This document shows, one piece after another, positions 1-64,000 of a stretch of DNA of 64,000 nt (within the stretch, counting starts at the first letter, position 1; each line of letters begins with the position of its first letter). The position numbers and the translations under genes are program-made. Location: NCBI GenBank assembly GCA_964465575.1, contig CAYXIF010000006.1, positions 14,445-78,444 on the forward strand. Reading direction: 5' to 3'. This stretch comes from an uncultured Candidatus Bathyarchaeia archaeon. Lineage in GTDB: Archaea; Thermoproteota; Bathyarchaeia; Bathyarchaeales; DTEX01. Under the pieces are notes generated by a model, which ran no database searches, was not told where the DNA came from, and worked only from the letters and a program-made list of their open reading frames with translations.

Positions 1-100
1 GATACTTTAGAGCAAGATTTCTGTATGCACGTTTTATCTCGTCTTTCGGAGCGTTCTTCGAGACTCCGAGAACTTCGTAGTAGTCTCTTTTTCCGCTCAT
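1..100 (-). CDS. dnaJ: Chaperone DnaJ, N-terminal J-domain fragment (gene continues beyond left edge)
   Basis: Reverse complement of 1-100 starts ATG at 100..98 and reads [33 protein letters not shown], a typical J-domain start. It lies directly downstream of dnaK. It is absent from the ORF track because it is truncated by the window edge. Confidence 0.85.
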
Positions 101-131
101 TTGCTAGTGACCCGGAATCAGGATGTGGATG

Positions 132-1985
132 TTATTTGACCTCTTCGTAGTCTGCGTCAACAACTTTATCTTTCTTTTCCTTAGTTTCACCAGCCTGTTG
201 CTCTGGACCTGTCGCAGCCGCTGCCTGTTGGTAGACGACTGTTCCAATCTCCTGCAGTACCTTGGCTACTTCTTCATTCTTTGCCTTGATTTTCTCAACA
301 TCTTTTTCCTTGAGAGTTTCTCTCAGCTCATTGATAGCCTTGTCTATTCTTTCGATTTGGTCTTTGCTCAGCTTGTCTGCTAGGTCCTTCTTTGTCTTTT
401 CTGCGGTATAGATCAATGAATCTGCATTGTTTCGGACTTCAGCTTCTTCTCTCCTCTTCTTGTCCTGTTCAGCGAATTCTTCAGCTTCCTTTACCATGCG
501 CTCTTTTTCTCTGCTCGAGAGCTTGGTGGAAGCCGTAATGGTAATCTTCTGCTCTCTTCCTGTGGCCAAGTCTTTGGCTGATACGTTCAGTATGCCATCT
601 GCGTCAATATCGAAGGTTACCTCGATCTGTGGGACTCCCCGGGGAGCCGGAGGTATACCTGTCAGGTTAAACATTCCTAAGGATAGGTTATCGGCTGCCA
701 TGGCCCTTTCTCCCTGAAGGACGTTGATTGTGACAGCAGTCTGGAAGTCTGCCGCTGTGCTAAAGATCTGGCTCTTCTTCGTCGGGATTGTAGTGTTTCT
801 TTCTATTATCCTTGTGAACACAGCACCGAGAGTCTCAACTCCAAGAGACAGGGGGGTGACATCCAAGAGTAAAAGGTCCTTGACTTCGCCAGCTAGGACG
901 CCTCCTTGGATGGCTGCACCAACAGCTACACACTCCATTGGATCTACTCCACGCTCTGCAGGTTTCTCCATAAGGTCTTCAACAGTCTTCCTGACCAGAG
1001 GCATCCTCGTCTGACCACCGATCAGGATAATTCTATCGATGTCCTTTGGGGTTAGCTTTGCATCTGAGAGAGTACGCATTATGGGATCGTGAATCTTCTG
1101 AACTATTGGCAAGGTCAACTGCTCAAGCTTAGCTCTATTAAGTGTCATATGGAGATGTTTTGGACCACTTGCATCACTGGCAATGAAAGGTAGGTCAATA
1201 TCCGTAGTGGTTAAGGTTGAGAGTTCTATCTTCGCCTTTTCCGCTGCTTCTTTAAGCCTCCTCATAGCCATCTTGTCGTCTCTAAGGTCTATCCCTGCCT
1301 GCTTGCGAAACTCTTCGAGTAAGTGCTGAACCACTGCGCTATCTAGGTCTGTTCCTCCAAGTTGGGTGTCTCCGCTTGTGGCTAGAACCTCAAAGACTCC
1401 TCCGCCGAAGTCCATTATTGTGGTATCGTTTGTTCCTCCGCCGAAACTGAAGACCATGATTTTCATTTCTTTCTCTAGCTTGTCCAAGCCATATGCCAAT
1501 GAGGCAGCGGTAGGCTCGTTGATGATCCTTGCAATCTCGAATCCTGCGATTTCACCAGCGTCTTTCGTAGCCTGCCTTTGGTTATCATTGAAGTGGGCTG
1601 GAACCGTGATTACACACTTCGTCAGTTTCCCACCCAAGAGAGTCTCGGCGTCTCTCTTTATCTTCTGTAGAATGAAAGCGGATATCTGCTGAGGAGTATA
1701 CTCCTTGTCGTACACTCTTACTTTGTAGTCTGTTCCCATCTTCCTCTTTACTTCGAACACCGTTCCCTCAGGATTCATGACCGCTTGCCTCTGGGCAGGT
1801 TCCCCCACGAGGAGCTGACCCTCCTTCGTGAAGGCAACCACTGACGGAAACATCTTACCGGCTATCGTGGGGCCTTCTGCACTGGGAACTATGACAGGTC
1901 TCCCCGCTTCCATAATAGCAGCTGCAGAGTTAGTTGTTCCCAAGTCGATTCCCAGGATTCTTTCTCTGGATTTGGTCTCGCTCAC
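132..1985 (-). CDS. dnaK: Molecular chaperone DnaK (Hsp70)
   Basis: 617 aa. Motifs: [15 protein letters not shown]-like FGGGTND, and a C-terminal lid ending EEVK. Full-length Hsp70 architecture. Confidence 0.97.
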
Positions 1986-2512
1986 TTTTCTTCACTTCCT
2001 TCTTCAATGTTTTTTACGATATTCACGATACTCGGCCTTAAAACCTTGCCTTTAAACATGAAACCCTTCCTAACCTCTTCTACTATGATTCCATTCTCGT
2101 GTTCTTTCGATGGCACTACTGCCAAGATCTCATGTGTGTCAGGGTCAAAAGGCTGTCCAACAGTCTTTATTTTCTCTAATCCTTCTCTCTCTAATAGTGC
2201 GCAGAGATTTCCGTAAACCATCTCTACACCCTCTCTAAGAGCATCCATATTCTTCGTATTCTTGCCTACCTCCACCGCCTTGGCCAAGTCATCAACAACA
2301 TCGAGAAGGTTCCTAATCAACTTCTCGTTCCCCCTTTCACTTATTGAATGAAGCTCCTTCTCCATACGTCTCATGTAATTCTCAAAGTCCGCTTGCAGAT
2401 ATTTCAACCTGTTCAAGTAATCCTTCGACTTTTCTTGTTCAGTCTTCAGAGCTTCCTTTAGACTCTCCATCTCCTTAGCTCGCTTATTCGACTCTTTCTT
2501 TTTCAATATCAA
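1982..2512 (-). CDS. grpE: Nucleotide exchange factor GrpE
   Basis: 176 aa. Coiled-coil N-terminus followed by [13 protein letters not shown]-like motif ([16 protein letters not shown]) and a C-terminal beta domain ([11 protein letters not shown]). The stop overlaps the dnaK start by 4 nt. Confidence 0.9.
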
Positions 2513-2632
2513 TCCCCCTCTATCTGAAATGCGCCTAGATTCTCATCGATTATCTCAGTAATTTCAACGAGCTCTCAGACATGGTTCACAACCTCTTGAT
2601 TCGCTTAGTGATGGGCACCATGCTTCGTTCTC

Positions 2633-2878
2633 TCAACTTGATAGTCCCTTGTAATGTAATGATTTAAACATATCTCTCATTGTTCTAGGAGCAGTCCAGC
2701 AATATTCAAGCGCTGCAGTCTTTATCAGGTTTTCGAGTTCGAAAAGTCGGACAAAGACATCTTCACTAGACATGAGAGATGGCTTGGTCTTGTTATGGGT
2801 TACTGGGATGCATCTAGGCGCAAGACGAGTTTTCATCATTTTTGAGACTAATATGCGCGTATCGACAGACCACAACAA
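2633..2878 (-). CDS. Hypothetical protein (weak call)
   Basis: 81-aa ORF in otherwise ORF-poor spacer upstream of grpE. No recognisable motif. Confidence 0.2.
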   Translation of the reverse strand: MLWSVDTRILVSKMMKTRLAPRCIPVTHNKTKPSLMSSEDVFVRLFELENLIKTAALEYCWTAPRTMRDMFKSLHYKGLSS

Positions 2879-3077
2879 TGGTCAACCGGATGGCGCGTGA
2901 GTGTACGCTGTTCGAACCCCTAGGGGAACATAGGAGAAGAGGCCGTGACAAGACCGTCTATCGGCCGTCTTAGAAAGACCAGCGTAGTGCCAAATCAAGG
3001 GAATCTCGATATTTCCTTCATATCTTTCACGAATCTAGGGAACTATTTCTGAACTAGTACTACCAGACACAAACTAA

Positions 3078-4397
3078 GTGAGGAGGTTCTATCTGACCGA
3101 GCTTGGTCCCAGCTTCCTTTCTCTGCTCTCAGAAACTCTGTATCTAAGCCAACGCTTATATCAGAAGATTGCCTTTTCTGGTGCCATGGCCGAGGCTACA
3201 ATCCAGTCCTTCCGCACATGGATGAGGCAGAGCAGGAACTGGAGGATCATATCAGCAAGGTCCATGATGAACAGGTTCTTCCAGCGTCTGACTTTGCCCT
3301 ATGACAGCATCTACGTCAGAGCTCTCGGCGCAGACCCGATCGAACTTGGCGTGGTCAACAGCTTCTCACACGTGATGGGAGCCTTCATCTCAGTTCCAGT
3401 TGGGTGGCTCCAAGACAGGTACAGCTTAAGGAAGATCTTCCTGACGGGTGTTGTTCTGTCTCTCGTCGTGAGTCTGATGCACGCTACAGCCACGAATTGG
3501 GTGATCATTATCCCCGCCATGTTCCTGTCCGCGTTAGCTATGAGGGTGGGCAGCTGTTTGACGATCTGTGATGTCTCTCTGAAGAGCAAGGACAGAGCCA
3601 GCTGCAAAGGCATATGCGACGGAGTCTTCGCTGCACCTTCCCTCGTTGCACCCACGCTGGCAGCTTTGGTGATAACCCATTTTGGGGGCATGAGAGCCGA
3701 TGGCATCAGACCTCTATACTGGATCCAGCTCGCAGCTGACCTCGCGCTCTTCTTGTTTCTGGCCACTCGGCTGACGGAGATCGACAGACCAGAATTGCAG
3801 CGCAATACGAGTTTCTTAGAGGACTACCGTGAGGTGTTCAGGAGAGGCACTACGCCGAAGAGGTGGATAGTATTCTCCGCTGTAAGCAGCTTCTCGGCAG
3901 CCATGGTTGCCCCTTTTTCTCAGCCTTTCACTCACGAGATTAAGGGTGCGGACCAGTTCGTACTTAGCGGGATGATCACAACCTCGCTAGCAGTTCAGAT
4001 CCTTTTTTCTGCCTATCTCGGTAATCTAGCCGACAGAACTGGGCGTAAGCGGGTTATCTACGTTGTGGAACCCTTGTATTGGACCTCTATTCTGATACTC
4101 GTTTCTGCGCCATCTACAGAGTTTCTAATAGTCTCAGCTATCCTGTCAGGATTCCGAATCATTGCTGAATATGTGTGTGTAACGCCTCTGATGGTTGAAC
4201 TGGTCCCAATAGAATGCATTGGAAGATGGCGAGGCATTCTGGGCCTTTTTCAAGCCTTAGTCTCCATTCCAGCGCCCATCATCGGTGGGATCATTTGGGA
4301 GATCTTAGGGCCATCTTTCCTCCTCCTACTTCCAATACTGATCGGCATTTTTGTGCGAATCCCTATTCTAACAACAATACGCGAGAAAGGAAGGTAG
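3078..4397 (+). CDS. Major facilitator superfamily (MFS) transporter
   Basis: About 12 hydrophobic segments, with MFS-like loop motifs (GWLQDRYSLRKIF, GNLADRTGRKRV). The true start is more likely ATG 3186 (MAEATIQSF). Confidence 0.75.
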   Translation: MRRFYLTELGPSFLSLLSETLYLSQRLYQKIAFSGAMAEATIQSFRTWMRQSRNWRIISARSMMNRFFQRLTLPYDSIYVRALGADPIELGVVNSFSHVMGAFISVPVGWLQDRYSLRKIFLTGVVLSLVVSLMHATATNWVIIIPAMFLSALAMRVGSCLTICDVSLKSKDRASCKGICDGVFAAPSLVAPTLAALVITHFGGMRADGIRPLYWIQLAADLALFLFLATRLTEIDRPELQRNTSFLEDYREVFRRGTTPKRWIVFSAVSSFSAAMVAPFSQPFTHEIKGADQFVLSGMITTSLAVQILFSAYLGNLADRTGRKRVIYVVEPLYWTSILILVSAPSTEFLIVSAILSGFRIIAEYVCVTPLMVELVPIECIGRWRGILGLFQALVSIPAPIIGGIIWEILGPSFLLLLPILIGIFVRIPILTTIREKGR

Positions 4398-4611
4398 TTG
4401 AGCAATACTCCAACAATACGGCAAAGCGAAAGAACGACAATGTCAACAGCAAGCGGGAGAACCAAGAAACCAGGCTCTTCACAAAGCCTAAGAACCTTTT
4501 TGACAAAAGCTGTTTCCCAGGCAGATCGCAATGGCGGAGATTTTCGAAGCTTTGATAACACATTATTCTCTTTGCTAACTATTCATGTAGGATAGAGGTC
4601 ATAGACTCGAA

Positions 4612-5058
4612 CTAGCGCTTGAAGAGTAGCCAAGCCTCCTCTTGCTTCTCGAATCTGATTAAGAAGTATTTGCCGCATAGTTTGCTGCCCCTAATGTTGA
4701 CTACTATCTCATTCTCCTGCCATTTCTCGGTCTCATATGTTCCTCTATCCCAGATCTCGACAGTTCCGGCCCCATATTCGCCTTCTGGGATTGTGCCTTC
4801 GAAAGTGGCGTACTCTATTGGGTGATCCTCGACTTTCATTGCCAACCTTTTCACGGCTCTGTCTAGAGGAGGATCCTTTGGAACCGCCCAGCTTTTGAGG
4901 ACTCCGTCCCTTTCTAGCCTGAGATCATAATGCAGATGAGTGGCTGCATGCTTCTGGATGACGAAAATGCTTCCTGACTCATTGTTGGGCTGGGCTGCGC
5001 ACTTGGGTTCATCAGTCTTTGCAAAGCCCGGTTTCCTCTGGTTCTCATCCAACGACAT
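4612..5058 (-). CDS. Stand-alone DNA ligase D-type 3'-phosphoesterase (PE) domain protein
   Basis: 148 aa with [33 protein letters not shown] and [33 protein letters not shown], the hallmark LigD PE-domain motifs. Confidence 0.8.
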
Positions 5059-5213
5059 GACTGAATCTCTGTTAAGGGCATCTAATAAACTGATTGAGCG
5101 GGGACGTGGCCGGCTCTCCTATCCTTGTTTTGGGCGACGATTCAGTTAGGACTCTGCGAAAACTCAGTCAAGAAGGCTGGACGTAACTCTTAAGTGAATA
5201 CAGAAGAATACAG

Positions 5214-5780
5214 GTGAGAGAAATGAGAGTCATCGGAGTGTCCTGCAGTGCCAGAATCAACAAGAACACAGCTGACCTTCTGAACCTTGCTCTAGAGACG
5301 CTAAGGAAGAAGGGCATCGATACAGAACTCATCCAACTGGCTGATTTCAAGATTCGTCCTTGCCAAGGCTGCAACTACCAATGCCTCTCACGTGCCAAAC
5401 GCGACTGCCCCCTAAAGGACGACGATGTTCCCCGAATCTTGCAGAAGATGGCAGAAGCAGACGCCGTTGTCTTCGGCGTCCCGGTCTACTCGGGAACAAT
5501 ACCCTCGTTATTGAAGATTCTTTTCGAAAGATCCCAAGCCCAGGCTCCTGACGAACGACGGAAGCATCCTCAGATCACAGGCGTGATAATACTTGGAACA
5601 TACGGCCATTTGAACGTGCTGGCGGCTCTGGCACCTTGTATCATGCACTACCCCATATCGAAGCCTGTTGGTTACGCCATGGCGTTGGGTTGGCACAACG
5701 CAATCCAGAATGAAAGAACTCGGCAAGAGGTCCTTGAGCTCGCCGAGAATGTCTACAGGGAACTCGTCCTTCGAGGATGA
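5214..5780 (+). CDS. NAD(P)H-dependent FMN reductase / iron-sulfur flavoprotein-like
   Basis: MRVIGVSCSARINKNT flavodoxin-like N-terminus, a CQGCNYQC cysteine motif and VFGVPVYSGTIP. Likely start is ATG 5223. The stop overlaps the lysK start (ATGA). Confidence 0.65.
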   Translation: MREMRVIGVSCSARINKNTADLLNLALETLRKKGIDTELIQLADFKIRPCQGCNYQCLSRAKRDCPLKDDDVPRILQKMAEADAVVFGVPVYSGTIPSLLKILFERSQAQAPDERRKHPQITGVIILGTYGHLNVLAALAPCIMHYPISKPVGYAMALGWHNAIQNERTRQEVLELAENVYRELVLRG

Positions 5781-7459
5781 AACCTTATAAAACTCGCGAG
5801 CTCTTCATAAGCTCCAGCGACATCACCATAGGAACGTCGGCAGCATTGGACGATGTGATTGGGCACGGCACTTGGTATGACAAGATCGCCGTCGACATAG
5901 TGAACAGGGAGAAGAAGCTGGGCAGAAGCCTAGATCTGGTAAGGGTCGAGAGCGGGGTCGCCGCTTCCGGAATCCCTCACATCGGCAGCCTGGGTGAGGT
6001 AACACGCAACTATGCCGTATCCTTGGCTCTCGGAGAGCAGGGCTACAACTCCGAGTTGATAGTATTCTCAGACAACAAGGACGGTCTAAGAAGCGTTCCC
6101 GCCGGGCTGCCAAAGTCTCTCCAGAAGTTCGTCGGCGTTCCCGTTAATGAAGTTCCTGATCCTTTCAAGTGCCACAGCAGCTACGGCGACCACATGGTTA
6201 GTCTCCTTCTAGATGCCTTGGACACGTGCGGAGTCAAGTACACCTCCATCGCAGGCGCCGAAGCATATGCGAAGGGCATGCTGAAAGACGAGATACGACT
6301 GCTTCTGGAAAGTGCGAAGCGGATAGGGGAGATTGTTAAGGAAGAGACCGGGCAGGAAAAGTACCTCGAAGCGCTGCCATACTTTCCGACCTGCACTTCT
6401 TGCGGAAGAATCTACACAACAAGAGCCTACGAGTTCCTCCCGAAAGAGGAAAAGATTCTCTACGTGTGCGAAGGCATGGAGATCAAACGCAAATGGCTGG
6501 AAGGATGCGGATACAAGGGCGAGGCAGACTATGCTAGGGGAGAAGGTAAACTAAGCTGGAAGGCCGGAGAGTTCGCAGCCAGATGGCGTGCCCTCGGAGT
6601 CAGGTTCGAAGCTTACGGAAAAGACATAGCAGACTCGGTAGCAGTGAACGACAGAATCTCGCGCGAGATACTCGGATATGAACCGCCAATGCACGTGCAG
6701 TACGAGATGTTCCTCGATAAGGGGGGGAAGAAAATCTCGAAATCCAAGGGCAATGTTCTTGCGCCTCAAGTCTGGTTCAAGTATGCCTCGCCCAGGTCAA
6801 TGGTTCTGCTAACACTGAAGCGGTTTGTCGGAACACGAAATATCTCAATGGTCGACATCCCACGTTACATGGATGAGTTGGATGATCTTGAGAACGTTTA
6901 CTTTGACAGAAAACGAATCGAAGATGCGAGAGAAAGAACGAAGCTCACAGGCCTGTACAAGTACTGCTGGTTCATGCGACCCCCAGAAACCCCCAGCGTG
7001 CACGTCCCTTACAATCTGCTGATAGGTCTCGCGAAGGTGGCCCCTAGAGGTTCGGAGGGCAGCTTCATCATGGCCAAGCTTCGATACTACGGTTACGTCA
7101 AGGACTCAATCTCCGCTGATCTCGTAACGCGAACAGGATACGCTTTGAACTGGGCTGAAGACTTCAAAGAAGCTATAGGGACGCAGGTTGAGCTAAGCTC
7201 GGAGGAAAGAAGCGCAGTTGAGCAGCTGATCCAAGCGCTCGGTTCACTGGGTGAGGCGGAAGCAATCCAAAGCTCTATTTTCGACATCGCCAGACGAACT
7301 GGAGTAAAGCCGAAAAGGTTCTTTGAGGTTCTTTACCTACTTCTCTTGGGAACGCCGTACGGTCCGAGATTGGGCCCCTACATTGCTGATCTGGGAAGAG
7401 AAAATACACTCCAATCGCTCAGCAGGAACCTGAAGACGTCCGCAACGTTCAAGACCTAA
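5777..7459 (+). CDS. lysK: Lysyl-tRNA synthetase, class I
   Basis: 560 aa. HIGH-type motif GIPHIGSLGEV and KMSKS-type motif KISKSKGN. Archaeal class I LysRS layout. Confidence 0.9.
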   Translation: MKPYKTRELFISSSDITIGTSAALDDVIGHGTWYDKIAVDIVNREKKLGRSLDLVRVESGVAASGIPHIGSLGEVTRNYAVSLALGEQGYNSELIVFSDNKDGLRSVPAGLPKSLQKFVGVPVNEVPDPFKCHSSYGDHMVSLLLDALDTCGVKYTSIAGAEAYAKGMLKDEIRLLLESAKRIGEIVKEETGQEKYLEALPYFPTCTSCGRIYTTRAYEFLPKEEKILYVCEGMEIKRKWLEGCGYKGEADYARGEGKLSWKAGEFAARWRALGVRFEAYGKDIADSVAVNDRISREILGYEPPMHVQYEMFLDKGGKKISKSKGNVLAPQVWFKYASPRSMVLLTLKRFVGTRNISMVDIPRYMDELDDLENVYFDRKRIEDARERTKLTGLYKYCWFMRPPETPSVHVPYNLLIGLAKVAPRGSEGSFIMAKLRYYGYVKDSISADLVTRTGYALNWAEDFKEAIGTQVELSSEERSAVEQLIQALGSLGEAEAIQSSIFDIARRTGVKPKRFFEVLYLLLLGTPYGPRLGPYIADLGRENTLQSLSRNLKTSATFKT

Positions 7460-8744
7460 TACTTTTAGGAAGTTCCTCGAGACTTACCGTCTCCTGCAGT
7501 TTGCACCTCATGTCACGAAGGACTACCTTCCCTTCCTTCATCTCTCTCGGACCCACGATCACGGCGTGTGTCACCCCTCTCCTGCCAGCGTCGGACAGAG
7601 CCTGAGAGACAGAGCGTCCCATAGTCTCCAGCGCGGTCGTTAGTCCTCTCTTCCTAAGATTTGAGGAAATCATAATAGCCTTGTCGACTATCCCTCCGTC
7701 AACGGGTATCACTATCACTCTTGGTTCTTCAGAGCTGGGTAACACCGTTCCTTGCAGCTCTAAGGCTAGAGTCAGTCGGTCTATCCCTTGAGCTACGCCT
7801 ACAGCAGGGATCTTTCCGCCACCGAAGATCTCGACAAGCCTGTCGTACCGTCCTCCGCCGCAAAGGGCTACGCTCATGTCTGCAATGTAGACCTCGAAGA
7901 TGACGCCTGTGTAGTACTCCAGCCCACGTGCAAACCCGGCATCAAGAGTAATGTCAATGTTTAGGCCACTAGCCTTCAGCAGGTAAATGATCTCCCGAAG
8001 GTTCTCCACGGCTTTCAAGGCTTCTGGGTAGTCTCCGATGACTTTACCTATCAGTGAAGTGACAGTCTCTGAATCTTTTCCTCTTATCTTGAACAGTCTT
8101 TTCAACACGTCTAGGCACTTGCTAGAGGCGCCGGCCTCCTTTACAAGCCTCAACGCATCGTCCCAACGCGCCTTATCGAGCATCTGCATGATGCTTCCTT
8201 GTCGTTCGTCTTCGATTCCTTCTGTGCCAAGGACACCTCGAAGGATTCCAACATGCCCAGTCTTGAAATAGTAGTCCCGGAGCCCGCTCTTGTCCAAGTA
8301 GTCCTTTGTAAGCGTGAGAATCTCAGCGTCAGCTTCCGGCCTGCTTGATCCAAAGAGCTCGTAGTTGGCTTGCCAGAACTCACGGTACCTACCCGACTGT
8401 GGTTCATCATAACGGTAGAGGCTGCCGGCAGAGAAGAGCCTCAATGGCTTGGGAATGCTCACCATCTTCGTGGAGACAAGCCTAGCCACGGATGCAGTAA
8501 ACTCAGGTCTAAGCGCGACTTTCCGCCCGCCTAGATCTTCAAAGACGTACATACGTTTTCTGTTTTCTTCACCAATCTTGGCAGCCAAGAGCTCGTATCT
8601 CTCTACGACAGGTGTGATAACCTCCTCGTACCCGTACAGCTTGGCCAAGTCGCGCGAAACCTGTTCGACGAACCTTAGCCTCTGCGTTTCCTTGGGTAGA
8701 AGGTCTCTCATGCCTCGCACAGTCTGACGGAAAGCTGACGGCAC
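7449..8744 (-). CDS. hisS: Histidyl-tRNA synthetase
   Basis: 431 aa. Class II motifs (RPEFTASVARL, YRYDEPQSGRYREFWQ, CGGGRYDRL) and a C-terminal anticodon-binding domain. Converges on lysK with an 11-nt overlap. Confidence 0.93.
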   Translation of the reverse strand: MPSAFRQTVRGMRDLLPKETQRLRFVEQVSRDLAKLYGYEEVITPVVERYELLAAKIGEENRKRMYVFEDLGGRKVALRPEFTASVARLVSTKMVSIPKPLRLFSAGSLYRYDEPQSGRYREFWQANYELFGSSRPEADAEILTLTKDYLDKSGLRDYYFKTGHVGILRGVLGTEGIEDERQGSIMQMLDKARWDDALRLVKEAGASSKCLDVLKRLFKIRGKDSETVTSLIGKVIGDYPEALKAVENLREIIYLLKASGLNIDITLDAGFARGLEYYTGVIFEVYIADMSVALCGGGRYDRLVEIFGGGKIPAVGVAQGIDRLTLALELQGTVLPSSEEPRVIVIPVDGGIVDKAIMISSNLRKRGLTTALETMGRSVSQALSDAGRRGVTHAVIVGPREMKEGKVVLRDMRCKLQETVSLEELPKSIRS

Positions 8745-8849
8745 CAGTGATCCCTCATGCTCGCGTCAAGTCGCAAGTGTCAAGCTGCATAGTCTGCGGT
8801 AACGGTATAAGACTTTTTTCATCAATTACTTAGGCGCCGAAACCTTATG

Positions 8850-9422
8850 CTATTCGAAGGCCAAACGCGAGAGGGAGTAGTAGACGATCTCGCCTCTTCT
8901 GTTCAGGACGGACAGGATGAGCGTCTTTTTCTGGCTTTGCACATGCGTGAGGATCTGGGCTAGATCCTCGACTGTAACCGGTTGTCCTTCCCGGATTCCA
9001 AGGACCAAATAGTCTGCGGTAGACTTGCCGTATTCGCCTCTCTTGTAGACCCGGAAATCGATGCCCAGGCCGAATCCTTCACGAACGACGTAGCCCCTGC
9101 TTCGGAGGTCTCGGTATATGAGGTATCTTGCCCAAGCGTCTACATGCACTGAGCGAGACTTCTCAAGGAGTTCCTGAAATGTGAGGTTCCTGTCGGCTTT
9201 CTCGTCCCAGACTTCGACTATACCCTTGCTCATAAGATACAAAGCTTCGTAGAAGGTTAGGACAAGGTTTCCATCCTTTGGAGTTCCATACCCCCTAGAA
9301 GAGAGACCTTCGACATCTTCTGACGGAGGAACAAAGACGCCGCCCTCCTTTGGAACAGCCTTGATGATGACCTTCTCTTCTTCCTTCTCCTCGACTTCCT
9401 TGTCTTCATCTTCGGCCTGCAT
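8850..9422 (-). CDS. endA: tRNA-splicing endonuclease
   Basis: 190 aa with YLIYRDLRSRGYVVREGFGLGIDFRVYKRG, the catalytic-domain signature. Has an acidic N-terminal extension. Confidence 0.85.
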   Translation of the reverse strand: MQAEDEDKEVEEKEEEKVIIKAVPKEGGVFVPPSEDVEGLSSRGYGTPKDGNLVLTFYEALYLMSKGIVEVWDEKADRNLTFQELLEKSRSVHVDAWARYLIYRDLRSRGYVVREGFGLGIDFRVYKRGEYGKSTADYLVLGIREGQPVTVEDLAQILTHVQSQKKTLILSVLNRRGEIVYYSLSRLAFE

Positions 9423-9445
9423 GTTCTCACTCTGCGCTCTAGGTT

Positions 9446-10483
9446 CTAAAGCTTACTCTCAGGAGATCTCTTTCTCACCAATGCGCGGAATCCTCTCGGT
9501 GACAGGACCCCCTTCTCGCATATGATGGCGTCCACATACTTTAACGGCGTGATATCAAAGGCTGGGTTCATGACTTTGACCCCTTCAGGGGCGATCCCTA
9601 CTGTACGAACATGGGTAACTTCGCTCGGGCTCCTTTCCTCAATGATCACTGCCTCCGATCGACGGGAAAGGTCGAAGGTGGACACAGGGGCAGCAACGTA
9701 GAAGGGGATTCTGTGTTCATGAGCAAGGATCGCGATCGTGTAGGTGCCTATCTTGTTTATGACAGCATCTTGCACGATTCTGTCTGCGCCAACGATGACC
9801 TTGCTTACAAGCCCCTTGGACATTGCGTAACCAGCCATGTTGTCCGTGACCAGGGTTACGGGTATGCCATCGCGCATCAGCTCATAGACAGTGAGGGTTG
9901 CGCCTTGGAGTTTTGGTCTTGTTTCGTCGGCTATCACACTTACGCGTTTTCCTTCTTCCCAAGCCGCCCTCACAACGGCTAACGCGGTGCCATAGTCGAC
10001 CGTTGCTAGGCGCCCGGCATTACAGTGGGTCAGAATCACATCGCCATCGGAGATAAGCTTCGCGCCGTGTTTGCCGATTCTCTGGTTGACCTCAACATCT
10101 TCATCAGCCATCCTTTGAGCTTCAGAGATGACGACAAGCCTCAGTGATTGAGTGTCGCCTTTCGTGTTCCAAGCCTTAGACAGGATTCTGTCAACAGCCC
10201 AGAAAAGATTAACAGCCGTTGGTCTTGTCGCCTTCAGGATTTGCGCGGCTTCCTCTAGGTCTTTCATGAGAGAGTCTCTAGTTTTGGCCCTTGAGTGATG
10301 GGCTGCCAAAGCCATTCCGAAAGCAGCTGCGACTCCTATGAGCGGAGCTCCTCGCATCTTCATCTCCCTAATGGCTGAGGCTACTTGCCTGAAGTCTCTA
10401 ATCTCAACCCAAACTTCTCTATCAGGCAGCAATGTCTGGTCAATTGTGACAACAACACCATCTCTCCATTCAATCGTTCTCAT
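9446..10483 (-). CDS. mtnA: S-methyl-5-thioribose-1-phosphate isomerase (eIF-2B alpha/beta/delta-like family)
   Basis: 345 aa. TIEWRDGVVVTIDQTLLP...MKMRGAPLIGVAAAFG N-terminus typical of MtnA, and GADRI near the C-terminal half. Confidence 0.85.
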   Translation of the reverse strand: MRTIEWRDGVVVTIDQTLLPDREVWVEIRDFRQVASAIREMKMRGAPLIGVAAAFGMALAAHHSRAKTRDSLMKDLEEAAQILKATRPTAVNLFWAVDRILSKAWNTKGDTQSLRLVVISEAQRMADEDVEVNQRIGKHGAKLISDGDVILTHCNAGRLATVDYGTALAVVRAAWEEGKRVSVIADETRPKLQGATLTVYELMRDGIPVTLVTDNMAGYAMSKGLVSKVIVGADRIVQDAVINKIGTYTIAILAHEHRIPFYVAAPVSTFDLSRRSEAVIIEERSPSEVTHVRTVGIAPEGVKVMNPAFDITPLKYVDAIICEKGVLSPRGFRALVRKRSPESKL

Positions 10484-10568
10484 CTAGGCGCCTCCCTTCA
10501 CCTCTACACTCCGTCAATCTGGAGGATAGGAACTGACGGGTTATATTATGTTTTGCAGTGAAGCTTCC

Positions 10569-11003
10569 CTAGGAGTATGGGAAGTTCAGAATCCAGAAGA
10601 TCTCGGCTTCAATGGACACGAAGGCTACGAGAAGCAACGCGACGCCTACTTTTGAAAGAATCGAGACTTGCCGCGGGTTGCGAACGTATCTGGTGCTGTA
10701 GTAGATCAGTAGCAAACCAGTGGCTCCTAAGGTGTAAAGAATCATGACCCCGATGCTTCCGATCAGCACCTGTTCATGTATCCTGTACGGGAGATACGAG
10801 AGGAATCTTCCCTTGCCTATGGGCAGTATGGTAAGAGGCTCCATGAAGAGGTCGTAGATCCCTCCGCCCAAAAGGAAGATTGAGATTCCCATCACAGCTA
10901 AGGCGATAACAAAAGGTGAAGGCCTGAATGTAGCCAATCTCGTGCCGGACTTCTGTAGCGAGTAGCCCGCGGACGACAGCTTTCGCCTCATCTTCTTGGA
11001 CAA
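10569..11003 (-). CDS. Small integral membrane protein, unknown function
   Basis: 144 aa. Basic N-terminus followed by four hydrophobic helices. No family recognised. Confidence 0.5.
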   Translation of the reverse strand: MSKKMRRKLSSAGYSLQKSGTRLATFRPSPFVIALAVMGISIFLLGGGIYDLFMEPLTILPIGKGRFLSYLPYRIHEQVLIGSIGVMILYTLGATGLLLIYYSTRYVRNPRQVSILSKVGVALLLVAFVSIEAEIFWILNFPYS

Positions 11004-11058
11004 TTCCGCATCTCCGAGACTCTAAGTCCAGCGCAATCATATGACACTGGAACAAGAT

Positions 11059-11316
11059 TTAAACCTTGTCCATCGCCACACCGCTGCTTCTTGGAACATC
11101 TTGCTCACTCATACGATTCGAAGCCAGCAGGTATGACGCGACCTCCTTGACCCATAGGCCGGCGTAAGCGTTCTTCCGGATCTCCTGCAGATATTCCGTC
11201 CAGGACAGATTCAACGACTTCCTCCAGACCTCGTACTTCCTGAACAAGGTGCTGCGGGCTTCTTCATGCAGCCCGCAGAGCTCTTTCTCGGCTTTTCTCT
11301 CACAGATTTTGCAGGG
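11059..11316 (-). CDS. Small Cys-containing hypothetical protein downstream of topA
   Basis: Internal ATG of track ORF 11059..11415 gives MPCKICERKAEKELCGLHEE... (85 aa), beginning 2 nt after the topA stop. The longer version overlaps topA out of frame. Confidence 0.45.
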   Translation of the reverse strand, partial: PCKICERKAEKELCGLHEEARSTLFRKYEVWRKSLNLSWTEYLQEIRKNAYAGLWVKEVASYLLASNRMSEQDVPRSSGVAMDKV

Positions 11317-11318
11317 CA

Positions 11319-13397
11319 TCACTTTCTTCCCCCTTTGGAGGGGCAACCTTGGTTGATGCAAAAGGTCCAAGCCCGTCTGCTTTTCACATGAACCCGCATC
11401 ATTGGCCACCCACAATCGCGACAGCTTCTTCTTGCAGCTTCCACGTTACCAGTTTGGGGAAGCGGAAAGGAAGCCTTGCACAAACCCTTAAAGAAGCCTG
11501 TGCAGCCAATGAACTGTTTTCCCGTTTGCCTAGAGTACATGATCATCAACTTGCCTACGCCACAGATCGGGCACACGCCGACCATCCGTCGCTGCATGTG
11601 GGCCTTCCTAATGGCAACGCTCAGTTCTTGACCTACGGCTTCCTGGTGTTCTTTTAGCTTCTCAAGGACAGGTCCAAGGTGGGTCACTGCCTTGTTGATT
11701 ACCGTCTCCATCCGTTCTTTGCCGTTCTGAATCTTTTCCATGCTTTTTTCGAGCTCTCTTGTGAAACCCACTGATATCACTTCGGGACAATGTTTGTCAA
11801 GGACATCAATGACGTCGAATCCCAGTTCTGAGACAACTGCTCTCTCTTCTGTGACATACCCGCGGTTGTAGAGCGTATCGATTATGCTTGCCCTAGTCGC
11901 CTTAGTTCCTATCCCCTCCTCCTCCATCTTCTTGAGCAAGCTGCTGGGATTGTATCGCGGAGGGGGCTTTGTGAACCTATCTTCCAGCTCGATTCTCTTG
12001 ATTGCGACCTCTTGCCCTTCCTCGAGACGCGGAAGCAGAACCTCCTCAGCCTTCAAGAAGGACTTGTAGAAAACAGTCCACCCCTCTTTGAGAACTCGTC
12101 TTCCCCAAAGATAGAAACGATGACCATCCACTGCAATGCAAACTTTCATTGTCCGCTTGAGGCATGGTTCGCCAAAGACAGCCATAAACCGTCTTACGAC
12201 AAGATCCCAAAGTCGCCTCTCGGATCCGCTCAAGCCTCTTTCGGGCAGACTGCCCGTTGGGTAAATCGCAGGATGAGCAGGATCCTGTCTGGCGCCCTCC
12301 CTTGGAACAAGCTGTTTCATCCCCAAGAGTTCGGCGCATAGCCGATTGTACTCAGAACTCCGGCTTAGAGATTCAATTATTGCTACGTAGTTGATCGAGG
12401 GAGGAAGTCTCTGGCTCGCCGTTCGTGGATACGAGATCAGAGCTTCAAGATATAACCTTTCAGCTATGTCTCCAGTCATCTTGGGTGTAAACTTGAAGAG
12501 ACTGTACGCTTCAGTCTGGAGAGCACCAAGGTCGAAAGGCAACGGAGGGCTCTGCTGAATCTCCTTGACCTCAGTCTCCGTTATCTTCCCCTTCTTGGCT
12601 CTACATGCTTCAACGATAGCCTGTGCTTCGCCCCTGCGCTCTATCACTTCGCGCTCATACTCGACCTCGAAGATTGAACCATTAATCTCGACTTCAGCGC
12701 TTATGCTCCAGAAGGGCGTTGGCACAAACGAGTTGATCTTCTTCTCTCTATCAACGAGGAATCTCAGGGCTGGACCTTGCACTCTGCCCGTGCTGAGAAC
12801 GGTGAACCTTCCGCTCCAGCTCTTTGCTGCTATGGTCAAGGCTCGGGATAGGTTAATTCCATATAAAGCGTCAAGAAAGTGGCGACATAGCCCAGCCTCG
12901 ACTGTAGTGAAATCAATGTGGTCCGCAAGATGGGTGAAAGACGTCCTGAGCTCGTCCGTGGTTAGAGTTGAGAACTTCATTCGTCTTGCGTCTTTCTCCT
13001 TGCTTCCGCAAGCGTACTTCAGTATTGTATATCCTAGGGTTTCTCCTTCGACATCATAATCCGTTGCCAGGATGAATTCTGTGGCTTCGTGCGACAGCTT
13101 CGAGATGGCTTCGATCCATGCTCGCGTTTCTGCGGCTTTGCGTTCAGCTGCGTGCCTTGGAATCCAGTCAAAATCGAGGACAGGATAGATATTCCGGTCG
13201 GTCTCTTTTGGAGCAATTGTGTAGAGATGCCCTAGAGCCGGAACCACAAGCAATTCTTTGCCATCTCTCTCGGCTTCGTAGAATGGAACCCGATCAAGCC
13301 TTTTCTCCCGTGGTTTCCCGTAACCGTCTAGAGCTTTGGCGACACGTTGGGCAGTGTTCGGTTTCTCGCACAGTATCAGTGTTCTTTCCGTGCGCAA
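11319..13397 (-). CDS. topA: DNA topoisomerase, type IA (TopA/Topo III-like) with C-terminal zinc ribbons
   Basis: 692 aa. Toprim LILCEKPNTAQRVAKAL and DYDVEGE, active-site Tyr motif ISYPRTASQRL, and two C-terminal Cys4 ribbons (CPICG...CTG, CRDCG...CINQGC). Confidence 0.9.
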   Translation of the reverse strand: MRTERTLILCEKPNTAQRVAKALDGYGKPREKRLDRVPFYEAERDGKELLVVPALGHLYTIAPKETDRNIYPVLDFDWIPRHAAERKAAETRAWIEAISKLSHEATEFILATDYDVEGETLGYTILKYACGSKEKDARRMKFSTLTTDELRTSFTHLADHIDFTTVEAGLCRHFLDALYGINLSRALTIAAKSWSGRFTVLSTGRVQGPALRFLVDREKKINSFVPTPFWSISAEVEINGSIFEVEYEREVIERRGEAQAIVEACRAKKGKITETEVKEIQQSPPLPFDLGALQTEAYSLFKFTPKMTGDIAERLYLEALISYPRTASQRLPPSINYVAIIESLSRSSEYNRLCAELLGMKQLVPREGARQDPAHPAIYPTGSLPERGLSGSERRLWDLVVRRFMAVFGEPCLKRTMKVCIAVDGHRFYLWGRRVLKEGWTVFYKSFLKAEEVLLPRLEEGQEVAIKRIELEDRFTKPPPRYNPSSLLKKMEEEGIGTKATRASIIDTLYNRGYVTEERAVVSELGFDVIDVLDKHCPEVISVGFTRELEKSMEKIQNGKERMETVINKAVTHLGPVLEKLKEHQEAVGQELSVAIRKAHMQRRMVGVCPICGVGKLMIMYSRQTGKQFIGCTGFFKGLCKASFPLPQTGNVEAARRSCRDCGWPMMRVHVKSRRAWTFCINQGCPSKGGRK

Positions 13398-13509
13398 CGG
13401 CGGCTGCTTTCCTCCTCTTGCTGCACCCTAGATCATGAACGTTGAGTTTGCCAATCCGAGTGAACGCACAAACGCTGTTACCTAAGGCTCGGCTGAATTT
13501 AAACGTGAC

Positions 13510-13767
13510 TTGCCGCTTCACTTATTAGGGAGGAGTTTTCTAGTTTTGGTAGTCGCTGGGAAAGGATGTGTGAGTTTGCCCCAGCAGGTGAACTGTTACG
13601 ACTGTGGCGCAATCCTATACAAAGGTGAGGATCTAAAGTCTCCTGAAGAGATCCTTCAGATACACGAAGGGAAATGCCCCAAATGTGGAAAGAGGCTCTC
13701 TCTCATGCCTCAAGGAATAGATGTGAAGCCTGTCAAGGACAGGCCCGTTGAAAAGTACCCGAGATGA
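13510..13767 (+). CDS. Small zinc-ribbon protein (start uncertain)
   Basis: CYDCG...18 aa...CPKCG Cys4 ribbon. The true start is probably an internal GTG/TTG around 13549-13588. Immediately precedes acpS. Confidence 0.5.
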   Translation: MPLHLLGRSFLVLVVAGKGCVSLPQQVNCYDCGAILYKGEDLKSPEEILQIHEGKCPKCGKRLSLMPQGIDVKPVKDRPVEKYPR

Positions 13768-14167
13768 TGGGCGGGCACCTCTCATGTGGGATATCGGGGT
13801 TGACGTGGTCGAGGTCCAGAGGTTTAGGAGGCTCGACTACCCAAACCACAAGAGATTCTACAATCGAATCTTTACGCCACGGGAGATTGATTATTGCCTA
13901 TCGTTCAAGAACGCGGCGCAACATTTCGCTGCAACTTTCGCGGGGAAAGAATCCGTGTTTAAGGCAGTCAATCGTCACATCAGGGTTAAGCCTCGTGAAA
14001 TCGAAATCCTCAGGGACGGGGATGCCCCGCAAGTCAACCTAGTAAGAGGTCGCGTAGGCATGGCGGATACCGGTTCTCAAGTTGAGGTCAAGGTGAGTCT
14101 GTCTCATACACAATCCTACGCAATAGCCTTTGCACTTGCGAGGTTTGAGAAAGCAGGGCAGACCTAG
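13748..14167 (+). CDS. acpS: Holo-[acyl-carrier-protein] synthase (4'-phosphopantetheinyl transferase, AcpS type)
   Basis: IGVDVVEVQRFRRL, FTPREIDYC, FAATFAGKESVFKAV, EIEILRDGDAPQV and SLSHTQSYAIAF match the AcpS pattern. Likely start is ATG 13784. Confidence 0.8.
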   Translation: MKSTRDDGRAPLMWDIGVDVVEVQRFRRLDYPNHKRFYNRIFTPREIDYCLSFKNAAQHFAATFAGKESVFKAVNRHIRVKPREIEILRDGDAPQVNLVRGRVGMADTGSQVEVKVSLSHTQSYAIAFALARFEKAGQT

Positions 14168-14185
14168 GGTCCTACAAGGGGATGG

Positions 14186-16051
14186 TTGCAGACGACCTCT
14201 TGTTCAGGTATTGAGACCGATATAGATCTCCAGCTGAAAGAGATTCTCGATAAGGTTAGGAGGCAACCTAGTTACCTCAACTACTGGAACGCGTACAGAA
14301 GGATTCAAAGACTCAACCTTGCAGCGGCCAAGGTTCCGGAAGAGAAGAGGGTGATGATTGCCATCCTCAGCTCCTTCACCGTAGAGCCTCTCGTTATGTA
14401 CATTGACGTCGATTGTCGTCTCGTCGGTTTGGGCCCCCAGATATATGTAGCACCATTCAACCAGTACGCCCAAGAGATTCTAGACTCCACAAGCCAGCTG
14501 TACCGGTTTGGGCCCGACATCATCATAGTCATTGTCGAAGCAGAGCGGCTTCTTAGCGACAACTTCTTCCAGAACTTTCTCACGCTTTCTGACGAGCAGA
14601 AAAGGAACCTTCAGGCGGAAGTCATTGGGTATCTGAGAAGCCTGATTTCCAGGCTGGCAGAACAGACCAAGGCGCTCATACTCGTGAGCAATTTTGTGGT
14701 GCCATGGTTCTCCCCCCTGGGCGTTCTGGACAACAAGGTGAGCTTGGGCATTGGCGACTTCTTTGACGGGCTTGACAAGATGATTGCAGACCTCTACAGA
14801 GACAGTCGGCAAGTCTACATCGTCGACCTGGAGAATCTTGCAGGTCAACATGGCAAGTCTAGGTGCCTGAACTACGAAATGTACTATAGGGGAGCTGTGC
14901 TCTTCAGCGAGTCATTCTTTCCTGTCATCGCCAATGAATATATGGCGTACGTCAAGGCGCTCAAGAACATCGTAAGAAAATGCATTGTCCTGGACTTGGA
15001 CAATGTTCTTTGGGGAGGCATCCTAGGCGAAGACGGCTTCGACGGCATCAAGCTGGGCGCGGACCCTATTGGCAGAGCATACGTTGACTTCCAGAAGCTC
15101 CTTCTCTCTTACTACAACCGAGGCATTATCCTCGCCATAAACAGCAGGAACAACTATGGAGACTCAATCAGGGCTATCGCCGAACATCCAAACATGGTCC
15201 TTCGTGGCAAACACTTCGCAGCTATGAGGATCAACTGGAACGACAAAGTTGAGAACATGATCGCCCTCGCAAAGGAACTAAACATAGGCCTAGACAGCAT
15301 GGTGTTCGTGGACGACTCCCCCCAAGAACGCGAACGCATGAAACAGGCTTTGCCTCAGGTTCTCGTGGTGGATATGCCAAAATCTCCCTTCCACTACAGC
15401 GAGACTCTCCAGAGCTTGAAAGCCTTCGACACACTCGTCCTTTCCGAGGAGGACAAAAGACGCGGTGAGATGTACCATGCCGAGAGGAAACGCAGGGACC
15501 TTCTAGAGTCGAAGGGCAGCCTTGAAGACTTTCTTAGGTCGCTAGACATGAAGGCTGAGATAAGATACGCCAACAGCTTCACCATACCACGTATCACGAG
15601 CCTCATCAACAGAACGAACCAGTTCAACCTTGCAGCGCGACGGTACAACCAGGCCGAGGTTGAGGCAATGATCTCCCAATCACAAAGGTTTCTTGTTTAT
15701 AGCATGAAGGTCAGCGACCGGTTCGGAGACGAAGGAATAGTCGGCGTTGCCATCATCCGGAAGGAAGGACAAGAGTGGGTCATAGACTCCTTTCTCCTAA
15801 GCTGCCGGGTCATTGGTCGAGGGGCTGAAACGGCGCTCTTGGCCAAGACAGCGGACGACGCCAAAGCAAGCGGAGCGTCAGCCCTCATTGGGGAGTATAT
15901 CCCAACAGCGCGGAACGAGCCCGCAAAGTCCTTCTATAGTGATCACGGCTTCGACTTGGTGAAAGAAGACATGGCTGGCATGCGATGGAGGCTAGACCTC
16001 GAGAAGGCTACGGTTAAGACACCCGAATGGTTGAGTGTCACTTATGAATAG
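14186..16051 (+). CDS. FkbH-like protein (HAD-IIIC phosphatase domain plus C-terminal GNAT-like acyltransferase domain)
   Basis: 621 aa. HAD motif I VLDLDNVLWGGILGEDG, motif FVDDSPQERE, and a C-terminal GNAT-like fold (DRFGDEGIVGVAII...CRVIGRGAETALL). This is the domain order of FkbH-type glyceryl-ACP loaders. Confidence 0.8.
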   Translation: MQTTSCSGIETDIDLQLKEILDKVRRQPSYLNYWNAYRRIQRLNLAAAKVPEEKRVMIAILSSFTVEPLVMYIDVDCRLVGLGPQIYVAPFNQYAQEILDSTSQLYRFGPDIIIVIVEAERLLSDNFFQNFLTLSDEQKRNLQAEVIGYLRSLISRLAEQTKALILVSNFVVPWFSPLGVLDNKVSLGIGDFFDGLDKMIADLYRDSRQVYIVDLENLAGQHGKSRCLNYEMYYRGAVLFSESFFPVIANEYMAYVKALKNIVRKCIVLDLDNVLWGGILGEDGFDGIKLGADPIGRAYVDFQKLLLSYYNRGIILAINSRNNYGDSIRAIAEHPNMVLRGKHFAAMRINWNDKVENMIALAKELNIGLDSMVFVDDSPQERERMKQALPQVLVVDMPKSPFHYSETLQSLKAFDTLVLSEEDKRRGEMYHAERKRRDLLESKGSLEDFLRSLDMKAEIRYANSFTIPRITSLINRTNQFNLAARRYNQAEVEAMISQSQRFLVYSMKVSDRFGDEGIVGVAIIRKEGQEWVIDSFLLSCRVIGRGAETALLAKTADDAKASGASALIGEYIPTARNEPAKSFYSDHGFDLVKEDMAGMRWRLDLEKATVKTPEWLSVTYE

Positions 16052-16289
16052 CGCTGAGGAACAGCTTAGGGAAATCGTGGCAAAGGTTCTGCTTCTCAAG
16101 GAGTCTGAAGTGACGGATGCGATATCGCGGAAGGACACAGAGTCGTGGGACTCGCTGGCTCATTTGATGCTGGTAAACGAAGTCGAGGCCGCATTCAACG
16201 TCACACTCAGCGATGACGACATCGTCGAGTTGAAAACGGTTGGCGAGCTAAAACAGAAGCTTAGGAACCTTGGTGTCCAGATCCACTGA
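16044..16289 (+). CDS. Acyl carrier protein
   Basis: 81 aa from ATG 16044 (8-nt overlap with the FkbH stop). Phosphopantetheine-attachment motif WDSLAHLMLVNEVEAAF. Confidence 0.8.
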   Translation: MNSAEEQLREIVAKVLLLKESEVTDAISRKDTESWDSLAHLMLVNEVEAAFNVTLSDDDIVELKTVGELKQKLRNLGVQIH

Positions 16290-16295
16290 CGTTAC

Positions 16296-16730
16296 TCACT
16301 TAAGCTTTGTTATTGCTCTAGCGGGGTGACCGCCGACCATTGTGTACGGAGGGACGTCTCTGCCTACAATTGAGCCGGCAGTCACAATGGCTCCTTCACC
16401 GATCGAGACTCCTGGCAGAACGATTGAGCCGGCAGCTATCCAAGCACCTCGGCCAATCTTGACGCTTTTTGGTTCTTCGTGATAGAGTTTCAGCCGCTGG
16501 TGGAAGGGGCTTGCGCCTGAGTGCGCCATTATGATTACCCCCGGGCCGATGCTGGCTTCGTCCTCGATCTCAATATACTCTGGATATTCTCCGTCGACCA
16601 TGACGAGGAACCCTACATAGACTCTCTCCCCTACCCTTACTCCGCATCTTCTGAGCATACTGCTTCTGAACTGGTAGAAAGGAGAAACCCAAGCGAGTAT
16701 ACGAAGGAGTCTGCCTATGAGTTTGCCCAT
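16296..16730 (-). CDS. Hexapeptide-repeat (left-handed beta-helix) acyl/acetyltransferase
   Basis: 144 aa with repeated [LIV]G-x4 hexapeptides (IGPGVIIMAHSG, IGRGAWIAAGSIVLPGVSIGEGAIVTAGSIV) and a C-terminal PPYTMVGGHPAR. Confidence 0.8.
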   Translation of the reverse strand: MGKLIGRLLRILAWVSPFYQFRSSMLRRCGVRVGERVYVGFLVMVDGEYPEYIEIEDEASIGPGVIIMAHSGASPFHQRLKLYHEEPKSVKIGRGAWIAAGSIVLPGVSIGEGAIVTAGSIVGRDVPPYTMVGGHPARAITKLK

Positions 16731-16757
16731 AATGGGTAAGTATGTGGCTTAACCGCC

Positions 16758-17612
16758 TTAAAAGAGTCGTGTAAAGTACTCAAGGTAAGTGAAGTTGTCG
16801 ATGTCTCCGGTCAGCAAGCAACAGAAGGCAGCACCATCTTTCCACTCACCATGCCTTAGCCAGTGCTCAACAGCGTCTGTGACAACTGGAAACCATCCGT
16901 TCAGCTCTGCCCCATAAGAAAGTATCTGTTTTAGCACGTCGATGTACTGAGGTTGCCCTATCCTTATTGGGTGAAGGTCTAGCATTATGACACCGTGTTG
17001 CTTCTCAGTCTCTCTTAGCGCTCGCCTCAAGATCCTCGCCATTTCAACGGCATTCAGCCTCTGGATGTCGATCATCCTATCATCAGACCACTCGTAGAGT
17101 GGGATGCAGACGAATCTTGAATCGTGACCTTCAACGGGAACCCTAAAGAAACTCCGCCTTTCCCTGTACTTATCCTGAAACCCTAGACCCGCGTCCCAAA
17201 GGAATTCGAATTTCTCCAGCAAGATAGGGAGCTGGGCTGGGCATATGTTGTAAGGAGCTCTAAACCCTCGTATCGGGGTCTTCAAGCTTCTGAAGGCAAG
17301 AAGGCTTCTCGCAATGTCCCATTCTTGTGCCTCAGAAGATAGGTAACTGTAGTTCACGTGATTGAAGCCGTGGGATGCTACTTCCTGACCGAAATTCGTG
17401 ATCAAGCGGACTAGCCCAGTGTTTCTGAGAGCCGCGGAGGCAATGATGGGGAAAGTGAAACCCGCATGGTAGGCCTCAATAACCTCCAAAATGTTCTCAA
17501 GAAGCTTTCTGAAAGGCGTCCTGTGGAATTTCGCCATTCGGAAAGCTTGATGTATGAGAAAGGCTCTTCTCTCTTTCCAAAGGTATCTGACCCAGCCGGT
17601 TCTGATAGGCAT
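16758..17612 (-). CDS. Polysaccharide deacetylase (NodB/CE4-like) family protein
   Basis: 284 aa. FTFPIIASAL...ASHGFNHVNY histidine motif and overall NodB-like pattern. Start may be internal (MAKFHRTPF). Confidence 0.7.
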   Translation of the reverse strand: MPIRTGWVRYLWKERRAFLIHQAFRMAKFHRTPFRKLLENILEVIEAYHAGFTFPIIASAALRNTGLVRLITNFGQEVASHGFNHVNYSYLSSEAQEWDIARSLLAFRSLKTPIRGFRAPYNICPAQLPILLEKFEFLWDAGLGFQDKYRERRSFFRVPVEGHDSRFVCIPLYEWSDDRMIDIQRLNAVEMARILRRALRETEKQHGVIMLDLHPIRIGQPQYIDVLKQILSYGAELNGWFPVVTDAVEHWLRHGEWKDGAAFCCLLTGDIDNFTYLEYFTRLF

Positions 17613-17634
17613 CTAGGGTCGCTCACTGGTCTTC

Positions 17635-18159
17635 CTACGGGCTCTGTGCCTTTTCCTCTAGGAATTCCACCAAGTAACCATCGGGTGTGTATATGAAAGC
17701 TATCCTTTGTCCATTGTAGAGTCTAGCTGGTGATGGTCCAGATACTACGATAGCTTTCTGCTTTCTAGCCTTCTTGAGGGTCGACTCGATGTCGTCGACC
17801 GAATAGCAAAGATGGTAAAGGTGCATCCCTTTCTTCAGAAGATTCCGAATGGGTGACTGGTCACCTAGTGGAGCCACCAGCTCGATCGGGATACCTGGGC
17901 TTCTTTGGTCTGACATCAAGATCAATGACACCTTCTGTAAAGGATCTTCGACAATGGTAGAGATTCGATTTAGCCCGAAGAGTTCCTCGTGTTGCCGTAT
18001 TGATCTTTCCAGGTTGTTTGAGGCTATTCCAATATGGTGCAGCTTCACGAGACTCACCCAGAACCACCTAACCATTGCTGAGCCTGTTCTTATAAGCAAG
18101 TCGGTTGGCAACTTAGCTTCGCAGCTGGACCATAAACTAAATATAACCGGTAAAGGCAT
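17635..18159 (-). CDS. VOC (glyoxalase/dioxygenase) family protein, methylmalonyl-CoA epimerase-like
   Basis: LHHIGIASNNLERSI...IELVAPLGDQSPIRNLLKKG..LYHLCYSVDDI...GYLVEFLEE. Likely start is the internal Met at 18078. Confidence 0.7.
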   Translation of the reverse strand: MPLPVIFSLWSSCEAKLPTDLLIRTGSAMVRWFWVSLVKLHHIGIASNNLERSIRQHEELFGLNRISTIVEDPLQKVSLILMSDQRSPGIPIELVAPLGDQSPIRNLLKKGMHLYHLCYSVDDIESTLKKARKQKAIVVSGPSPARLYNGQRIAFIYTPDGYLVEFLEEKAQSP

Positions 18160-18177
18160 CGATAAGGAAGGAGACTC

Positions 18178-20442
18178 GTGATGAAGTTCAGAGAGAAACT
18201 GAGCATAAGGACTGTCGCTTCAGGTTTAGAAAAGGCTCAGATCCTGCGTCCAAAGGTGTCACACGCTTCTTTGGTCAAGGGCTCTCTGATTGTCATCATC
18301 TTGGTCATAGCCTTTTCCGTCAGGCTGTTGCCAATCCGTTGGGGATATTACTTGTCCGAGTTTGACCCACACTATCAGTATCGCCACACAAAGTACATAG
18401 TTGAAAATGGACTTCTAGGCGACAAGGGATGGGTTTCGTGGCACGACTATCTGAGCTGGTACCCTTGGGGAAACAAGATGTCTCGCACTTCATACTTGGG
18501 ACTTCCATTAACTGCCGCGGCAATGTACCTTGTTCTGCGTGCGTTGGGGGTTCCTATTGTTTCAGGTCCGAGTCTTGATCCTCTACAGTCCGACCCCGTG
18601 TACGTCTTCGTTGTTCTCTTTCCTGCATTAATGGGCACGGTCACTTGCCTTGTGATGTACTTCCTCGGCAAGGACTTGGCCGGAGACTCGGCTGGGTTGT
18701 TTGCGGCTCTCTTCTTGGCGTTGGACTCAGCCTACATTGGGCGGACGTCTCTGGGGTTTTTCGACGACGAAACTGTTGGGATATTCAGCATATTGCTCTA
18801 CATACTCTGCTTCCTTAGATCACTCGACGAGAGAAAGCCCTTAAGAGCTGGCTTGATGTACTCAGTGGCAGCTGGGCTTTCTTTGGGTTACTTATGTGGT
18901 TCATGGGGCGCATCACGTTACCCCGTCGTCATGACCGCATTGTTTGCTCTCATTCTGCTGGCGTCACGAAGGTATTCCTTTCGTTTGCTCCTGTCATACG
19001 GCATAACGTTCCTTCTTGCGCTTCCAATAGCTGCGAGCGTTCCTTACGTTGGAACTGGTTGGCTTCTTGAATTTGAAGTTCTCTCAGTCTATGGAGCCTT
19101 CTTTCTGCTGTGTGTCTCGGAGGTTAACCACCGCGTGAAAACCACAAGCCAGAAACTGATCATGTTAGCCATTCTGATAGGTCTAGTGGCGGGGGGCTTC
19201 GGCTTTCTTTGGTGGAGAGGGATGATAAGAGGGCTTGAGACAAAGTTCTTGTCGGTGCTCAACCCGTTTGTGCGCTTCGAGGTGCCCATTGTAGAGTCTG
19301 TTGCCGAGCACAGACCATCCTCTTGGGGAACATTCTACTATAACTTTGGGATGGGCGTCTTCTTTGTACCTGTAGGTCTCTTCTTCGCGGCCATGATGGC
19401 TACGAACACAAGTCTCTTTATGATCATATATGGTTTGACCTCAGTCTTCTTTGCCAGTTCGATGATAAGGCTGAACATCATAATGTCTCCTGTCATAAGT
19501 CTACTCTGGGCATTGGCTCTGGTGCGCATTCTGAAACCCTTTGTCTTGTTCTTGAGAGAAGCTCCGCAGACTCCTCCGCGAAAGGCTTGGCAATACCGGT
19601 TCGTCGGAAAAGAGACCTCCGCGGGGATTGTGCTTTTGATGTTCATTCTACTTGCATTGACATACGTTGTTGGCCCAGATTTCATCGCAGGACCACAGTC
19701 TCAGGGACCCAAAGTCTACACTCAGGCATTCTCCCCTACTACTGTCGCTTCAGCTAGTCTCTCCGCAAAGCCCTCTGATATTGTTCGTGACTGGCTTGAC
19801 ACCTTGATCTGGATGCGCGAGAATTTGCCGGCCTCACCTGAGAGGCCCGGCGAACCGGGAACAGTTGTTGCCAGCTGGTGGGACTACGGATACTGGATTA
19901 CTACGATTGCGAACAGGACATCTCTTGCAGACAACGGCACTTGGAACTGGACGCAGATAGAGCAGATAGGTCTCATGTTCATGTCTAACGAGACTGAGGC
20001 AGTAAAGATACTCAAGAGATACAATGTTACCCATGTTCTAGTATTCGTAACCTTCGATACGCAGGGAAGGCTCATCATGGCAGGCGGCGACGAGGGGAAG
20101 TGGGAATGGATGGCGAAGATCCCTGGCCTGGACGAGAAAGTGTTCGGCAACCACACGCTTGGTTGGGACTGGGTAGATGTCAATCGCAATGGCCGAGGTT
20201 TTGACGATTATGGCCAACCCGAGCCCGGTGAGATATCGCAGAACACTAGGGGCCAAGAGACTGTTCTCTTCAAGCTCATGTACTATGGCAGGGAAGCGAC
20301 TCTGCAGGGCTATTCCAACCTCCTACTGGAATACTTTGAGGAGGCCCACTTCTCTCAGACATTTGGCTCTCCGAAACCGGCCCCGGGGACTTCTTACATT
20401 CCTCTTGTCTGCGTCTATAAGGTCAATTACCCGCAAGAGTGA
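18178..20442 (+). CDS. aglB: Dolichyl-phosphooligosaccharide-protein glycosyltransferase AglB (STT3 homolog)
   Basis: 754 aa, 13 or so TM segments, catalytic WWDYGYW motif, EFDPHYQYRH first-loop motif. TATA-like AAATATAA at 18139-18146. Confidence 0.92.
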   Translation: MMKFREKLSIRTVASGLEKAQILRPKVSHASLVKGSLIVIILVIAFSVRLLPIRWGYYLSEFDPHYQYRHTKYIVENGLLGDKGWVSWHDYLSWYPWGNKMSRTSYLGLPLTAAAMYLVLRALGVPIVSGPSLDPLQSDPVYVFVVLFPALMGTVTCLVMYFLGKDLAGDSAGLFAALFLALDSAYIGRTSLGFFDDETVGIFSILLYILCFLRSLDERKPLRAGLMYSVAAGLSLGYLCGSWGASRYPVVMTALFALILLASRRYSFRLLLSYGITFLLALPIAASVPYVGTGWLLEFEVLSVYGAFFLLCVSEVNHRVKTTSQKLIMLAILIGLVAGGFGFLWWRGMIRGLETKFLSVLNPFVRFEVPIVESVAEHRPSSWGTFYYNFGMGVFFVPVGLFFAAMMATNTSLFMIIYGLTSVFFASSMIRLNIIMSPVISLLWALALVRILKPFVLFLREAPQTPPRKAWQYRFVGKETSAGIVLLMFILLALTYVVGPDFIAGPQSQGPKVYTQAFSPTTVASASLSAKPSDIVRDWLDTLIWMRENLPASPERPGEPGTVVASWWDYGYWITTIANRTSLADNGTWNWTQIEQIGLMFMSNETEAVKILKRYNVTHVLVFVTFDTQGRLIMAGGDEGKWEWMAKIPGLDEKVFGNHTLGWDWVDVNRNGRGFDDYGQPEPGEISQNTRGQETVLFKLMYYGREATLQGYSNLLLEYFEEAHFSQTFGSPKPAPGTSYIPLVCVYKVNYPQE

Positions 20443-20519
20443 TTTGTCCATACTCATGCTTTACTTAGAATCTGAGAGCTTGCGAGAAGAGATAAGACTT
20501 GGGAAGTGAAAAGTGAGAG

Positions 20520-21095
20520 ATGTCTGAAACCGTCACGATTTCAGTCAAGGTTCCCAAGGAGATGTACGCTGAGCTAAGCATTCGAGTACCTGAAGGGGAA
20601 AGAAGCACATTCGTCAGAGACGCCATAATCGAGAAGTTTCAGAAAACTCCGAGTTCGAGCAGAATCCTTGAGTTGGAGCAGAGAATCCAGAGGATTGAGG
20701 CCGACGTCTCATTTATCAAAGGTTGCCTAGCTGAGCTCGAATTCTTAACGTTCGAAAGAGGCAAAGTCAACCCACACACATTCTGCGTCGATAAGACAGA
20801 CAACGACATCATGGATTACCTTGTCCACTACAAGGGTGCAACAACTGCCGAGATAGCCCAGGCATTGAATGTCAACAGATGGCTTGTACTAAACCGTCTG
20901 AAAAAAATCATGAGAAGATCGAAAAAGCAGCTCGGGAAACCTGTAGTAAGATACTTAGCAGCGGAAAAAACAGGCAAGAAGAAAGCATGGTGGCTAGACG
21001 AAGAACTGACAGAGGAAATACCCACTTCCCAAGGATCGGGGACTGCAGACAAGGTGGGCCCGTGGCCCAGACAGGATAAAGGCGTCGAGCCATAG
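20520..21095 (+). CDS. Putative transcriptional regulator (N-terminal ribbon-helix-helix, C-terminal winged HTH)
   Basis: 191 aa. CopG/RHH-like TISVKVPKEMYAELSIRVPEGERSTFVRDAIIEKF and a wHTH-like YKGATTAEIAQALNVNRWLVLNRLKKI. The last 40 nt overlap tRNA-Arg. Confidence 0.5.
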   Translation: MSETVTISVKVPKEMYAELSIRVPEGERSTFVRDAIIEKFQKTPSSSRILELEQRIQRIEADVSFIKGCLAELEFLTFERGKVNPHTFCVDKTDNDIMDYLVHYKGATTAEIAQALNVNRWLVLNRLKKIMRRSKKQLGKPVVRYLAAEKTGKKKAWWLDEELTEEIPTSQGSGTADKVGPWPRQDKGVEP

Positions 21096-21156
21096 GAAAT
21101 GGCGCGCAAGCCTCCGGAGCCGGAGATCCTGGGTTCAAATCCCAGCGGGCCCGCCA
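21056..21156 (+). tRNA. tRNA-Arg(CCG) with a predicted 22-nt non-canonical intron (21088-21109, between positions 29/30); CCA encoded
   Basis: Acceptor GGGCCCG/CGGGCCC, D arm GCCC..AGGC, T arm CTGGG-TTCAAAT-CCCAG, anticodon loop CTCCGGA. The anticodon stem only forms (TCGGC/GCCGG) after removing AGCCATAGGAAATGGCGCGCAA. The splice sites sit in two 3-nt bulges around a 4-bp helix (GCGU/GCGC) plus an intron hairpin GCCAU-AGGAA-AUGGC, which is BHB-like. The mature length is 76 nt before the CCA. Confidence 0.75.
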
Positions 21157-21480
21157 CCATTTGGGTTCGGGTCTTCATAGACCTCACAGGATAAATCAGT
21201 TATTCTTGCGTAGAATTCGGGCGGCTTTTTCCGGAAAATTCGAACCCTGTGCGTTACATGCTCTCCAGACTCTTAGGTCACAGTCGTCTTACTTATTCTT
21301 TCTTAGTAACAAGTATGTAGACCTTCGATTGTTTCTCCAGCAGCCCAAACCTTTATATATAACGGTGTTATATAATGATGGTGACGTCGTCTCACGGCGC
21401 CAAACGGCGCCATCTCTCTTTCGTGCAAGGCATTAGAGAGATCAAAGGCTTCTAAAACGATATCATGGGCAGGATAGAAG

Positions 21481-22428
21481 ATGAACCAGATGAAAAAAAA
21501 GACTGCACAGACACCTCAGCTGGTGCTGGAAGACAAGTGCCCTGAATGCGGAAGTGCGAATCTGATTCACGATCATGACAGCGGGGAGACTGTGTGTGGA
21601 ACTTGTGGGCTGGTTGTGCAATACTCGATCTTGGATGAGGGTCCCGAGTGGCGCGCTTACACGCAAGATGAGAAGGAAGCTCGTAGCCGCGTTGGTATGC
21701 CGACGATTTTTTCGGTGCATGACAAGGGTTTGTCCACATCAATAGGCAGTGACTCAGTCGATGCGTCTGGGCGGAAGCTGCCATTGTCGACTAAGATACG
21801 TATGTGGCGGTTGAAGAGGTGGCAAGCCAGATCACGCGCCCACAGATCTATTGACAGAAATTTGGCTCAAGCCATGACCGAGCTAGACAGACTAGTTGAC
21901 AGACTCGCGATTCCGGAACACGTGAAAGAGAAGGCAGCTGTGATCTACCGTAAGGCCTTGGACAAGGGACTGGTACGTGGGAGATCCATATCTGGCATTG
22001 CTGCAGCCTCACTGTATGCCGCTTGCAGAACCGTTGCTACACCCAGAAGTCTCCGCGAAATAGCCGAAGCGAGCCTCGTCGATAGGAAAGCTTTGTCTCG
22101 AGACTATAGGCTCATACTCCGCGAACTGGGGATGCAGATGCCAATATCTGACCCCATAACATATCTGACGAAGATAGCCGAGAAGGCTGACATTCCCAGC
22201 CAGATGCAGGGACATGCTCTGAAGATACTGCATGATGCCAAAAAGCAGCACGTACAGATAGGAAAAGACCCGACGGGTCTGGCTGCAGCAGCACTCTATA
22301 TAGCTTCTGTGCAGTTAGGGGGCGAACTGACTCAGAAAGACATTGCGAACGCTGCAGGCGTGACAGAAGTGACTGTGAGAAACAGATACAGGACCCTGAA
22401 GAAGCAGCTCAGCCTCCAGTTCAACTAG
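21481..22428 (+). CDS. tfb: Transcription initiation factor IIB (TFB)
   Basis: 315 aa. N-terminal Zn ribbon CPECGS...CGTCG, B-finger/linker, and two cyclin-like repeats. Confidence 0.95.
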   Translation: MNQMKKKTAQTPQLVLEDKCPECGSANLIHDHDSGETVCGTCGLVVQYSILDEGPEWRAYTQDEKEARSRVGMPTIFSVHDKGLSTSIGSDSVDASGRKLPLSTKIRMWRLKRWQARSRAHRSIDRNLAQAMTELDRLVDRLAIPEHVKEKAAVIYRKALDKGLVRGRSISGIAAASLYAACRTVATPRSLREIAEASLVDRKALSRDYRLILRELGMQMPISDPITYLTKIAEKADIPSQMQGHALKILHDAKKQHVQIGKDPTGLAAAALYIASVQLGGELTQKDIANAAGVTEVTVRNRYRTLKKQLSLQFN

Positions 22429-22671
22429 CCTGCCTAAGAGTAGGTTCTGGGTAGGGCGCGCTGCTGAGGTAGGCCAAGGCCCCTCTTGACAACGAAAGCC
22501 TATCCAAACACGTTATGACGGTAATTTCTTTGCAGGGAATGGCTACTCATTTGATTGTGCCTTGCGGCCACTCTTAAAGATGATAGTCTGGTGCGACTTG
22601 AGATAAGTTTATATGAAGGGAAGAGATAAAGGCCATAACGCCGTTATGAAAACACCGGAGAGACCTAGCCC

Positions 22672-24216
22672 TTGCCAAGTGAAGTCGAGGGAAGCTCAGT
22701 GAAGCTGTTCGTAGATGACATCGAGCGGTTTCTCGGGCGGTATTCGATTGGGCGAGATAGCAACCCCATCGACGTCACGGGTTCGCTGCACTTTCTGAGA
22801 ATCAAGGTTCCGGGAGGTCTACTGACGACAGAACAGTTTCGCGGCATCGCGGATCTCGTGGGAAGGTACGGTAGGGAACGAGCGGAGGTAACAGATAGGC
22901 AGGACATTCAGATGCACTGGATCCAAGCTGAAGATACCTTAGACATCTTCTCAACGATGGAGAGTCTGGGCTTCACCACTGATATGTGTGGCCAAGGCTT
23001 CAGCGGCGCCAAGTACGGCGATGTTCGGAATATTGTCTGTTGCCCTGCTTCAGGCATAGTGAAGGAAGAGATATTGGACGGGCGCCCTCTATTGACAAGC
23101 CTAACAGGTCACTTCTCAGGGAATCAAGACTTCCTCGACTTGCCTCGGAAGTTCAAGATCTCCATATCCGGATGTGGAGCCGACTGCACAAGGGCATACA
23201 TAAACGATCTCAGTTTCGTGGCCGTGAGAATGGGAGAGGACCGCGGGTTCACTTTTCTGGTCGGAGGTAGCGCCGGTGTCTCGTTGCCAGGTCCAAGACT
23301 AGCCAAGCCCACAGGCGTCTTTGTCAAGCCTGATGAAGCTTTTGACGTTGCCGTGGCTACGGTTGAGATCTATAAGGACCATGGCAACCGAGAGAGCAAG
23401 GCAAAGGCGAGGTTCAAGTGGCTTATCGAGACTTGGGGTGTCAGCAAGTACGTAGTTGCCTTGGAAGAGAAGCTTGGATGGGCATTGGAGCGTTATGATG
23501 GTCCAATCTTTGAGAGGCGCAATGCGCATGAGGGAGTGCAGCCACAGAGCCAAGAAGGGAGTTGGTGCGTGAACGTTCCTCTTGTAGGTGGAAGATTGTC
23601 GAGGCGAGAGATGGAGGCGATTGCCAGCCTCGCTGATGAGTATGGAAGTGGCGAGTTAAGGTTGACGCCCACACAGAGCATCATTATCCCGAACGTTAAG
23701 AGGAAGGCTATGGTGCTGAAGCGGCTTGCTAGGATGGGGTTTCCTCTTCACGGTTCCAGTTTGAGGTGGAATTGCATGGGATGCGCGTCTGACTTCTGTG
23801 GCAAGACCTCCAGTCCTCATGCTAAGGAAGTTGTGGTCGATGTCGTCAACCACCTCGAATCAAGCTTCAGCGATGAACTGCTTGAGGGAGCAGGGCTCCG
23901 AATACACGTGAGCGGATGCTTCAATGACTGCGGCGCAGCTTCTGTGGCTGATATAGGACTGATAGGGAAGCAAATCAGAGAGGGGGACGAAATGAAGCAG
24001 GTGTACAACGTATTCTTGGGAGGATGCGGAGGCCCAGAGCCATCGCTTGGGAGGCTCGTTGAAGAGAATGTTCCAACCTCGGAGCTGAAACAATGGATTG
24101 AGTCTTTGCTTGGGAACTATGACAAGAGAAGAAAACCACTCGAAAGTTTTGGCGAGTTCTGCAGACGACACGCGACCCACGAACTCAAAACTCTCACCAA
24201 GGGGGCAGAGCACTAG
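22672..24216 (+). CDS. Sulfite/nitrite reductase family hemoprotein (siroheme-[4Fe-4S] type)
   Basis: 514 aa, duplicated NIR_SIR ferredoxin-like halves. Cys clusters SGCGADC and CMGCASDFCG...SGCFNDCGAA. TTG start in the track. TATA-like TTTATAT at about 22605. Confidence 0.8.
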   Translation: MPSEVEGSSVKLFVDDIERFLGRYSIGRDSNPIDVTGSLHFLRIKVPGGLLTTEQFRGIADLVGRYGRERAEVTDRQDIQMHWIQAEDTLDIFSTMESLGFTTDMCGQGFSGAKYGDVRNIVCCPASGIVKEEILDGRPLLTSLTGHFSGNQDFLDLPRKFKISISGCGADCTRAYINDLSFVAVRMGEDRGFTFLVGGSAGVSLPGPRLAKPTGVFVKPDEAFDVAVATVEIYKDHGNRESKAKARFKWLIETWGVSKYVVALEEKLGWALERYDGPIFERRNAHEGVQPQSQEGSWCVNVPLVGGRLSRREMEAIASLADEYGSGELRLTPTQSIIIPNVKRKAMVLKRLARMGFPLHGSSLRWNCMGCASDFCGKTSSPHAKEVVVDVVNHLESSFSDELLEGAGLRIHVSGCFNDCGAASVADIGLIGKQIREGDEMKQVYNVFLGGCGGPEPSLGRLVEENVPTSELKQWIESLLGNYDKRRKPLESFGEFCRRHATHELKTLTKGAEH

Positions 24217-24495
24217 ATGAAGATAGCCCAAGAACAAAGGCCCCACATTCGCAAGATCAATGAGCATTGTTACGAGATTGATGTTCGAGGCCTTGTTTGT
24301 CCATATCCTCAATTGCTGGTTATGAGAGTACTGGCTAACCTTTCCTCCGACGACATTCTCGAGGTCTTAGTTGACAACCCGCCTTCGGCAAGAGATATTC
24401 CCAAGGCCGTGGGAGACAGTGGACATAGAGTCTTGGACACATCTCGTTCAGACGCTTCAGCATGGAGGATAGTGATTCAGACGGAGAGACAGTGA
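24217..24495 (+). CDS. TusA/SirA-like sulfur-carrier protein
   Basis: 92 aa with the conserved DVRGLVCPYPQL (CPxP) motif. Starts at the base immediately following the reductase stop codon. Confidence 0.8.
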   Translation: MKIAQEQRPHIRKINEHCYEIDVRGLVCPYPQLLVMRVLANLSSDDILEVLVDNPPSARDIPKAVGDSGHRVLDTSRSDASAWRIVIQTERQ

Positions 24496-24708
24496 GCGTT
24501 CATGCAGACTAAGCTCAGTTATGCAGTCGCCTACCTCGGGATCGGGACGTAGGCACCGAACAGCAACTGGGGGACGCTCTAACGGGTTTCGCATCGCACT
24601 TACGAATGCTGACGTTTGGCAGGATTTCGCCGGCTGAGCTGCTACGAGAGCTCGTACTAACAGTTCTCTAGAAAACTTCCAGGCAAGAGAAGCAAGGGAA
24701 ATTGGGTT

Positions 24709-24963
24709 TCATGCCACAGAGCGAAGTCTTTTGATTAGTTCGTTTTTCATCTGATCGCTTGCTTGGATGTCTTTTCGGGCTTTTCTCCAGTCAGAGGAGC
24801 AGCGACCATAGCCGGCCTGTTCGCCAATATAATGATGAATCACTTCGTCGATTCTCCGCCTATTTGCATCATTGACTTCTATCCCAGCCTGTTTCAGGAC
24901 TCCGTCAAACCACTTCCAGCAACCCATCCTGATCCACCAACCTATGAACGTGTGCCGCTTCAT
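24709..24963 (-). CDS. Hypothetical small Trp-rich protein
   Basis: 84-aa ORF with no overlapping competitor. No motif recognised. Confidence 0.4.
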   Translation of the reverse strand: MKRHTFIGWWIRMGCWKWFDGVLKQAGIEVNDANRRRIDEVIHHYIGEQAGYGRCSSDWRKARKDIQASDQMKNELIKRLRSVA

Positions 24964-25214
24964 TTAAGCAATCCGACTTGTCTGCCTCGTCCAGATACCA
25001 TTAACAACAATTGCCGCAGACACCGCGGCAAGGCTTTCATCCGCTCACATGCTAGGTGCGCACAAGCCAAGCTGACTACCGCAAGATGGCCGTAGCGTGG
25101 CCAAAATATGCAGAACCGAAGATTTCTGCTCCTCGCGCTTGGCATACGGCCGAGATGCTTCTCTATTTCTTGGACGAAGACAGGACCACATAGGTTCCTG
25201 TTAGCTTCCCATTT

Positions 25215-25625
25215 CTATGCTCTCTCTATCCTGATCTTGTCGCCGCCCTTCACCTTTTTGAAGACCTTTGGGTCACCGCTGACCTTTCCGAACACATTTA
25301 CTGGGTCGGCGGGCCTGATCTCGCCTCTCCGGCTTATCGGTGTTGGCCCGAAGAAGATGCAGAAGCCGTGGCCGGGCGGCCAGTAGCCGAGATCTCCGAC
25401 TTCAACAGTCTCTTGAGCATTCTCATTGGGTAAGATGACTGGGATTGAGAAGTATATCTCGTCACCCCAAGTGTTCGCTCGAGTCTCGAAAGGAAGAGCC
25501 TCCCAGATGGCCTTAGCAGTTCTTGCGTTTTTGTCCTCTAGAAGCTCCGCATCAACGGAACCAATCTTCTCGCTTATGATCTTGATCTTTTTCACCACAG
25601 TCAACAACCTCCCACTTGGAGACAT
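25215..25625 (-). CDS. Cyclophilin-like superfamily protein (TM1367-like), paralog 1
   Basis: 136 aa. TAKAIWEALPFETRANTWGDEIYFSIPV...GDLGYWPPGHGFCIFFG...PVNVFGKV. Clearly homologous to 30259..30639. Confidence 0.65.
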   Translation of the reverse strand: MSPSGRLLTVVKKIKIISEKIGSVDAELLEDKNARTAKAIWEALPFETRANTWGDEIYFSIPVILPNENAQETVEVGDLGYWPPGHGFCIFFGPTPISRRGEIRPADPVNVFGKVSGDPKVFKKVKGGDKIRIERA

Positions 25626-25786
25626 ATTATGTAGCCCATGACCTTATTTTGTTTTTGCTGATAGGCTTATCCAAATACGAGGCGTTCAGAGCTCAAGCAT
25701 GGCACAATCTTCTCGGCAAAGAATAATCCGTCTCGACTATCTTCTGGAGATGTCTCAACGTCGTAATCCTAACAGCTGTTGAAAGC

Positions 25787-26078
25787 TTCTGGATCTAGGG
25801 GGCCCTCTGTTCTAGGGAGAGATCTTGGCTTAGATTCTTCAGAAAAAAACCTAGGGGGGGTATCTCTATTCGCAAGAATTTCTCTCAATAGAGATCTTGG
25901 TTTATGTTCTTCAGCAAAAACCTAGGGGTGTTCTGTATTTGTGAAGATTTCTCGCAATAGCATGCCTTAGATGTGTCAACTATAACAGTCCTCCTCAAGG
26001 AGAGTGTGCGCGCCGAAAAATGTTGTTCTTAGCAGATGTTTTCACCCCAAAAACGATACCCCCCTACATTTTTTTCAC
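25787..26078. repeat. Cluster of four dyad/A-run/G-string elements (three direct, one inverted) inside a 0.9 kb non-coding region; includes a roughly 70-bp tandem duplication
   Basis: E0 25787-25802 TTCTGGATCTAGGGGG. E1 25835-25864 TTCTTCAGAAAAAAACCTAGGGGGGGTATC. E2 25907-25930 TTCTTCAGCAAAAACCTAGGGGTG. E3 26055-26078 on the opposite strand, GTGAAAAAAATGTAGGGGGGTATC. Units 25821-25892 and 25893-25960 align as a diverged tandem repeat. Confidence 0.6.
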
Positions 26079-26569
26079 GTTTTTGCTCCCACAAAGAGGC
26101 CTATGATCGTGCCTTTCAAGCAGAACCCTTCCACTGTGCGCAGTGGGAAGAAAAGTTTGGGTTAGCAGCTGCTTCAACAAGCCTCTGCAAACTCCCCTTC
26201 CCCCCTGTTTTGACGTCGTCCTGGATCTGGGCCTTGTCCCGGCTTGTAACTATGATCTCTGTTACAATCGAGGGGCCCTCTTTCTAGAAAGAGACCGCTC
26301 AACGACATAATCCCAATGAGGGGGATTGAAAGTCGATGCGGATGGTTGCGTAGTGGGTTATCTGGAGGAGCATTCCCACCCACCTATCGACCAGAGTTCC
26401 TTCACCGGGATAGAGCGCTCTAGACTGGAGTTGAGGGTCTCAAGCCAGCAGAACATAGGGCAGGAAGGCCCAGCAAAACGATGAGAGACCCCTCCCTCTA
26501 AGCCACATACAGAGATCGCAGGCTGCTGTAGGCAAACTATTAAGCATTGATCCCAGTTTATTACCCTCT

Positions 26570-27487
26570 GTGAAAAAGGTCACAGTTGTCGGAGTAGGCA
26601 ATCTGGGTTCTTGCATAGCTTACGAGGTAGCAAACAGAGGACTTGTGGACAAGCTCGTTTTGGTTGACATATGCCAAGAGTTGGCAGAGGGAAACGCCAC
26701 TGACATCGCTCAAGCATTGGCCTTCCGGAACAACACAGAAGTCAAGGCAGGAGACTATAAGGATGCTGAAGGCTCACAGGTCATCGTTGTAACGGCAGGG
26801 AAACCTCGGTCACCAGACATGAAATCGAGGATGGAGCTTTTTGAAGCAAACAGGAGAATAATCGCCGCGGTTGCCTCGGAGATAAGGAAGAATATTGGAC
26901 AAGAATCGGTCATCGTGACCTTGACCAACCCAGTCGATGTAATGAACTACCTAATGTGGAAGAACGTTGGTCTAGACAGGAGAAAGGTGCTCGGAAGCGC
27001 AGGAATGCTGGACTCAGCCAGATTGAGGACCGTGCTGGCTAGAATGCTTCGAACTCCTGTTCTTGATGTGAAGGCATACGTCTTAGGGGAGCACGGAGAG
27101 AGCCAAGTGCCTGTTTTCAGCCAAGTCAGTATAGAGGGGAGGAAGAGGGCCTTTAACCAAACCGAACGAAGAGAGATGGCAAAACGGCTGAGAGAGTCCG
27201 CGCTGGAGGTGATCTCCAAGAAAGGCGCTACGATCTACGCGCCAACAAGCAATACTGTGACCATGATCCAAGCAATACTGCATGATGAAAAGCGGCTTGC
27301 TGTCTGCTCGGTCGTTTTGGATGGGGAGTACGGTCTGAAGAACGTGAGCTTAGGCGTCCCTGTCATACTGGGAGAGAATGGCGTTGAGCAGGTTCTGGAA
27401 TGGGAACTTGATGAAGAAGAGAAAGCGATATTCTACCAAGGAGCGGAGAATCTGAGGAAGACAATCGCGGATGTCTCTGCTATGTGA
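26570..27487 (+). CDS. mdh: Malate dehydrogenase (LDH-like MDH family)
   Basis: 305 aa. Rossmann VVGVGNLGS, substrate loop TAGKPRSPDMKSRMEL with Arg at the MDH-discriminating position, and catalytic GEHGES. Confidence 0.88.
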   Translation: MKKVTVVGVGNLGSCIAYEVANRGLVDKLVLVDICQELAEGNATDIAQALAFRNNTEVKAGDYKDAEGSQVIVVTAGKPRSPDMKSRMELFEANRRIIAAVASEIRKNIGQESVIVTLTNPVDVMNYLMWKNVGLDRRKVLGSAGMLDSARLRTVLARMLRTPVLDVKAYVLGEHGESQVPVFSQVSIEGRKRAFNQTERREMAKRLRESALEVISKKGATIYAPTSNTVTMIQAILHDEKRLAVCSVVLDGEYGLKNVSLGVPVILGENGVEQVLEWELDEEEKAIFYQGAENLRKTIADVSAM

Positions 27488-27492
27488 GTTGC

Positions 27493-28245
27493 CTAGATTC
27501 CCTCTGCTGTGTTCCAGAGATGCTGGAAGTAATCCTTCGCGAACTTCACTAGGCCGAGATGGTCCGACCATATGACCAACGAGGGCTTCTTTTCGCCTAA
27601 GATCAGTAGTGCCTCGCGACTGTCAGCTATTATGCCACCCCCGAACATGCTGTCTCTAGCTCTGATATCACATGTCTTGGAAAGGTTCCCCATAGCCGCG
27701 ACGGAGTCTCTGGAAACCATGATGAGAACCCGTACGTTCGAGTTCAGAAGACCCTTAAGCAATGGGAGCACACCTCTAACGATGGCCTCGGTCAGCACGG
27801 GCACCGCAATCATGAGCTCGCTCTCCGCATTTTGGACCATGTCCTTCAGCTTGGCGATGGCATCGAACTCCCCACGCAATATCCACACGTCTGGTTTTTC
27901 TCTCACCTCCCTTTTCTCGTAGAGCGGCTGAAGCTCCTCTAGAACCGACTTCCGCCAAAGCTTCATCGTGTCCTCGAGCCGCAACCTTGTCGCCTCAAGA
28001 GCCTCAGCTGGCGGCTTCGGAAAGTAATGCTTGGGCCTGTCGGTACTGGTTTCGATCCAGCTCTTCTTCTCTAGAGAATTGAGTGTCTCGTATATCTTTG
28101 AGTAGGGGATGTCTGTGTTCTGGCTGATCTGACTTGCTGTCGTGACCCCGATTCTTAGGAGGTGCAGATACGCGCGGCTTTCGTACTCGGTCAGCCCGAT
28201 CTCTCTCAACGCGGCTTTAGCTTTCTCGCTTACAGGCTCGGTCAA
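27493..28245 (-). CDS. TrmB-family transcriptional regulator
   Basis: 250 aa. N-terminal wHTH LREIGLTEYESRAYLHLLRIGVTTASQISQNTDIPYSKIYETLNSLEKKSWIE plus a C-terminal TrmB effector-like domain. Confidence 0.85.
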   Translation of the reverse strand: MTEPVSEKAKAALREIGLTEYESRAYLHLLRIGVTTASQISQNTDIPYSKIYETLNSLEKKSWIETSTDRPKHYFPKPPAEALEATRLRLEDTMKLWRKSVLEELQPLYEKREVREKPDVWILRGEFDAIAKLKDMVQNAESELMIAVPVLTEAIVRGVLPLLKGLLNSNVRVLIMVSRDSVAAMGNLSKTCDIRARDSMFGGGIIADSREALLILGEKKPSLVIWSDHLGLVKFAKDYFQHLWNTAEGI

Positions 28246-28334
28246 TACTACCTTTCACCTTGTGAATCGTTTCGAAACTCTATTATACAGAGTCGCCTAG
28301 TCCAGATAAATGTTACAACCGTCAGTGGTGAAAA

Positions 28335-29825
28335 ATGAAGGTAGTAAAGGAAACGAAGAGCCTTTGTCCCGACTGCCTGAAGGTTCTTGACGCCACAGTC
28401 TTTGAGGAGGACAATACGGTCTACATCAAAAAGGAGTGCGACGAACATGGCTTCTTTCAGGATGTTTACTGGTCTGACCGCGACCAATACGAGAGAGTCA
28501 AAGCCTTTGAATACATTGGCAACGGAGTTGAGAACCCGAGAACACAGACGAAGCTAGACTGCCCATACGACTGTGGGCTCTGTCCACAGCACAAGTCGCA
28601 CACAGTCCTATCGATTATTGATGTCACGAACCGTTGTAACCTGAGATGCCCTGTCTGCTTTGCGACGGCGGGAACCACAGGTTACGTGTACGAGCCTTCA
28701 AAAGAACAGATCAAGGACATGTTCCTGAACCTCAGAAGCAACAAGCCGGTCGCAGCTGACGCGCTTCAGTTCTCGGGCGGCGAACCCACAATCCGAGATG
28801 ACCTGCCTGAACTCGTGAAGATGGCCAAGGAGATGGGGTTCAAACACATCGAGGTTAATACAAACGGTCTTAGGCTGGCGGGAAGCGTTGACTACTGCCA
28901 AACTCTGAAGGATGCTGGGGTCAGCACTTTCTACCTGCAGTTCGACGGCGTGACTCCCGATGTCTACAGGTTCACGAGGGGGGCTGACCTAATCGATACC
29001 AAGAGGAAAGTTATTCAAAACTGCAGAGAGGCAGGCTTGAACAGCGTTGTCCTAGTATGCACCTTAGTCAGGGGAGTCAACGACCATCAGATAGGAGACA
29101 TCATCAACTTCGCCATCCAGAACTTCGACGTAGTTCGATGTGTGAACTTTCAGCCCGTTTCACTCTGTGGCAGAATCCCCGAGCAAGAACGAAAGAGAAT
29201 GCGCATAACGATACCAGACTTCATGAAGCTTGCGGAGCAACAGACTGAAGGGCAGGTCAAGGTCTCGGACTTCTATCCTGTCCCAACTGTTGTTCCAGTT
29301 TCGAGAGCTGTGGGAGCCATGAAGAGCAAGCGTTATCCGGAGTTCACCGCTCATCCTCACTGTGGCATGGCAACCTACATTTTCGTCGAGGACAACAAGA
29401 TCATCCCGATCACTCAGTACGGCAATGTTGACAAGTTCATCAAGACAATGGAGAAATCCTACGAGGACTATGCAAAAGGGCACGCCGCAAGAGGGAGGAT
29501 GCGCCTTATGGGTTCGCTTAGACACGTTAGGTTCGCCATGCTAAGGAGATATATTCTTCCTCTTTTGAAGACTGGAAGCTACAAGTCTCTGGGTGAACTC
29601 CACAGAAAGATGCTGATGGTTTCGGCGATGCATTTCATGGATCCCTACAACTTTGATCTTGAAAGGGTTCAACGCTGCTGCATTCATTATGCGGTTCCTG
29701 ATGGTAGGATCATACCTTTCTGCACAATGAATTCGATACACAGACCTGATGTCGAGAAGAAGCTCGGCGTTCCGATCGAAGAATGGAGGAAGAAGCACAA
29801 GGTAGACGTAGGCGCGGTCGCCTAG
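28335..29825 (+). CDS. Radical SAM protein with N-terminal Cys-rich (rubredoxin/zinc-ribbon-like) domain; family of MJ0619 / tetraether lipid synthase (Tes, GDGT-MAS)-like enzymes
   Basis: 496 aa. N-terminal CPDC...C.EHG, a second motif CPYDCGLCPQH, and the radical SAM cluster CNLRCPVCFA. The assignment to Tes rather than a paralog is from memory of the family layout only. Confidence 0.6.
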   Translation: MKVVKETKSLCPDCLKVLDATVFEEDNTVYIKKECDEHGFFQDVYWSDRDQYERVKAFEYIGNGVENPRTQTKLDCPYDCGLCPQHKSHTVLSIIDVTNRCNLRCPVCFATAGTTGYVYEPSKEQIKDMFLNLRSNKPVAADALQFSGGEPTIRDDLPELVKMAKEMGFKHIEVNTNGLRLAGSVDYCQTLKDAGVSTFYLQFDGVTPDVYRFTRGADLIDTKRKVIQNCREAGLNSVVLVCTLVRGVNDHQIGDIINFAIQNFDVVRCVNFQPVSLCGRIPEQERKRMRITIPDFMKLAEQQTEGQVKVSDFYPVPTVVPVSRAVGAMKSKRYPEFTAHPHCGMATYIFVEDNKIIPITQYGNVDKFIKTMEKSYEDYAKGHAARGRMRLMGSLRHVRFAMLRRYILPLLKTGSYKSLGELHRKMLMVSAMHFMDPYNFDLERVQRCCIHYAVPDGRIIPFCTMNSIHRPDVEKKLGVPIEEWRKKHKVDVGAVA

Positions 29826-29872
29826 AGAAATCTATAAATCTCAGTGCTGGTTCTTGAATGTGAGGTTCAAAC

Positions 29873-30205
29873 ATGGGCGGCGGCAAGAAAAAGCTAAGTA
29901 TATCCCAGCTGGAAAAGGCGCAGACCAGAGAAGAAGCCAAGGGCAAGAGCGGCAAGCGTGGCAGCGCAACACCAAGCGCTCAGAAGAAGATGTTGGGTGT
30001 AGTTCCACTGGACGCAAGGGATAAGAGCGTTGCAAGGGAATTGCTTAAGATGAAAGTGCTGACGCCCTATACCGTGGCCTCCCGTTTCAACATTCGCCTT
30101 AGTGCCGCAAAAGATCTTCTTGAGGAACTGCATCACCAAGGAGTTATCACTTACGTGTCCGGTGGCAGAAACACAAGGATCTACAGAAACGTCGAACAGG
30201 CCTGA
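29873..30205 (+). CDS. rps25e: 30S ribosomal protein S25e
   Basis: 110 aa. Lys-rich N-terminus and a wHTH-like core LTPYTVASRFNIRLSAAKDLLEELHHQGVI. Confidence 0.85.
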   Translation: MGGGKKKLSISQLEKAQTREEAKGKSGKRGSATPSAQKKMLGVVPLDARDKSVARELLKMKVLTPYTVASRFNIRLSAAKDLLEELHHQGVITYVSGGRNTRIYRNVEQA

Positions 30206-30258
30206 AATAGCAGAAGCCTTTCTGGTTCACTACTCGCACGATTGCAGCGTCAGCTAGC

Positions 30259-30639
30259 CTAGATCCGTTCAACCCTTATCTTGGTACCGCTCTTTACTTC
30301 GGCGAAGGCCTCGAGATTCTCCGTCACTCTGCCGATAGGGTTCACAGAACTGTACGGCCTGGTTTTGTCGTGGAATATGCAGAAGGCTTTTCCCATCGGC
30401 CAGTAAGCTATTGTTCCTTTCTCAACCTCGTTCTTTGCCTTTTCTTCTCCCATGTTGAGTGGTGCCTCGAAGTAGACTTCGCCGTGCCACAGGGCGGCCC
30501 TTCCTTCTATTGGCAGTCTCTTCGTCAAGGTATCTACTGTCCTAGGTGCGAGAAACCGGATTAGCTCCCCTCTTGCTTCGCCCAGCCCGTCTATTGTCAT
30601 TTTTATGGCGATGCGGGACACGTCACGGCTTGTCGTCAT
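30259..30639 (-). CDS. Cyclophilin-like superfamily protein (TM1367-like), paralog 2
   Basis: 126 aa. LPIEGRAALWHGEVYFEAPL...GTIAYWPMGKAFCIFHD...VNPIGRV. Same pattern as 25215..25625. Confidence 0.65.
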   Translation of the reverse strand: MTTSRDVSRIAIKMTIDGLGEARGELIRFLAPRTVDTLTKRLPIEGRAALWHGEVYFEAPLNMGEEKAKNEVEKGTIAYWPMGKAFCIFHDKTRPYSSVNPIGRVTENLEAFAEVKSGTKIRVERI

Positions 30640-30706
30640 GAGCCTCTAACCATGTATCTGCGGAAAGTCTTAATAAAAAGTTCTGTGCAGTCAAGCATGA
30701 TGAAAA

Positions 30707-30919
30707 ATGTTCGGCACTGAAGGCATAGGTGCAAGGACCAAAGACTTGGAAAAGCAAAGAGACAAGCTTGTCGAAGATTTGAAGAAACTCGAGGAACGCC
30801 TAAAAAAGGGCGAGTTTGACGAGAACACGTACAAGGAGAAGAGGCGCGAGATTGAAAGGGAGATTGTCGAAGTAATGGACAGACTTGCCCAGATGCGTTT
30901 CATCTCTGGCCAAGCTTAG
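30707..30919 (+). CDS. Small coiled-coil protein with SHOCT-like motif
   Basis: 70 aa, charged heptads. KKGEFDENTYKEKRREIE resembles the SHOCT pattern. Confidence 0.4.
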   Translation: MFGTEGIGARTKDLEKQRDKLVEDLKKLEERLKKGEFDENTYKEKRREIEREIVEVMDRLAQMRFISGQA

Positions 30920-31071
30920 GCAGTTTCCCGTTCTTTGCTAAGAACAGTCTCGGCTTGGCTGAGCAGCCGAGCGAGATTATTGTTCTCCCCAACTATGCCA
31001 GAGCCTCTGAAAAAAGGATGAAAAGGTTAAAATAAAGATGGACTCTATTGCAGATGTTGCGGAAAGGAGAC

Positions 31072-31167
31072 GCTCCGGTAGTATAGTCCGGCCAAGTATT
31101 CCGGCCTTTCGACAGAGAAACTGGAAGAAAGCCGGAAACCCGGGTTCAAATCCCGGCCGGAGCACCA
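31072..31167 (+). tRNA. tRNA-Glu(UUC) with canonical-position 18-nt intron (about 31112-31129, after position 37); CCA encoded
   Basis: GCTCCGG-TA-GTATAGTCCGGCCAAGTAT-T-CCGGC-CTTTCG[ACAGAGAAACTGGAAGAA]A-GCCGG-AAAC-CCGGG-TTCAAAT-CCCGG-CCGGAGC-A-CCA. All stems are Watson-Crick after intron removal. Confidence 0.88.
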
Positions 31168-31277
31168 TGCATCTCCGTCCTGATGGCAAGTTCTGAACAG
31201 CCAGCCCTCGTATCCTTCTTGAGCAATAGAACAAGTCTTTTAAGAGGGGGAGGCGGCAGTACCGTGGGGATCAGATC

Positions 31278-31661
31278 ATGGCCAGGAGAGTGCAGAGCAG
31301 AGTAGGCTTGACCGTTCTTGGCAAGAGAATTGATGTCGAAGCCATCTTTGATACGGGTGCCACTAGGAGTTTTGTGAGCTCCCAGCTAGCTGAGAAGTTG
31401 GGCTACGTGAGGTATGATAGACCTAGGGACGTCCTGCTGGCAACTGAGGATAAAAAGGCATTGATGACGGGTGAACTGATAGCAAGAGTGACAATCCTCG
31501 GATATGAGCTCCCACTTAGCCATGTGTTCGGCGTCATAGAAGCCCTTAATCACGACACAATAATAGGAATGGACATGATGGAACCCTACGAAATACTAGT
31601 AGACGCTAAGGAAGGCAAAGTTTCCTTTAGGAAGTTCCCACCAACGATAGAGATAATATGA
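31278..31661 (+). CDS. Retropepsin-like (clan AA) aspartic protease
   Basis: 127 aa. Catalytic IFDTGATRSFVS and flap/dimer motif TIIGMDMM. Confidence 0.75.
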   Translation: MARRVQSRVGLTVLGKRIDVEAIFDTGATRSFVSSQLAEKLGYVRYDRPRDVLLATEDKKALMTGELIARVTILGYELPLSHVFGVIEALNHDTIIGMDMMEPYEILVDAKEGKVSFRKFPPTIEII

Positions 31662-31721
31662 TGCCGAAGCACTAAATGTAGTTCATTTTCCCAAAGCAAT
31701 GAGAGTCTTTTTTGACCAGAG

Positions 31722-31819
31722 GCTTCGACAGTATAGTCCGACCGAATATGCCGGTCTCTCATTGCCCCTGTTGGGCAGAAGAAAGCCACGGACTAGGATA
31801 CAAATCCCACCCTCGCCCA
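31722..31819 (+). pseudogene. Degenerate tRNA-Glu(CUC)-like sequence (5' half tRNA-like, 3' half does not fold)
   Basis: GCTTCGA-CA-GTATAGTCCGACCGAATAT-G-CCGGT-CTCTCA mirrors the 5' half of the nearby tRNA-Glu, with a CTC anticodon. No matching 3' anticodon-stem strand, a defective T loop (GGATACAAATCCC) and no complementary acceptor 3' strand. Confidence 0.3.
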
Positions 31820-32386
31820 TCTGCAAAAAAACTTGATTCCATAATTCCCCCCGTAGTCGTAGCGAGAGAAATGCTAGATACGCTACTTTTCACACTATCA
31901 CGAAATAATGCTTACACTTGCCTGCGATGCCCGAAGATTGTTTCCAAAGCCTTTCGAGCGTTAACTACACCCAATGAAAAGAAGAAGGAAAGCCATGGGA
32001 TCGGTTGACGAGAACCAGAGGAGCTATAGGTGAAGTTGCTGCGGCGGTTGTTTTCTCCACTCCGGCAGTTGCCCCCGATAGGGAGCGAGGAGGGAGGGAT
32101 TGCTGGAACACAGTTGTCATAGAGCAAGAAGGGGAAAGAATTGTCTTGTTGTAGAAGTCAAGACAAACAAAGTACGCTCATCAAAGAGGAATAAGAAAGA
32201 ACTCGAACTCGCCTAAAAGGTATGGTTTCAAAGATAGTTGTAAGACCTTAGACCTAAGGTAACATTGACTGCTGATTACAGGGATGTCACTATGGAAATA
32301 CTGTAGTTGCTTAACTCAAGTCTTCGAAGACCTTCAACAACTGCTATTCTCACTTTACCTCGCTTAGTTTTCGGAAAGGTAGGGGT

Positions 32387-32422
32387 GTGACTGTAATGCC
32401 ACAGTCACAAAGGTTTTTATAG
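32387..32422 (+). promoter_or_regulatory. Palindromic operator GTGACTGT-N6-ACAGTCAC abutting the BRE/TATA (AAAGGTTTTTATAG) of the MCO gene
   Basis: Perfect 8-bp inverted repeat at 32387-32394 / 32401-32408, then a TATA at 32414-32422, about 40 nt before ATG 32461. The same module recurs at 36202-36237. Confidence 0.5.
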
Positions 32423-32460
32423 TTTTTCCATAAATTCTGGCATACAGAAGGTATTAGAAA

Positions 32461-35400
32461 ATGTCTAAATCTAAGATAAGAAATTCTTCGAATACAAGTG
32501 GAGTTCATTCGTTTCGGACCATTGTAATCACAGCTCTCTTAGTGACTTCTTTGTTTGCTTCTTCACTAGCTTCTCTGATTGTAAACGTGAGCTATGCTCA
32601 GACGTTACAAGTGCCACACTATTTCGGTCCTTACCCCAACTACGCCACCAGCCAGCTCCCAACAGTAACTTATGATGGACTTGGCAACATTGTCAGTGTT
32701 ACAGGAGGAATCAGGAAATTCATAGACTCCCTACCACTGCTTGGACCCACGGGCGCAAACACGCCCCTCGGACAATACATACCAATTGCTGTCAAAGACA
32801 CAACAACGTATCTCGGGTCTGACTACTACGAAATCGCAGTAGTCGAATATTATCAACAGATGCATTCGGATTTGGCTCCCACCAGATTGAGAGGTTACGT
32901 TCAGTTGTGGACGTCAACTCTCCCGGGTACAGGGGTTCCACTGACGAATCTTAACGGAACTAACGCTACCCCAATTCTGATGCCCAACGGTGTTCAAGCA
33001 GTTGGCGTGGACATTCCCCGCTACCTCGGACCTTTCATCATGGCCGAAAAAGACCGCCCAGTGCGCGTCAAATTCTACAACTTATTACCTAAAGGCGCCG
33101 GAGGCGACCTCTTCATACCCGTCGACACCACCGTCATGGGATCAGGAATGGGTCCAATAGATATGCCCGGAATGCCTGGAATGAAAGAAAGCTATACGCA
33201 AAACAGAGCAACCCTGCACCTTCACGGCGGCCGCACACCATGGATCAGCGATGGCACTGCTCATCAATGGATAACACCTGCTGGAGAAGACACAGTGTAC
33301 CCCAAAGGAGTCAGTGTCTACAATGTTCCAGACATGCCTGACCCTGGCCCTGGAGCGATGACTTTCTTCTACACCAATCAGCAGAGCGCAAGGCTGATGT
33401 TCTACCACGACCACTCTTACGGGATCACCAGACTCAACGTATACGCCGGTGAAGCTGCAGGCTATCTTCTAACGGACAATATCGAAAAGGCTCTGATTGC
33501 AGATCTACTCATCCCAGCTGACCAGATTCCCTTGATAATACAAGACAAGACCTTTGTGCCAGACAACACAGTGCCAATAACTAACATGTGGGGAACCTTC
33601 TCGTCACAGCTTGCATTCCAGGATCCCACATGGGATACTACCATGTGGGGTGGACCTGGAAGTCTTTGGTATCCGCACGTTTACATGACGATGCAGAACC
33701 CAGGCGACCCGTCGGGAATGAACACCTTCGGACGATGGCAGTATGGTCCATGGTTCTGGCCTCCAACAGTAGTAGAGCAAGGACCGATACCGAACCCATA
33801 CTACCCAGGCGGACCGTTGTACAGCCCAACTTATCCATACAATCACTTGGAGCCGGCGATGATACCGGGAACACCCAACATCTCAATGCCAGGAGAAGCC
33901 TTCATGGACACCCCAGTCATCAACGGCATCGCCTATCCATACCTAGAAGTGGAACCAAAAGCCTACAGATTCCGCATCCTAAACGCCGCTGACGACCGAT
34001 TCTTCAACCTGCAGATATATGTTGCTGACAGCTCCGTCACCACCTTTGATGGAAGAACCAACACTGAAGTCAAAATGGTGCCCGCAGTCCTGACGCCAGG
34101 CTTTCCGGAGGGCTGGCCGACAGACGGAAGGGAAGGCGGCGTACCTGATCCAGCAACAGCTGGTCCGTCATTCATCCAAATCGGAAATGAAGGCGGCTTC
34201 CTACCAGCGCCAGTGGTGCTTCCAATGCAGCCTGTCGATTGGAACATGGATCAAGGAACCTTTGATTTCGGTCTGGTCAACAAATACACGCTTCTACTGG
34301 GAACTGCCGAACGTGCTGACGTAATCGTTGACTTCTCCGCATTTGCAGGCAAAACCCTCATCCTCTACAATGACTGTCCAGCACCAGTTCCAGCTTCCGA
34401 TCCACGCCAAGACTACTACACAGGAAAACCAGATCAGACAGATAGCGGCGGCTCCCCCACAACCATAGCTGGCTACGGGTCTAACACTCGAACAATAATG
34501 CAGATTCGAGTCGCTAACACACCTCCAGCAGCTCCATTTGATTTAGTAGCATTAGAGCAAGCTTTCGCCGCGGGCGTCTTCGCCCAATCACAAAACCCGA
34601 TCATAGTCCCGCAAGCTGCCTACGGTTCAGCCTATGGCACAACTTTCCCCGACGTCTACTCGAACATATTTGACAACTCGCTGACATTCACGCCAATAGA
34701 CTCGACAACGTCAGTGACCATTCCGTTCCAAGCAAAGGCTATCCAGGACGAGATGGGCGAAGCCTTCGACCATGTATACGGACGAATGGCCGTCCAGTTC
34801 GGACTCGAGTTGCCAAAGACACGAGCCCTGATGCAGACCACGCTGCTCTACAATTTTGGAGATCCACCCACCGAGATTGTCAAGACTTCAGTCGCTGGCA
34901 CTCAAATCGGAACGCTAGGCGACGGAACACAAATCTGGAAGATAACACACAACGGCGTCGACGTCCACACCGTACACTGGCACATGTTTGAAGTGCAGCT
35001 GATCAACCGAGTAGCATGGGACAACAACATAAGAATTCCTGACCCCAACGAGCTTGGCTGGAAAGAAACACTCAGAGTAAACCCACTTCAAGACACTATC
35101 GTGGCTCTGAGACCAATCGTTCCAGTCGTACCCTTCGACCTTCCAAACAGCGTTCGCCCGATTGACCCAACAATGCCTCTTGGCGCCACATTGAAGACGC
35201 AGAACATCTTCGACATCACAGGAGAACCGATAACCCTAACCAACCACTTAGTCAACTTCGGCTGGGAATACGCGTGGCACTGCCACATCTTAGCACATGA
35301 AGAGATGGACATGATGCGCCCGATAATAGTTGCAGTCCCGCCCAGAGCGCCAACCAATTTGGCCGTCAGTGTGCAAGGAAGAAGAGCAACTTTGACTTGG

Positions 35401-35946
35401 ACGGACAATTCCTTGAGCGAAACCAGTTTCACTATTGAGAGAGCAGAAAACACTGCCTTCACTATAGGATTAACGACCTTCACGGTAGGAGCGAACGTGC
35501 AAACATACACCGACAATAGCATCAAGAACAAACAGCTCTACTATTACAGGGTCAAAGCTACCAACCTCGTCGGTGACACGACAAAATACTCTCCTCCAGC
35601 AGTCGGCTTCCAAACAATGTCAGTTGACTCAGAACCCAGCAATGTGGCAATTATTGATGCAATCCCTGCGGCTCCTTCGAATCTTCAAGCAACTTCGCTA
35701 GTAGGCAGTGGCGTTGTGCAATTAGCATGGAACGACAATTCCGAAAATGAACAAGGCTTCCTGCTCCAAAGAGCGACCAACAAAGGTTTCAGCCAAAACT
35801 TGGTAACCATCACGCTAGGATCGAACACACACACGTATGTTGACACAACGGTTACACTAAACACGCGCTACTACTACAGGGTGCAAGCCTTCAATGCACT
35901 AGGAAACTCTGCATATTCCAACACTGCCAGCGTTATGCCGATCTAA
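32461..35946 (+). CDS. Secreted multicopper oxidase (laccase/bilirubin-oxidase-like) with two C-terminal fibronectin type III domains
   Basis: 1161 aa. N-terminal signal/anchor. Copper motifs TLHLHGG, FYHDHSYG, HTVHWHMFEVQ and WHCHILAHEEMDMM. Two FN3-like repeats (PRAPTNLAVSV...YYYRVKATN and PAAPSNLQATS...YYYRVQAFN). Confidence 0.9.
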   Translation: MSKSKIRNSSNTSGVHSFRTIVITALLVTSLFASSLASLIVNVSYAQTLQVPHYFGPYPNYATSQLPTVTYDGLGNIVSVTGGIRKFIDSLPLLGPTGANTPLGQYIPIAVKDTTTYLGSDYYEIAVVEYYQQMHSDLAPTRLRGYVQLWTSTLPGTGVPLTNLNGTNATPILMPNGVQAVGVDIPRYLGPFIMAEKDRPVRVKFYNLLPKGAGGDLFIPVDTTVMGSGMGPIDMPGMPGMKESYTQNRATLHLHGGRTPWISDGTAHQWITPAGEDTVYPKGVSVYNVPDMPDPGPGAMTFFYTNQQSARLMFYHDHSYGITRLNVYAGEAAGYLLTDNIEKALIADLLIPADQIPLIIQDKTFVPDNTVPITNMWGTFSSQLAFQDPTWDTTMWGGPGSLWYPHVYMTMQNPGDPSGMNTFGRWQYGPWFWPPTVVEQGPIPNPYYPGGPLYSPTYPYNHLEPAMIPGTPNISMPGEAFMDTPVINGIAYPYLEVEPKAYRFRILNAADDRFFNLQIYVADSSVTTFDGRTNTEVKMVPAVLTPGFPEGWPTDGREGGVPDPATAGPSFIQIGNEGGFLPAPVVLPMQPVDWNMDQGTFDFGLVNKYTLLLGTAERADVIVDFSAFAGKTLILYNDCPAPVPASDPRQDYYTGKPDQTDSGGSPTTIAGYGSNTRTIMQIRVANTPPAAPFDLVALEQAFAAGVFAQSQNPIIVPQAAYGSAYGTTFPDVYSNIFDNSLTFTPIDSTTSVTIPFQAKAIQDEMGEAFDHVYGRMAVQFGLELPKTRALMQTTLLYNFGDPPTEIVKTSVAGTQIGTLGDGTQIWKITHNGVDVHTVHWHMFEVQLINRVAWDNNIRIPDPNELGWKETLRVNPLQDTIVALRPIVPVVPFDLPNSVRPIDPTMPLGATLKTQNIFDITGEPITLTNHLVNFGWEYAWHCHILAHEEMDMMRPIIVAVPPRAPTNLAVSVQGRRATLTWTDNSLSETSFTIERAENTAFTIGLTTFTVGANVQTYTDNSIKNKQLYYYRVKATNLVGDTTKYSPPAVGFQTMSVDSEPSNVAIIDAIPAAPSNLQATSLVGSGVVQLAWNDNSENEQGFLLQRATNKGFSQNLVTITLGSNTHTYVDTTVTLNTRYYYRVQAFNALGNSAYSNTASVMPI

Positions 35947-35958
35947 GCCAAAATAAGT

Positions 35959-35992
35959 CTCCCTTTTAAAGGGAGCGACCCCCATTTTTTAT
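35959..35992 (+). terminator. Putative terminator: palindrome CTCCCTTTTAAAGGGAG followed by a TTTTTTATT run
   Basis: Located 13 nt after the MCO stop. Oligo-T tracts are the usual archaeal termination signal. Confidence 0.4.
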
Positions 35993-36201
35993 TACACCTA
36001 AGACAGAATATTGATGCTGACTCTTCAATAGGGCATAGACCAACAAAATGCTTGTTTCATCGCTAATTCTTTAAGGAAGTTAAAGTTTTAGGAGTTTTGA
36101 ATTCGACGCCAAGTTGGTAATTGTTTGAGCACTTAGGGCACTTGGAAGGAAACCCCTTTGGATCACTCAAAGATACTGGTGATATGCTGTTTGTGATTTT
36201 T

Positions 36202-36237
36202 GTCGCTGTAGTTGTACAGTCACAAAGCTTTATTAAA
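36202..36237 (+). promoter_or_regulatory. Second copy of operator/TATA module (GTCGCTGT-N6-ACAGTCAC AAAG CTTTATTAAA)
   Basis: Shares ACAGTCACAAAG plus a T/A-rich box with 32401-32422. The left half-site differs at 2 of 8 positions. Lies upstream of the MCO relic and the 443-aa gene. Confidence 0.45.
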
Positions 36238-36286
36238 TTCAGGGGTCTTGGGTTACTATTGCCCCTGTTGTGAGGGGAGGAAATGA

Positions 36287-36433
36287 AAAAAGGGCGACTT
36301 TCCTGGGATTGGATTACTGTTGTCAGCCCAAGACGTTACTGACATGATAATGTTTCACTGTCACATAGTTGCACATGAGGATCTAGGTGTAATGGGTACG
36401 GGGCATATGGTGCTGGCACCCACGTCAACGTAG
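36287..36433 (+). pseudogene. Relic C-terminus of a second multicopper oxidase
   Basis: Frame opening after a TGA at 36284 reads ...DVTDMIMFHCHIVAHEDLGVMGTGHMVLAPTST*, i.e. the HCHxxxH...M type-1/type-3 copper motif, with no upstream MCO body. The adjacent frame (about 36230-36340) reads GSWVTIAPV..., possibly a frameshifted continuation. Confidence 0.6.
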
Positions 36434-36449
36434 CAACGGGAGCGCGAAG

Positions 36450-37781
36450 ATGGAAAGAAAACTTCTGTCAGAGCCTGGGCCCCTTCTTGTAGCGGCTGCA
36501 TTGCTTGTTCTTGTGATAGTCGGAGACTTGGCTCCAAGGGTCGCATTCGCTGCAGCCCCATTTACTGTTGCATTCGATTTTGATACAGGTTTGCCCACTC
36601 TATCCGAAGGCCAGAATATACCTTTCAATCAGACCTCAGGCGAGATCACCGCACTTTTTAGCTCGCCTTACGGCCCAGCTGCTTTTTCGGTCCAGAGTTA
36701 TAGTACTACATTCTTTAAGCTTTCGCAGTTTTCAGGCAAGTATTTGTATGATAACAAACCTCTCAGAGATCCCATGGATATTGAGTTTAGCCAGTCCCTA
36801 ACCAGTATCAGCTTGGCTTTTGCGACTATTGAGTACCATGGGGGTCCTGGCATAGAACCCACCAATATCACATTAACTGCTTACTTGGGTTCGATTGGAA
36901 CTACGCCTATCGGATCGGCTATTGCGCGGGGGACCTGGCCAAGCGGCGACTCGTATCCCCAAGGTACGCTACGATTTGATTCACATGGCCAGCCGTTCAA
37001 TTTGGTAAGGATCGAAATGCCATATCAAGGCCCTAAGGCAGCAGTAGATTTCTTAGTGGACAATGTCATAGTCACCACGGCAGGCCCGATAGAAGACACC
37101 ACGGCTCCTGTGACCATCATTACCCTAAGCGGAGTCGTCGGAGACCAAGGCTGGCACACATCGGATGCGACGGTGACCCTGTCAGCAGCTGACGACTTGT
37201 CTGGCGTTGCCAAGACAGAATACAGTTTTGATAATGTCAGTTGGGCAACCTACGCAACTTCTTTCAATGTCACGAATGAGGGAACCACGATTGTTTACTA
37301 TAGGTCAACTGACACGGCTGGTAATGATGAAGCGGTCAAAACGCGAACGATACAAGTTGATAAGACAGTTCCTACAGGTTCAATAGTGATAAACGGCGAT
37401 AACGCTTCAACAATCTCAGCTTCGGTCACGTTGACTCTCACCTTTAATGATGCATTGTCAGGCGTTTCCCAAGTTAGATACTCCAACGATGGTGTTTTTG
37501 ACACTGAGCTGTGGGAGACTCCATCATTAGCCAAAACGTGGACTCTTACAGCTGGAAATGGCAAAAAAACGGTCTACTTCCAAATCAAAGACAACGCAGG
37601 TCTCATCTCACCAACATATCAAGACAGCATCACATTAGAAACAACCTCGCTCATAGTGGACGGGTCTCCGTCCGGTCAGGCATTTCCATTATGGACAACA
37701 TTGACTATCATGACCATAGCGATTGGAGTGACCGTAATATTGTTCCTAAGAAAACGAAAATATCCACAGTTTCCAAGCTAA
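36450..37781 (+). CDS. Cell-surface protein with signal peptide, Ig-like repeats and C-terminal TM anchor
   Basis: 443 aa. N-terminal hydrophobic signal, DTTAPVT...GWHTSDATVTLSAADDLSGVAKTEYS...YYRSTDTAGNDE Ig-like modules, and a C-terminal TM followed by RKRK. Confidence 0.6.
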   Translation: MERKLLSEPGPLLVAAALLVLVIVGDLAPRVAFAAAPFTVAFDFDTGLPTLSEGQNIPFNQTSGEITALFSSPYGPAAFSVQSYSTTFFKLSQFSGKYLYDNKPLRDPMDIEFSQSLTSISLAFATIEYHGGPGIEPTNITLTAYLGSIGTTPIGSAIARGTWPSGDSYPQGTLRFDSHGQPFNLVRIEMPYQGPKAAVDFLVDNVIVTTAGPIEDTTAPVTIITLSGVVGDQGWHTSDATVTLSAADDLSGVAKTEYSFDNVSWATYATSFNVTNEGTTIVYYRSTDTAGNDEAVKTRTIQVDKTVPTGSIVINGDNASTISASVTLTLTFNDALSGVSQVRYSNDGVFDTELWETPSLAKTWTLTAGNGKKTVYFQIKDNAGLISPTYQDSITLETTSLIVDGSPSGQAFPLWTTLTIMTIAIGVTVILFLRKRKYPQFPS

Positions 37782-37837
37782 AGCTCGAAAAACTGTGAAC
37801 CTATATCGGGGCATCAAGTCTGAGGTTCGAATCTGGG

Positions 37838-39730
37838 CTATTTAAAAATCTCGTGCAAGATTCGTCCTTCTGCGTTTCTTGGTCCCGGGATGTTCATGGC
37901 GCTGGCGATTGTTGGGGCGATGTCGACAAGATGGATCGGCCTTTTCAGTCTTTCTCCTTTCTTTACGCCTGGACCTTTGAATATTGCTGCGGCTCGCATT
38001 GATCCGTGCTTTCCTCGGCTAGTGTTGAAGTTGCCGTGGTGTCCTCCGTGGTACCAAGCCTTTGCAAAGTAGACGATGTCGCCGACCCTGTCACCCCAGA
38101 AACCGAATATCTCAGCGTCCTCTTTTTTCATCACAACGTGCGTGAACCTGTCAGACGGGTTTAGGGGGGAGTTTGCTGTTTCTAATAGCCTGATCACTTC
38201 GTTTCTTAGATCTTCGTATTCGCTTGGATCAACGATGCCATTCGGCTGCCTTCCCTTAAGGTTTATCCAGACAAAGTTGCCAGATTCATAGGCTTTCGTT
38301 CTGCTCCAATCTACGACTGTTATTCTTCTCTTTCCATCTGCCGCGGACTCATCGTATTCGTCGCCTAGCTCAATCTCCTTATAGTAGAGAAGCCCGTTTG
38401 CTGCTAGGAGGCGATTCACGTTCACGCTGCCCGCTGTGTTGTGCTCAATATAGCCATGGTCGGAAACCACCACTACAAAAGTCTCATCATCTGTCTGCTT
38501 CAGTATCTCACCTACATACTCGTCAGAAAGTACGTAGGCTTCACGGATCATCGTGTCTGCAACCTTGCTGAGAGGATCCTCCGGGCGGATAAACCCGTAA
38601 TACGCATGGTCAATAAGATCTATTGCGTGAAACTGCGTAGCTAGGAAGTCCCACTCGTATCCAGTCATGAGATAGTTTGCTGCTTTCCCGAGCCAGTCTT
38701 TCTGGCAGCGAAAGTCATCGATCAGATATTCCATTTCTTCCCTGTTCCCGCGTCCCGGGCCACCTAACCAGTGGCCCACGACCCATGTGGTTCCTGCAAT
38801 GCAGTGGTATGGACCGATCTCCTCCGTTAACTCCTTCGCCAATGAGATTGGGAAAGTCCACCCTGAGGTTGGCCAGATTTGACTTCTGTATAGCCTAAAT
38901 CTGGTCGCGTCCGGCGAAAGCGCGTAGAGCTTGAATCTAAATACTCCTTCTTTCTCTCCGCTTGATGTCCGGAACACTTCAGCTATCCAAGGACTGAACT
39001 GGCCGACAGAGAGTTCTGCCCAACTCTCCTTCGGGTTTTTCTGGGGCGATATGATAACGGTGTCGTAACCCTTCTGATGCCTGTCAACTAGCAAGGCAAA
39101 CACTGTCTTCGACGAACCTGTCAAGGGCCTCAAGACAAGCTCCGTCTCAAGCGGCTTTGAGAAGCTCTTGGGCAATTCGCGCCAACCGCTTGCAGGGCTG
39201 AGCTTCACTTGAAAAGACATGAAACACGATCTTCCGAGGGCTCTGGTTGCCCCGAAGATGTATGGTACCTCATTCTTCTGCTCTGTGTACACGGTCTTCG
39301 GCGAGATATAATGTATGGAAGTATCGGGATCTCCATAACCTTCAACTTGAACACTTTTCTTTATGGTTGGGGGCCAAGATGTTGTGTACTTCAGAAGTAT
39401 CACTCTTCCGCCTGCCCCTTCAACTGCATCCCAAATGTGCTCTGCCAAGCAGTGTTTTGAGGAGAATCCGCTCTCGTACTTATCCAATTGGCCCATTGGG
39501 TTTACCATTGCCATAGAGACGACGCCATGGGTACCAGGATAGGCCCCTGTGGATATAGTGTTCCAGTTCACAGATGTGGCTGGCGGCAGGGCGCAGAAGG
39601 CTTCTGTCGTAGTTCCTTCTTCCATTAGGCTGGTAATATACGGCAGGAAGCCTTCCTTGGAATATCTGTCCATTAATCCAAGCGTAGCTGCATCAAGGCC
39701 GATCAAGACTGCTTTCTTCATGATCCTCAT
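37838..39730 (-). CDS. Alkaline-phosphatase superfamily protein (type I phosphodiesterase/nucleotide pyrophosphatase-like)
   Basis: 630 aa. MKKAVLIGLDAATLGLMDRY N-terminus, metal-site-like VVVSDHGY and GGHHG. Start is ATG 39730 or 39721. Confidence 0.75.
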   Translation of the reverse strand: MRIMKKAVLIGLDAATLGLMDRYSKEGFLPYITSLMEEGTTTEAFCALPPATSVNWNTISTGAYPGTHGVVSMAMVNPMGQLDKYESGFSSKHCLAEHIWDAVEGAGGRVILLKYTTSWPPTIKKSVQVEGYGDPDTSIHYISPKTVYTEQKNEVPYIFGATRALGRSCFMSFQVKLSPASGWRELPKSFSKPLETELVLRPLTGSSKTVFALLVDRHQKGYDTVIISPQKNPKESWAELSVGQFSPWIAEVFRTSSGEKEGVFRFKLYALSPDATRFRLYRSQIWPTSGWTFPISLAKELTEEIGPYHCIAGTTWVVGHWLGGPGRGNREEMEYLIDDFRCQKDWLGKAANYLMTGYEWDFLATQFHAIDLIDHAYYGFIRPEDPLSKVADTMIREAYVLSDEYVGEILKQTDDETFVVVVSDHGYIEHNTAGSVNVNRLLAANGLLYYKEIELGDEYDESAADGKRRITVVDWSRTKAYESGNFVWINLKGRQPNGIVDPSEYEDLRNEVIRLLETANSPLNPSDRFTHVVMKKEDAEIFGFWGDRVGDIVYFAKAWYHGGHHGNFNTSRGKHGSMRAAAIFKGPGVKKGERLKRPIHLVDIAPTIASAMNIPGPRNAEGRILHEIFK

Positions 39731-39744
39731 CCCAGATTGCGTCC

Positions 39745-39810
39745 ATACCCGCTTTCATTGAACTTCCACCAAGATGCCCGCTACTGATTTTCAGCATTCT
39801 TATAAGGTTT
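39745..39810 (-). promoter_or_regulatory. Promoter/leader module copy A (BRE/TATA AAACCTTATAAGAA + conserved leader + ATGAAAGCGGGTAT)
   Basis: 66-nt ungapped match (58/66) to 60541-60606. On the minus strand the TATA lies about 40 nt before ATG 39758. Confidence 0.55.
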
Positions 39811-40465
39811 GTGTTGGTGTCAAGTCGATGTTTTCTAGAAGCGGAACATAGGCCTTCTAGGAACGGAGAAACCTTGTTTCTGACCTACAAACTCCATCGG
39901 CCGTACATCCTTGTCGACGGGCACTTGACAACTAGGATGTGGATAGAGTAGTCAACATTCATTTGTGACAATGGCCAATTCATGCCAAACGCTTTTGCTT
40001 CAGCTACACCCTGAAGTGACCACATACCTCTTCCCCAAATACTCGCGTGCGTAGCTTTCCGGCAATTTGACTTAAGAGATCGCGAAAGGCCCGATATGTC
40101 TTGCGTTCGTCACGCATCAGGACCACTATCTTACGTCACTAACGCCGTAATGGGTCTCAACCGTGATATCGCTTGGCTCAGAGTGGGTAGCTCGGCAGAT
40201 TCTGTTGGACAAAACCTGTTGGCATTTCCTACACGCCCAAGCTTGTGGAATTGAAAATGGGTAGAGCAGCGACCGATCCTAAGGACAACCACAAGGAGCC
40301 AAGCGGAGAAAGCAGTCCCGAACGCATGGTCTCGTCAAAGACAATACATCAGGAAAAGCAGAAGACACAACTCAGAAGGCTTGCCCTACCTGTGGTCACT
40401 GGTGGGTATGGATTCCTCAGCAGGTGGAGAAGGGCGAGACCCTGTGCCCAGTCTGCTGTTGGGGC

Positions 40466-41143
40466 CTATTCTATGTACCCAAGAGCGCGTAACCGAGATT
40501 TCACTAGTTCCCGGTCTTCTTGGGTGAATCCTGGTTCGGCGCGGCTGATTTCCACTCTCAATAGGAACTCGTTGAGTTTCCGTCGCCATTCACGCACAAA
40601 GTCTGGCATGAGAATCGTAGCTTGTTGGATTACGTTGTCCTTTTCTTGGGGGTCATTGGTCAAGTTATAGAACTCCTCGAAGCCTTTGGACAGGCTGAAT
40701 TCTTCGGTCTGGTAGTAGATGTTGAGGTGTATCTTGGCATCGTAGTCTTCGTAGATCTTCCTCCAAAAGGCCATGTATCCGTTGTCGAAAAGAGAAGAAT
40801 AGCGGGGGGCGTTTTCCGACAAATCCTTGAGGAAGAAAATGTTGTCGTCAACTGAGAATCGGTACATTTTGTCGGAACCTTTAACCCAGAATACTCTCGC
40901 CGAATCTGATGATTCTGAGCTTGCAGTCTTGGCAAGCGCTTGGATTGTGGTCTCCCTATCCTCAAGGAGCACCTTGCAGCTAAACCTGTCCTTCGACGTT
41001 TCAGCTGGTTTTCCGTTGACCGTGACTCGAGCTCCTTTCGGACAAGTGCCCTCAACCACGATTTCTATTCCGTTCTTCACTGGCTTGCCGTGAGAGCTGT
41101 TCAGAATGGTTCCATTGATCGGATCGGTTATCTTAATACCCAT
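40466..41143 (-). CDS. Hypothetical protein, possibly chimeric (Ig-like N-terminus, partial unknown domain, sulfatase/AlkP-type C-terminal tail)
   Basis: 225 aa. The C-terminal FYNLTNDPQEKDNV...LRALGYIE is the typical end of sulfatase-family enzymes but lacks the catalytic body. Confidence 0.4.
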   Translation of the reverse strand: MGIKITDPINGTILNSSHGKPVKNGIEIVVEGTCPKGARVTVNGKPAETSKDRFSCKVLLEDRETTIQALAKTASSESSDSARVFWVKGSDKMYRFSVDDNIFFLKDLSENAPRYSSLFDNGYMAFWRKIYEDYDAKIHLNIYYQTEEFSLSKGFEEFYNLTNDPQEKDNVIQQATILMPDFVREWRRKLNEFLLRVEISRAEPGFTQEDRELVKSRLRALGYIE

Positions 41144-41364
41144 GATTCAAAGTATTAGGTAGCCTTTGGCTCTTAAGAATTTCCGCAGAAGTACTGAAAC
41201 TATTGGTGACGTTTATTTTGCCACAAACTGCTGGGCAAGACAGTCGTAACATAGGTTCACAAGAAGTACCATAAGACTTCGTCCTGTACGTGACTGTGGA
41301 GGTCCGCCTAGCCTGGGACAGGCAGGAACGTACTGACGTGCTGGGTGCCGACTAATCTTTCACG

Positions 41365-43242
41365 CTATGAAGGCGCCTTATACACATAGGCCAGCACAGA
41401 CTGACCGGACCGCGCCACGTACACGAGGTCCCAGTTGTCCTTAACCTGTGACGGAATGCCCCACCTTTGTGTGTGGATGCTCGGGAGGACGGCGTACTTT
41501 GCGTCTCCTAGTCCATCTAGGGCTATGAGATTGAACCCGGACTCGTTCTTTCTGAGCAGTTCTATCCTTAGAAGCCCTACATTGTAGGCAACCGCAACTT
41601 TGGCGTCTTTCGCTACATGGCTAATCAAGTAGTCGGCTACATCTTCAAAGCCAGTGTCAATCATGAGTACAGCTTTGTCGGCTTGGACAATCAGTTCGCT
41701 GGCGTACCCACACGGTGAAATGTTGTGCATCACTAGCCCCGCTAAGGATTCAACGACCACTAGGGCAACTAGCGCGTAAAGCACTGCTTGCGCTTTGTTG
41801 AGCTTATCGTTGGAGTTTTTGGTCTTCTCCAACAGGTCGACTATGAGCAACGAAGCAGACAGTAGCATCGCTGGACCCAGAAAGACCAAGTAGTGATCTC
41901 CGATGATCATGCGGAAAGCCGACATTGTCAGGACGCCGCCGACAAGCCATGAAAACACATTCAAGTGACCGCGCTGAACAGGTTTTCTTCTGGCAAGTTT
42001 GACAAGCACATCCAGCACGAAAAGAACGGACAAGAAGAATATGAGGAGAGGAGTCTTTACGAAGAGCACGTAAATCGGCACCCAAGGGGGAACGTGGGTG
42101 TAGACCTGCCCCGCGTAGAATGTTGTATGACCGCCGGTTACGTGACCCAAGTGATAACCGAGAACCCACGCAGCCCTTGTCAAGGTGTCTTTCCACAGCC
42201 AAGGCCAGGTCGCAAAGAAGACGAAACCAGCGATTACGGGTGCCAACAAGGTCTGTTTCAGAGCTTGCCTTGGTTCTCGAGAGCTCTTCTCGCTTTGCGT
42301 TCCTCGGGAAAACATCTGAGTTGTTAGAAGGTAAAGGACTATGCCCGGGATTGCTGCCACAGCTGTTCCCTTCGACCCGATCGCCAGTCCCAGGAATGTG
42401 CCGACAAGCACGTAGTATCTGTTGTGTGCTTCAGCGTTTGACAGGAAGATGTAAGTTAGGGTGACAAGCAGGGCGGCGAATATGTCTAGGATCGCGAGTG
42501 TCGAGTAGTAGACCAGCCAGGGAGAAAGTGCTGCAATCAGAGCCGCGAGGAAGGAAGGTTTCTCGCCATAGTGCTTCCGCCCAAATACATAGATGGCGAC
42601 GCACAGCAGAGTGCCAGCGGTTGCCGGCGCTATGCGGGCAGCAAAGTAAACGTTATGCGTGTTTTCTTTGCCTAGGAGAGGGATGAAAAGGTTTGAACTG
42701 AGCCCTATCCAAAGCTTGGCTATTGGTGGGTGTTCAGCGTTTTGCTTCCACACCTCTGTTCTGAAGTCTAGCGTCAGGAAGCTTTGGACGTAGCTTCGTC
42801 CAGTGCTAACATATAAGGGTTCATCTGTCATTATGCTTGTTTCATTGATCAGAAAGAGTCGAGGCAAGGCTGCCAGTAGGAGTATGAAGACAAGTTTGGG
42901 GAGTACGGTCTTGATGTCCTCAAGGGCGAATAGGCTGCGAGAAGACCGTGAACCCGATGTTCCCAACGTTTTCCAGAACCCGACCGGATAATACTCATGT
43001 CGTTTCAAACCTTGTCTCCTCCACGTAGATGAATGTGAGCCTCTGGGTAGTTCTATGAGTTTCAGTCTTGACAATTCCGAAGATCTAACAAAGTCGGTGG
43101 AAGACCATTCTGCCAGACATGACTTACATTGAACGTGACCCTTAAGAACGCTTGTAACCTCGTAACCCAAACTGGAACCGCAGATCGGGCACCTAGGAAA
43201 CCTCTTCCTCATCAGATCTCTGATCTGTCCCTCGGTTACCAT
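41365..43242 (-). CDS. GT-C glycosyltransferase, family 39 (PMT/ArnT-like) with N-terminal zinc ribbon
   Basis: 625 aa. CPICG...CKSC ribbon, first-loop DEP motif (SIMTDEPLYV), EHPPIAKLW, and more than 10 TM segments. Confidence 0.78.
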   Translation of the reverse strand: MVTEGQIRDLMRKRFPRCPICGSSLGYEVTSVLKGHVQCKSCLAEWSSTDFVRSSELSRLKLIELPRGSHSSTWRRQGLKRHEYYPVGFWKTLGTSGSRSSRSLFALEDIKTVLPKLVFILLLAALPRLFLINETSIMTDEPLYVSTGRSYVQSFLTLDFRTEVWKQNAEHPPIAKLWIGLSSNLFIPLLGKENTHNVYFAARIAPATAGTLLCVAIYVFGRKHYGEKPSFLAALIAALSPWLVYYSTLAILDIFAALLVTLTYIFLSNAEAHNRYYVLVGTFLGLAIGSKGTAVAAIPGIVLYLLTTQMFSRGTQSEKSSREPRQALKQTLLAPVIAGFVFFATWPWLWKDTLTRAAWVLGYHLGHVTGGHTTFYAGQVYTHVPPWVPIYVLFVKTPLLIFFLSVLFVLDVLVKLARRKPVQRGHLNVFSWLVGGVLTMSAFRMIIGDHYLVFLGPAMLLSASLLIVDLLEKTKNSNDKLNKAQAVLYALVALVVVESLAGLVMHNISPCGYASELIVQADKAVLMIDTGFEDVADYLISHVAKDAKVAVAYNVGLLRIELLRKNESGFNLIALDGLGDAKYAVLPSIHTQRWGIPSQVKDNWDLVYVARSGQSVLAYVYKAPS

Positions 43243-43454
43243 GTTCCTCCATGCCTTATTCCCTCCAGAGAAGATTTAACGTTTGCTTCAATCTCTCCGG
43301 CGTGTCAACATGGCTCGCGGTTCTTAGTGTCGAGGTAGCGGAATCTTGACTGATTTGCCTTGAGAACCAACTGACTGTTTGCTACGAATCCCTCCCGCAT
43401 TTTTGTTCTGCTTCACGCGCCGTTTCCAAAAGAGCGTTAAGAATATAAGGCGAA

Positions 43455-44630
43455 TTGTTTGAAAGATGGTCTGCGGGAGGCGGACTATTGACAGTCAACA
43501 GGTTTGAATGCGTTTTGTCTACATTGCTCCATGAAGATGCCCCCGTTACGCCTCAATCGATTGGCTTCACCAATGAGATGTCGAGAGCAAAGTTCACCCC
43601 GTCCATAAAGAAGGGCTTAGCTGAAGTTGAGAGAGAAGTGAGTAGAGCAACATATGAAATGACCATGGAAGGCTCTGGCGAATTGGGCAGAGCCATCAAG
43701 GTGGCTGAATTCTTGGATAACTTCTCCGTCGGCGTGGGAGGAGGAGGGTTCAAGATACAAAGGGTGGTTGAAACTGGGCCGCAGTGGAACCTCGTGGAAT
43801 GGGAGACTGGCGCCAAGTGGCGCGTAGGCACTGCGAACATAGTTTGGGCTCGGAAATACGTAGAGTTCCCCGTGGAATCCGAGGACGATTTGGATGAACT
43901 TGATCTGCCTGACCCGGACGATCCTTCTAGATATGAGGGGGTTGAGAAGTCGGTTAGGTATGCGGTTGATGAAGGGTTCTTTCCAGCAGGGGGCATAAAC
44001 GGTTTCTTCTCAGGCGTGTGGTACTTTCTTAGGGGACCTTTGGAGGTTTCTCTCAAGGACATGTATATGAGAAAGGACTTCTACAAGAAGCTGATAGCCA
44101 AGATGGCTCAGTTCAACCTTAAAGCTGAGAAGAACTTGCTTGAGAGGGGAGTCATGATTGTAGGTTGGCCTGATGACCTAGGCTATAGGGGAGGGACCTT
44201 CATGAACCCAAGACTCTACGAGGAACTCATATACCCTTGGCATGTCAAGGCTATAGACTTAGCCCACAAGTACGGAGCTTTCATCAACATGCACAGCCAC
44301 GGAAACATAAGCACTCTTGTGCCGCTGTTTGTCAAGGCTGGGTTGGACGTACTCAACCCTATAGGTCCGACAGACAATATGGATCTAGAGGCATTGAAAG
44401 AGAAGTACGGGGAAAAGATGTGCTTGCATGGAGGCCTGAGCAAGAACATCGGGTTCATGAGCAGCGAAGAGATGAGAGACCATCTGCTCGACAGGCTTCG
44501 CGTCGGCACCCCAGGGGGAGGGTTCATCCTTTCCTCAGAGGGTGACATACCTGTCGAGATGAGCGTTGAAAACTTTGAAGAGTTTCTTAAGTTGAGCAAG
44601 AAGTGCAGAAGAAATCAGCCAAAGGTATAG
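43455..44630 (+). CDS. Uroporphyrinogen decarboxylase (URO-D) family protein (MtaA/methyltransferase-like TIM barrel)
   Basis: 391 aa. GVWYFLRGPLEVSLKDMY, DDLGYRGGTFMNPRLYEELIYPW, MHSHGNISTLVPLFVKAGLDVLNPIGP and GGFILSSEGDIP. Confidence 0.7.
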   Translation: MFERWSAGGGLLTVNRFECVLSTLLHEDAPVTPQSIGFTNEMSRAKFTPSIKKGLAEVEREVSRATYEMTMEGSGELGRAIKVAEFLDNFSVGVGGGGFKIQRVVETGPQWNLVEWETGAKWRVGTANIVWARKYVEFPVESEDDLDELDLPDPDDPSRYEGVEKSVRYAVDEGFFPAGGINGFFSGVWYFLRGPLEVSLKDMYMRKDFYKKLIAKMAQFNLKAEKNLLERGVMIVGWPDDLGYRGGTFMNPRLYEELIYPWHVKAIDLAHKYGAFINMHSHGNISTLVPLFVKAGLDVLNPIGPTDNMDLEALKEKYGEKMCLHGGLSKNIGFMSSEEMRDHLLDRLRVGTPGGGFILSSEGDIPVEMSVENFEEFLKLSKKCRRNQPKV

Positions 44631-44723
44631 TGGAGTGGGGTCCACAGTCTTCAAAGGAAAAGCGCGTAGAAGGAGTATTCAGCTCGCAGTGCTGCTGACA
44701 ATATATCGGGGCAAAGGTAAGAA

Positions 44724-45536
44724 GTGCTTGGAGGCTTCTTGTCTGTGAAGAAGGGGCTAACAAGGAAAGCAGCTACTGCCTTCTCTTGGATCTTCATTCT
44801 CCCAACGATCTCTTCAACTTTCTGGTTGCCGATGTGGATTGCTTTGGCCCTCGTCTTCCCGACGATATTCAACTACTTTCCTGAAACACCAAACCCGATA
44901 AGCGTACCGGCGATACCTCAATGGTTCTTCAGAATCCTCTACGTCAGTTGGATTCCACTAACTTTGATGCCTGGCACTGAGTGGGTTACAGAATTTCTGT
45001 ATCTCCCGGAGGTCTGGACGAACAACTTGGCATGCTTATTCCTGGAACTGATCAGGCCTTGGCTTTTGCTAGGGGGTCTCCTCTTGTTTTTGGCTAGTCT
45101 CATCCAGCTTCTCTGGCATAGACATAGAGCTGGGGGTTTGGTGACTAAAGGCTTTTACTCTGTTGTTAGGCACCCGCAATACCTTGGGATATTTATCTGG
45201 ATTTTTGGCCATCTTCTCTACAGTCTACCGTTCCACCTGCGGCCTGCAGATGTCTGGGCATGGGCCACCTTGGTTTTCGCATACATAGCTTTGGCCAGAA
45301 GCGAGGAAAAAAGTCTCGAAAAGAGGTTCGGCCAGAAGTTCGAGGAATATCGGAGAGAAGTTCCTTTCCTCGTGCCGTTCGTGCCGTCCGTTGTGTCAGA
45401 GAGACTTAGGCCGTTTTTCGCTCTAGAGGAACGGAGTAGATCCCTGATCCTAGCATTGGTTTATATTATGGTTGCTATCTCAATACTCGGGCTCACCTAC
45501 GGTCGGACGTACTTGTACTGGCAGAAGGAGTTCTAG
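44724..45536 (+). CDS. Isoprenylcysteine carboxyl methyltransferase (ICMT/PEMT-like) family membrane protein
   Basis: 270 aa, multi-TM. GLVTKGFYSVVRHPQYLGIFIW and ARSEEKSLEKRFGQKFEEYRREVP. Confidence 0.7.
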   Translation: MLGGFLSVKKGLTRKAATAFSWIFILPTISSTFWLPMWIALALVFPTIFNYFPETPNPISVPAIPQWFFRILYVSWIPLTLMPGTEWVTEFLYLPEVWTNNLACLFLELIRPWLLLGGLLLFLASLIQLLWHRHRAGGLVTKGFYSVVRHPQYLGIFIWIFGHLLYSLPFHLRPADVWAWATLVFAYIALARSEEKSLEKRFGQKFEEYRREVPFLVPFVPSVVSERLRPFFALEERSRSLILALVYIMVAISILGLTYGRTYLYWQKEF

Positions 45537-45635
45537 GTAAGACGTAGATCTTAGGGAAATATCTAAGGAGTTTCAGTTAGCCCTACGCTTAATGGCTCGT
45601 ATTATAGGGGGATCGTGTGAAACTAATGGGTTCCT

Positions 45636-46064
45636 CTACGGTGTGTAGTTGATGGTAAGCTTCTGCTCGAAATCCCCTTGGTCCGTTTTTATTGTGAACG
45701 TAAGTTCGTTCGCGCCAGTCTTAGCTTGGCCCTTGCCCAGGCCAACATCAGCCTGACCCGATTGACCTGATGTCAAAGTCAGAGTCTGAATCTGCGAACC
45801 CTCAATATCCGTGCCCTTCACAGTAATGTTTGTGATCTTGGTGGTTACGGTTCCGGCGTTTCTGAGGGTCACCCTGATCAGGTTGTTCCCTACAAAACCT
45901 CCGGTGTCGATTACTATGCTCCTTACCTCTTGCGGAGGTGGTTGCTGTCCCCCGCCCCCTGTCGGGCCTCCTCCTGAAGTTAAGGCTAGAACAGCAATTG
46001 CTGCTCCTATGACGGCCAGTGTGACTATTGCCACTATTATGTTCTTGCTTAGGACTCTGCTCAA
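45636..46064 (-). CDS. Membrane-anchored secreted protein (pilin-like N-terminal helix, Gly/Pro linker, beta-rich domain)
   Basis: 142 aa. N-terminal hydrophobic helix IIVAIVTLAVIGAAIAVLAL, then GGGPTGGGGQQPPP. Confidence 0.5.
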   Translation of the reverse strand: MSRVLSKNIIVAIVTLAVIGAAIAVLALTSGGGPTGGGGQQPPPQEVRSIVIDTGGFVGNNLIRVTLRNAGTVTTKITNITVKGTDIEGSQIQTLTLTSGQSGQADVGLGKGQAKTGANELTFTIKTDQGDFEQKLTINYTP

Positions 46065-46232
46065 CTTACCCTCGGATGTAGATATTGCTTGAATTGAGAT
46101 ATAAATTTTTCCTAGATGACTTATAGTCGAGTGATTTCGCGGGTTTGGGTCAAACGTTTCTGAAAGAGAAGCAATGCTCTAGGCTGGGTAGTTCCGCAGA
46201 AAAAGGGGGGGTGTAGTTGTTGGGGTTTTAGA

Positions 46233-48344
46233 CTATAGTTTTGCTGTCACTCTGAACTGCGTTATCACACCGAGTATTATTGCGAATCCCACTGCGGCCG
46301 CCATTCCGGTTGCGAACGGCATAGCCTTCCTCTCGTATAGCTCTACGCCGCCGATTCTGAGTACGATGCGCTTGGCTACGTATGCCACTATTGACGGCAT
46401 GAGCGCGAGGATGGGAACCCATCCCATGCCCATCGCCACTCCTGCAGCGTTCAATGGGAACCACGGGAATCTCCCCTGGAAGAAGTATATCAATGAGACC
46501 ACTACTGCGCCTACTGCGAACAGGATCCACTGGTTTGGCGTGGGTAGCTTGCCGAGTCCTTCGCGCCAATAGTCTCCCACTTCGGTAATGGCGGCATAGG
46601 TCGGGGCTCTCTGATGGTAGTTGTTTGGTGCGCCTGTGAAGTTGAAGGCACCAAAGTTCACGGCGCCGAACATGCACCAGAACTGCAGAAGCGAGAATAG
46701 TCCAACTATGACGCTGACCACGACTGCCAACATTGTTGCGCCGAAGATGTACTTGGCGTGGATCCCTTGTAGCGCACCCATCCTATAGGATTCCAGTAGC
46801 GTCGCCATGGGAGCTGCTCTCATATAGGTGGTAAACCATGGGATGTCTGTTTTCAAGACTGTGAACCTAGTCTGGAGATCTCTGATGTAGAAGGGCGAGT
46901 TAGGATCGGCTACCCACCACTCTCTCATAGTTGTGTCCCAGTTGTGCGCCCACATGTTCTCGTTTACCCCACACACCCCTAGTCCGTATTCAGCTGCAGT
47001 CCTAGCTACCCCCATAAAGTAGAGTCCCATCAATACCGTCCATATTATGCCAAAGAGGATAGGGAGCGTTCCCATACTTGACTGCCACCACAGAGCCACA
47101 TCGATCAACAGCAGCCCCACAAAGGCTAGCAGCATAAGCCTATAGTTCATGGGTTCTCTCTGCTCGACTTCTGGACGTGCCTTACCCACAAATCCCTTGA
47201 GTGTGTTAACTAGTTCCCCTCTGAAAGCTATGAGGACAGGGTAGAACATCAAGCCAAAGCCAGCTCCAAACCCAACCCAGGCGGCTGCACCCCATGTTCT
47301 AACCCAAGACCTCATCAATGGTCCTGTCGCGTCACGCCAAATCCCAGTGATCATGCCATGCCCTGCGCCAGTTGCCCCTGCGGCTTGAGCTTCCCATAGA
47401 CCCATATACGCCATCGCCGGCCACCATATCCAGTAGACGCCGACGCAAGCGACTATATAGCTGAAGAGCGTTTTAGCTGGTACAAGAAACGCTGCCCCGA
47501 TCCAAAATGCTTCGAAGTTGAAGTTTAGGTTAGCCAATGGGATCAGCACAAGCGGAGTGAAATCATATCCTATGCTACCGTATTGCACGATTCGTGCCAT
47601 GCCTAACCCTGGGATGGTCCATGCCCAATATTGGAAGATTGCCAAGAAGCCTATCAGCACTCCCAGCCACAGGAACTTGTTGCTCAGGAACCTAGGTTCC
47701 TCTTTCTCATAAGTCATGTCGACCAAGCGCGATGCAGCCATTGCATGCGGGAAGGGCAGAGCTTCAATATCTATCCATTGTCTCCTCCATAACGTAGCCA
47801 TGACGGCGTACATTAGGTAGTACGGTACTAGTCTAGCTATGTTCCATAGTATGGCGGGCATCCAAGCGGCCCAAGGTACGGGGCCACCATACATCCACGA
47901 TTGCCACAGCTGCTCATTGTAGGGATCTGGACCAAACTGCCAGTTGATATCTTTGGCATAACCCAAGTTCCACCTTTGGAAGGCCGGAATCTGTCTGGCC
48001 GTGCCCAGCTGATTGACGCTGGGCAATATGCCATAGTGGGACGGTATGATCCACGTGACCCAGACCATAGCCAGTATTATGGTTAGTTCCCGCTTGTTGA
48101 TCCTGAGTGCCTTGCCAATGATCGAAGTAATTGTCGTTATTACTAAGGGCCACCACATCACAAACGTCATTTGGGCAGCCCAGCTATTACCCCAAGCCTC
48201 AGAGCTGAGGCCCCATAGGCTTCCGCCCGGCGTAAAGACAGCTATAAAGCTGGTGAAGAGTGTTGCAATCACGGTCCATATCAGTCCTATGACGTAGGTC
48301 ACTGGTCTAATGACAACTCTCTCTGCTGTTTTCTCTTCCAACAA
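46233..48344 (-). CDS. Large polytopic membrane protein, Trp-rich, distant OPT-like (paralog A)
   Basis: 703 aa, more than 14 TM segments. The IEALPFPHAMAAS motif is reminiscent of the OPT-family xLxFPSGTA loop. Own TATA-like CTTTTAAGG and a GGTGA SD-like site upstream. Confidence 0.6.
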   Translation of the reverse strand: MLEEKTAERVVIRPVTYVIGLIWTVIATLFTSFIAVFTPGGSLWGLSSEAWGNSWAAQMTFVMWWPLVITTITSIIGKALRINKRELTIILAMVWVTWIIPSHYGILPSVNQLGTARQIPAFQRWNLGYAKDINWQFGPDPYNEQLWQSWMYGGPVPWAAWMPAILWNIARLVPYYLMYAVMATLWRRQWIDIEALPFPHAMAASRLVDMTYEKEEPRFLSNKFLWLGVLIGFLAIFQYWAWTIPGLGMARIVQYGSIGYDFTPLVLIPLANLNFNFEAFWIGAAFLVPAKTLFSYIVACVGVYWIWWPAMAYMGLWEAQAAGATGAGHGMITGIWRDATGPLMRSWVRTWGAAAWVGFGAGFGLMFYPVLIAFRGELVNTLKGFVGKARPEVEQREPMNYRLMLLAFVGLLLIDVALWWQSSMGTLPILFGIIWTVLMGLYFMGVARTAAEYGLGVCGVNENMWAHNWDTTMREWWVADPNSPFYIRDLQTRFTVLKTDIPWFTTYMRAAPMATLLESYRMGALQGIHAKYIFGATMLAVVVSVIVGLFSLLQFWCMFGAVNFGAFNFTGAPNNYHQRAPTYAAITEVGDYWREGLGKLPTPNQWILFAVGAVVVSLIYFFQGRFPWFPLNAAGVAMGMGWVPILALMPSIVAYVAKRIVLRIGGVELYERKAMPFATGMAAAVGFAIILGVITQFRVTAKL

Positions 48345-48750
48345 TTTTCACCTAGGCATTACTATGCTTTCTGTTTCCTTAAAAGCTTTGCCATCCTTCA
48401 TATGTTTTTACTCCACTTACATCTAAGCACTATTTGTGCGACAAAGTCGGCGTCGAAAGGTGCATGAAGAACCTTAACAGAGAGTTTGCTAGTCATGTCA
48501 AGAAGTTCCCTCCTAGATGGATCAAATGGAAACCGAGGAAATATGAAGAATAGTTCAGCTATTCACGGTCTTACAGAGGGGTAAACATGTCGCCTGCAGA
48601 GTTAAACGAATGTGACGTTAGAAACCTGACATGACACGTTTCTGGCATCGAAGGGGGACGAAATCCCGGACCTATGTGTTCGGTCGTAGGCGATTCCGCG
48701 GACTCGGCGAATCCTAGTCAAGCTGATTTTTGAATCGAGACTGAAGCAGA

Positions 48751-50643
48751 CTAATACGGGGCAGCCCACATACTCCTCATGATCACGACCAAGCCTGTAC
48801 TCAAGGATATTATCAGGCCTTCACCGAGGAGGATGCCTGCGAAGATTATTCCTCTATATTCTCTCCATGTCTTCTCTCCGATGATCTGGGCTATGACCAT
48901 CCCGACTATGCTTCCGATGAACTGAGAGAAGGCTGAAGGAAACGCTGAGCCTATCCCACCAGCTATTCCGACTACTGCATTGGCAAACCCCAAGTAGGAT
49001 CCAGCGATGAACAGTCCCGCCCCAGCTACAAAACCGTATAGGATACGGTCAACCCTAAAGAACTCTGCGGCTTCCGGAGAGATGAAGAGGGACTGCATAG
49101 TTGCCTGAACGGGCCAGCTGTACAATGCTCCAGGATAGTCGGATGATGGTATAGGTGCCAAGCTCCACAGTGATTGCACTGTTATGAAGCCGAAGAGTAG
49201 GGCCAGTGGGAATATTATGAAGGTCGCTTTAATGTAGTCCTTCTGGGAGGTTTCGGTCATATCGCATATCTTCAGGTCTTGGGCCCATGATGAAGGCAGG
49301 TATATGGGAACGAACCACCCGTTGATGCCTGAATATCCTATACCTTTGAGAGTCATCTCTCTGACGTAGGGAATGCCAAAGCTAACGCCGACCCCTTGAG
49401 CTCTGGCTGAGATGAGAATCAGCAGAAACGGCCACGCCATGTTAAGCAGTATGTAGAAGATTATCGAAAGGTCCGGCGCAAGCATGTAATCGACTACGGA
49501 CAGGGCCAGCGTTGATCCCAGAAACAGGCCGATAATCAGGTAGATAGAGATTCCTGTTCTGCCAGTTCTAAGGCGGCCTAGAGATCGAAGTGCCTCAGTG
49601 ACAGTTTTGGGACGCATCAGAAGCGGGACAACCGCAATGGCCAGACCGTACCCCACTGCAATCATAGCCCAAGCCCACAAGACTGACCGTTCCCACGCAA
49701 AACTGATGCTCATACCATAGCTGTATTCTTGAGCGAAACCGGTGAGCTTGTATCTCACTAGTAAGTGATTTCCAAAAATGTACAAAGCTGTAGACCCGAT
49801 CAGTACGCCCAAGGCTGCTTGGAATGGTATGATGAAGCCCGTGGCGTAAACGGCTAGATCGGTCATTATTCCGAAGGATGCTCCAGGTAGGAACGATTGT
49901 ATTAACGCATTTTGATCAATCCAAGGTATAGGTAGGGGCTGTATGCGCATCCCCCAGAAAGCGAGACTAACGAGTGGAAGTGAGTAGAGAACAAAACCGT
50001 AGATTAAGGCAAAGGCAGTAGTTGCACCTAGGACGCCCATCTTTCTCCATTCTCTTTCAACCAGAGTCTTAGTGGTGTCGACTACTGGGTCGGCGAGGGG
50101 GAAGGGAAGTTTCTCAGCCACAACATATAGCTGGTATGCAAGTAGGCTCATGGCTAGATCTCCGAAGATCGCCGCGACGAAGAATGCGATGGTCCACAGA
50201 GTCACAGGCATCCATTCGGGATGGAAGAATGTTCTGTAAATCCAGACTTCGGGCGATGTGGGAGCGTAGAACCAAGGAACCTTGTCAGCCAGACCTAGGG
50301 CTTTAGTTACCGGAGAGTACCTCAGGTACACTTGGTATATCCAGCCGGGATGGGATAGGTTGCCAGTTGTGGGGGCTAGAAACCACCAGAACTTCAGAGT
50401 CTGGCCGCATGCTAGGTATATTATTATTGCTTCGCTAAGGGTTAGTCGGCTTCCGGCAAAGACCGCCGTCATCTCTATGAAGAGCAGAATGGTAGCCCAT
50501 TGGATAGCAGAGGTCGCAGGCGCGGAACCAGTCATCAACTGGAGGTAGCTGGAAGCCGCTTGAAATATGAATACTACGTATAGGAGGGCCAGCAGTGAGC
50601 GCCAAGTTAAGCCGCGCTTGACGGATGTGGCCTGTTCGCCCAT
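48751..50643 (-). CDS. Large polytopic membrane protein, distant OPT-like (paralog B)
   Basis: Likely start is ATG 50643 (MGEQATSVKRGLTW, 630 aa), 2 nt after the upstream stop. Motif AEKLPFPLADP at the equivalent position to paralog A. The track ORF extension to 50790 overlaps the preceding gene. Confidence 0.6.
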   Translation of the reverse strand: MGEQATSVKRGLTWRSLLALLYVVFIFQAASSYLQLMTGSAPATSAIQWATILLFIEMTAVFAGSRLTLSEAIIIYLACGQTLKFWWFLAPTTGNLSHPGWIYQVYLRYSPVTKALGLADKVPWFYAPTSPEVWIYRTFFHPEWMPVTLWTIAFFVAAIFGDLAMSLLAYQLYVVAEKLPFPLADPVVDTTKTLVEREWRKMGVLGATTAFALIYGFVLYSLPLVSLAFWGMRIQPLPIPWIDQNALIQSFLPGASFGIMTDLAVYATGFIIPFQAALGVLIGSTALYIFGNHLLVRYKLTGFAQEYSYGMSISFAWERSVLWAWAMIAVGYGLAIAVVPLLMRPKTVTEALRSLGRLRTGRTGISIYLIIGLFLGSTLALSVVDYMLAPDLSIIFYILLNMAWPFLLILISARAQGVGVSFGIPYVREMTLKGIGYSGINGWFVPIYLPSSWAQDLKICDMTETSQKDYIKATFIIFPLALLFGFITVQSLWSLAPIPSSDYPGALYSWPVQATMQSLFISPEAAEFFRVDRILYGFVAGAGLFIAGSYLGFANAVVGIAGGIGSAFPSAFSQFIGSIVGMVIAQIIGEKTWREYRGIIFAGILLGEGLIISLSTGLVVIMRSMWAAPY

Positions 50644-50645
50644 GG

Positions 50646-53600
50646 TCACGCGGCTCCTACGCGTTCCATCCCCTTGGATATTGCAGCAAATCTCCTCTGG
50701 TAATCTTCTCTTTCTTCTGGTTTGATGCTTCCCCAGAGAATAGTCTGCTTTCTGATTACATCTATGAACTCTCTGGCAAAGGTTATCCATGATCCCGTGG
50801 GGCCTGACTTCCTCTCAAGCGCCACCAAGAACGAGTGTCTCCCGGACCTTATGTCCTTCACATCCCTGATCTTGACAACTTGCGATATGCCTAACTCGTA
50901 GGGGGTTAAGGTTGAATCGAACTCTAGGCTTCGGATGATCTTGCCCTTCTCCTCTTCCACTTCATACCGTATCGGCAGCCTAGTTCTGAAGATTGAAGAG
51001 TCTTCAACTGTGTGGCCCACCAGCAGCTCATGGATGAAGGCTAAGACACCATCAGCTCTTATGTCCTCAGCTAAGGTGAATGGAAGCGTCACTTCCCACA
51101 TGTCTCCTTTCGGCTTGGGTAGCTTCCACTTGCGCTCAAGGGAGGGGGTTACGAGTTTGGATGCCTGATATATCGGATAGATCGTTATAGCCATAATAGC
51201 GGCCATCAGTGCTGAGATCGTCGTCACAACTGTGGTTGAAGCGTAATTGACCTGAAGCCCTATTCCCCAAGGAGTCACTCCCATGATCATAGTCGCAAGT
51301 ATTCCGAGCAGGTATCCTACAGTTCCTCCTAAGATTGAGTAGGTTACGCTCTCTGATAGAAACAGGAAGCCAACATGGAAGGGCGATAGGCCAACCGTGC
51401 TTAGTGTGTAAATGTCACGTCTCTTCTGCTCTATGGCGCTTGTTATAAGGCCAAGTACCATGAGGCCCGCCAATACTAGAGGTATGACTTGTTGCTGCCA
51501 CCCGAATACAGTAACAAAGTTCTCCTGCTTAACAGAATAACCCGTCCCGTTGGCGCCCAAGAATAGAGGTATCAATGTCTCTCTATATATTTCTCTTCCT
51601 ATGTTGAATATTGTGCCATCTCTGATGTATTCTGGCTCAAACTTCATGGCTATGCTCACAATCCAGCCTTTGAAGGTGTTCAAAAGCGTCTCATAGGGTA
51701 TTATTATCGTCTCTCTTGGGAGCACTCTGCCATCGAAGCCTGGAAGCCTCTGATCCCACGGCGTTATCCATAAGTTGTCTAGGTCGTAGATCTGGATGAA
51801 CTTCTTATCGTCCACTATGCCTGCGATCTTGAACGAGTACCCTGAGACCCACATAGTTTCTCCTACTTTGAGGTTACCTGCATCGGCGAGGTCTTTGCTT
51901 ATTATTGCCATGCGCTTGCCAGCCATCCCTTCAGTGAACCAGACACCATCAACTAGGGAGTTTTGTGGGCTTGTGACCTCTTGTTCCTGCGGGGTCAATC
52001 CTAGAATGGCTATTATCGGCGTCGGTACAATGTTACCTTTGCTATCGGTTACGTGGAGTCCACGCATCAAATTGCTTATCCAAGTCCAAGCTCTAGGTGC
52101 GATCGTCGCCTTGTCCCCGTATCTGGCCTCATATTCATCAAGAAGCCTCTGACCGACCTGTGGCGCAGCTCCGTCTCCGAACCCGCCGGAGGAGTAGTCC
52201 CAGTGTCTGACGAGTATGCCGTCGTATAATGCTGATGTCCCCGTTCTCCCAACGCTCAGGGCCCTTATGGTCAGCATCGAGGTGAACATGGACGTGCCCA
52301 TGGTAACGACTGTAACCGAGATTAGCGTCAACGCTGTCAGGAGTTTGCGCTTCCTCATGTGAGATATCCCTGTGGAGAACCCCAGTAAGGCCACGGAGAA
52401 CCTTGGAATCTCAACCCAGTGTACGCCTGCTATTCTCGCTGTGAGGCGAGTGAGCGTAGAGGCTGCGATACTGAACACGACGGCCAGAAGCGGCATTATC
52501 AGGACAACAACCAAGAATCCTATGACTATCATGAACGGGTTGCTGGCCAAGGTGAAGCCTGGGTGAACAAACCAGAAAACCAGCAGCGGCGCCAAGTAGC
52601 CTGTGACTGTGGAGAACACACGCCTCGGTCCATGCGTGCTCACGAAGAATCTTTCAGATATCACAGCGAAGGGAATCAGCGCCAAGCCGAAGAACGTGAT
52701 GGCGTAGATCGTGTCCTCAGTCGTGGCTCTTAGGCTGGCGTAGTTACCTCTTTCGAGCACCAGAAGCTGGTTTGACAGGGCTTCAACCTTCAGGTAGTCG
52801 TAATTCCTCAGAGCAGCGTAGGCCTCTTTGAATAGGGATTCTGTCTCCGCCATGCCAGGCGGGGATACGCCTCTAGCCTTCAACACGTTCAGCCTCTGCA
52901 TGGTGACCCTGTGCAGGTCTTCGGCTGCCTTAAGGGTCGTGTGAGTCAGGATAAGTTGTTCGCCAGCAAGAACCTTAAACCCTGAACCCGCCTGCAGATC
53001 CATACTCGTACCTATGACGAGCGACATGGGGTACCGAAGTGTGTAGGAGGTTCTAGAAAGAAATTCTACGGGGACATTTGGTGGCACATGTGCCGCAGCT
53101 ATTCCCAACCCGTAGCCGCCATAGATGTAACTGTGCCAGCTCCATTGTTCTGGAGGCGCATGAGAGACGAAGTCGTTCACTATCAATCTGTATTGTGCGT
53201 CTTGAGGCCCACTTCTATAGTAGACGTCTCCTGTATCGAAATGAATTATCGTTCCGCATTCGAAGAGCGTGTAAACGCCGAAGGATTGGGTCTTCCTGTC
53301 GAGAAGCTCGTTGCCGTAATCAGACCAAGATTGTCCGCCTCCTACGTCGATAGCCGTGTTCGGGTACCAGTATGGCGCTGTTCCGAACCCCGGTGAAAAT
53401 AGAACGTTGCCTGTTGTTTCATTTACGACGTGGGCTTCGAAAATGTATTCGCCGAGCCTTTCAGCCTGCAATAGTCCTGGCAACACAACTTTACCATCTG
53501 CGTCCGCCATGGCATAGAGGGGGAGAAGCCGCGTGTACAAGATGAAGCCTATGGTAGAGCCTCCATAAGTCCCTGATGGACCGCCCCGCGTATAGTATAT

Positions 53601-55271
53601 GAGGGCACGGGGCACCGGCTCATGCCGTCCAGCCGTGACGTTGTAACGTTTAATCTCACCTTCGGTGTCAACCCACTTGGGATAGTACATTCCCGGCGAT
53701 CCCGGTGCCCATTTCCCTATCAGCTTGGACAGGTCAACGTTCAATGTGGCGTGGACTATTGGGTAAATGGCTTCAAGCAGGTAGTTTACGTTTTCCCATC
53801 TCATACTGCCCGGCACATCCAGCGGCGTGTAGTAGTATCCATTGAAGGCTTGATAGTTTGTCCAAGAGTAGCCGGAGCCACCCAAAGCGAGAAGAGGCTC
53901 ACTGTTCATGTACCTATGGGGCGAACCCAGATAGTCATGGTATACGATGCCGTGGCCCGGCCCTCCGCTGCCGAACATGCCTCTGAAAATCCTGCTGGGT
54001 ACTATAATGTCTCCTACTCTCTGGTCTTGAGCCAGCTCGGCCCTCCCAAGCTTCTGGGCTAGGTCTGGGACCAAAGTCCTGAAGAGCCAGCTCTCGTAGC
54101 CAGTAACCCAAGGGGCGGTGCCCTCTCGCCATTCATGTGTCCATCCTGCGACAGTGGTCGGCATCATGAACTTGTTCGCATCATTTATATCGAGGTTGAT
54201 CTGCAACGCGATTTTGGATCCCCACTTTTCCCAGTTGCTGTCAACGTACTCCTTGATGAACCATCTGGAGCCTATCACGCCTTGATCTGTTCCAGAGAAG
54301 GCTATGAAAACTAATGTATACTTGTTAGAGCCCGGGTGTGACGAATAGTATTTGGCGAGCTGAAGGACCATAGCCATACCTATGGCTTCACGCGCCCCCG
54401 GAGATAGGCTTGGTATGAAGGAGAAGCTGTCGTACGCAGCAGTGATGAGAACATATCGATCTTTGTACTCTGTTCCCGGCAGGTAGCCGATTATGTTCTC
54501 TGCCGCGACTGTCCTCCACTTCATATTAGATACAAGCGTGACTGTGGGGGTTTGCTCGGACAGAGCCTTTAGCTTCTGAGCGTCCTCAGCCTTAACGTAA
54601 AGTCGGGGGAAGTTCCAAGCGACGTTTTCTAGAAACTTCATCGACGCCTCCATCATACTCATATCTTCAGGCTCCATAAACAACGCAGCCACAGCGCCAA
54701 GATTAGCTGCTGTCACCCAGTTATATTGAGTGTCAAAGTCCATCAGGACAATGCTGCCTTCGATTCCCTTGCCTGCTTTCTTAGCTGCCACCCCTAGCTC
54801 CTCAAGTCCTCCCTTTCCGACGTAGATAAGGTGCCCTTTCAAGCCTCCCGGAGGAGTCTGAGGCGGGCAGACCCTATTTGGGAACATAGGGTACAACGTG
54901 ATTTTCTCACCTGAAGCGAGCCCTAAGTAGGCTCCTTCGTCTTTGGGTATGACGACATCGAACCGATGTCGCGTCAAGTTCATCAAGCCGAAGCTCCTGA
55001 ACTTCGCCTCGATGTAGTTGGCGGCAGCGTAGCATCCTGGGTAGCCTGTAAACCTTGAGCCGAAGGCTGCAAGATCTTGAACGTAGCCTTTAAGCTCATC
55101 CATGTTGACAGCTTCGAGCCCAAGTTTCACATAGTCTGCTGGAATTTCCTGCGCCCACGCAGGCGCCACGGGCATGCTACATAGGATAGCCGTTAAGAGC
55201 AAAAATACTGTCACAAGCAACGGAGTGGTTGAGATGGCAAAATGCCTAAAACCCCTCACAGGTATAGCCAA
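50646..55271 (-). CDS. Fusion protein: N-terminal anchor, M28/PA (PSMA/transferrin-receptor-like) ectodomain, unknown beta-rich region, FtsX/MacB-type permease with its own extracytoplasmic domain, C-terminal cytoplasmic domain
   Basis: 1541 aa. M28-like FGSRFTGYPGCYAAANYIEAKF, LITAAYDS, SPGAREAIGMAMVLQLAKY and FIAFSGTDQGVIGSRWF. PA-like GSIVLMDFD. FtsX segment RKRKLLTALTLISVTVVTMG...(about 290-aa loop)...RRDIYTLSTVGLSPFHVGFLFLSESVTYSILGGTVGYLLG. Confidence 0.72.
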   Translation of the reverse strand: MAIPVRGFRHFAISTTPLLVTVFLLLTAILCSMPVAPAWAQEIPADYVKLGLEAVNMDELKGYVQDLAAFGSRFTGYPGCYAAANYIEAKFRSFGLMNLTRHRFDVVIPKDEGAYLGLASGEKITLYPMFPNRVCPPQTPPGGLKGHLIYVGKGGLEELGVAAKKAGKGIEGSIVLMDFDTQYNWVTAANLGAVAALFMEPEDMSMMEASMKFLENVAWNFPRLYVKAEDAQKLKALSEQTPTVTLVSNMKWRTVAAENIIGYLPGTEYKDRYVLITAAYDSFSFIPSLSPGAREAIGMAMVLQLAKYYSSHPGSNKYTLVFIAFSGTDQGVIGSRWFIKEYVDSNWEKWGSKIALQINLDINDANKFMMPTTVAGWTHEWREGTAPWVTGYESWLFRTLVPDLAQKLGRAELAQDQRVGDIIVPSRIFRGMFGSGGPGHGIVYHDYLGSPHRYMNSEPLLALGGSGYSWTNYQAFNGYYYTPLDVPGSMRWENVNYLLEAIYPIVHATLNVDLSKLIGKWAPGSPGMYYPKWVDTEGEIKRYNVTAGRHEPVPRALIYYTRGGPSGTYGGSTIGFILYTRLLPLYAMADADGKVVLPGLLQAERLGEYIFEAHVVNETTGNVLFSPGFGTAPYWYPNTAIDVGGGQSWSDYGNELLDRKTQSFGVYTLFECGTIIHFDTGDVYYRSGPQDAQYRLIVNDFVSHAPPEQWSWHSYIYGGYGLGIAAAHVPPNVPVEFLSRTSYTLRYPMSLVIGTSMDLQAGSGFKVLAGEQLILTHTTLKAAEDLHRVTMQRLNVLKARGVSPPGMAETESLFKEAYAALRNYDYLKVEALSNQLLVLERGNYASLRATTEDTIYAITFFGLALIPFAVISERFFVSTHGPRRVFSTVTGYLAPLLVFWFVHPGFTLASNPFMIVIGFLVVVLIMPLLAVVFSIAASTLTRLTARIAGVHWVEIPRFSVALLGFSTGISHMRKRKLLTALTLISVTVVTMGTSMFTSMLTIRALSVGRTGTSALYDGILVRHWDYSSGGFGDGAAPQVGQRLLDEYEARYGDKATIAPRAWTWISNLMRGLHVTDSKGNIVPTPIIAILGLTPQEQEVTSPQNSLVDGVWFTEGMAGKRMAIISKDLADAGNLKVGETMWVSGYSFKIAGIVDDKKFIQIYDLDNLWITPWDQRLPGFDGRVLPRETIIIPYETLLNTFKGWIVSIAMKFEPEYIRDGTIFNIGREIYRETLIPLFLGANGTGYSVKQENFVTVFGWQQQVIPLVLAGLMVLGLITSAIEQKRRDIYTLSTVGLSPFHVGFLFLSESVTYSILGGTVGYLLGILATMIMGVTPWGIGLQVNYASTTVVTTISALMAAIMAITIYPIYQASKLVTPSLERKWKLPKPKGDMWEVTLPFTLAEDIRADGVLAFIHELLVGHTVEDSSIFRTRLPIRYEVEEEKGKIIRSLEFDSTLTPYELGISQVVKIRDVKDIRSGRHSFLVALERKSGPTGSWITFAREFIDVIRKQTILWGSIKPEEREDYQRRFAAISKGMERVGAA

Positions 55272-55351
55272 CGGTGGTCTCCACCCAAATCCAGATTAGC
55301 GCCCAGAATTCTTTTAAGACTTTCGGTCTTTCGCTTGTGGCCCAATGCTGA

Positions 55352-56254
55352 CTACTTGATGCCCATAGATCTGATCGAGGATACGGCTTCATCCACCTTC
55401 TGCCGGCTCAGAATCTCCGTCACGGGGTTCATGCTAATGATGAGCTCGCTAACGCCTATCTCTGAAAGACTTCTCGCATCCTTCTCAGCAGGCTTAGCCA
55501 AGCTGAAGACTGCGTTGCCATGCAAGTACAGCTCCACAGTCATGAACACGCCCTTATGGTCTAAGAAAAATGCTCTGGTATCGCAAGGCTTGGAACATGT
55601 CTCAGGTGTCCTCTCCCCAAGAAAACGCGCGGTGTGACACTTCCTAGTGACAGTCACCGGAACAAAGTGCGTATGGACAGACACGTCAAGCCCAGCATCA
55701 ACCAAGAACCTGATACGCGGAAAGCAATTTGGAACCCAATCGAGGTCGACGCCTCGAACCCCAAGCTCCTGATAGAACTTGATGGTAGGTCCGTAATGCA
55801 GGCTCGTCTCACCGTATAAATCCTTTACTTGCCTTCTTACCATGGCTCCCTTCACCAAATAGCCGAAAAAGACTAAACCTCGAGTGTCCCTTTTAAACCA
55901 AGGGCACCGAGCTGGAACATGAACCAGCTGCCTCCCTAGGTATGGTCTTAGCCCATCGTACCCGTTTACGACGCTGAGCAAGCCCAGATCATTGACTATT
56001 ATCTCGGTTTCCCTCTTCGCACTTAGGAAACCTAGTTGATCTGTTACCTTTCTGAGGGCTCTATCAGAGCATCTAGGCGTAACGTATTCGAACTCCTTTC
56101 CCGCATCCTCGACAATAGCATAAGCCAACTTCAGCGTTTGCAGACTAGGTATCTTCCACTCGCAGAACTCTGGACCGAATCTCACCTTATCGCAGTCGGC
56201 AGCCGAAGCCTCCTTCAGCAACTCTAGATTGTCCACCTGCACTGAGAACTTCAT
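55352..56254 (-). CDS. Peptidase U32 family protein, short partner (UbiV-like size)
   Basis: Start ATG 56254 (MKFSVQVDNLELL) overlaps the upstream stop as ATGA. TIM-barrel-like N-terminus and a Cys cluster RKCHTARFLGERTPETCSKPCD. Confidence 0.6.
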   Translation of the reverse strand: MKFSVQVDNLELLKEASAADCDKVRFGPEFCEWKIPSLQTLKLAYAIVEDAGKEFEYVTPRCSDRALRKVTDQLGFLSAKRETEIIVNDLGLLSVVNGYDGLRPYLGRQLVHVPARCPWFKRDTRGLVFFGYLVKGAMVRRQVKDLYGETSLHYGPTIKFYQELGVRGVDLDWVPNCFPRIRFLVDAGLDVSVHTHFVPVTVTRKCHTARFLGERTPETCSKPCDTRAFFLDHKGVFMTVELYLHGNAVFSLAKPAEKDARSLSEIGVSELIISMNPVTEILSRQKVDEAVSSIRSMGIK

Positions 56255-57531
56255 GATTTCTTTTCCCTCGGATTCCACGAAGTAAAATGCTCATATGGAG
56301 CGTTGAAAAGCGGCGAAAAGTAACAGCGCTTCTGCTTACAGAAAACCTCCCTAAAGGGAAATTCGATGAGCCCCCGCAACGTCTCATACCGGACATCCTC
56401 AAGTTTCTTCCTAAGCGGTCTTTCCTTCTCGAGCACGCTCTTCTTCTGAGTCTCTCCAATAGGCTTTCCCAGATCCAGTTCATCTAACCTTCGCTTCAAA
56501 GACTCGATCTTCTGCCGCAGCCTATTAGCAGGGACCCTTCCTCCCCCCTTAGCTATCATATCCAAAAATTCGCGATATACCATGGTATAAGCTTCCTGTT
56601 GCTCAGGATGCATCAACCTACCCACTATCTTCAGACCAGCGACCCCAATCTGTACAAGTGTCTGTAAATGGCACAGTGAACAGAAGGTAAAGGCGTCTAG
56701 CACGGGTATGTTGCACAGCTTCTTGCCTCGATCGCTTGAGTCATATATGTCGTAGAACAAGGTGCAGGGAGAAGTTATGCTCTTTACATGCTTGCTCACC
56801 TTCAGTTCAGAGCCTAGGAGCTTGGAAAAGGGACCGTAATGATAGAAGTAGCAATTAGCATTGATATTCGAACATCCTCCGGCGTGACAGAAGATCTCGA
56901 TCGGAATTTCGCTGCGTCTCACAATTTCAGACACCTCTTGAAGGGTGAGGTGACGCTCCAGAATCACTCTGCTGAAACCCAGCCTCCTCAGAAAATCTAC
57001 CTGTTCACTGTTCATAGAGACGAAATAAGTGCTTGCAAGAAGAGGCACATCCACGCCTAGGTCCCGTATGACAGATAGCACTCCAAGGTCTCCCACTATT
57101 AGTGCATCCGCCCCTTGATCAAGGCAGGAGCGGACATGACTCTTCATTGGCTTCTCGAGATCTTCTGACATGAAGGGTTCATTTACTGTCACGACCACTT
57201 TCACGTTACGTCCATGAGCAAAATCCACAACCTTGGCGAGCTCATCATATGACTGCAACTGAGCTGGAGACCTGCCAGGACCCCTATATAAGGTGAAATG
57301 CTGCAGTTTTTCTGGCATAGCAACCCCGCAGTACACCTCGTCTGCCCCTGCGCGGACAACCCTGACAGCTCCTTCATAGGAATTTATTGGCGAGAGCAGC
57401 TTAGGTATTCTTCTCCGCTTCCATTCTTTCTGCGTCAAAACTAGTACCTCTAAGCTGCAAACCAATCTGATTACTTGGACGCAAGGATAAAAAGGTTGCC
57501 TCGGGGAGGTCTCTTCACCTACTTGACGCAT
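56251..57531 (-). CDS. Peptidase U32 family protein, long partner (UbiU/RlhA/TrhP-like)
   Basis: LLSPINSYEGAVRVVRAGADEVYCGV N-terminus and a U32 signature-like EIFCHAGGCSNINANCYF. The true start is probably internal (e.g. TTG 57438). Confidence 0.72.
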   Translation of the reverse strand: MRQVGEETSPRQPFYPCVQVIRLVCSLEVLVLTQKEWKRRRIPKLLSPINSYEGAVRVVRAGADEVYCGVAMPEKLQHFTLYRGPGRSPAQLQSYDELAKVVDFAHGRNVKVVVTVNEPFMSEDLEKPMKSHVRSCLDQGADALIVGDLGVLSVIRDLGVDVPLLASTYFVSMNSEQVDFLRRLGFSRVILERHLTLQEVSEIVRRSEIPIEIFCHAGGCSNINANCYFYHYGPFSKLLGSELKVSKHVKSITSPCTLFYDIYDSSDRGKKLCNIPVLDAFTFCSLCHLQTLVQIGVAGLKIVGRLMHPEQQEAYTMVYREFLDMIAKGGGRVPANRLRQKIESLKRRLDELDLGKPIGETQKKSVLEKERPLRKKLEDVRYETLRGLIEFPFREVFCKQKRCYFSPLFNAPYEHFTSWNPREKKS

Positions 57532-57658
57532 TCTTGGCGTATCTTTCTGGCAGCATCTGGGTTAGACCGCGAAGTCTGATTTTTCATGAAAAGGTTGCCA
57601 GATAAGCACTTTGAGTAACGCGCGTGGGTTTCATGGAGTAAGCAGAGCGCCGCGATAG

Positions 57659-58786
57659 CTACGGGAAGAACTGACGGAAACAGTTAACCAGTTTCTGAGC
57701 CTTTTCGAAACTCTCTGCAGAGATCGAGAGTATCACGCCTGTCTTCCCTCGTAGGCTATTGCCAACGTTCTCAACCCACTCTTCAACAGTCTGATTCTCC
57801 AAGGGGCCGTCTGTCCAGATCAAACAAACGCCTTTCCGTCGGAAATAGTCGGCGATTTCTTCAAAGTTGTAGAATCTTCCCGGACTCCCGAAGAAGAAGG
57901 CCTTGACGTAGGGGTTGGAAACCACTTCATCAAGTATATGTTTCCCAGCCGACACCGGACTGCAGCAGAAATGACCCATGCCCCCATCGAAAGGTTTCAG
58001 GCACATCTCGTTAAAAGGTCTGCAAAATCTTCGGTATATTGTAGGAGAAAGCATGACAGCTACATCCTCGCAGAGCCGGGCACCACCCTTGTCCATCCAC
58101 ACGTTGGGGTTTCCGTGAACTCCTTTACCATTGGGCTCACCAACAATCTTCTTCTGGATCTCAGAAAAATCGACATATGCTTTTGAGATTCTTTCGAAAA
58201 GCTCTCTAACAAAGTCTGGATGCTTGTAGAAATCTGTCAATAGCTTCGTGCCTCTAATAAGGTAGGCCACGTCTAGGGGACCCTGCGTGTCACACAGATA
58301 GACCCTGATCACAGTACCATCAAGTTTCTTAACAAAATACTCTTCCGTTTCCAGTGCGGCCTTCATCAGTCCATCACTATATGGATCAGGGTCCTTCAAG
58401 GCATCAATGCTCGGAGTGTCTCCGGTAATGATTGGCGCCTTGACCCAAGGCATATTGTCTACTTCTTGTTGTACGACTATCTCGCTTCCGAACCCACTGG
58501 GAATTACTCCGACGCCGTAATTCGCCCTTAGACACAACATGGCGTCATCCTGCAAAATGCAGTGCGAATAGATGCTTGCCAATTGAGATACCAACATCTT
58601 GTCTCGGTCGGAAAAGGTTTCCGCGTACTTGAACTTGGGCCAAGTATCCGGGGGCGGACAATTGACAATCAGAGGCGGACGATCAACGGGTCTAAAGTTC
58701 CACGAGGCGCTTTGTCTCTCCTGAGCCTCGTCCATAACGTCGAGCCTAACCTTCTCGACAACCTTCCCGAGCCATGCATCGATCAT
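57659..58786 (-). CDS. URO-D family-like TIM-barrel protein (second paralog, divergent)
   Basis: 375 aa. DTQGPLDVAYLIRGTKLLTDFYKHPDFVRELFERIS and EDVAVMLSPTIYRRFCRPF match the URO-D/MtaA pattern loosely. Confidence 0.5.
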   Translation of the reverse strand: MIDAWLGKVVEKVRLDVMDEAQERQSASWNFRPVDRPPLIVNCPPPDTWPKFKYAETFSDRDKMLVSQLASIYSHCILQDDAMLCLRANYGVGVIPSGFGSEIVVQQEVDNMPWVKAPIITGDTPSIDALKDPDPYSDGLMKAALETEEYFVKKLDGTVIRVYLCDTQGPLDVAYLIRGTKLLTDFYKHPDFVRELFERISKAYVDFSEIQKKIVGEPNGKGVHGNPNVWMDKGGARLCEDVAVMLSPTIYRRFCRPFNEMCLKPFDGGMGHFCCSPVSAGKHILDEVVSNPYVKAFFFGSPGRFYNFEEIADYFRRKGVCLIWTDGPLENQTVEEWVENVGNSLRGKTGVILSISAESFEKAQKLVNCFRQFFP

Positions 58787-58869
58787 GCTAGTTCCGCCTT
58801 TTCAGGTTCAACCAATAGAAGCGGCTTTCTTGTAGAATAAAAGTCTTGTGGCAACGGATAATAGTACAT

Positions 58870-58983
58870 TCAGCTGAGCCCATAAGCCCTAAGGTCAACC
58901 AGTGTCATCTGGTCCACTTGCATAGCTCCTTCAGCATCGACACGAAAATTCACCCCAAGCTCGACTAGGACCGCTTTCTTCAT
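58870..58983 (-). pseudogene. Remnant of an AlkP-family gene start (37-codon ORF MKKAVLVELG...)
   Basis: About 35 nt around ATG 58983 (AATCTGGGATTGCCATGAAGAAAGCGGTC) match the RBS/start region of the AlkP gene at 39721-39745 (AATCTGGGATGAGGATCATGAAGAAAGCAGTC). Similarity ends after 7 codons. Confidence 0.35.
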
Positions 58984-59018
58984 GGCAATCCCAGATTCAT
59001 GGCTCACGCCATCTGGAT

Positions 59019-60554
59019 TCATTTGCTTCCTATCTCTGCAACCGTGACTGAATGCGCTGGCAGAACATAGCTGAACTCGCGTCCAGTCTTGAGAGTTCTC
59101 TTTGGCAGGATTCTCACATTGTCGTGGTGTTTGACATCATTGTAGGCTAATACATCTGGGCCATTCAGTTCGTAGAACGTGGCTTCTCTGCTCACGTCAA
59201 TGTTTGAGATTTTCACTTGGCACTCAATGTCTTCATCCTTATTCAGGTTTGCTGCCGAAAGAAAGAGCTTTCCATCGACTTCGCTCAAAGTCGCAGATGC
59301 ATCCACATAGGGTATGTCCTTGACCTCTATTGGGGAACCATATCTGAGTACAGCGCGCTTTGCATCGTACGTCTCGCATTGGACTTGGGTTTCCAACGAT
59401 ACCTCTCCGCCGTGGTTTGTGTACAAGTCGAAAACATGGTATGATGGTCTCAGTACAAGGCCATCCGGGTGAACGTAGACGGCTCCTCTCACATTGACAA
59501 TGGGGGAATAGTTTGCCATTGTGACGTGCTCGCAATATCTACGGAAAATGTTCAAGAATCTGGCTGTGTGGATCGCCTCTCTTAACGTGTATTGGCTGTT
59601 CAAATCGTTCTCATCCATGCGAGTCCACTTTCCCCAAGCTGTGGCGCCACCTTCGCGGTAGTGCGACCAGCCCCAAGCGTTCCATTCATCGAAAGAGATC
59701 TCTATGCGTTTTTTCTCGCCTTGTGAACCCCTCATGGCTGGGTTAATCGCACTGATTAGACTGACCAGATTCTGCTCTGCATACGTGGGAGATGCTACAG
59801 CCCCATAGTAATCTGGAAGACTCTCTTTACGGTAAGAGTAGGAGTGGATTGAGATGTAGTCTGTCACGAAACCGGCGTCCCTTAGAAACTGAAAGTTGAA
59901 CTGCGGATCCCGACCGTGCCCTACAGCTATCAGCTTTATGCTCGGGTCTACTCTTCTCATAAGCTTCGCATATTCCTTGAAGACCTTCGCATATTCCGCT
60001 CCAGTCATTGGTCCGCCAATTTCCCAACCTCCATGAATCTCGTTTCCTACGCCCCAGAACTTCACATTGTGCGGCTTGGGGTACCCATTTTTTTCCCTGA
60101 GTTGTGCGTAACTAGTGCTTCCTTTCCTGTTGCAGTATTCGACCCACTGAGCTGCCTCCTCAGCTGTTCCAGTACCAACGCTAACGTTTATGTAGGGTTC
60201 TGCTCCGACTGCATGGCAGACTTCGACAAACTCGTCAGTCCCGAACTGGTTAGTTTCCTCCTGATCCCAAGCGTAGTCAAGGGTGATGGGTCTTTCATCT
60301 CTGGGTCCTATGCCATTCTTCCAGTGGTAGGCATCGCAGTAGCATCCGCCGGGCCAACGCAGAATAGGTGTCCTTATCTTTTTCAAGGCGTCCAAAACGT
60401 CAGATCTGAATCCATGGTGGTCCGAAAACCTTGATGAAGGGTCATATATGCCGCCGTAGATGCATCGATGGAAGTGCTCTAGGAAGTGCCCATATACTTG
60501 GGGGTTAATTCTTCCCCTCACTCTTTCTCCGTCGATATAGATACTCGCCTTCAT
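59019..60554 (-). CDS. abfA: Alpha-L-arabinofuranosidase, glycoside hydrolase family 51
   Basis: Start ATG 60554 (MKASIYIDGERV). Motifs GHFLEHFHRCIYGGIYDP, LRWPGGCYCDAYHW, and acid/base motif WGVGNEIHGGWEIG. The upstream part of the track ORF contains the gene's own TATA box. Confidence 0.88.
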   Translation of the reverse strand: MKASIYIDGERVRGRINPQVYGHFLEHFHRCIYGGIYDPSSRFSDHHGFRSDVLDALKKIRTPILRWPGGCYCDAYHWKNGIGPRDERPITLDYAWDQEETNQFGTDEFVEVCHAVGAEPYINVSVGTGTAEEAAQWVEYCNRKGSTSYAQLREKNGYPKPHNVKFWGVGNEIHGGWEIGGPMTGAEYAKVFKEYAKLMRRVDPSIKLIAVGHGRDPQFNFQFLRDAGFVTDYISIHSYSYRKESLPDYYGAVASPTYAEQNLVSLISAINPAMRGSQGEKKRIEISFDEWNAWGWSHYREGGATAWGKWTRMDENDLNSQYTLREAIHTARFLNIFRRYCEHVTMANYSPIVNVRGAVYVHPDGLVLRPSYHVFDLYTNHGGEVSLETQVQCETYDAKRAVLRYGSPIEVKDIPYVDASATLSEVDGKLFLSAANLNKDEDIECQVKISNIDVSREATFYELNGPDVLAYNDVKHHDNVRILPKRTLKTGREFSYVLPAHSVTVAEIGSK

Positions 60555-60606
60555 GGAACTTTCACCAAGATGACCGCTACTGATTTTTGGCCTTCTTATA
60601 AGGTTT
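60541..60606 (-). promoter_or_regulatory. Promoter/leader module copy B (GAAACCTTATAAGAAGG + conserved leader + ATGAAGGCGAGTAT)
   Basis: 58/66 identity with 39745-39810. Here the conserved ATG (60554) is the real GH51 start. Confidence 0.55.
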
Positions 60607-60730
60607 CCCCACATCAACATCCCACTTCTGGATGATTTTGACATCTGAATGTCTGCCGCCCCAAGCTGGAACAATCAGTAGCAATGTGTTTGCCGTAGGT
60701 AGAACAGAAACGAGACTGCAGACAGCTGAC

Positions 60731-63049
60731 TTACTCTCTCAGCAGTTCAGTACACCTGAATATCCTCATGTCCATGTCATCTATGAGGGCTCGAACGTCC
60801 GAGACTTCGTTCTCAACCTTCTTCAAGGCTGTCTGCAGAACGTTCATCCTGTATTCGAACCCATCCTGAGAAAGCTCGCCGACACCGAATCTTGCCGCGA
60901 TCTCTTTGATCTCGTCTTTAAGCCTAGAAGCTTCGGCTTCGAGGCCTATCAATTGGTCAATCTTCTCTCTTCTTGTGGGAGCCCACCTTTCGGAAACTGA
61001 CCCCAACCTCTGCTGACACACTAATAAGGCTTTCCGAACGTCTTCTGACTCTCTTCTCGTAACATGTCCATCTCTGATCAAAGATAAGTACTGCTCAATG
61101 ATCGATGCCTCTTCCCCAATGGAAAGCGATGACAAGGCTGCTCCGATCTTTGAGACCTGATCTTCCCACTTCTGCAAGTTAGATGAGTAGACCATCGAAC
61201 TGGGCAAGCCTTTTGAGTACTGACCACTCTCAACCACGTCTTTATACCCTCTAATGTAACGTAGGTCTGCGATGGACTGTGACCCTCCTAGCCCGTTGGG
61301 TTGCGTTGTGTGGACCGGTACACGAACCTTCTCCTTGGCCCACTCCAACCTAGCCATGGCCATGTAGAGTTCCAAAACCTCTCTAGACTTGAGGAGTTCG
61401 TTAAAGGAAAGGGAGAGATGCCCACCCAACTCGTCCGCTATGGCGCCGTACGCTTTCTCGTGAATCTCGCCGGACCTAAACAGTTTCGCTAGCTCTTCCA
61501 ACCTTAGCGCGATATCCTTTATCTCTCTGACATGAGCCTGGAAGTCCTTTGCGCGGTCGTCTATGTCATCCTCGACCCGCTTGCTCGAACTCCCGGGAGC
61601 AGTCCGAGGCTTCACTGGAGCTTCCTGAACTCGGGATTCTTGGCTCGTAGGGAGGGGCAGGATTGCCTGCGGTTCCCTTCTTAAGCGTTTGGCCAAACCT
61701 GCCACGGCCCCGGTCACGACCCAGAAGCCGATCGTCGGGTAAGGCAGAAGGCTTCTCCATTTGTAGAGAAGAGCTGGTATTCCGGAAAACAAGAGAAACG
61801 ATTCATGGCCCGTCGCGGGGAGGAATGTTCGGTAAACATCTTCGAGCCTTTCTCCCCTAACCCTGATTTTGTGGAGATCGTTGGTTCCTAGGCCTTTCTC
61901 CCGCCCCAACTTAAGAGTAGGCACTTTCTCAGGGTCGAAACCCACTATCGCCGATGCCACGGAGTCGGTTGCGACAGGGTCCTTGCCGACCACCAGTATG
62001 CCCATGTTGACCGAAGGTCCTTCATGCGGCCCTTGTCCCTCCATCGCAACTCTTCCATCGATAATGTTTAGGTTAATCTTACGTGCGCTACAGAGGTCTA
62101 CTATGACGCCACCCATGTACGTGTCGCCCTTTTCTTGGGCTTTCTGATGAAGGACCATCTTTGGAATTCCGTAGACTGAGCCAGCCGCGATCCCAACGAG
62201 GTTCTTCATTCCCAAGGTCACGACGGCTGTGTCATGTGTCTTCATGCAAGCGACCGATATGAAAACGTCAGCGTCCACAAGAATCTGGTTGAACTGGAAG
62301 CTGTTGAAGACGTATCCGCCTCCTGGGACAGAGACGTTCACAAGTGAACCGTAGTTAAGGTCGACTAGTTCGACACCTGGAATCAGGTCCACAGCTGAGT
62401 AGCCTAAGGCCTTGAAGTTGCTGATTGTGTTGCCTTCTCCGCTGCCATCAGCCACCCAGATCACACTCGGGTTTCTTTGCTTGATGATGTTGATGAGCGC
62501 GGTAACTAATACTGGATCAACTGTGTCGGGTGGCGCTTGGTTTCTGACAATGTTAGGTTTAATCAGAACTTTGGCGCCGACCGGAATCAGACTTCCGATG
62601 CCTCCAATATGGTCAAGGGCTGTTGCCAGTGCAGTTTGAACACCTCCGCTAACTTTGACTACTGAAACAGAAGTCAACTCCTGAGTGAGTGTTGACCGTT
62701 CACTGAGAGCGGAGACCGGGCTGACCATAACGTTGCTGTACAATGTAAGACCTGAAGCCGAAATGGACAGGGATAGCAAGGTGGCATAGAGGATTGACTT
62801 CTTCCTTCTTGAGTTTTTTACTGCTCCTACTGCCTTGGAGGCGGTTCTTCTTGACGCATCAGCCACGAAAGCAATAAACGGGTATATGAGAAAGTTATAG
62901 CTGGTTGCAGCAGCCGCTTTCTGGCAGGGATACACAATCCGCGAGGGTCTCGTTCCAGATCTTATCAGCAGCCAGAAAAGGCTGACAATGCCTATTGTCG
63001 CGGTGCTTGCAGCTATGCTCCTAATGAGTCTCCCTATTCTATCAACCAA
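60731..63049 (-). CDS. Membrane protein with extracytoplasmic DUF362 domain and long cytoplasmic coiled-coil tail
   Basis: 772 aa. Three N-terminal TMs, DUF362-like VLIKPNIVRNQAPPDTVDPVLVTALINII...VWVADGSG...MKTHDTAVVTLGMKNLVG, two further TMs, then about 300 aa of heptad-rich sequence with SHOCT-like GEIHEKAY / GELSQDGFEYR motifs. Confidence 0.62.
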   Translation of the reverse strand: MVDRIGRLIRSIAASTATIGIVSLFWLLIRSGTRPSRIVYPCQKAAAATSYNFLIYPFIAFVADASRRTASKAVGAVKNSRRKKSILYATLLSLSISASGLTLYSNVMVSPVSALSERSTLTQELTSVSVVKVSGGVQTALATALDHIGGIGSLIPVGAKVLIKPNIVRNQAPPDTVDPVLVTALINIIKQRNPSVIWVADGSGEGNTISNFKALGYSAVDLIPGVELVDLNYGSLVNVSVPGGGYVFNSFQFNQILVDADVFISVACMKTHDTAVVTLGMKNLVGIAAGSVYGIPKMVLHQKAQEKGDTYMGGVIVDLCSARKINLNIIDGRVAMEGQGPHEGPSVNMGILVVGKDPVATDSVASAIVGFDPEKVPTLKLGREKGLGTNDLHKIRVRGERLEDVYRTFLPATGHESFLLFSGIPALLYKWRSLLPYPTIGFWVVTGAVAGLAKRLRREPQAILPLPTSQESRVQEAPVKPRTAPGSSSKRVEDDIDDRAKDFQAHVREIKDIALRLEELAKLFRSGEIHEKAYGAIADELGGHLSLSFNELLKSREVLELYMAMARLEWAKEKVRVPVHTTQPNGLGGSQSIADLRYIRGYKDVVESGQYSKGLPSSMVYSSNLQKWEDQVSKIGAALSSLSIGEEASIIEQYLSLIRDGHVTRRESEDVRKALLVCQQRLGSVSERWAPTRREKIDQLIGLEAEASRLKDEIKEIAARFGVGELSQDGFEYRMNVLQTALKKVENEVSDVRALIDDMDMRIFRCTELLRE

Positions 63050-63249
63050 TCAGGAAGAACTTCCCTTTGCCTCTTCTTGGAATACACCAAAAGCCTGATT
63101 GTATTTATATGTTGCCTTTTCTCCTAGACTGCTGTGCGCATTCCAAACAAGTCTGTCCACAGACCAAGACGGTAGTGGATCATATGCATCCGATCTTTTC
63201 CGGTCTCTTCGTGCATCCAGAAAGCCACAGACCCTTAGCATTCTTTGGC

Positions 63250-64000
63250 AATGTTGAAGGTGATCGTGTTCCAGTACATGTCATCACCCCTGATCAGCCG
63301 TTTCCGGAAGAGTTCCTTAAGCAACTAGAGAAATCACAAGGAGCTCGATGGGTGCATAGGAGGTGGGATAACGGGCTACTTTGGGCATTCGGTGAACGCG
63401 AGATGTACCCCGTTAACGGCGGCATCCCGATATTTGTCTTGCCTCCAGAACAAAGCTGGTCTCCAATCGCTGTCAAAGAGCTGCAACAGCAAAAACGAAT
63501 CAGAAAGAACTGGCAACTTGACCGATTCCAGGAGAACTCGGTAGTGATGGAGTTTGCGAAGCGAATGGCTGAGAGTGAGGGACTGATCATAGACATTGCT
63601 TCAGGTCCCGGCGGAGGCTTCGTCCCCCTTATACTAAGAAAGAACCCAGAAGCCACAGTATTGATCGATGACCTATGCCTAGGTGTGCTTCAGGAATGGC
63701 AAGGTTTCCTGAGGACTCTTAACATACACAATACTTCTTTCGCGCTTTTTGACGCAAGAAAAATGCCTCTCAGATCGAACTCATTAGATGCGGTATGTGA
63801 GATAGGAGGGTTCAACGAAATCCCCCGAAGCACCGAAGCTATCAAAGAGGTATGTCGCGTCCTCAAGCCAGGAGGTACTCTGTTCTCAGTTGACAGTACG
63901 ATAGAGAAGGGCGAATTGTTCGGGCTACCTGAAAGCGTGAGAACTAAATGGTATGACATGAACCCCCTTTCCTTCGAAGGGTTCTTGGACGCTTTCAAGA
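63250..64000 (+). CDS. Class I SAM-dependent methyltransferase (3' end beyond window; start uncertain, frame open from 63025)
   Basis: Not in the ORF track (no stop before the edge). The frame reads ...MYPVNGGIPIFVLP...LIIDIASGPGGGFVPLIL...FDARKMPLRSNSLDAV...VLKPGGTLF, giving motif I, post-I and motif III. Candidate starts are ATG 63112, 63184 and 63250. TATA-like TTTATAT at about 63104. Confidence 0.75.

What the first reader, a model, noticed from the sequence alone, without database searches (positions are those of the whole stretch)
13510..20442. ACP-dependent acyl-loading module (AcpS + FkbH-like + ACP) with an LbH acyltransferase and a NodB deacetylase, placed against aglB in an archaeon
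Seen in sequence: acpS, an FkbH-type HAD-IIIC/GNAT protein and a DSL-motif ACP form a tightly packed, partly overlapping operon. FkbH and ACP overlap by 8 nt. Converging on it are a hexapeptide-repeat acyltransferase, a CE4/NodB deacetylase and a VOC epimerase-like gene, and the N-glycosylation oligosaccharyltransferase aglB follows divergently.
Established knowledge: archaea generally lack ACP and AcpS. FkbH enzymes convert 1,3-bisphosphoglycerate to glyceryl-S-ACP. LbH enzymes such as LpxA and LpxD use acyl-ACP donors. NodB enzymes remove N-acetyl groups from GlcNAc-type sugars.
Inference: the set looks like a self-contained pathway that deacetylates an amino sugar and re-acylates it with an ACP-borne glyceryl or hydroxyacyl unit. 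This would be a modification of the AglB-transferred N-glycan or another surface glycan. I do not know of such a pathway described for archaea.
Basis: partly seen in the sequence, partly recalled or inferred. Interest (0 to 1): 0.75.

Follow-up and report, generated by a model that had tools for sequence, protein, structure and literature searches.

The report
Archaeal carrier-protein sugar-acylation gene cassette
A Bathyarchaeia genome carries, next to its N-glycosylation enzyme AglB, a conserved six-gene cassette that most likely strips the acetyl group from an amino sugar and replaces it with a glycerate-derived acyl group carried on an acyl carrier protein, a cofactor that almost all archaea lack.

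Summary
Window 13.5-20.4 kb encodes AcpS, a three-domain FkbH-like enzyme, an 81-aa ACP, a short hexapeptide-repeat (LbH) acyltransferase, a CE4 deacetylase, a VOC (methylmalonyl-CoA-epimerase-like) protein and AglB. They sit among archaeal housekeeping genes of a Bathyarchaeia contig, so this is not a chimera.

All catalytic motifs are conserved. AcpS-FkbH-ACP plus LbH-CE4 is kept in 13 of 15 related Bathyarchaeia loci. AglB lies within 9 kb in 6 of 16 (window included), in at least three different gene orders; most other loci have sugar-biosynthesis genes nearby.

A low-GC marine lineage has the same gene set (CE4, LbH, FkbH, ACP, VOC or MaoC, AcpS) with a non-orthologous CE4, inside large glycan islands. 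One Bathyarchaeia variant lacks CE4. It has an aminotransferase route and a NeuD/PglD-like N-acyltransferase instead, which points to a sugar amine as acceptor.

The Bathyarchaeia CE4 appears circularly permuted, with its Asp motif at the C-terminus.

The chemistry is inferred and was not tested. The closest precedent is the N-(di-O-methylglyceroyl) pseudaminic acid of Campylobacter jejuni, whose locus holds an fkbH-domain gene. I found no description in archaea. It is a new variant of known kinds, of moderate to high interest.

The parts
13510..13767 (+). Small zinc-ribbon protein (CxxC...CxxC). The likely true start is the GTG at 13570, giving 65 aa. It is probably co-transcribed with acpS but is not a core cassette member.
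   Evidence: It has only weak Zn-ribbon hits. Orthologues of 63-66 aa occur only in loci where TopA is also adjacent (L001, L003, L007) and are absent from other cassette contexts. The start was refined from the sequence.
13748..14167 (+). AcpS-type 4'-phosphopantetheinyl transferase (holo-ACP synthase). The likely start is the ATG at 13784, giving 127 aa.
   Evidence: PF01648 scores 63 bits (cut-off 25) and TIGR00556 scores 75.3 bits (cut-off 45.35). The D...E...K active-site pattern is conserved in 35 homologues. It lies adjacent to FkbH in 13 of 15 Bathyarchaeia loci.
14186..16051 (+). FkbH-like loading enzyme with three domains: FkbH_N (about residues 55-255), a HAD-IIIC phosphatase (about 262-410) and a GNAT-fold domain (about 421-621) carrying an invariant Cys.
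   Evidence: TIGR01686 scores 314.5 bits against a cut-off of 146.65. PDB 3slr matches residues 55-421 at E=1e-50. D270-x-D272, S320, K354, D376 and S539-C540-R541-x-x-G-x-G are invariant. The AF2 model has pLDDT 83.8. Its C-terminal domain matches GNAT acetyltransferases.
16035..16289 (+). Stand-alone acyl carrier protein. The likely start is the ATG at 16044 (81 aa), which overlaps the FkbH stop by 8 nt.
   Evidence: PF00550 scores 31.3 bits against a cut-off of 20.8. The Ser of the W-D-S-L motif is invariant in 65 homologues. It follows FkbH directly in nearly every locus that has room.
16296..16730 (-). Short (144 aa) left-handed beta-helix acyltransferase. It is the proposed transferase that moves the ACP-borne acyl group onto the sugar.
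   Evidence: Hexapep E=2e-11. The best named matches (heptaprenylglyceryl-P O-acetyltransferase, WcaF, maltose and galactoside O-acetyltransferases) are all below their cut-offs. The nearest PDB sequence is 3hjj at E=1.5e-15. The A-H-S histidine is conserved. Related LbH genes (70-85 bits) are linked to FkbH in the marine lineage.
16758..17612 (-). CE4 (NodB-fold) deacetylase of a small, probably circularly permuted subfamily. It is predicted to be cytoplasmic.
   Evidence: PF01522 scores 42 bits against a cut-off of 23. The AF2 model has pLDDT 93. Foldseek TM is about 0.7 to PuuE, 1z7a, 3rxz and HP0310, and ArnD is also hit. H81, H85, R118-x-P-Y121, H214-P215 and the C-terminal G269-D270-x-D272 are invariant across sequences of 20-44% identity. 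Only 525 of 1.84 billion representatives match at E<=1e-3.
17635..18159 (-). VOC-superfamily metalloenzyme resembling methylmalonyl-CoA epimerase. The likely start is the GTG at 18048 (about 137 aa). It is proposed to tailor the ACP-bound acyl group.
   Evidence: Glyoxalase_4 E=6e-19. TIGR03081 scores 60.7 bits, below its cut-off of 115. The H/E/H/E metal ligands are conserved in 32 homologues. It is present in 8 of 15 Bathyarchaeia loci. In marine loci it alternates with a MaoC dehydratase at the same position.
18178..20442 (+). AglB/STT3 oligosaccharyltransferase, divergent from the VOC gene across a spacer of about 130 nt that holds a TATA-like AAATATAA.
   Evidence: STT3 E=1e-36 and AglB_core-like. 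WWDYG and a DK-type motif (DEGKWEWM) are present. It is adjacent to the cassette in L001, L003 and L007, and in other gene orders in L088 and L091. The spacer sequence is shown.

Best explanation
This is a cytoplasmic, ACP-dependent sugar-acylation module that feeds the cell-surface glycan pathway, most likely the N-glycan transferred by AglB.

Proposed steps:
1. AcpS converts apo-ACP to holo-ACP using CoA.
2. The FkbH-like enzyme captures 1,3-bisphosphoglycerate as an acyl-enzyme on Cys540. Its HAD domain (D270/D272) removes the 3-phosphate. The GNAT-fold domain then hands the glyceryl group to the phosphopantetheine thiol of the ACP.
3. The VOC enzyme modifies the ACP-bound glyceryl thioester at C2, by epimerisation or an enediolate-type isomerisation or dehydration. 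In the marine lineage a MaoC dehydratase can take this place.
4. The CE4 enzyme removes the N-acetyl group from an acetamido sugar on a nucleotide or dolichol carrier.
5. The LbH transferase moves the acyl group from ACP onto the freed amine.
6. The finished lipid-linked glycan is flipped and transferred to protein by AglB.

Shown here: the gene content, intact catalytic motifs, the folds, conserved linkage across two deep lineages, and the glycan-gene context. Inferred: the substrate of FkbH, the VOC reaction, the LbH donor and acceptor, and the N-glycan as the final destination.
For: - Family, motif and fold evidence exists for each enzyme.
- Linkage in 15 Bathyarchaeia loci: ACP 15, AcpS 13, LbH 13, CE4 13, VOC 8.
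- The same six functions recur in a marine low-GC lineage at about 40% FkbH identity, with a different CE4 subfamily (PF01522+DUF3473), in 13 of 13 loci with room.
- L006 lacks the CE4 and the cassette LbH. It has DegT, Gfo/Idh/MocA and a NeuD/PglD-like LbH directly upstream of AcpS, a route that makes a free sugar amine without a deacetylase.
- Glycan context: AglB lies within 9 kb in the window, L001, L003, L007, L088 and L091, in at least three gene orders. Glycosyltransferases of several Pfam families (including an AglH-like Glycos_transf_4), UDP-sugar dehydrogenases, epimerases and nucleotidyltransferases lie nearby in L006, L089, L090, L092 and L093.
- No protein has a signal peptide or transmembrane segment in its sequence, which fits an ACP-dependent cytoplasmic step (read from the sequences).
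- Chemical precedent: C. jejuni 11168 makes 5-N-(2,3-di-O-methylglyceroyl)-pseudaminic acid. Cj1295 is proposed to remove the 5-acetamido group first, and the locus holds the fkbH-domain gene cj1302.
Against: - The LbH's nearest characterised relatives use acetyl-CoA and are mostly O-acetyltransferases. Nothing in the sequence shows acyl-ACP use.
- No FkbH-like enzyme from a glycan locus has been characterised in the literature I could search, so 1,3-bisphosphoglycerate as substrate is an extrapolation from polyketide pathways.
- AglB is adjacent in only 6 of 16 Bathyarchaeia loci. Some cassettes (L005, L010) lie among unrelated genes.
- VOC is missing next to about half of the cassettes.
- CE4 enzymes can also be O-deacetylases.
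- No glycan structure is known for Bathyarchaeia.
Confidence: 0.55

Rival explanations
1. The cassette O-acylates a sugar or lipid hydroxyl instead of N-acylating an amine. The LbH transfers the ACP-borne (or even CoA-borne) acyl group onto an OH. The CE4 then acts as an esterase or editing enzyme, or on a different substrate.
For: The LbH's best sequence relatives are O-acetyltransferases: maltose and galactoside O-acetyltransferases, WcaF, WbbJ and heptaprenylglyceryl-phosphate O-acetyltransferase. Related loci couple FkbH-ACP to a DltB-like MBOAT, which is an O-acylation machine. CE4 includes acetylxylan esterases.
Against: CE4 is paired with LbH in two lineages using non-orthologous CE4 genes. 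L006 swaps CE4 for an aminotransferase route plus a NeuD/PglD-like N-acyltransferase. The only chemically defined glycerate-derived sugar acyl group is an amide.
Confidence: 0.2
2. FkbH-ACP-AcpS and LbH-CE4 are two independent functions that merely share a glycan island. LbH and CE4 handle acetyl groups with acetyl-CoA. The ACP-borne product goes to another acceptor, such as a lipid head group or a small metabolite.
For: All LbH family matches are to acetyl-CoA enzymes. Many lower-identity loci have FkbH-ACP with neither LbH nor CE4, for example the soil type VOC-FkbH-ACP.
Against: No other acyltransferase, ketosynthase or condensation enzyme lies in or next to the Bathyarchaeia cassette to use the acyl-ACP. 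LbH-CE4 sits immediately next to FkbH-ACP in 13 of 15 Bathyarchaeia loci and in 13 of 13 marine loci with room, although the flanks differ.
Confidence: 0.13
3. The cassette is a secondary-metabolite starter module for tetronate, methoxymalonyl or NRPS-type glycerate incorporation, as for classical FkbH enzymes.
For: All published FkbH-like enzymes I could find act in polyketide or non-ribosomal peptide pathways.
Against: No PKS, NRPS, FabH-like, FkbK/FkbI-type dehydrogenase or O-methyltransferase partner lies in the window or in the related Bathyarchaeia loci. The surroundings are housekeeping or glycan genes.
Confidence: 0.04
4. The cluster is bacterial DNA mis-assembled or mis-binned into an archaeal contig.
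For: ACP and AcpS are typical of bacteria. One CE4 orthologue (P0127) is labelled Latescibacteria in NCBI.
Against: GC is flat across the cluster. Archaeal core genes lie on both sides. The identical block TopA-Zn-ribbon-AcpS-FkbH-ACP-LbH-CE4-VOC-AglB occurs in independent assemblies. The cassette is present in a 1.56-Mb Ca. Bathyarchaeum contig. More than 120 orthologue clusters exist. The Bathyarchaeia FkbH sequences form one clade in a neighbour-joining tree.
Confidence: 0.01

Closest known systems
FkbH/OzmB-type glyceryl-ACP loading (methoxymalonyl-ACP and tetronate pathways, NRPS FkbH domains)
   Same: It passes the TIGR01686 cut-off. It has the HAD DxD motif, a GNAT-fold C-terminal domain with an invariant Cys before an RxxGxG loop, and a dedicated stand-alone ACP encoded immediately downstream (PMC7489565; PMC8949500).
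   Different: There are no downstream dehydrogenase, methyltransferase, FabH-like, PKS or NRPS partners. The partners here are an LbH transferase, a CE4 deacetylase and a VOC enzyme. The context is glycan biosynthesis in an archaeon. The activity was not tested.
Campylobacter jejuni NCTC 11168 flagellin glycan: 5-N-(2,3-di-O-methylglyceroyl) pseudaminic acid (Cj1295; fkbH-domain gene cj1302)
   Same: A glycerate-derived acyl group is amide-linked to an amino sugar of a protein-linked glycan. The proposed logic is 'remove the N-acetyl group, then add the new acyl group'. The glycosylation locus contains an fkbH-domain gene.
   Different: The proposed deacetylase there is an aminopeptidase-like protein, not a CE4. 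The sugar is a nonulosonic acid on an O-glycan. The organism is a bacterium. The role of cj1302 is not shown in the papers I read, and I could not retrieve its sequence for comparison.
Nod-factor assembly (NodB deacetylase, NodA N-acyltransferase, NodF ACP, NodL LbH O-acetyltransferase)
   Same: A CE4 de-N-acetylates a GlcNAc-type sugar, which is then N-acylated from a dedicated acyl-ACP. An LbH transferase of the LacA/NodL type belongs to the same system (established knowledge, from memory).
   Different: The N-acyltransferase there is NodA, not an LbH, and the acyl group is a fatty acid made by NodE/NodF. The NodB equivalog TIGR04243 scores 27 bits against a cut-off of 240. The CE4 here is a different, probably permuted subfamily.
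Lipid A LpxA / LpxC / LpxD
   Same: The logic matches: de-N-acetylation followed by N-acylation from acyl-ACP by an LbH enzyme (established knowledge).
   Different: The LpxA and LpxD models score only 25-34 bits against cut-offs above 200. The deacetylase LpxC has a different fold. The acyl groups are 3-hydroxy fatty acids.
Dlt D-alanylation system (DltC carrier protein, DltB MBOAT)
   Same: Sister loci couple the same FkbH-ACP-AcpS set to a DltB-like MBOAT (TIGR04091, 167 bits, below its cut-off of 375) and an AlgX/SGNH protein. This implies transfer from a carrier protein to an extracytoplasmic polymer.
   Different: The window's cassette has no MBOAT. The loading enzyme is FkbH-like, not an adenylating DltA. 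The acyl group is not D-alanine.
ArnD (CE4 deformylase acting on undecaprenyl-phosphate-linked Ara4FN)
   Same: It has the CE4 fold and acts on the cytoplasmic face on a polyprenyl-phosphate-linked N-acylated amino sugar. It is a structural hit for the model (8t0j).
   Different: The structural similarity is weak (TM 0.55, 12% identity). It is a deformylase, and no re-acylation follows.

Membership tests
FkbH family (TIGR01686) | Profile score above the curated cut-off | tested here: met
   314.5 bits against a cut-off of 146.65. HAD-IIIC TIGR01681 scores 57.8 against 35.75.
FkbH family (TIGR01686) | HAD phosphatase motif I (DxDx[TV]) and motifs II-IV | tested here: met
   D270-L-D272-N-V, S320, K354 and D376 are invariant in 30-38 sequences down to 40% identity.
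FkbH family (TIGR01686) | C-terminal acyl-transfer domain with a conserved cysteine (the acyl-enzyme site; the role of the Cys is recalled from the OzmB literature) | tested here: met
   S539-C540-R541 is invariant. The domain has a GNAT fold, and the Cys sits just before the RxxGxG loop. I could not test equivalence to the OzmB catalytic Cys because no reference sequence was available.
FkbH family (TIGR01686) | Dedicated carrier protein partner | tested here: met
   An ACP gene follows directly in 15 of 15 Bathyarchaeia loci and in most of the 76 other loci.
FkbH family (TIGR01686) | Converts 1,3-bisphosphoglycerate to glyceryl-S-ACP | not testable with these tools
   This needs an enzyme assay.
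Acyl carrier protein (PF00550) | Profile above cut-off and a phosphopantetheine-attachment serine | tested here: met
   31.3 bits against 20.8. The Ser of the W-D-S-L motif is invariant in 65 sequences. FAS-type AcpP equivalogs are not met (27-34 bits against cut-offs of 66-106).
AcpS-type phosphopantetheinyl transferase (PF01648 / TIGR00556) | Profile above cut-off, a single domain of about 120-130 aa, and acidic Mg ligands | tested here: met
   63 bits against 25 and 75.3 against 45.35. The G-x-D and K-E-x-x-x-K patterns are conserved. The stricter acpS equivalog TIGR00516 scores 54.7 against 59.8, just below its cut-off.
CE4 / NodB-fold deacetylase (PF01522) | Profile above cut-off and the (beta/alpha) barrel fold | tested here: met
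   42.1 bits against 23.1. The AF2 model has pLDDT 93. Foldseek gives E=1e-10 and TM about 0.7 to CE4-fold structures.
CE4 / NodB-fold deacetylase (PF01522) | Five catalytic motifs in the canonical order, with the Asp motif (TFDD) at the N-terminus | tested here: not met
   There is no acidic strand before the FTFP strand. An invariant G-D270-x-D272 follows the last strand at the C-terminus instead. The His-His, R-x-P-Y and L-H-P motifs are in the normal order. I read this as a circular permutation. Two alignment tests of that reading were uninformative.
NodB chitooligosaccharide deacetylase (TIGR04243) | Equivalog score above cut-off | tested here: not met
   27.1 bits against a cut-off of 240.
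LpxA / LpxD acyl-ACP-dependent LbH acyltransferases | Equivalog score above cut-off | tested here: not met
   NF003657 (LpxA) scores 33.6 bits against 226. No LpxD match appears among the best 25.
Maltose/galactoside/WcaF-type LbH O-acetyltransferases | Equivalog or subfamily score above cut-off; catalytic His | tested here: inconclusive
   These are the best matches but all fall below their cut-offs (70.3 against 192; 54.9 against 314; 51.2 against 347). PDB 3hjj matches at E=1.5e-15. A conserved A-H-S His is present.
Methylmalonyl-CoA epimerase (TIGR03081) | Equivalog score above cut-off | tested here: not met
   60.7 bits against 114.95. VOC superfamily membership is met (PF13669, 68.8 bits against 27), and the H/E/H/E ligands are conserved.
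Archaeal oligosaccharyltransferase AglB (STT3) | STT3 profile, WWDYG motif and DK motif | tested here: met
   PF02516 scores 127.6 bits against 24.5. WWDYGYW and DEGKWEWM are present. The archaeosortase-A-associated subfamily TIGR04154 is not met (140 bits against 450).

The most novel reading that the evidence does not exclude
Bathyarchaeia, and a marine low-GC lineage that carries an archaeal-type AglB, keep ACP and AcpS not for fatty-acid synthesis but as a dedicated donor system. It would decorate amino sugars of their protein N-glycans with glycerate-derived N-acyl groups. A CE4 permuted in sequence order would open the amine. Alternative VOC or MaoC enzymes would diversify the acyl group on the carrier (for example L-glyceroyl, or 2-hydroxyacryloyl, pyruvoyl or lactoyl). 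This would be the first ACP-dependent glycan-tailoring pathway in archaea, and a new class of N-acyl substituents on archaeal N-glycans.
Probability: 0.4. Interest if true: 0.75.

Novelty: new variant of a known kind. Interest (0 to 1): 0.6.

Why it matters
ACP and its synthase are reported as absent from nearly all archaea (PMC3533463; bioRxiv 2024.07.05.601840). Here they are conserved across a whole archaeal class, tied to surface-glycan genes, and with no fatty-acid synthase around them. This gives a concrete, testable reason for their presence.

The finding predicts a specific chemical signature on Bathyarchaeia glycoproteins: an amino-sugar residue 46.005 Da heavier than HexNAc if the acyl group is glyceroyl. 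It also assigns a role to a widespread but uncharacterised FkbH-ACP-LbH/MBOAT cassette found in marine and soil microbes. It could explain the genetics behind the glyceroyl-type N-acyl sugars known from Campylobacter. Finally, it flags a small CE4 subfamily with an apparently permuted catalytic motif order.

Tried and rejected
- Chimera or contamination: rejected.
- Secondary-metabolite module: rejected for lack of PKS, NRPS or FabH partners.
- LpxA/LpxD or NodB membership: tested and not met.
- Circular permutation of the CE4: I moved the C-terminal 30 residues to the front and re-scored. Pfam gave 42.4 against 42.1 bits with the same profile span. hhalign against the canonical marine CE4 family gave 73.1 against 73.7. 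Neither test gained or lost, so both are uninformative. The permutation rests on motif conservation and the predicted strand.
- Literature: searches for FkbH combined with polysaccharide, O-antigen, archaea, Bathyarchaeota or HAD-IIIC found no description of this cassette. One search was wasted by a loose term setting, and one failed on syntax.
- The Vibrio cholerae O1 tetronate/ACP/LbH precedent that I recalled could not be documented.
- Lombard et al. 2012 is not held in the library. A companion review was used instead.
- The taxon of the marine low-GC loci could not be established. No names were returned, and only an archaeal-type AglB in L031 hints at archaea.
- The Cj1302 sequence could not be fetched for direct comparison.
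- The neighbour-joining tree has no support values and no taxonomy, so the direction of any inter-domain transfer remains open.

Full report
**What is there.** The interval 13.5-20.4 kb holds eight closely packed genes.

On the + strand:
- a small zinc-ribbon protein (13510/13570-13767);
- AcpS (13748-14167, probable start 13784);
- a 621-aa FkbH-like protein (14186-16051);

Converging on the - strand:
- a 144-aa hexapeptide-repeat (LbH) acyltransferase (16296-16730);
- a 284-aa CE4 deacetylase (16758-17612);
- a VOC protein (17635-18159, probable start 18048).

AglB (18178-20442, +) is divergent from the VOC gene. The spacer is about 130 nt and carries a TATA-like AAATATAA.

Family matches are strong:
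- FkbH TIGR01686: 314.5 bits (cut-off 146.65).
- AcpS TIGR00556: 75.3 bits (cut-off 45.35).
- ACP PF00550: 31.3 bits (cut-off 20.8).
- CE4 PF01522: 42.1 bits (cut-off 23.1).
- VOC PF13669: 68.8 bits.
- STT3: 127.6 bits.

**Organism and integrity.** The closest genomic relatives are Bathyarchaeia MAGs with 64-70% FkbH identity. The flanks encode archaeal topoisomerase I, TFB, class I LysRS, HisRS, tRNA-intron endonuclease and aIF-2B. GC is flat at about 0.50. The block HisRS-endonuclease-aIF2B-TopA-Zn-ribbon-AcpS-FkbH-ACP-LbH-CE4-VOC-AglB recurs in an independent assembly (L007), and in part in L001 and L003. The exact FkbH protein occurs on six contigs of up to 79 kb. A chimeric bacterial insert is excluded.

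**Are the proteins competent?**

FkbH-like:
- Residues 55-421 match the B. fragilis BF1531 structure 3slr, which covers the N-terminal domain and the HAD domain (E=1e-50).
- HAD motifs (D270-x-D272, S320, K354, D376) and S539-C540-R541-x-x-G-x-G are invariant down to 40% identity.
- The AF2 model (pLDDT 83.8) has a C-terminal GNAT fold (TM 0.6-0.77 to GNAT acetyltransferases).
- The invariant Cys lies at the end of a strand, just before the pantetheine-pyrophosphate loop. That is where an acyl group would sit next to an incoming phosphopantetheine arm.

ACP: the Ser of the W-D-S motif is invariant in 65 homologues.

AcpS and VOC: the AcpS acidic and Lys residues and the VOC H/E/H/E metal ligands are conserved.

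LbH: an A-H-S histidine is conserved.

CE4:
- The model is confident (pLDDT 93) and matches CE4-fold structures (PuuE, 1z7a, 3rxz, 3s6o, HP0310; also ArnD).
- H81, H85, R118-x-P-Y121 and H214-P215 are invariant.
- The usual N-terminal Asp motif is missing.
- An invariant (T/S)-G-D270-x-D272 follows the last beta-strand at the C-terminus. It is invariant even in relatives of 20-44% identity and resembles the N-terminal L-L-G-I-D-F-E-D strand of canonical relatives.
- I read this as a circular permutation. Two alignment-based tests were uninformative.
- The subfamily is small: 525 of 1.84 billion representatives match at E<=1e-3, and 6 at E<=1e-30.

**Is it a unit?** FkbH orthologues of 52-100% identity form more than 120 clusters, named Bathyarchaeota where any name is given. 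I surveyed 93 fetched loci with the window's proteins.

Among 15 Bathyarchaeia-type loci:
- ACP follows FkbH in 15.
- AcpS precedes it in 13; the other two have less than 800 bp of upstream sequence.
- LbH and CE4 are adjacent in 13.
- VOC is adjacent in 8.

A separate clade at about 40% identity, from low-GC (24-34%) marine contigs, has the order CE4(-) LbH(-) | FkbH ACP (VOC or MaoC) AcpS. Its CE4 is a canonical-order PF01522+DUF3473 protein that is not detectably orthologous to the Bathyarchaeia CE4. It sits beside the LbH in 13 of 13 loci with room. The same six functions thus recur with a displaced CE4, which argues that deacetylation is integral to the pathway.

Other relatives replace or add to the LbH with a DltB-like MBOAT and an AlgX/SGNH protein. 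That arrangement is Dlt-like and again implies a carrier-protein acyl donor. Soil-type loci keep VOC-FkbH-ACP inside exopolysaccharide-type clusters.

**Link to glycans.** AglB lies within 9 kb of the cassette in the window, L001, L003, L007, L088 and L091, which is 6 of 16 loci. It occurs in at least three different gene orders. That is hard to ascribe to chance for what I assume is a single-copy gene.

Other Bathyarchaeia loci place the cassette beside DegT aminotransferases, Gfo/Idh/MocA oxidoreductases, UDP-sugar dehydrogenases, epimerases, nucleotidyltransferases and an asparagine-synthase-like amidotransferase. Glycosyltransferases of Pfam families Glycos_transf_1, Glycos_transf_2 and Glycos_transf_4 (the last AglH-like) are there too. 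This enzyme set is typical of 2,3-diamino-uronic-acid sugar pathways; that reading rests on my own knowledge.

The marine cassettes lie in large glycan islands. One of them (L031) carries an AglB with a DK-type motif.

Two loci (L005, L010) show little glycan context, so the association is frequent but not universal.

**Acceptor.** Locus L006 lacks both the CE4 and the cassette-type LbH. Directly upstream of AcpS-FkbH-ACP-VOC it has DegT, Gfo/Idh/MocA and an LbH whose best family is the NeuD/PglB/VioB sugar N-acetyltransferases. That route produces a free sugar amine without needing a deacetylase. Together with the CE4 recurrence, this favours N-acylation of an amino sugar.

Against this, the window's LbH is closest to acetyl-CoA-dependent O-acetyltransferases and to a lipid-acting heptaprenylglyceryl-phosphate O-acetyltransferase, all below their cut-offs. 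It is not an LpxA/LpxD relative. O-acylation therefore remains a live rival.

None of the proteins has a signal peptide or membrane span in its sequence. This fits a cytoplasmic step on a nucleotide- or dolichol-linked sugar.

**Mechanism proposed.**
1. AcpS activates the ACP.
2. The FkbH-like enzyme loads a glyceryl unit from 1,3-bisphosphoglycerate, as in characterised FkbH/ACP pairs (PMC7489565; PMC8949500).
3. The VOC enzyme tailors the thioester at C2. It resembles methylmalonyl-CoA epimerase but scores 60.7 bits against a cut-off of 115. MaoC is the alternative in marine loci.
4. The CE4 enzyme exposes the amine.
5. The LbH transfers the acyl group.
6. AglB later transfers the glycan to protein.

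Only the gene content, motifs, folds and linkage are shown. Every chemical step is inferred. My confidence in the overall model is about 0.55.

**Comparison with what is known.** The loading half is a member of the FkbH/ACP family. The logic of deacetylation followed by acyl-ACP-dependent N-acylation is that of Nod factors (NodB/NodA/NodF) and lipid A (LpxC/LpxD). However, membership of NodB, LpxA and LpxD was tested and not met.

The nearest chemical precedent is C. jejuni NCTC 11168. Its flagellin carries 5-N-(2,3-di-O-methylglyceroyl)-pseudaminic acid. Cj1295 is proposed to remove the 5-acetamido group first, and the glycosylation locus contains the fkbH-domain gene cj1302. I found no paper linking FkbH-like genes to glycans beyond that remark, and none on archaea.

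ACP and AcpS are reported absent from nearly all archaea. Their class-wide conservation here, without any fatty-acid synthase genes nearby, is notable. In a neighbour-joining tree the Bathyarchaeia FkbH sequences form one clade, sister to the marine and other low-GC group (no support values). This fits one old acquisition rather than repeated recent transfers, but the direction of transfer is unresolved.

**Verdict.** It is a new variant built from known families: an ACP-dependent amino-sugar re-acylation cassette in archaea, with a probably permuted CE4 and alternative VOC or MaoC tailoring. Interest is 0.6. The key uncertainty is biochemical.

Noticed in passing
window 16758-17612 (-): The CE4 deacetylase seems circularly permuted. 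The Asp motif, normally on the first strand, is an invariant G-D-x-D after the last strand at the C-terminus. The subfamily is tiny: 525 of 1.84 billion representatives match at E<=1e-3.
   Followed up: yes
window 13510-13767 (+) and 20520-21095 (+): Two conserved proteins of unknown function flank the cassette-AglB block. One is a 65-aa zinc-ribbon protein upstream of acpS. The other is a 191-aa protein with a weak sigma-70/HTH-like C-terminal match downstream of aglB. Both recur in L001 and L007, and the zinc-ribbon protein also in L003. Neither recurs in other cassette contexts.
   Followed up: partly
L013-L040, L092, L093 (marine low-GC contigs): VOC and MaoC dehydratase occupy the same slot between ACP and AcpS and are almost mutually exclusive. 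This suggests alternative tailoring of the same ACP-bound acyl group. L017 has both, each with its own ACP.
   Followed up: partly
L004; L017, L019, L022, L024, L031, L032, L037, L055: Some FkbH-ACP cassettes are coupled to a DltB-like MBOAT. In L004 there is also an AlgX/SGNH protein and a methyltransferase. This looks like a Dlt-type system that exports a non-D-alanine acyl group to an extracytoplasmic polymer.
   Followed up: partly
P0127 (CE4 orthologue, 64% identity): This protein is labelled 'Latescibacteria bacterium DG_63' in NCBI. It belongs to the Bathyarchaeia cassette family, and its cluster shares a 42,367-bp contig length with an FkbH orthologue. The contig is probably mis-binned.
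   Followed up: no
window 31072-31167 (+): The tRNA-Lys(UUU) gene is 96 nt long, so it probably contains an intron. This fits the tRNA-splicing endonuclease gene at 8850-9422 (-).
   Followed up: no
window 41365-43242 (-): A second GT-C-type glycosyltransferase (PMT_2/ArnT-like, 625 aa) lies about 21 kb downstream of aglB.
   Followed up: no
window 50646-55271 (-): A 1541-aa protein combines a peptidase M28/nicastrin-like domain with MacB-type periplasmic core and FtsX permease domains. This is an unusual fusion.
   Followed up: no
window 32461-35946 (+): A 1161-aa protein has only weak fn3 and multicopper-oxidase-like hits. It is a likely surface protein and therefore a candidate N-glycosylation substrate.
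   Followed up: no
L093 17607-18733: The same marine glycan island holds a second carrier-protein gene next to a short-chain dehydrogenase and a PIG-L-type deacetylase. This may be a second, different deacetylate-and-acylate pair.
   Followed up: no

Follow-up and report, generated by a model that had tools for sequence, protein, structure and literature searches.

A single open reading frame in a 64-kb stretch of Bathyarchaeia DNA (the window, i.e., the whole stretch analysed) was described in an earlier note as joining a peptidase-like ectodomain to a permease of the FtsX/MacB type, with no ABC ATPase gene in the surrounding 20 kb. Which function can be assigned to such a protein, and where would the energy for its movement come from?

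The fusion gene and its family

The ORF (50646..55271, minus strand) is a real gene of 1541 aa, with a TTG start and the sequence GGTGGAG just upstream. Its product comprises a pseudo-M28/PA ectodomain, three extra transmembrane helices (TMs), a MacB/FtsX permease unit, and a cytoplasmic tail. Pfam, AF2, and Foldseek agree on the fusion of an M28/PA ectodomain to an FtsX/MacB permease. The profile searches proposed by the earlier note matched PF04389, PF02687, and PF12704 in the target and PF02225 in five homologues, and the structure prediction that it had also proposed, followed by Foldseek, places the two halves with M28+PA enzymes and with MacB and LolC/E, respectively.

The full-length architecture is kept in 65 homologues, down to 23% identity. 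A search built on an 11-sequence alignment of the fusion retrieved 275 loci among species-representative genomes, and phmmer found the tail in about 1150 clusters (50% identity). Genomes can carry several copies: as many as 6 of the 80 loci listed come from a single MAG. The family is mostly archaeal, and bacterial members also exist. Annotation so far labels its members no more specifically than "M28 family peptidase" or "FtsX-like permease"; since the catalytic site has been lost, the peptidase label misleads. NCBIfam assigns no family to the fusion, to its OPT-like partner, or to the neighbouring DUF6785 gene. A full-text literature search found no published description of the fusion, in agreement with the earlier note, which did not recognise the architecture as a described one.

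A peptidase-like head with a degenerate metal site

The N-terminal hydrophobic segment (55149..55271, minus strand; aa 1-41), delimited by hydropathy and sequence, had been taken for a membrane anchor. It ends in AWA-QE and, judging from these residues, is probably a signal peptide that would be cleaved rather than an anchor.

This segment is followed by an M28 aminopeptidase-like domain with an inserted PA domain (53712..55148, minus strand; aa ~42-520, PA at ~118-241), whose metal ligands are degenerate. Pfam matches Peptidase_M28 at aa 259-368 (E 2e-13; 50.9 bits against a cut-off of 21.3) and Nicastrin at aa 272-341. The AF2 model of the ectodomain has a pLDDT of 91.6 and a pTM of 0.92, with a pLDDT >90 for the M28/PA domain, and Foldseek relates it to M28+PA aminopeptidases, GCPII/PSMA, and TfR1 (E 1e-25 to 1e-21). 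The M28 alpha/beta fold is recovered by Pfam, by Foldseek (E 5e-25), and by the family profile against 2ek8 (E 1.7e-34). The PA insertion is recovered as well, the top structural matches being PA-bearing enzymes, GCPII, and TfR1, and Pfam records PA (PF02225) in the five homologues mentioned above. Against the PDB, the family profile also matches BSAP (E 1.8e-26) and the non-catalytic M28-like proteins TfR1 (E 6e-17), nicalin (E 7e-14), and nicastrin (E 1e-7). The TM-score to the target is ~0.6 for 2ek8 and BSAP, and low, 0.33-0.39, for GCPII and TfR. The likeness to PSMA and TfR that had been noticed is thus borne out by the Foldseek matches, but the closest relatives of the ectodomain are the bacterial PA-bearing aminopeptidases 2ek8 and BSAP.

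The metal ligands were mapped by alignment, with the Aeromonas aminopeptidase (1amp) and 2ek8 as references. In Aeromonas numbering, the ligands His97 and His256 are lost (A279 and Y481 in the target), Asp117 falls on R294/E295 in a loop that is one residue shorter, the general base Glu151 is lost (T328), Glu152 corresponds to D329, and Asp179 is retained as D361. Only the fourth of the five ligands (His, Asp, Glu, Asp, His) is therefore retained in the target, and A279, T328, and Y481 leave it with no His at the ligand positions and no general base. None of 64 homologues has both His ligands or the general-base Glu, position 328 being occupied by H, T, S, or Y, and never by Glu. These alignments confirm at the level of sequence that the canonical M28 di-zinc site is degenerate and that the head is a predicted pseudo-peptidase, as the earlier note had suspected. 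An active canonical M28 enzyme was therefore rejected.

The membrane region, the permease unit, and the tail

Between the head and the membrane there is an unassigned extracellular region (52713..53711, minus strand; aa ~521-853) with one or more beta-rich domains and then a three-helix stalk (aa ~778-859 in the AF2 model) that leads into the membrane. Whether or not this stalk corresponds to the helical dimerisation domain at the C-terminus of PSMA and TfR, the TM-scores to GCPII and TfR are low, as given above. Three additional TM helices (52452..52712, minus strand; aa 855-875, 887-903, and 913-938), located by hydropathy and AF2, join the ectodomain to the permease unit and bring the chain back to the cytoplasm. 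The complete FtsX unit with TM1-4 described earlier stands, but these three helices had been missed.

The MacB/FtsX-type permease unit (51156..52451, minus strand; aa ~941-1372) was identified by Pfam, by PDB sequence matches (LolE, MacB, and LolC), and by Foldseek. It consists, in this order, of an amphipathic helix, TM1, a periplasmic-core-like domain, TM2, a coupling-helix motif, TM3, and TM4. Pfam matches FtsX at aa 1265-1372 (35.9 bits against a cut-off of 25.5), and the AF2 model of the C-terminal half (pLDDT 86.6) is related by Foldseek to MacB, LolC/E of LolCDE, and HrtB, with E down to 5e-11. A four-TM FtsX unit with cytoplasmic ends and a big TM1-TM2 loop is seen by Pfam, hydropathy, AF2, and Foldseek alike. 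The Pfam match to MacB_PCD in this loop (aa 985-1174) is marginal (28.3 bits against a cut-off of 27); two further matches back its assignment as a periplasmic core domain, one to the N-terminal domain of LolE (5udf) by Foldseek and one to MacB in the profile alignment. The coupling-helix motif of the fusion, QKRRDIYTLSTVGLSP, lies between TM2 and TM3 and would sit where MacB has its major coupling helix. The family consensus YERxxEIxIxSSVGLSPxHI aligns with MacB ERTKEIGVRMAIGA, and the motif is conserved family-wide. The chain carries one FtsX unit, and not the two that define the ADOP family of duplicated orphan permeases (TIGR03434).

The cytoplasmic tail (50649..51155, minus strand; aa ~1373-1541, about 165 aa) is conserved and family-specific, with an alpha/beta fold and the invariant residues P1457, G1490, W1495, R1507, and W1513. 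A word-index search for its homologues came back empty, and an exhaustive phmmer search gave 1150 representatives, with the tail at the C-terminus in all 150 matches listed. Pfam and profile searches found no meaningful Pfam or PDB sequence match for it, and Foldseek gave weak local matches to helix-grip (SRPBCC/Bet v 1-like) folds (E 0.03-0.07, probability 0.5-0.96). The possibility that the tail is a cryptic ATPase was rejected because it contains no Walker (nucleotide-binding) motif.

OPT-like genes accompany the fusion

The most informative feature of the locus, missing from the earlier note, is the presence of conserved OPT-superfamily partner genes. The first one (48751..50643, minus strand) encodes a 630-aa polytopic membrane protein, and its ATG, preceded by GGAG, is located 2 nt past the TGA of the fusion. 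The two genes are neighbours in 63 of the 81 loci, at an intergenic distance of about -28 to +17 nt, and the trees of both proteins mirror each other (r = 0.915; Mantel 0/999). Pfam has no dedicated model for this partner subfamily. The partner gives a BLASTP E of 2e-5 to the OPT superfamily, 5 of 24 members match Pfam OPT (best E 9e-11), and hhalign aligns the partner family with the DUF6785 family over 592 columns with a probability of 99.96%.

Downstream of the partner there is a second OPT-superfamily paralogue (46233..48344, minus strand; 703 aa) with the Pfam domains DUF6785 (75 bits) and DUF6784. For both genes, the homology to the OPT superfamily, which includes DUF6785/DUF6784, covers the whole polytopic protein. 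Of 89 loci, 49 have a DUF6785-type gene in their flanks (up to 10 kb on each side), and this gene is often the immediate neighbour of the fusion.

The OPT-like genes are the only consistently linked neighbours of the fusion, and no conserved extracellular enzyme is found near it. Among the other neighbours, genes of a sugar- or catabolism-like kind (GHs, Gfo/Idh/MocA, URO-D-like) are as common as peptide-related ones. The window also contains a glycosyltransferase gene (PMT_2) and an AglB gene, the PMT linkage being restricted to close relatives.

Where the ATPase may be encoded

The absence of an ATPase gene, noted earlier for the surrounding 20 kb, extends to the whole window: a motif scan found no ORF with a Walker-A motif and an ABC signature, and tblastn with a MacB-class ATPase and a small FtsX gave no match at E<=10. 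In most archaeal loci, neither an ATPase nor a small FtsX is found within 10 kb of the fusion. One archaeal locus (L017) has an ATPase 2 kb from the fusion, but it was not counted as evidence because one case in ~75 archaeal loci is what chance would give.

Some bacterial members are different in this respect. In four bacterial loci, a LolD/MacB-class ATPase, with LolD and MacB as its best model scores, and a minimal 4-TM FtsX of 209-211 aa belong to a same-strand cluster in the order fusion, partner, a 300-aa product, PqqD, small FtsX, and ATPase. This full cluster was absent from the loci of Brocadiia, Latescibacterota, and Gemmatimonadota.

Orthologues of this ATPase and small FtsX are present in fusion-bearing archaeal lineages, encoded away from the fusion. 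The ATPase of Thermofilaceae is 68% identical, and its adjoining small FtsX 40% identical, to the bacterial pair. Across Bathyarchaeia, Thermoprotei, and Thermofilaceae, the archaeal ATPase shows 80-93% conservation. It is often an orphan, without an adjacent FtsX permease in Bathyarchaeia and in two further contexts whose ATPases have archaeal top matches. Between the two options left by the earlier note, a trans-encoded ATPase fits better than an ATPase-independent protein because of the bacterial clusters and the unlinked archaeal orthologues. Judging from gene content, the organism probably does have the ATPase, with its gene in another part of the genome. The presence of up to 6 copies per MAG, among the 80 loci listed, fits a shared trans-encoded motor.

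A proposed mechanism and its alternatives

Taking all this into account, we propose, with about an even chance of being right, that the product of the ORF is the large permease subunit, which bears the receptor, in an asymmetric mechanotransmission complex of the type VII ABC (MacB/FtsX) class with OPT-like partners and a trans-encoded motor. The head, with an M28/PA fold and no di-zinc site, would be a ligand-binding module and not an enzyme, tethered by the helical stalk and the three extra TMs to the single 4-TM FtsX unit with its periplasmic-core-like domain, and the family-specific cytoplasmic domain would close the chain. The motor would be the LolD/MacB-class ATPase, probably together with the minimal 4-TM FtsX, both presumably in physical association with the fusion. 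In archaea it would be encoded elsewhere and probably be common to the paralogous modules of a genome, and in bacterial members it would come from the gene cluster of the fusion itself. The complex would act with one or two OPT-superfamily proteins, one of them likely co-transcribed with the fusion: an extracellular organic ligand, possibly peptide-like, would be captured and passed on, in an ATP-dependent manner, to the OPT-like channel, through which it would enter the cell. Both the kind of ligand and this inward direction are inferred for the module.

We know of no type VII ABC system that feeds a secondary transporter or that imports, which counts against this proposal, and we are aware of no report of an OPT carrier that cooperates with a receptor or an ABC-type subunit. 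The lack of an ATPase near most archaeal fusions, the bacterial loci without the full cluster, and the mixed sugar- and peptide-related neighbours weigh against it too. It may also be that the archaeal ATPase, alone or together with the small FtsX, forms a transporter in its own right that has nothing to do with the fusion. A broader claim is rather doubtful, namely that a type VII ABC mechanotransducer, driven by ATP and equipped with a dead-aminopeptidase receptor, loads dedicated OPT channels as a previously unrecognised hybrid uptake machine, that one highly conserved orphan ATPase serves many such modules, and that this is a main route for organic substrates in Bathyarchaeia, Brockarchaeota, and Thermofilaceae.

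The absence of an ATPase from the window and from the 10 kb around the great majority of archaeal loci suits an ATPase-independent receptor or scaffold, in which the MacB-like part would be a passive anchor or a conformational relay and the OPT-like partner, driven by the proton motive force alone, would receive the ligand from the head. OPT transporters are proton-coupled secondary carriers, the conserved tail is located where cytoplasmic partners would dock, and orphan FtsX permeases have a precedent in the ADOP family. However, the coupling-helix motif is kept family-wide, bacterial members have a MacB-class ATPase in the same cluster, orthologous orphan ATPases occur in the same archaeal lineages, and the tail, having no nucleotide-binding motif, cannot supply energy itself, so that we regard this alternative as somewhat unlikely.

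An ATP-driven motion could also serve to expose or hide the dead peptidase domain, which would activate or recruit an extracellular enzyme or envelope component, the OPT-like proteins being clients or anchors. The model for such a regulator is FtsEX, which governs hydrolases through EnvC and PcsB (PMC8277102). The profile matches to nicalin and nicastrin, which are non-catalytic subunits of membrane complexes, and the PMT_2 and AglB genes of the window point in the same direction. But the neighbours include no conserved extracellular enzyme and only the OPT-like genes are consistently linked, the PMT linkage is confined to close relatives, and up to 6 copies per MAG suit substrate-specific acquisition better than a housekeeping envelope role, making this regulatory function clearly improbable.

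Far less probable is an active peptidase with a non-canonical site, e.g., one in which the remaining Asp residues bind a single metal. D281 is invariant, 51 of 64 members have D361, residues 294/295 commonly include an acidic one, and position 328 is a His in 37 of 64, but the target itself lacks a general base as well as a His at all of the ligand positions, and the putative ligand positions vary widely in the family, unlike those of an active site.

Finally, that an assembly or gene-calling artefact joined two genes, a possibility that the earlier note had raised, has practically no chance and is rejected because 65 independent clusters of several sources, the 275 genome loci, and the ~1150 tail-bearing representatives share the architecture; the topology of the 1541-aa chain is coherent by hydropathy, the AF2 models are confident over the domain junctions, and nothing was found in favour of an artefact.

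Comparison with known systems

The preferred complex combines traits of several known machines. As in FtsEX with EnvC, PcsB, or RipC, a MacB/FtsX-type permease goes with an extracytoplasmic peptidase-like module, and FtsEX uses ATP hydrolysis for a conformational change and not for transport across the membrane, to which we liken the proposed complex. The LytM domain of EnvC is also catalytically degenerate. However, the dead peptidase of the fusion is of the M28/PA type and not LytM/M23 or CHAP, it is covalently attached through three extra TMs, the tail is unique, the genes are linked to OPT-like ones, and the family is mostly archaeal; archaea, as far as we know, have no peptidoglycan.

With MacB and LolCDE the fusion shares the 4-TM FtsX unit, the periplasmic core domain between TM1 and TM2, the coupling-helix motif, and, in bacterial clusters, the LolD/MacB-class ATPase. 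Unlike them, it has an extra ectodomain of 810 aa, three extra TMs, and the tail, its ATPase is unlinked in archaea, and there is no adaptor, outer-membrane, or lipoprotein context.

The BceAB-type permeases are asymmetric, with one FtsX unit that carries a large extracellular domain and another that does not, and pairing of the fusion with the small FtsX of 209-211 aa would mirror this asymmetry. In BceB, unlike the fusion, both units belong to one 10-TM chain, dedicated to the sensing and relief of antimicrobial peptides in Firmicutes. Mechanotransmission, the control of hydrolases by FtsEX-EnvC, and the asymmetry of BceB have been described (PMC8277102).

Regarding the head, nicastrin, nicalin, and the transferrin receptor also have an M28 (+PA) fold without catalytic residues, and in the fusion it would likewise be a putative extracellular binding subunit. 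These are, however, eukaryotic single-pass proteins with other partners (presenilin, TMEM147-NOMO, and transferrin, respectively), and none is fused to a permease. The closest proteins in profile and fold, 2ek8 (Aneurinibacillus AP) and BSAP/YwaD of B. subtilis (6hc6), are, unlike the fusion, soluble, secreted, and active di-zinc enzymes with the full H/D/E/D/H set and the catalytic Glu.

Implications

The fusion belongs to a large, unstudied family, and its head would be a prokaryotic addition to the few M28-fold pseudo-peptidases that act as receptor subunits of membrane complexes, such as TfR, nicastrin, and nicalin. Few archaea of sediments and hot springs are as abundant as Bathyarchaeia and their relatives, whose uptake of detrital organic matter is poorly understood. 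If the proposed module is true, the principle of type VII ABC mechanotransmission would reach archaea, it would be the first such system coupled to OPT-superfamily proteins, and it would provide a concrete candidate for a shared trans-encoded ATPase.

Architecture and distribution of the fusion protein

The longest ORF of the region (50646..55271, minus strand) encodes a protein of 1541 aa, whose TTG start codon is located 7 nt downstream of a GGTGGAG sequence. Pfam matches were obtained with Peptidase_M28 (aa 259-368; E 2e-13, first half of the model only), Nicastrin (aa 272-341), MacB_PCD (aa 985-1174; 28.3 bits against a cut-off of 27), and FtsX (aa 1265-1372). According to its hydropathy, the protein contains an N-terminal hydrophobic segment terminating in AWA|QE, an extracellular part of 810 aa, three TM helices (855-875, 887-903, and 913-938), the FtsX TM1 (977-996) followed by a 260-aa loop, TM2-4 (1258-1368), and a C-terminal cytoplasmic tail of 165 aa. 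As the extra TM helices are odd in number, the ectodomain is external whereas the FtsX unit begins on the cytoplasmic side, in agreement with the topology needed for a MacB unit.

The two halves were modeled with AF2 from a 64-sequence family alignment, yielding a pLDDT of 91.6 and a pTM of 0.92 for the ectodomain and a pLDDT of 86.6 for the membrane half with the tail. In the ectodomain model, residues ~521-853 form a beta-rich region and then a three-helix stalk. Foldseek searches of the PDB related the head to the PA-bearing M28 aminopeptidases 2ek8 and BSAP (6hc6) (E about 1e-25 to 1e-24; TM-score to the target about 0.6), as well as to GCPII/PSMA and TfR1 (about 1e-22), and the membrane half to MacB, LolC/E, the pneumococcal Spr0694-0695 transporter (5xu1), HrtB, and YtrF. 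The family profile retrieved 2ek8 (1.7e-34), BSAP (1.8e-26), TfR1 (6e-17), nicalin (7e-14), nicastrin (1e-7), and, on the permease side, MacB (4e-22) among PDB sequences. Thus, the domain matches, the confident models, and the structural neighbors on both sides bear out the earlier note, which had read the ORF as a PSMA/TfR-like M28 ectodomain fused to an FtsX/MacB permease. The fusion has the structure that defines a type VII ABC permease, the ATPase being only a candidate for this genome.

The same architecture, at full length (about 1430-1950 aa), recurs in 65 further clusters, with identities down to 23%, and 275 fusion loci were retrieved when each GTDB species was scanned through a single genome, so that we reject an artefact, including the assembly fusion of two genes that the earlier note had considered. 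The closest named homologues belong to Candidatus Bathyarchaeota/Bathyarchaeia. In public annotations, the fusion appears as "M28 family peptidase" or "FtsX-like permease family protein". The archaeal hosts found in the genome scan are Bathyarchaeia, Brockarchaeota, Thermofilaceae, Desulfurococcaceae, and other Thermoproteota, and the bacterial ones are Latescibacterota, Zixibacteria, and Gemmatimonadota; members from Armatimonadota and Brocadiia are known from the homologue clusters. Among the 80 loci listed, up to six belong to a single MAG.

The cytoplasmic tail, used as sole query, retrieved 1150 representatives at 50% identity (589 at E<=1e-10), and it is the C-terminal end of the protein in all 150 hits listed. 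Most of these hits measure about 1450-1640 aa, and those below this range may be fragments. The tail lacks Walker motifs, does not match Pfam or PDB sequences, and gave nothing stronger than weak helix-grip-like matches with Foldseek.

The peptidase head has lost its catalytic site

The three divergent motifs that had been noticed at the M28 ligand positions were confirmed when the fusion was aligned, residue by residue, with the Aeromonas aminopeptidase and 2ek8, and the proposal of a pseudo-peptidase holds. The ligands His97, Asp117, Glu152, and His256 of the Aeromonas enzyme correspond to A279, R294/E295 (in a loop shorter by one residue), D329, and Y481, and the general base Glu151 to T328; ligand Asp179 (D361) and second-shell Asp99 (D281) are retained. 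Among the 64 family sequences, the His97 position is Y26, H11, A7, and F6, the Asp117 position is mixed (E27, R20, and D7 at 294), the Glu151 position is H37 and T19, the Glu152 position is mostly F, N, or W, and the His256 position is D, G, Y, or W, with H in three. Asp179 is kept in 51/64 and Asp99 is invariant, and no member has both His ligands or the catalytic Glu. The fusion is thus an M28 peptidase homologue that fails the defining catalytic features of that family. The residues conserved around the former catalytic site (Y280, D281, S284, G292, G334, and R336) fit a putative binding surface that has been retained.

OPT-like proteins accompany the fusion

The partner gene (48751..50643, minus strand) starts 2 nt past the TGA of the fusion, with a GGAG ahead, and encodes a 630-aa polytopic protein that has no Pfam match itself; Pfam OPT is matched by 5 of 24 partner orthologues (best E 9e-11). 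The following gene (46233..48344, minus strand) encodes a DUF6785+DUF6784 protein with a weak OPT match. Judging from sequence comparisons, the partner is a distant paralogue of this protein (BLASTP E 2e-5; profile-profile probability 99.96%, E 1e-38, over 592 columns for the two families).

The partner directly adjoins the fusion in 63 of the 81 loci with a near-full-length fusion, either downstream on the same strand (46 loci, gaps mostly of -28 to +17 nt), upstream and divergent (10 loci), or upstream on the same strand (7 loci). Distances among the fusions correlate strongly with those among the partners (r = 0.915, n = 68; Mantel 0 of 999). Since genomes hold several paralogues, this indicates joint duplication and divergence of fusion and partner. 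A DUF6785-type gene, often directly adjoining the fusion, is present in 49/89 loci within the fetched flanks (<=10 kb per side). All-against-all clustering revealed no other consistently conserved neighbor, the commonest being URO-D-like (17 loci), Gfo/Idh/MocA (12 loci), and ABC ATPase (11 loci) genes. In a Nitrososphaerota-labelled locus (L006:14675-16577), two genes of 339 and 296 aa without BLAST similarity to the partner occupy the usual site of the ~650-aa partner; they may derive from it by splitting or strong divergence, or have no relation to it.

The window also codes archaeal chromosomal genes (class I LysRS, AglB/STT3, topoisomerase, and DnaK). Upstream of the fusion, two overlapping genes (both minus strand) encode a 308-aa protein without Pfam match (55352-56278) that, by eye, may be a divergent U32-like paralogue, and a peptidase U32 family protein of 426 aa (56251-57531). 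URO-D-like (uroporphyrinogen decarboxylase/MtaA-like) genes, the type recurring in related loci, are located at 43455-44630 (plus strand) and 57659-58786 (minus strand). In a 1161-aa protein (32461-35946, plus strand), a fibronectin type III domain at the C-terminus and a short motif of multicopper-oxidase type were recognized, and a 772-aa protein (60731-63049, minus strand) shows DUF362 and a weak, below-threshold CdvA-like coiled coil.

A candidate ATPase, probably encoded elsewhere

The lack of a nearby ATPase pointed out in the earlier note extends to the whole window: a six-frame search found no ORF with Walker A plus ABC signature, and MacB-class ATPase and small (4-TM) FtsX queries gave zero tblastn hits at E<=10. 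Most archaeal loci have no ABC ATPase within 10 kb; the single archaeal case, located 2 kb from the fusion (locus L017), is no more than expected by chance.

The arrangement differs in four loci from bacteria, of which two belong to Armatimonadota and two are unclassified. There, the fusion, the partner, a 300-aa protein, a PqqD-like protein, a small FtsX (202-209 aa, without the large loop), and an ATPase (246-257 aa; best scores against LolD, MacB, YbbA, and FtsE models) are encoded in this order in a cluster on one strand. The 300-aa protein is cytoplasmic, contains Cys residues in a CDEC motif, and does not match Pfam, and the PqqD-like protein resembles a RiPP recognition element; both lie between the partner and the FtsX/ATPase pair (L004:16702-18025; also L002, L024, and L084), and no archaeal counterpart of them was seen near the fusion.

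With the L017 ATPase as query, the best 120 hits were 80-93% identical, and the named organisms among them were all Bathyarchaeia, Thermoprotei, or Thermofilaceae. Such identity across three lineages is unusual for an ABC ATPase, and an adjacent permease is usually absent. The Thermofilaceae ATPase is 68% identical to the bacterial one and adjoins a 211-aa small FtsX, which shares 40% identity with its bacterial counterpart along the whole protein, both surrounded by housekeeping genes; no FtsX permease adjoins the ATPase in Bathyarchaeia or in two further contexts with archaeal top hits. Stand-alone copies occur at L089:8001-8735, L092:8001-8729, L094:6001-6726, and L097:3001-3666, and in one lineage a MurJ/Polysacc_synt flippase-like gene precedes the ATPase. 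A second paralogue, 70% identical, directly adjoins the first (L089:9247-9987, minus strand) and clusters with a PadR regulator and a 108-aa protein (L089:8907-9233 and L089:10042-10395).

Lineages with several orphan MacB-type permeases therefore also hold an unusually conserved, often orphan MacB-class ATPase. This evidence is circumstantial, but it favors a motor encoded in trans and shared among the permeases over ATPase independence, the other possibility raised in the earlier note, which also fits poorly with the ATPase of the bacterial clusters. The TM2-TM3 coupling-helix motif, conserved throughout the family, argues in the same sense, and we propose to abandon ATPase independence for a model with a trans-encoded ATPase.

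Proposed function of the module

Mechanotransmission by type VII ABC systems has been reviewed, BceB being an asymmetric permease (PMC8277102). A similar asymmetry would result if the fusion pairs with a small FtsX. In the proposed mechanotransmission, a trans-encoded ATPase dimer would bind and hydrolyze ATP, setting the periplasmic core domain in motion together with the stalk helices and thereby altering the position or the affinity of the fused dead-peptidase head. In FtsEX-EnvC, the regulated binding module is a degenerate peptidase domain, and by analogy the head may bind and then release a ligand. Since OPT-like proteins are constant companions of the fusion, this ligand would be passed to them for uptake. 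A peptide theme can be proposed from the aminopeptidase-like head, the relationship of the partners with oligopeptide transporters, and the PqqD-like peptide-binding protein encoded in the bacterial clusters; the catabolic neighbors vary among loci (glycoside hydrolases, Gfo/Idh/MocA, and URO-D-like), so that the substrate is not narrowed to peptides.

Searches of the accessible literature returned no description of either the fusion architecture or DUF6785. The interest of the fusion lies in its size, its distribution, and its unprecedented link to OPT-like proteins.
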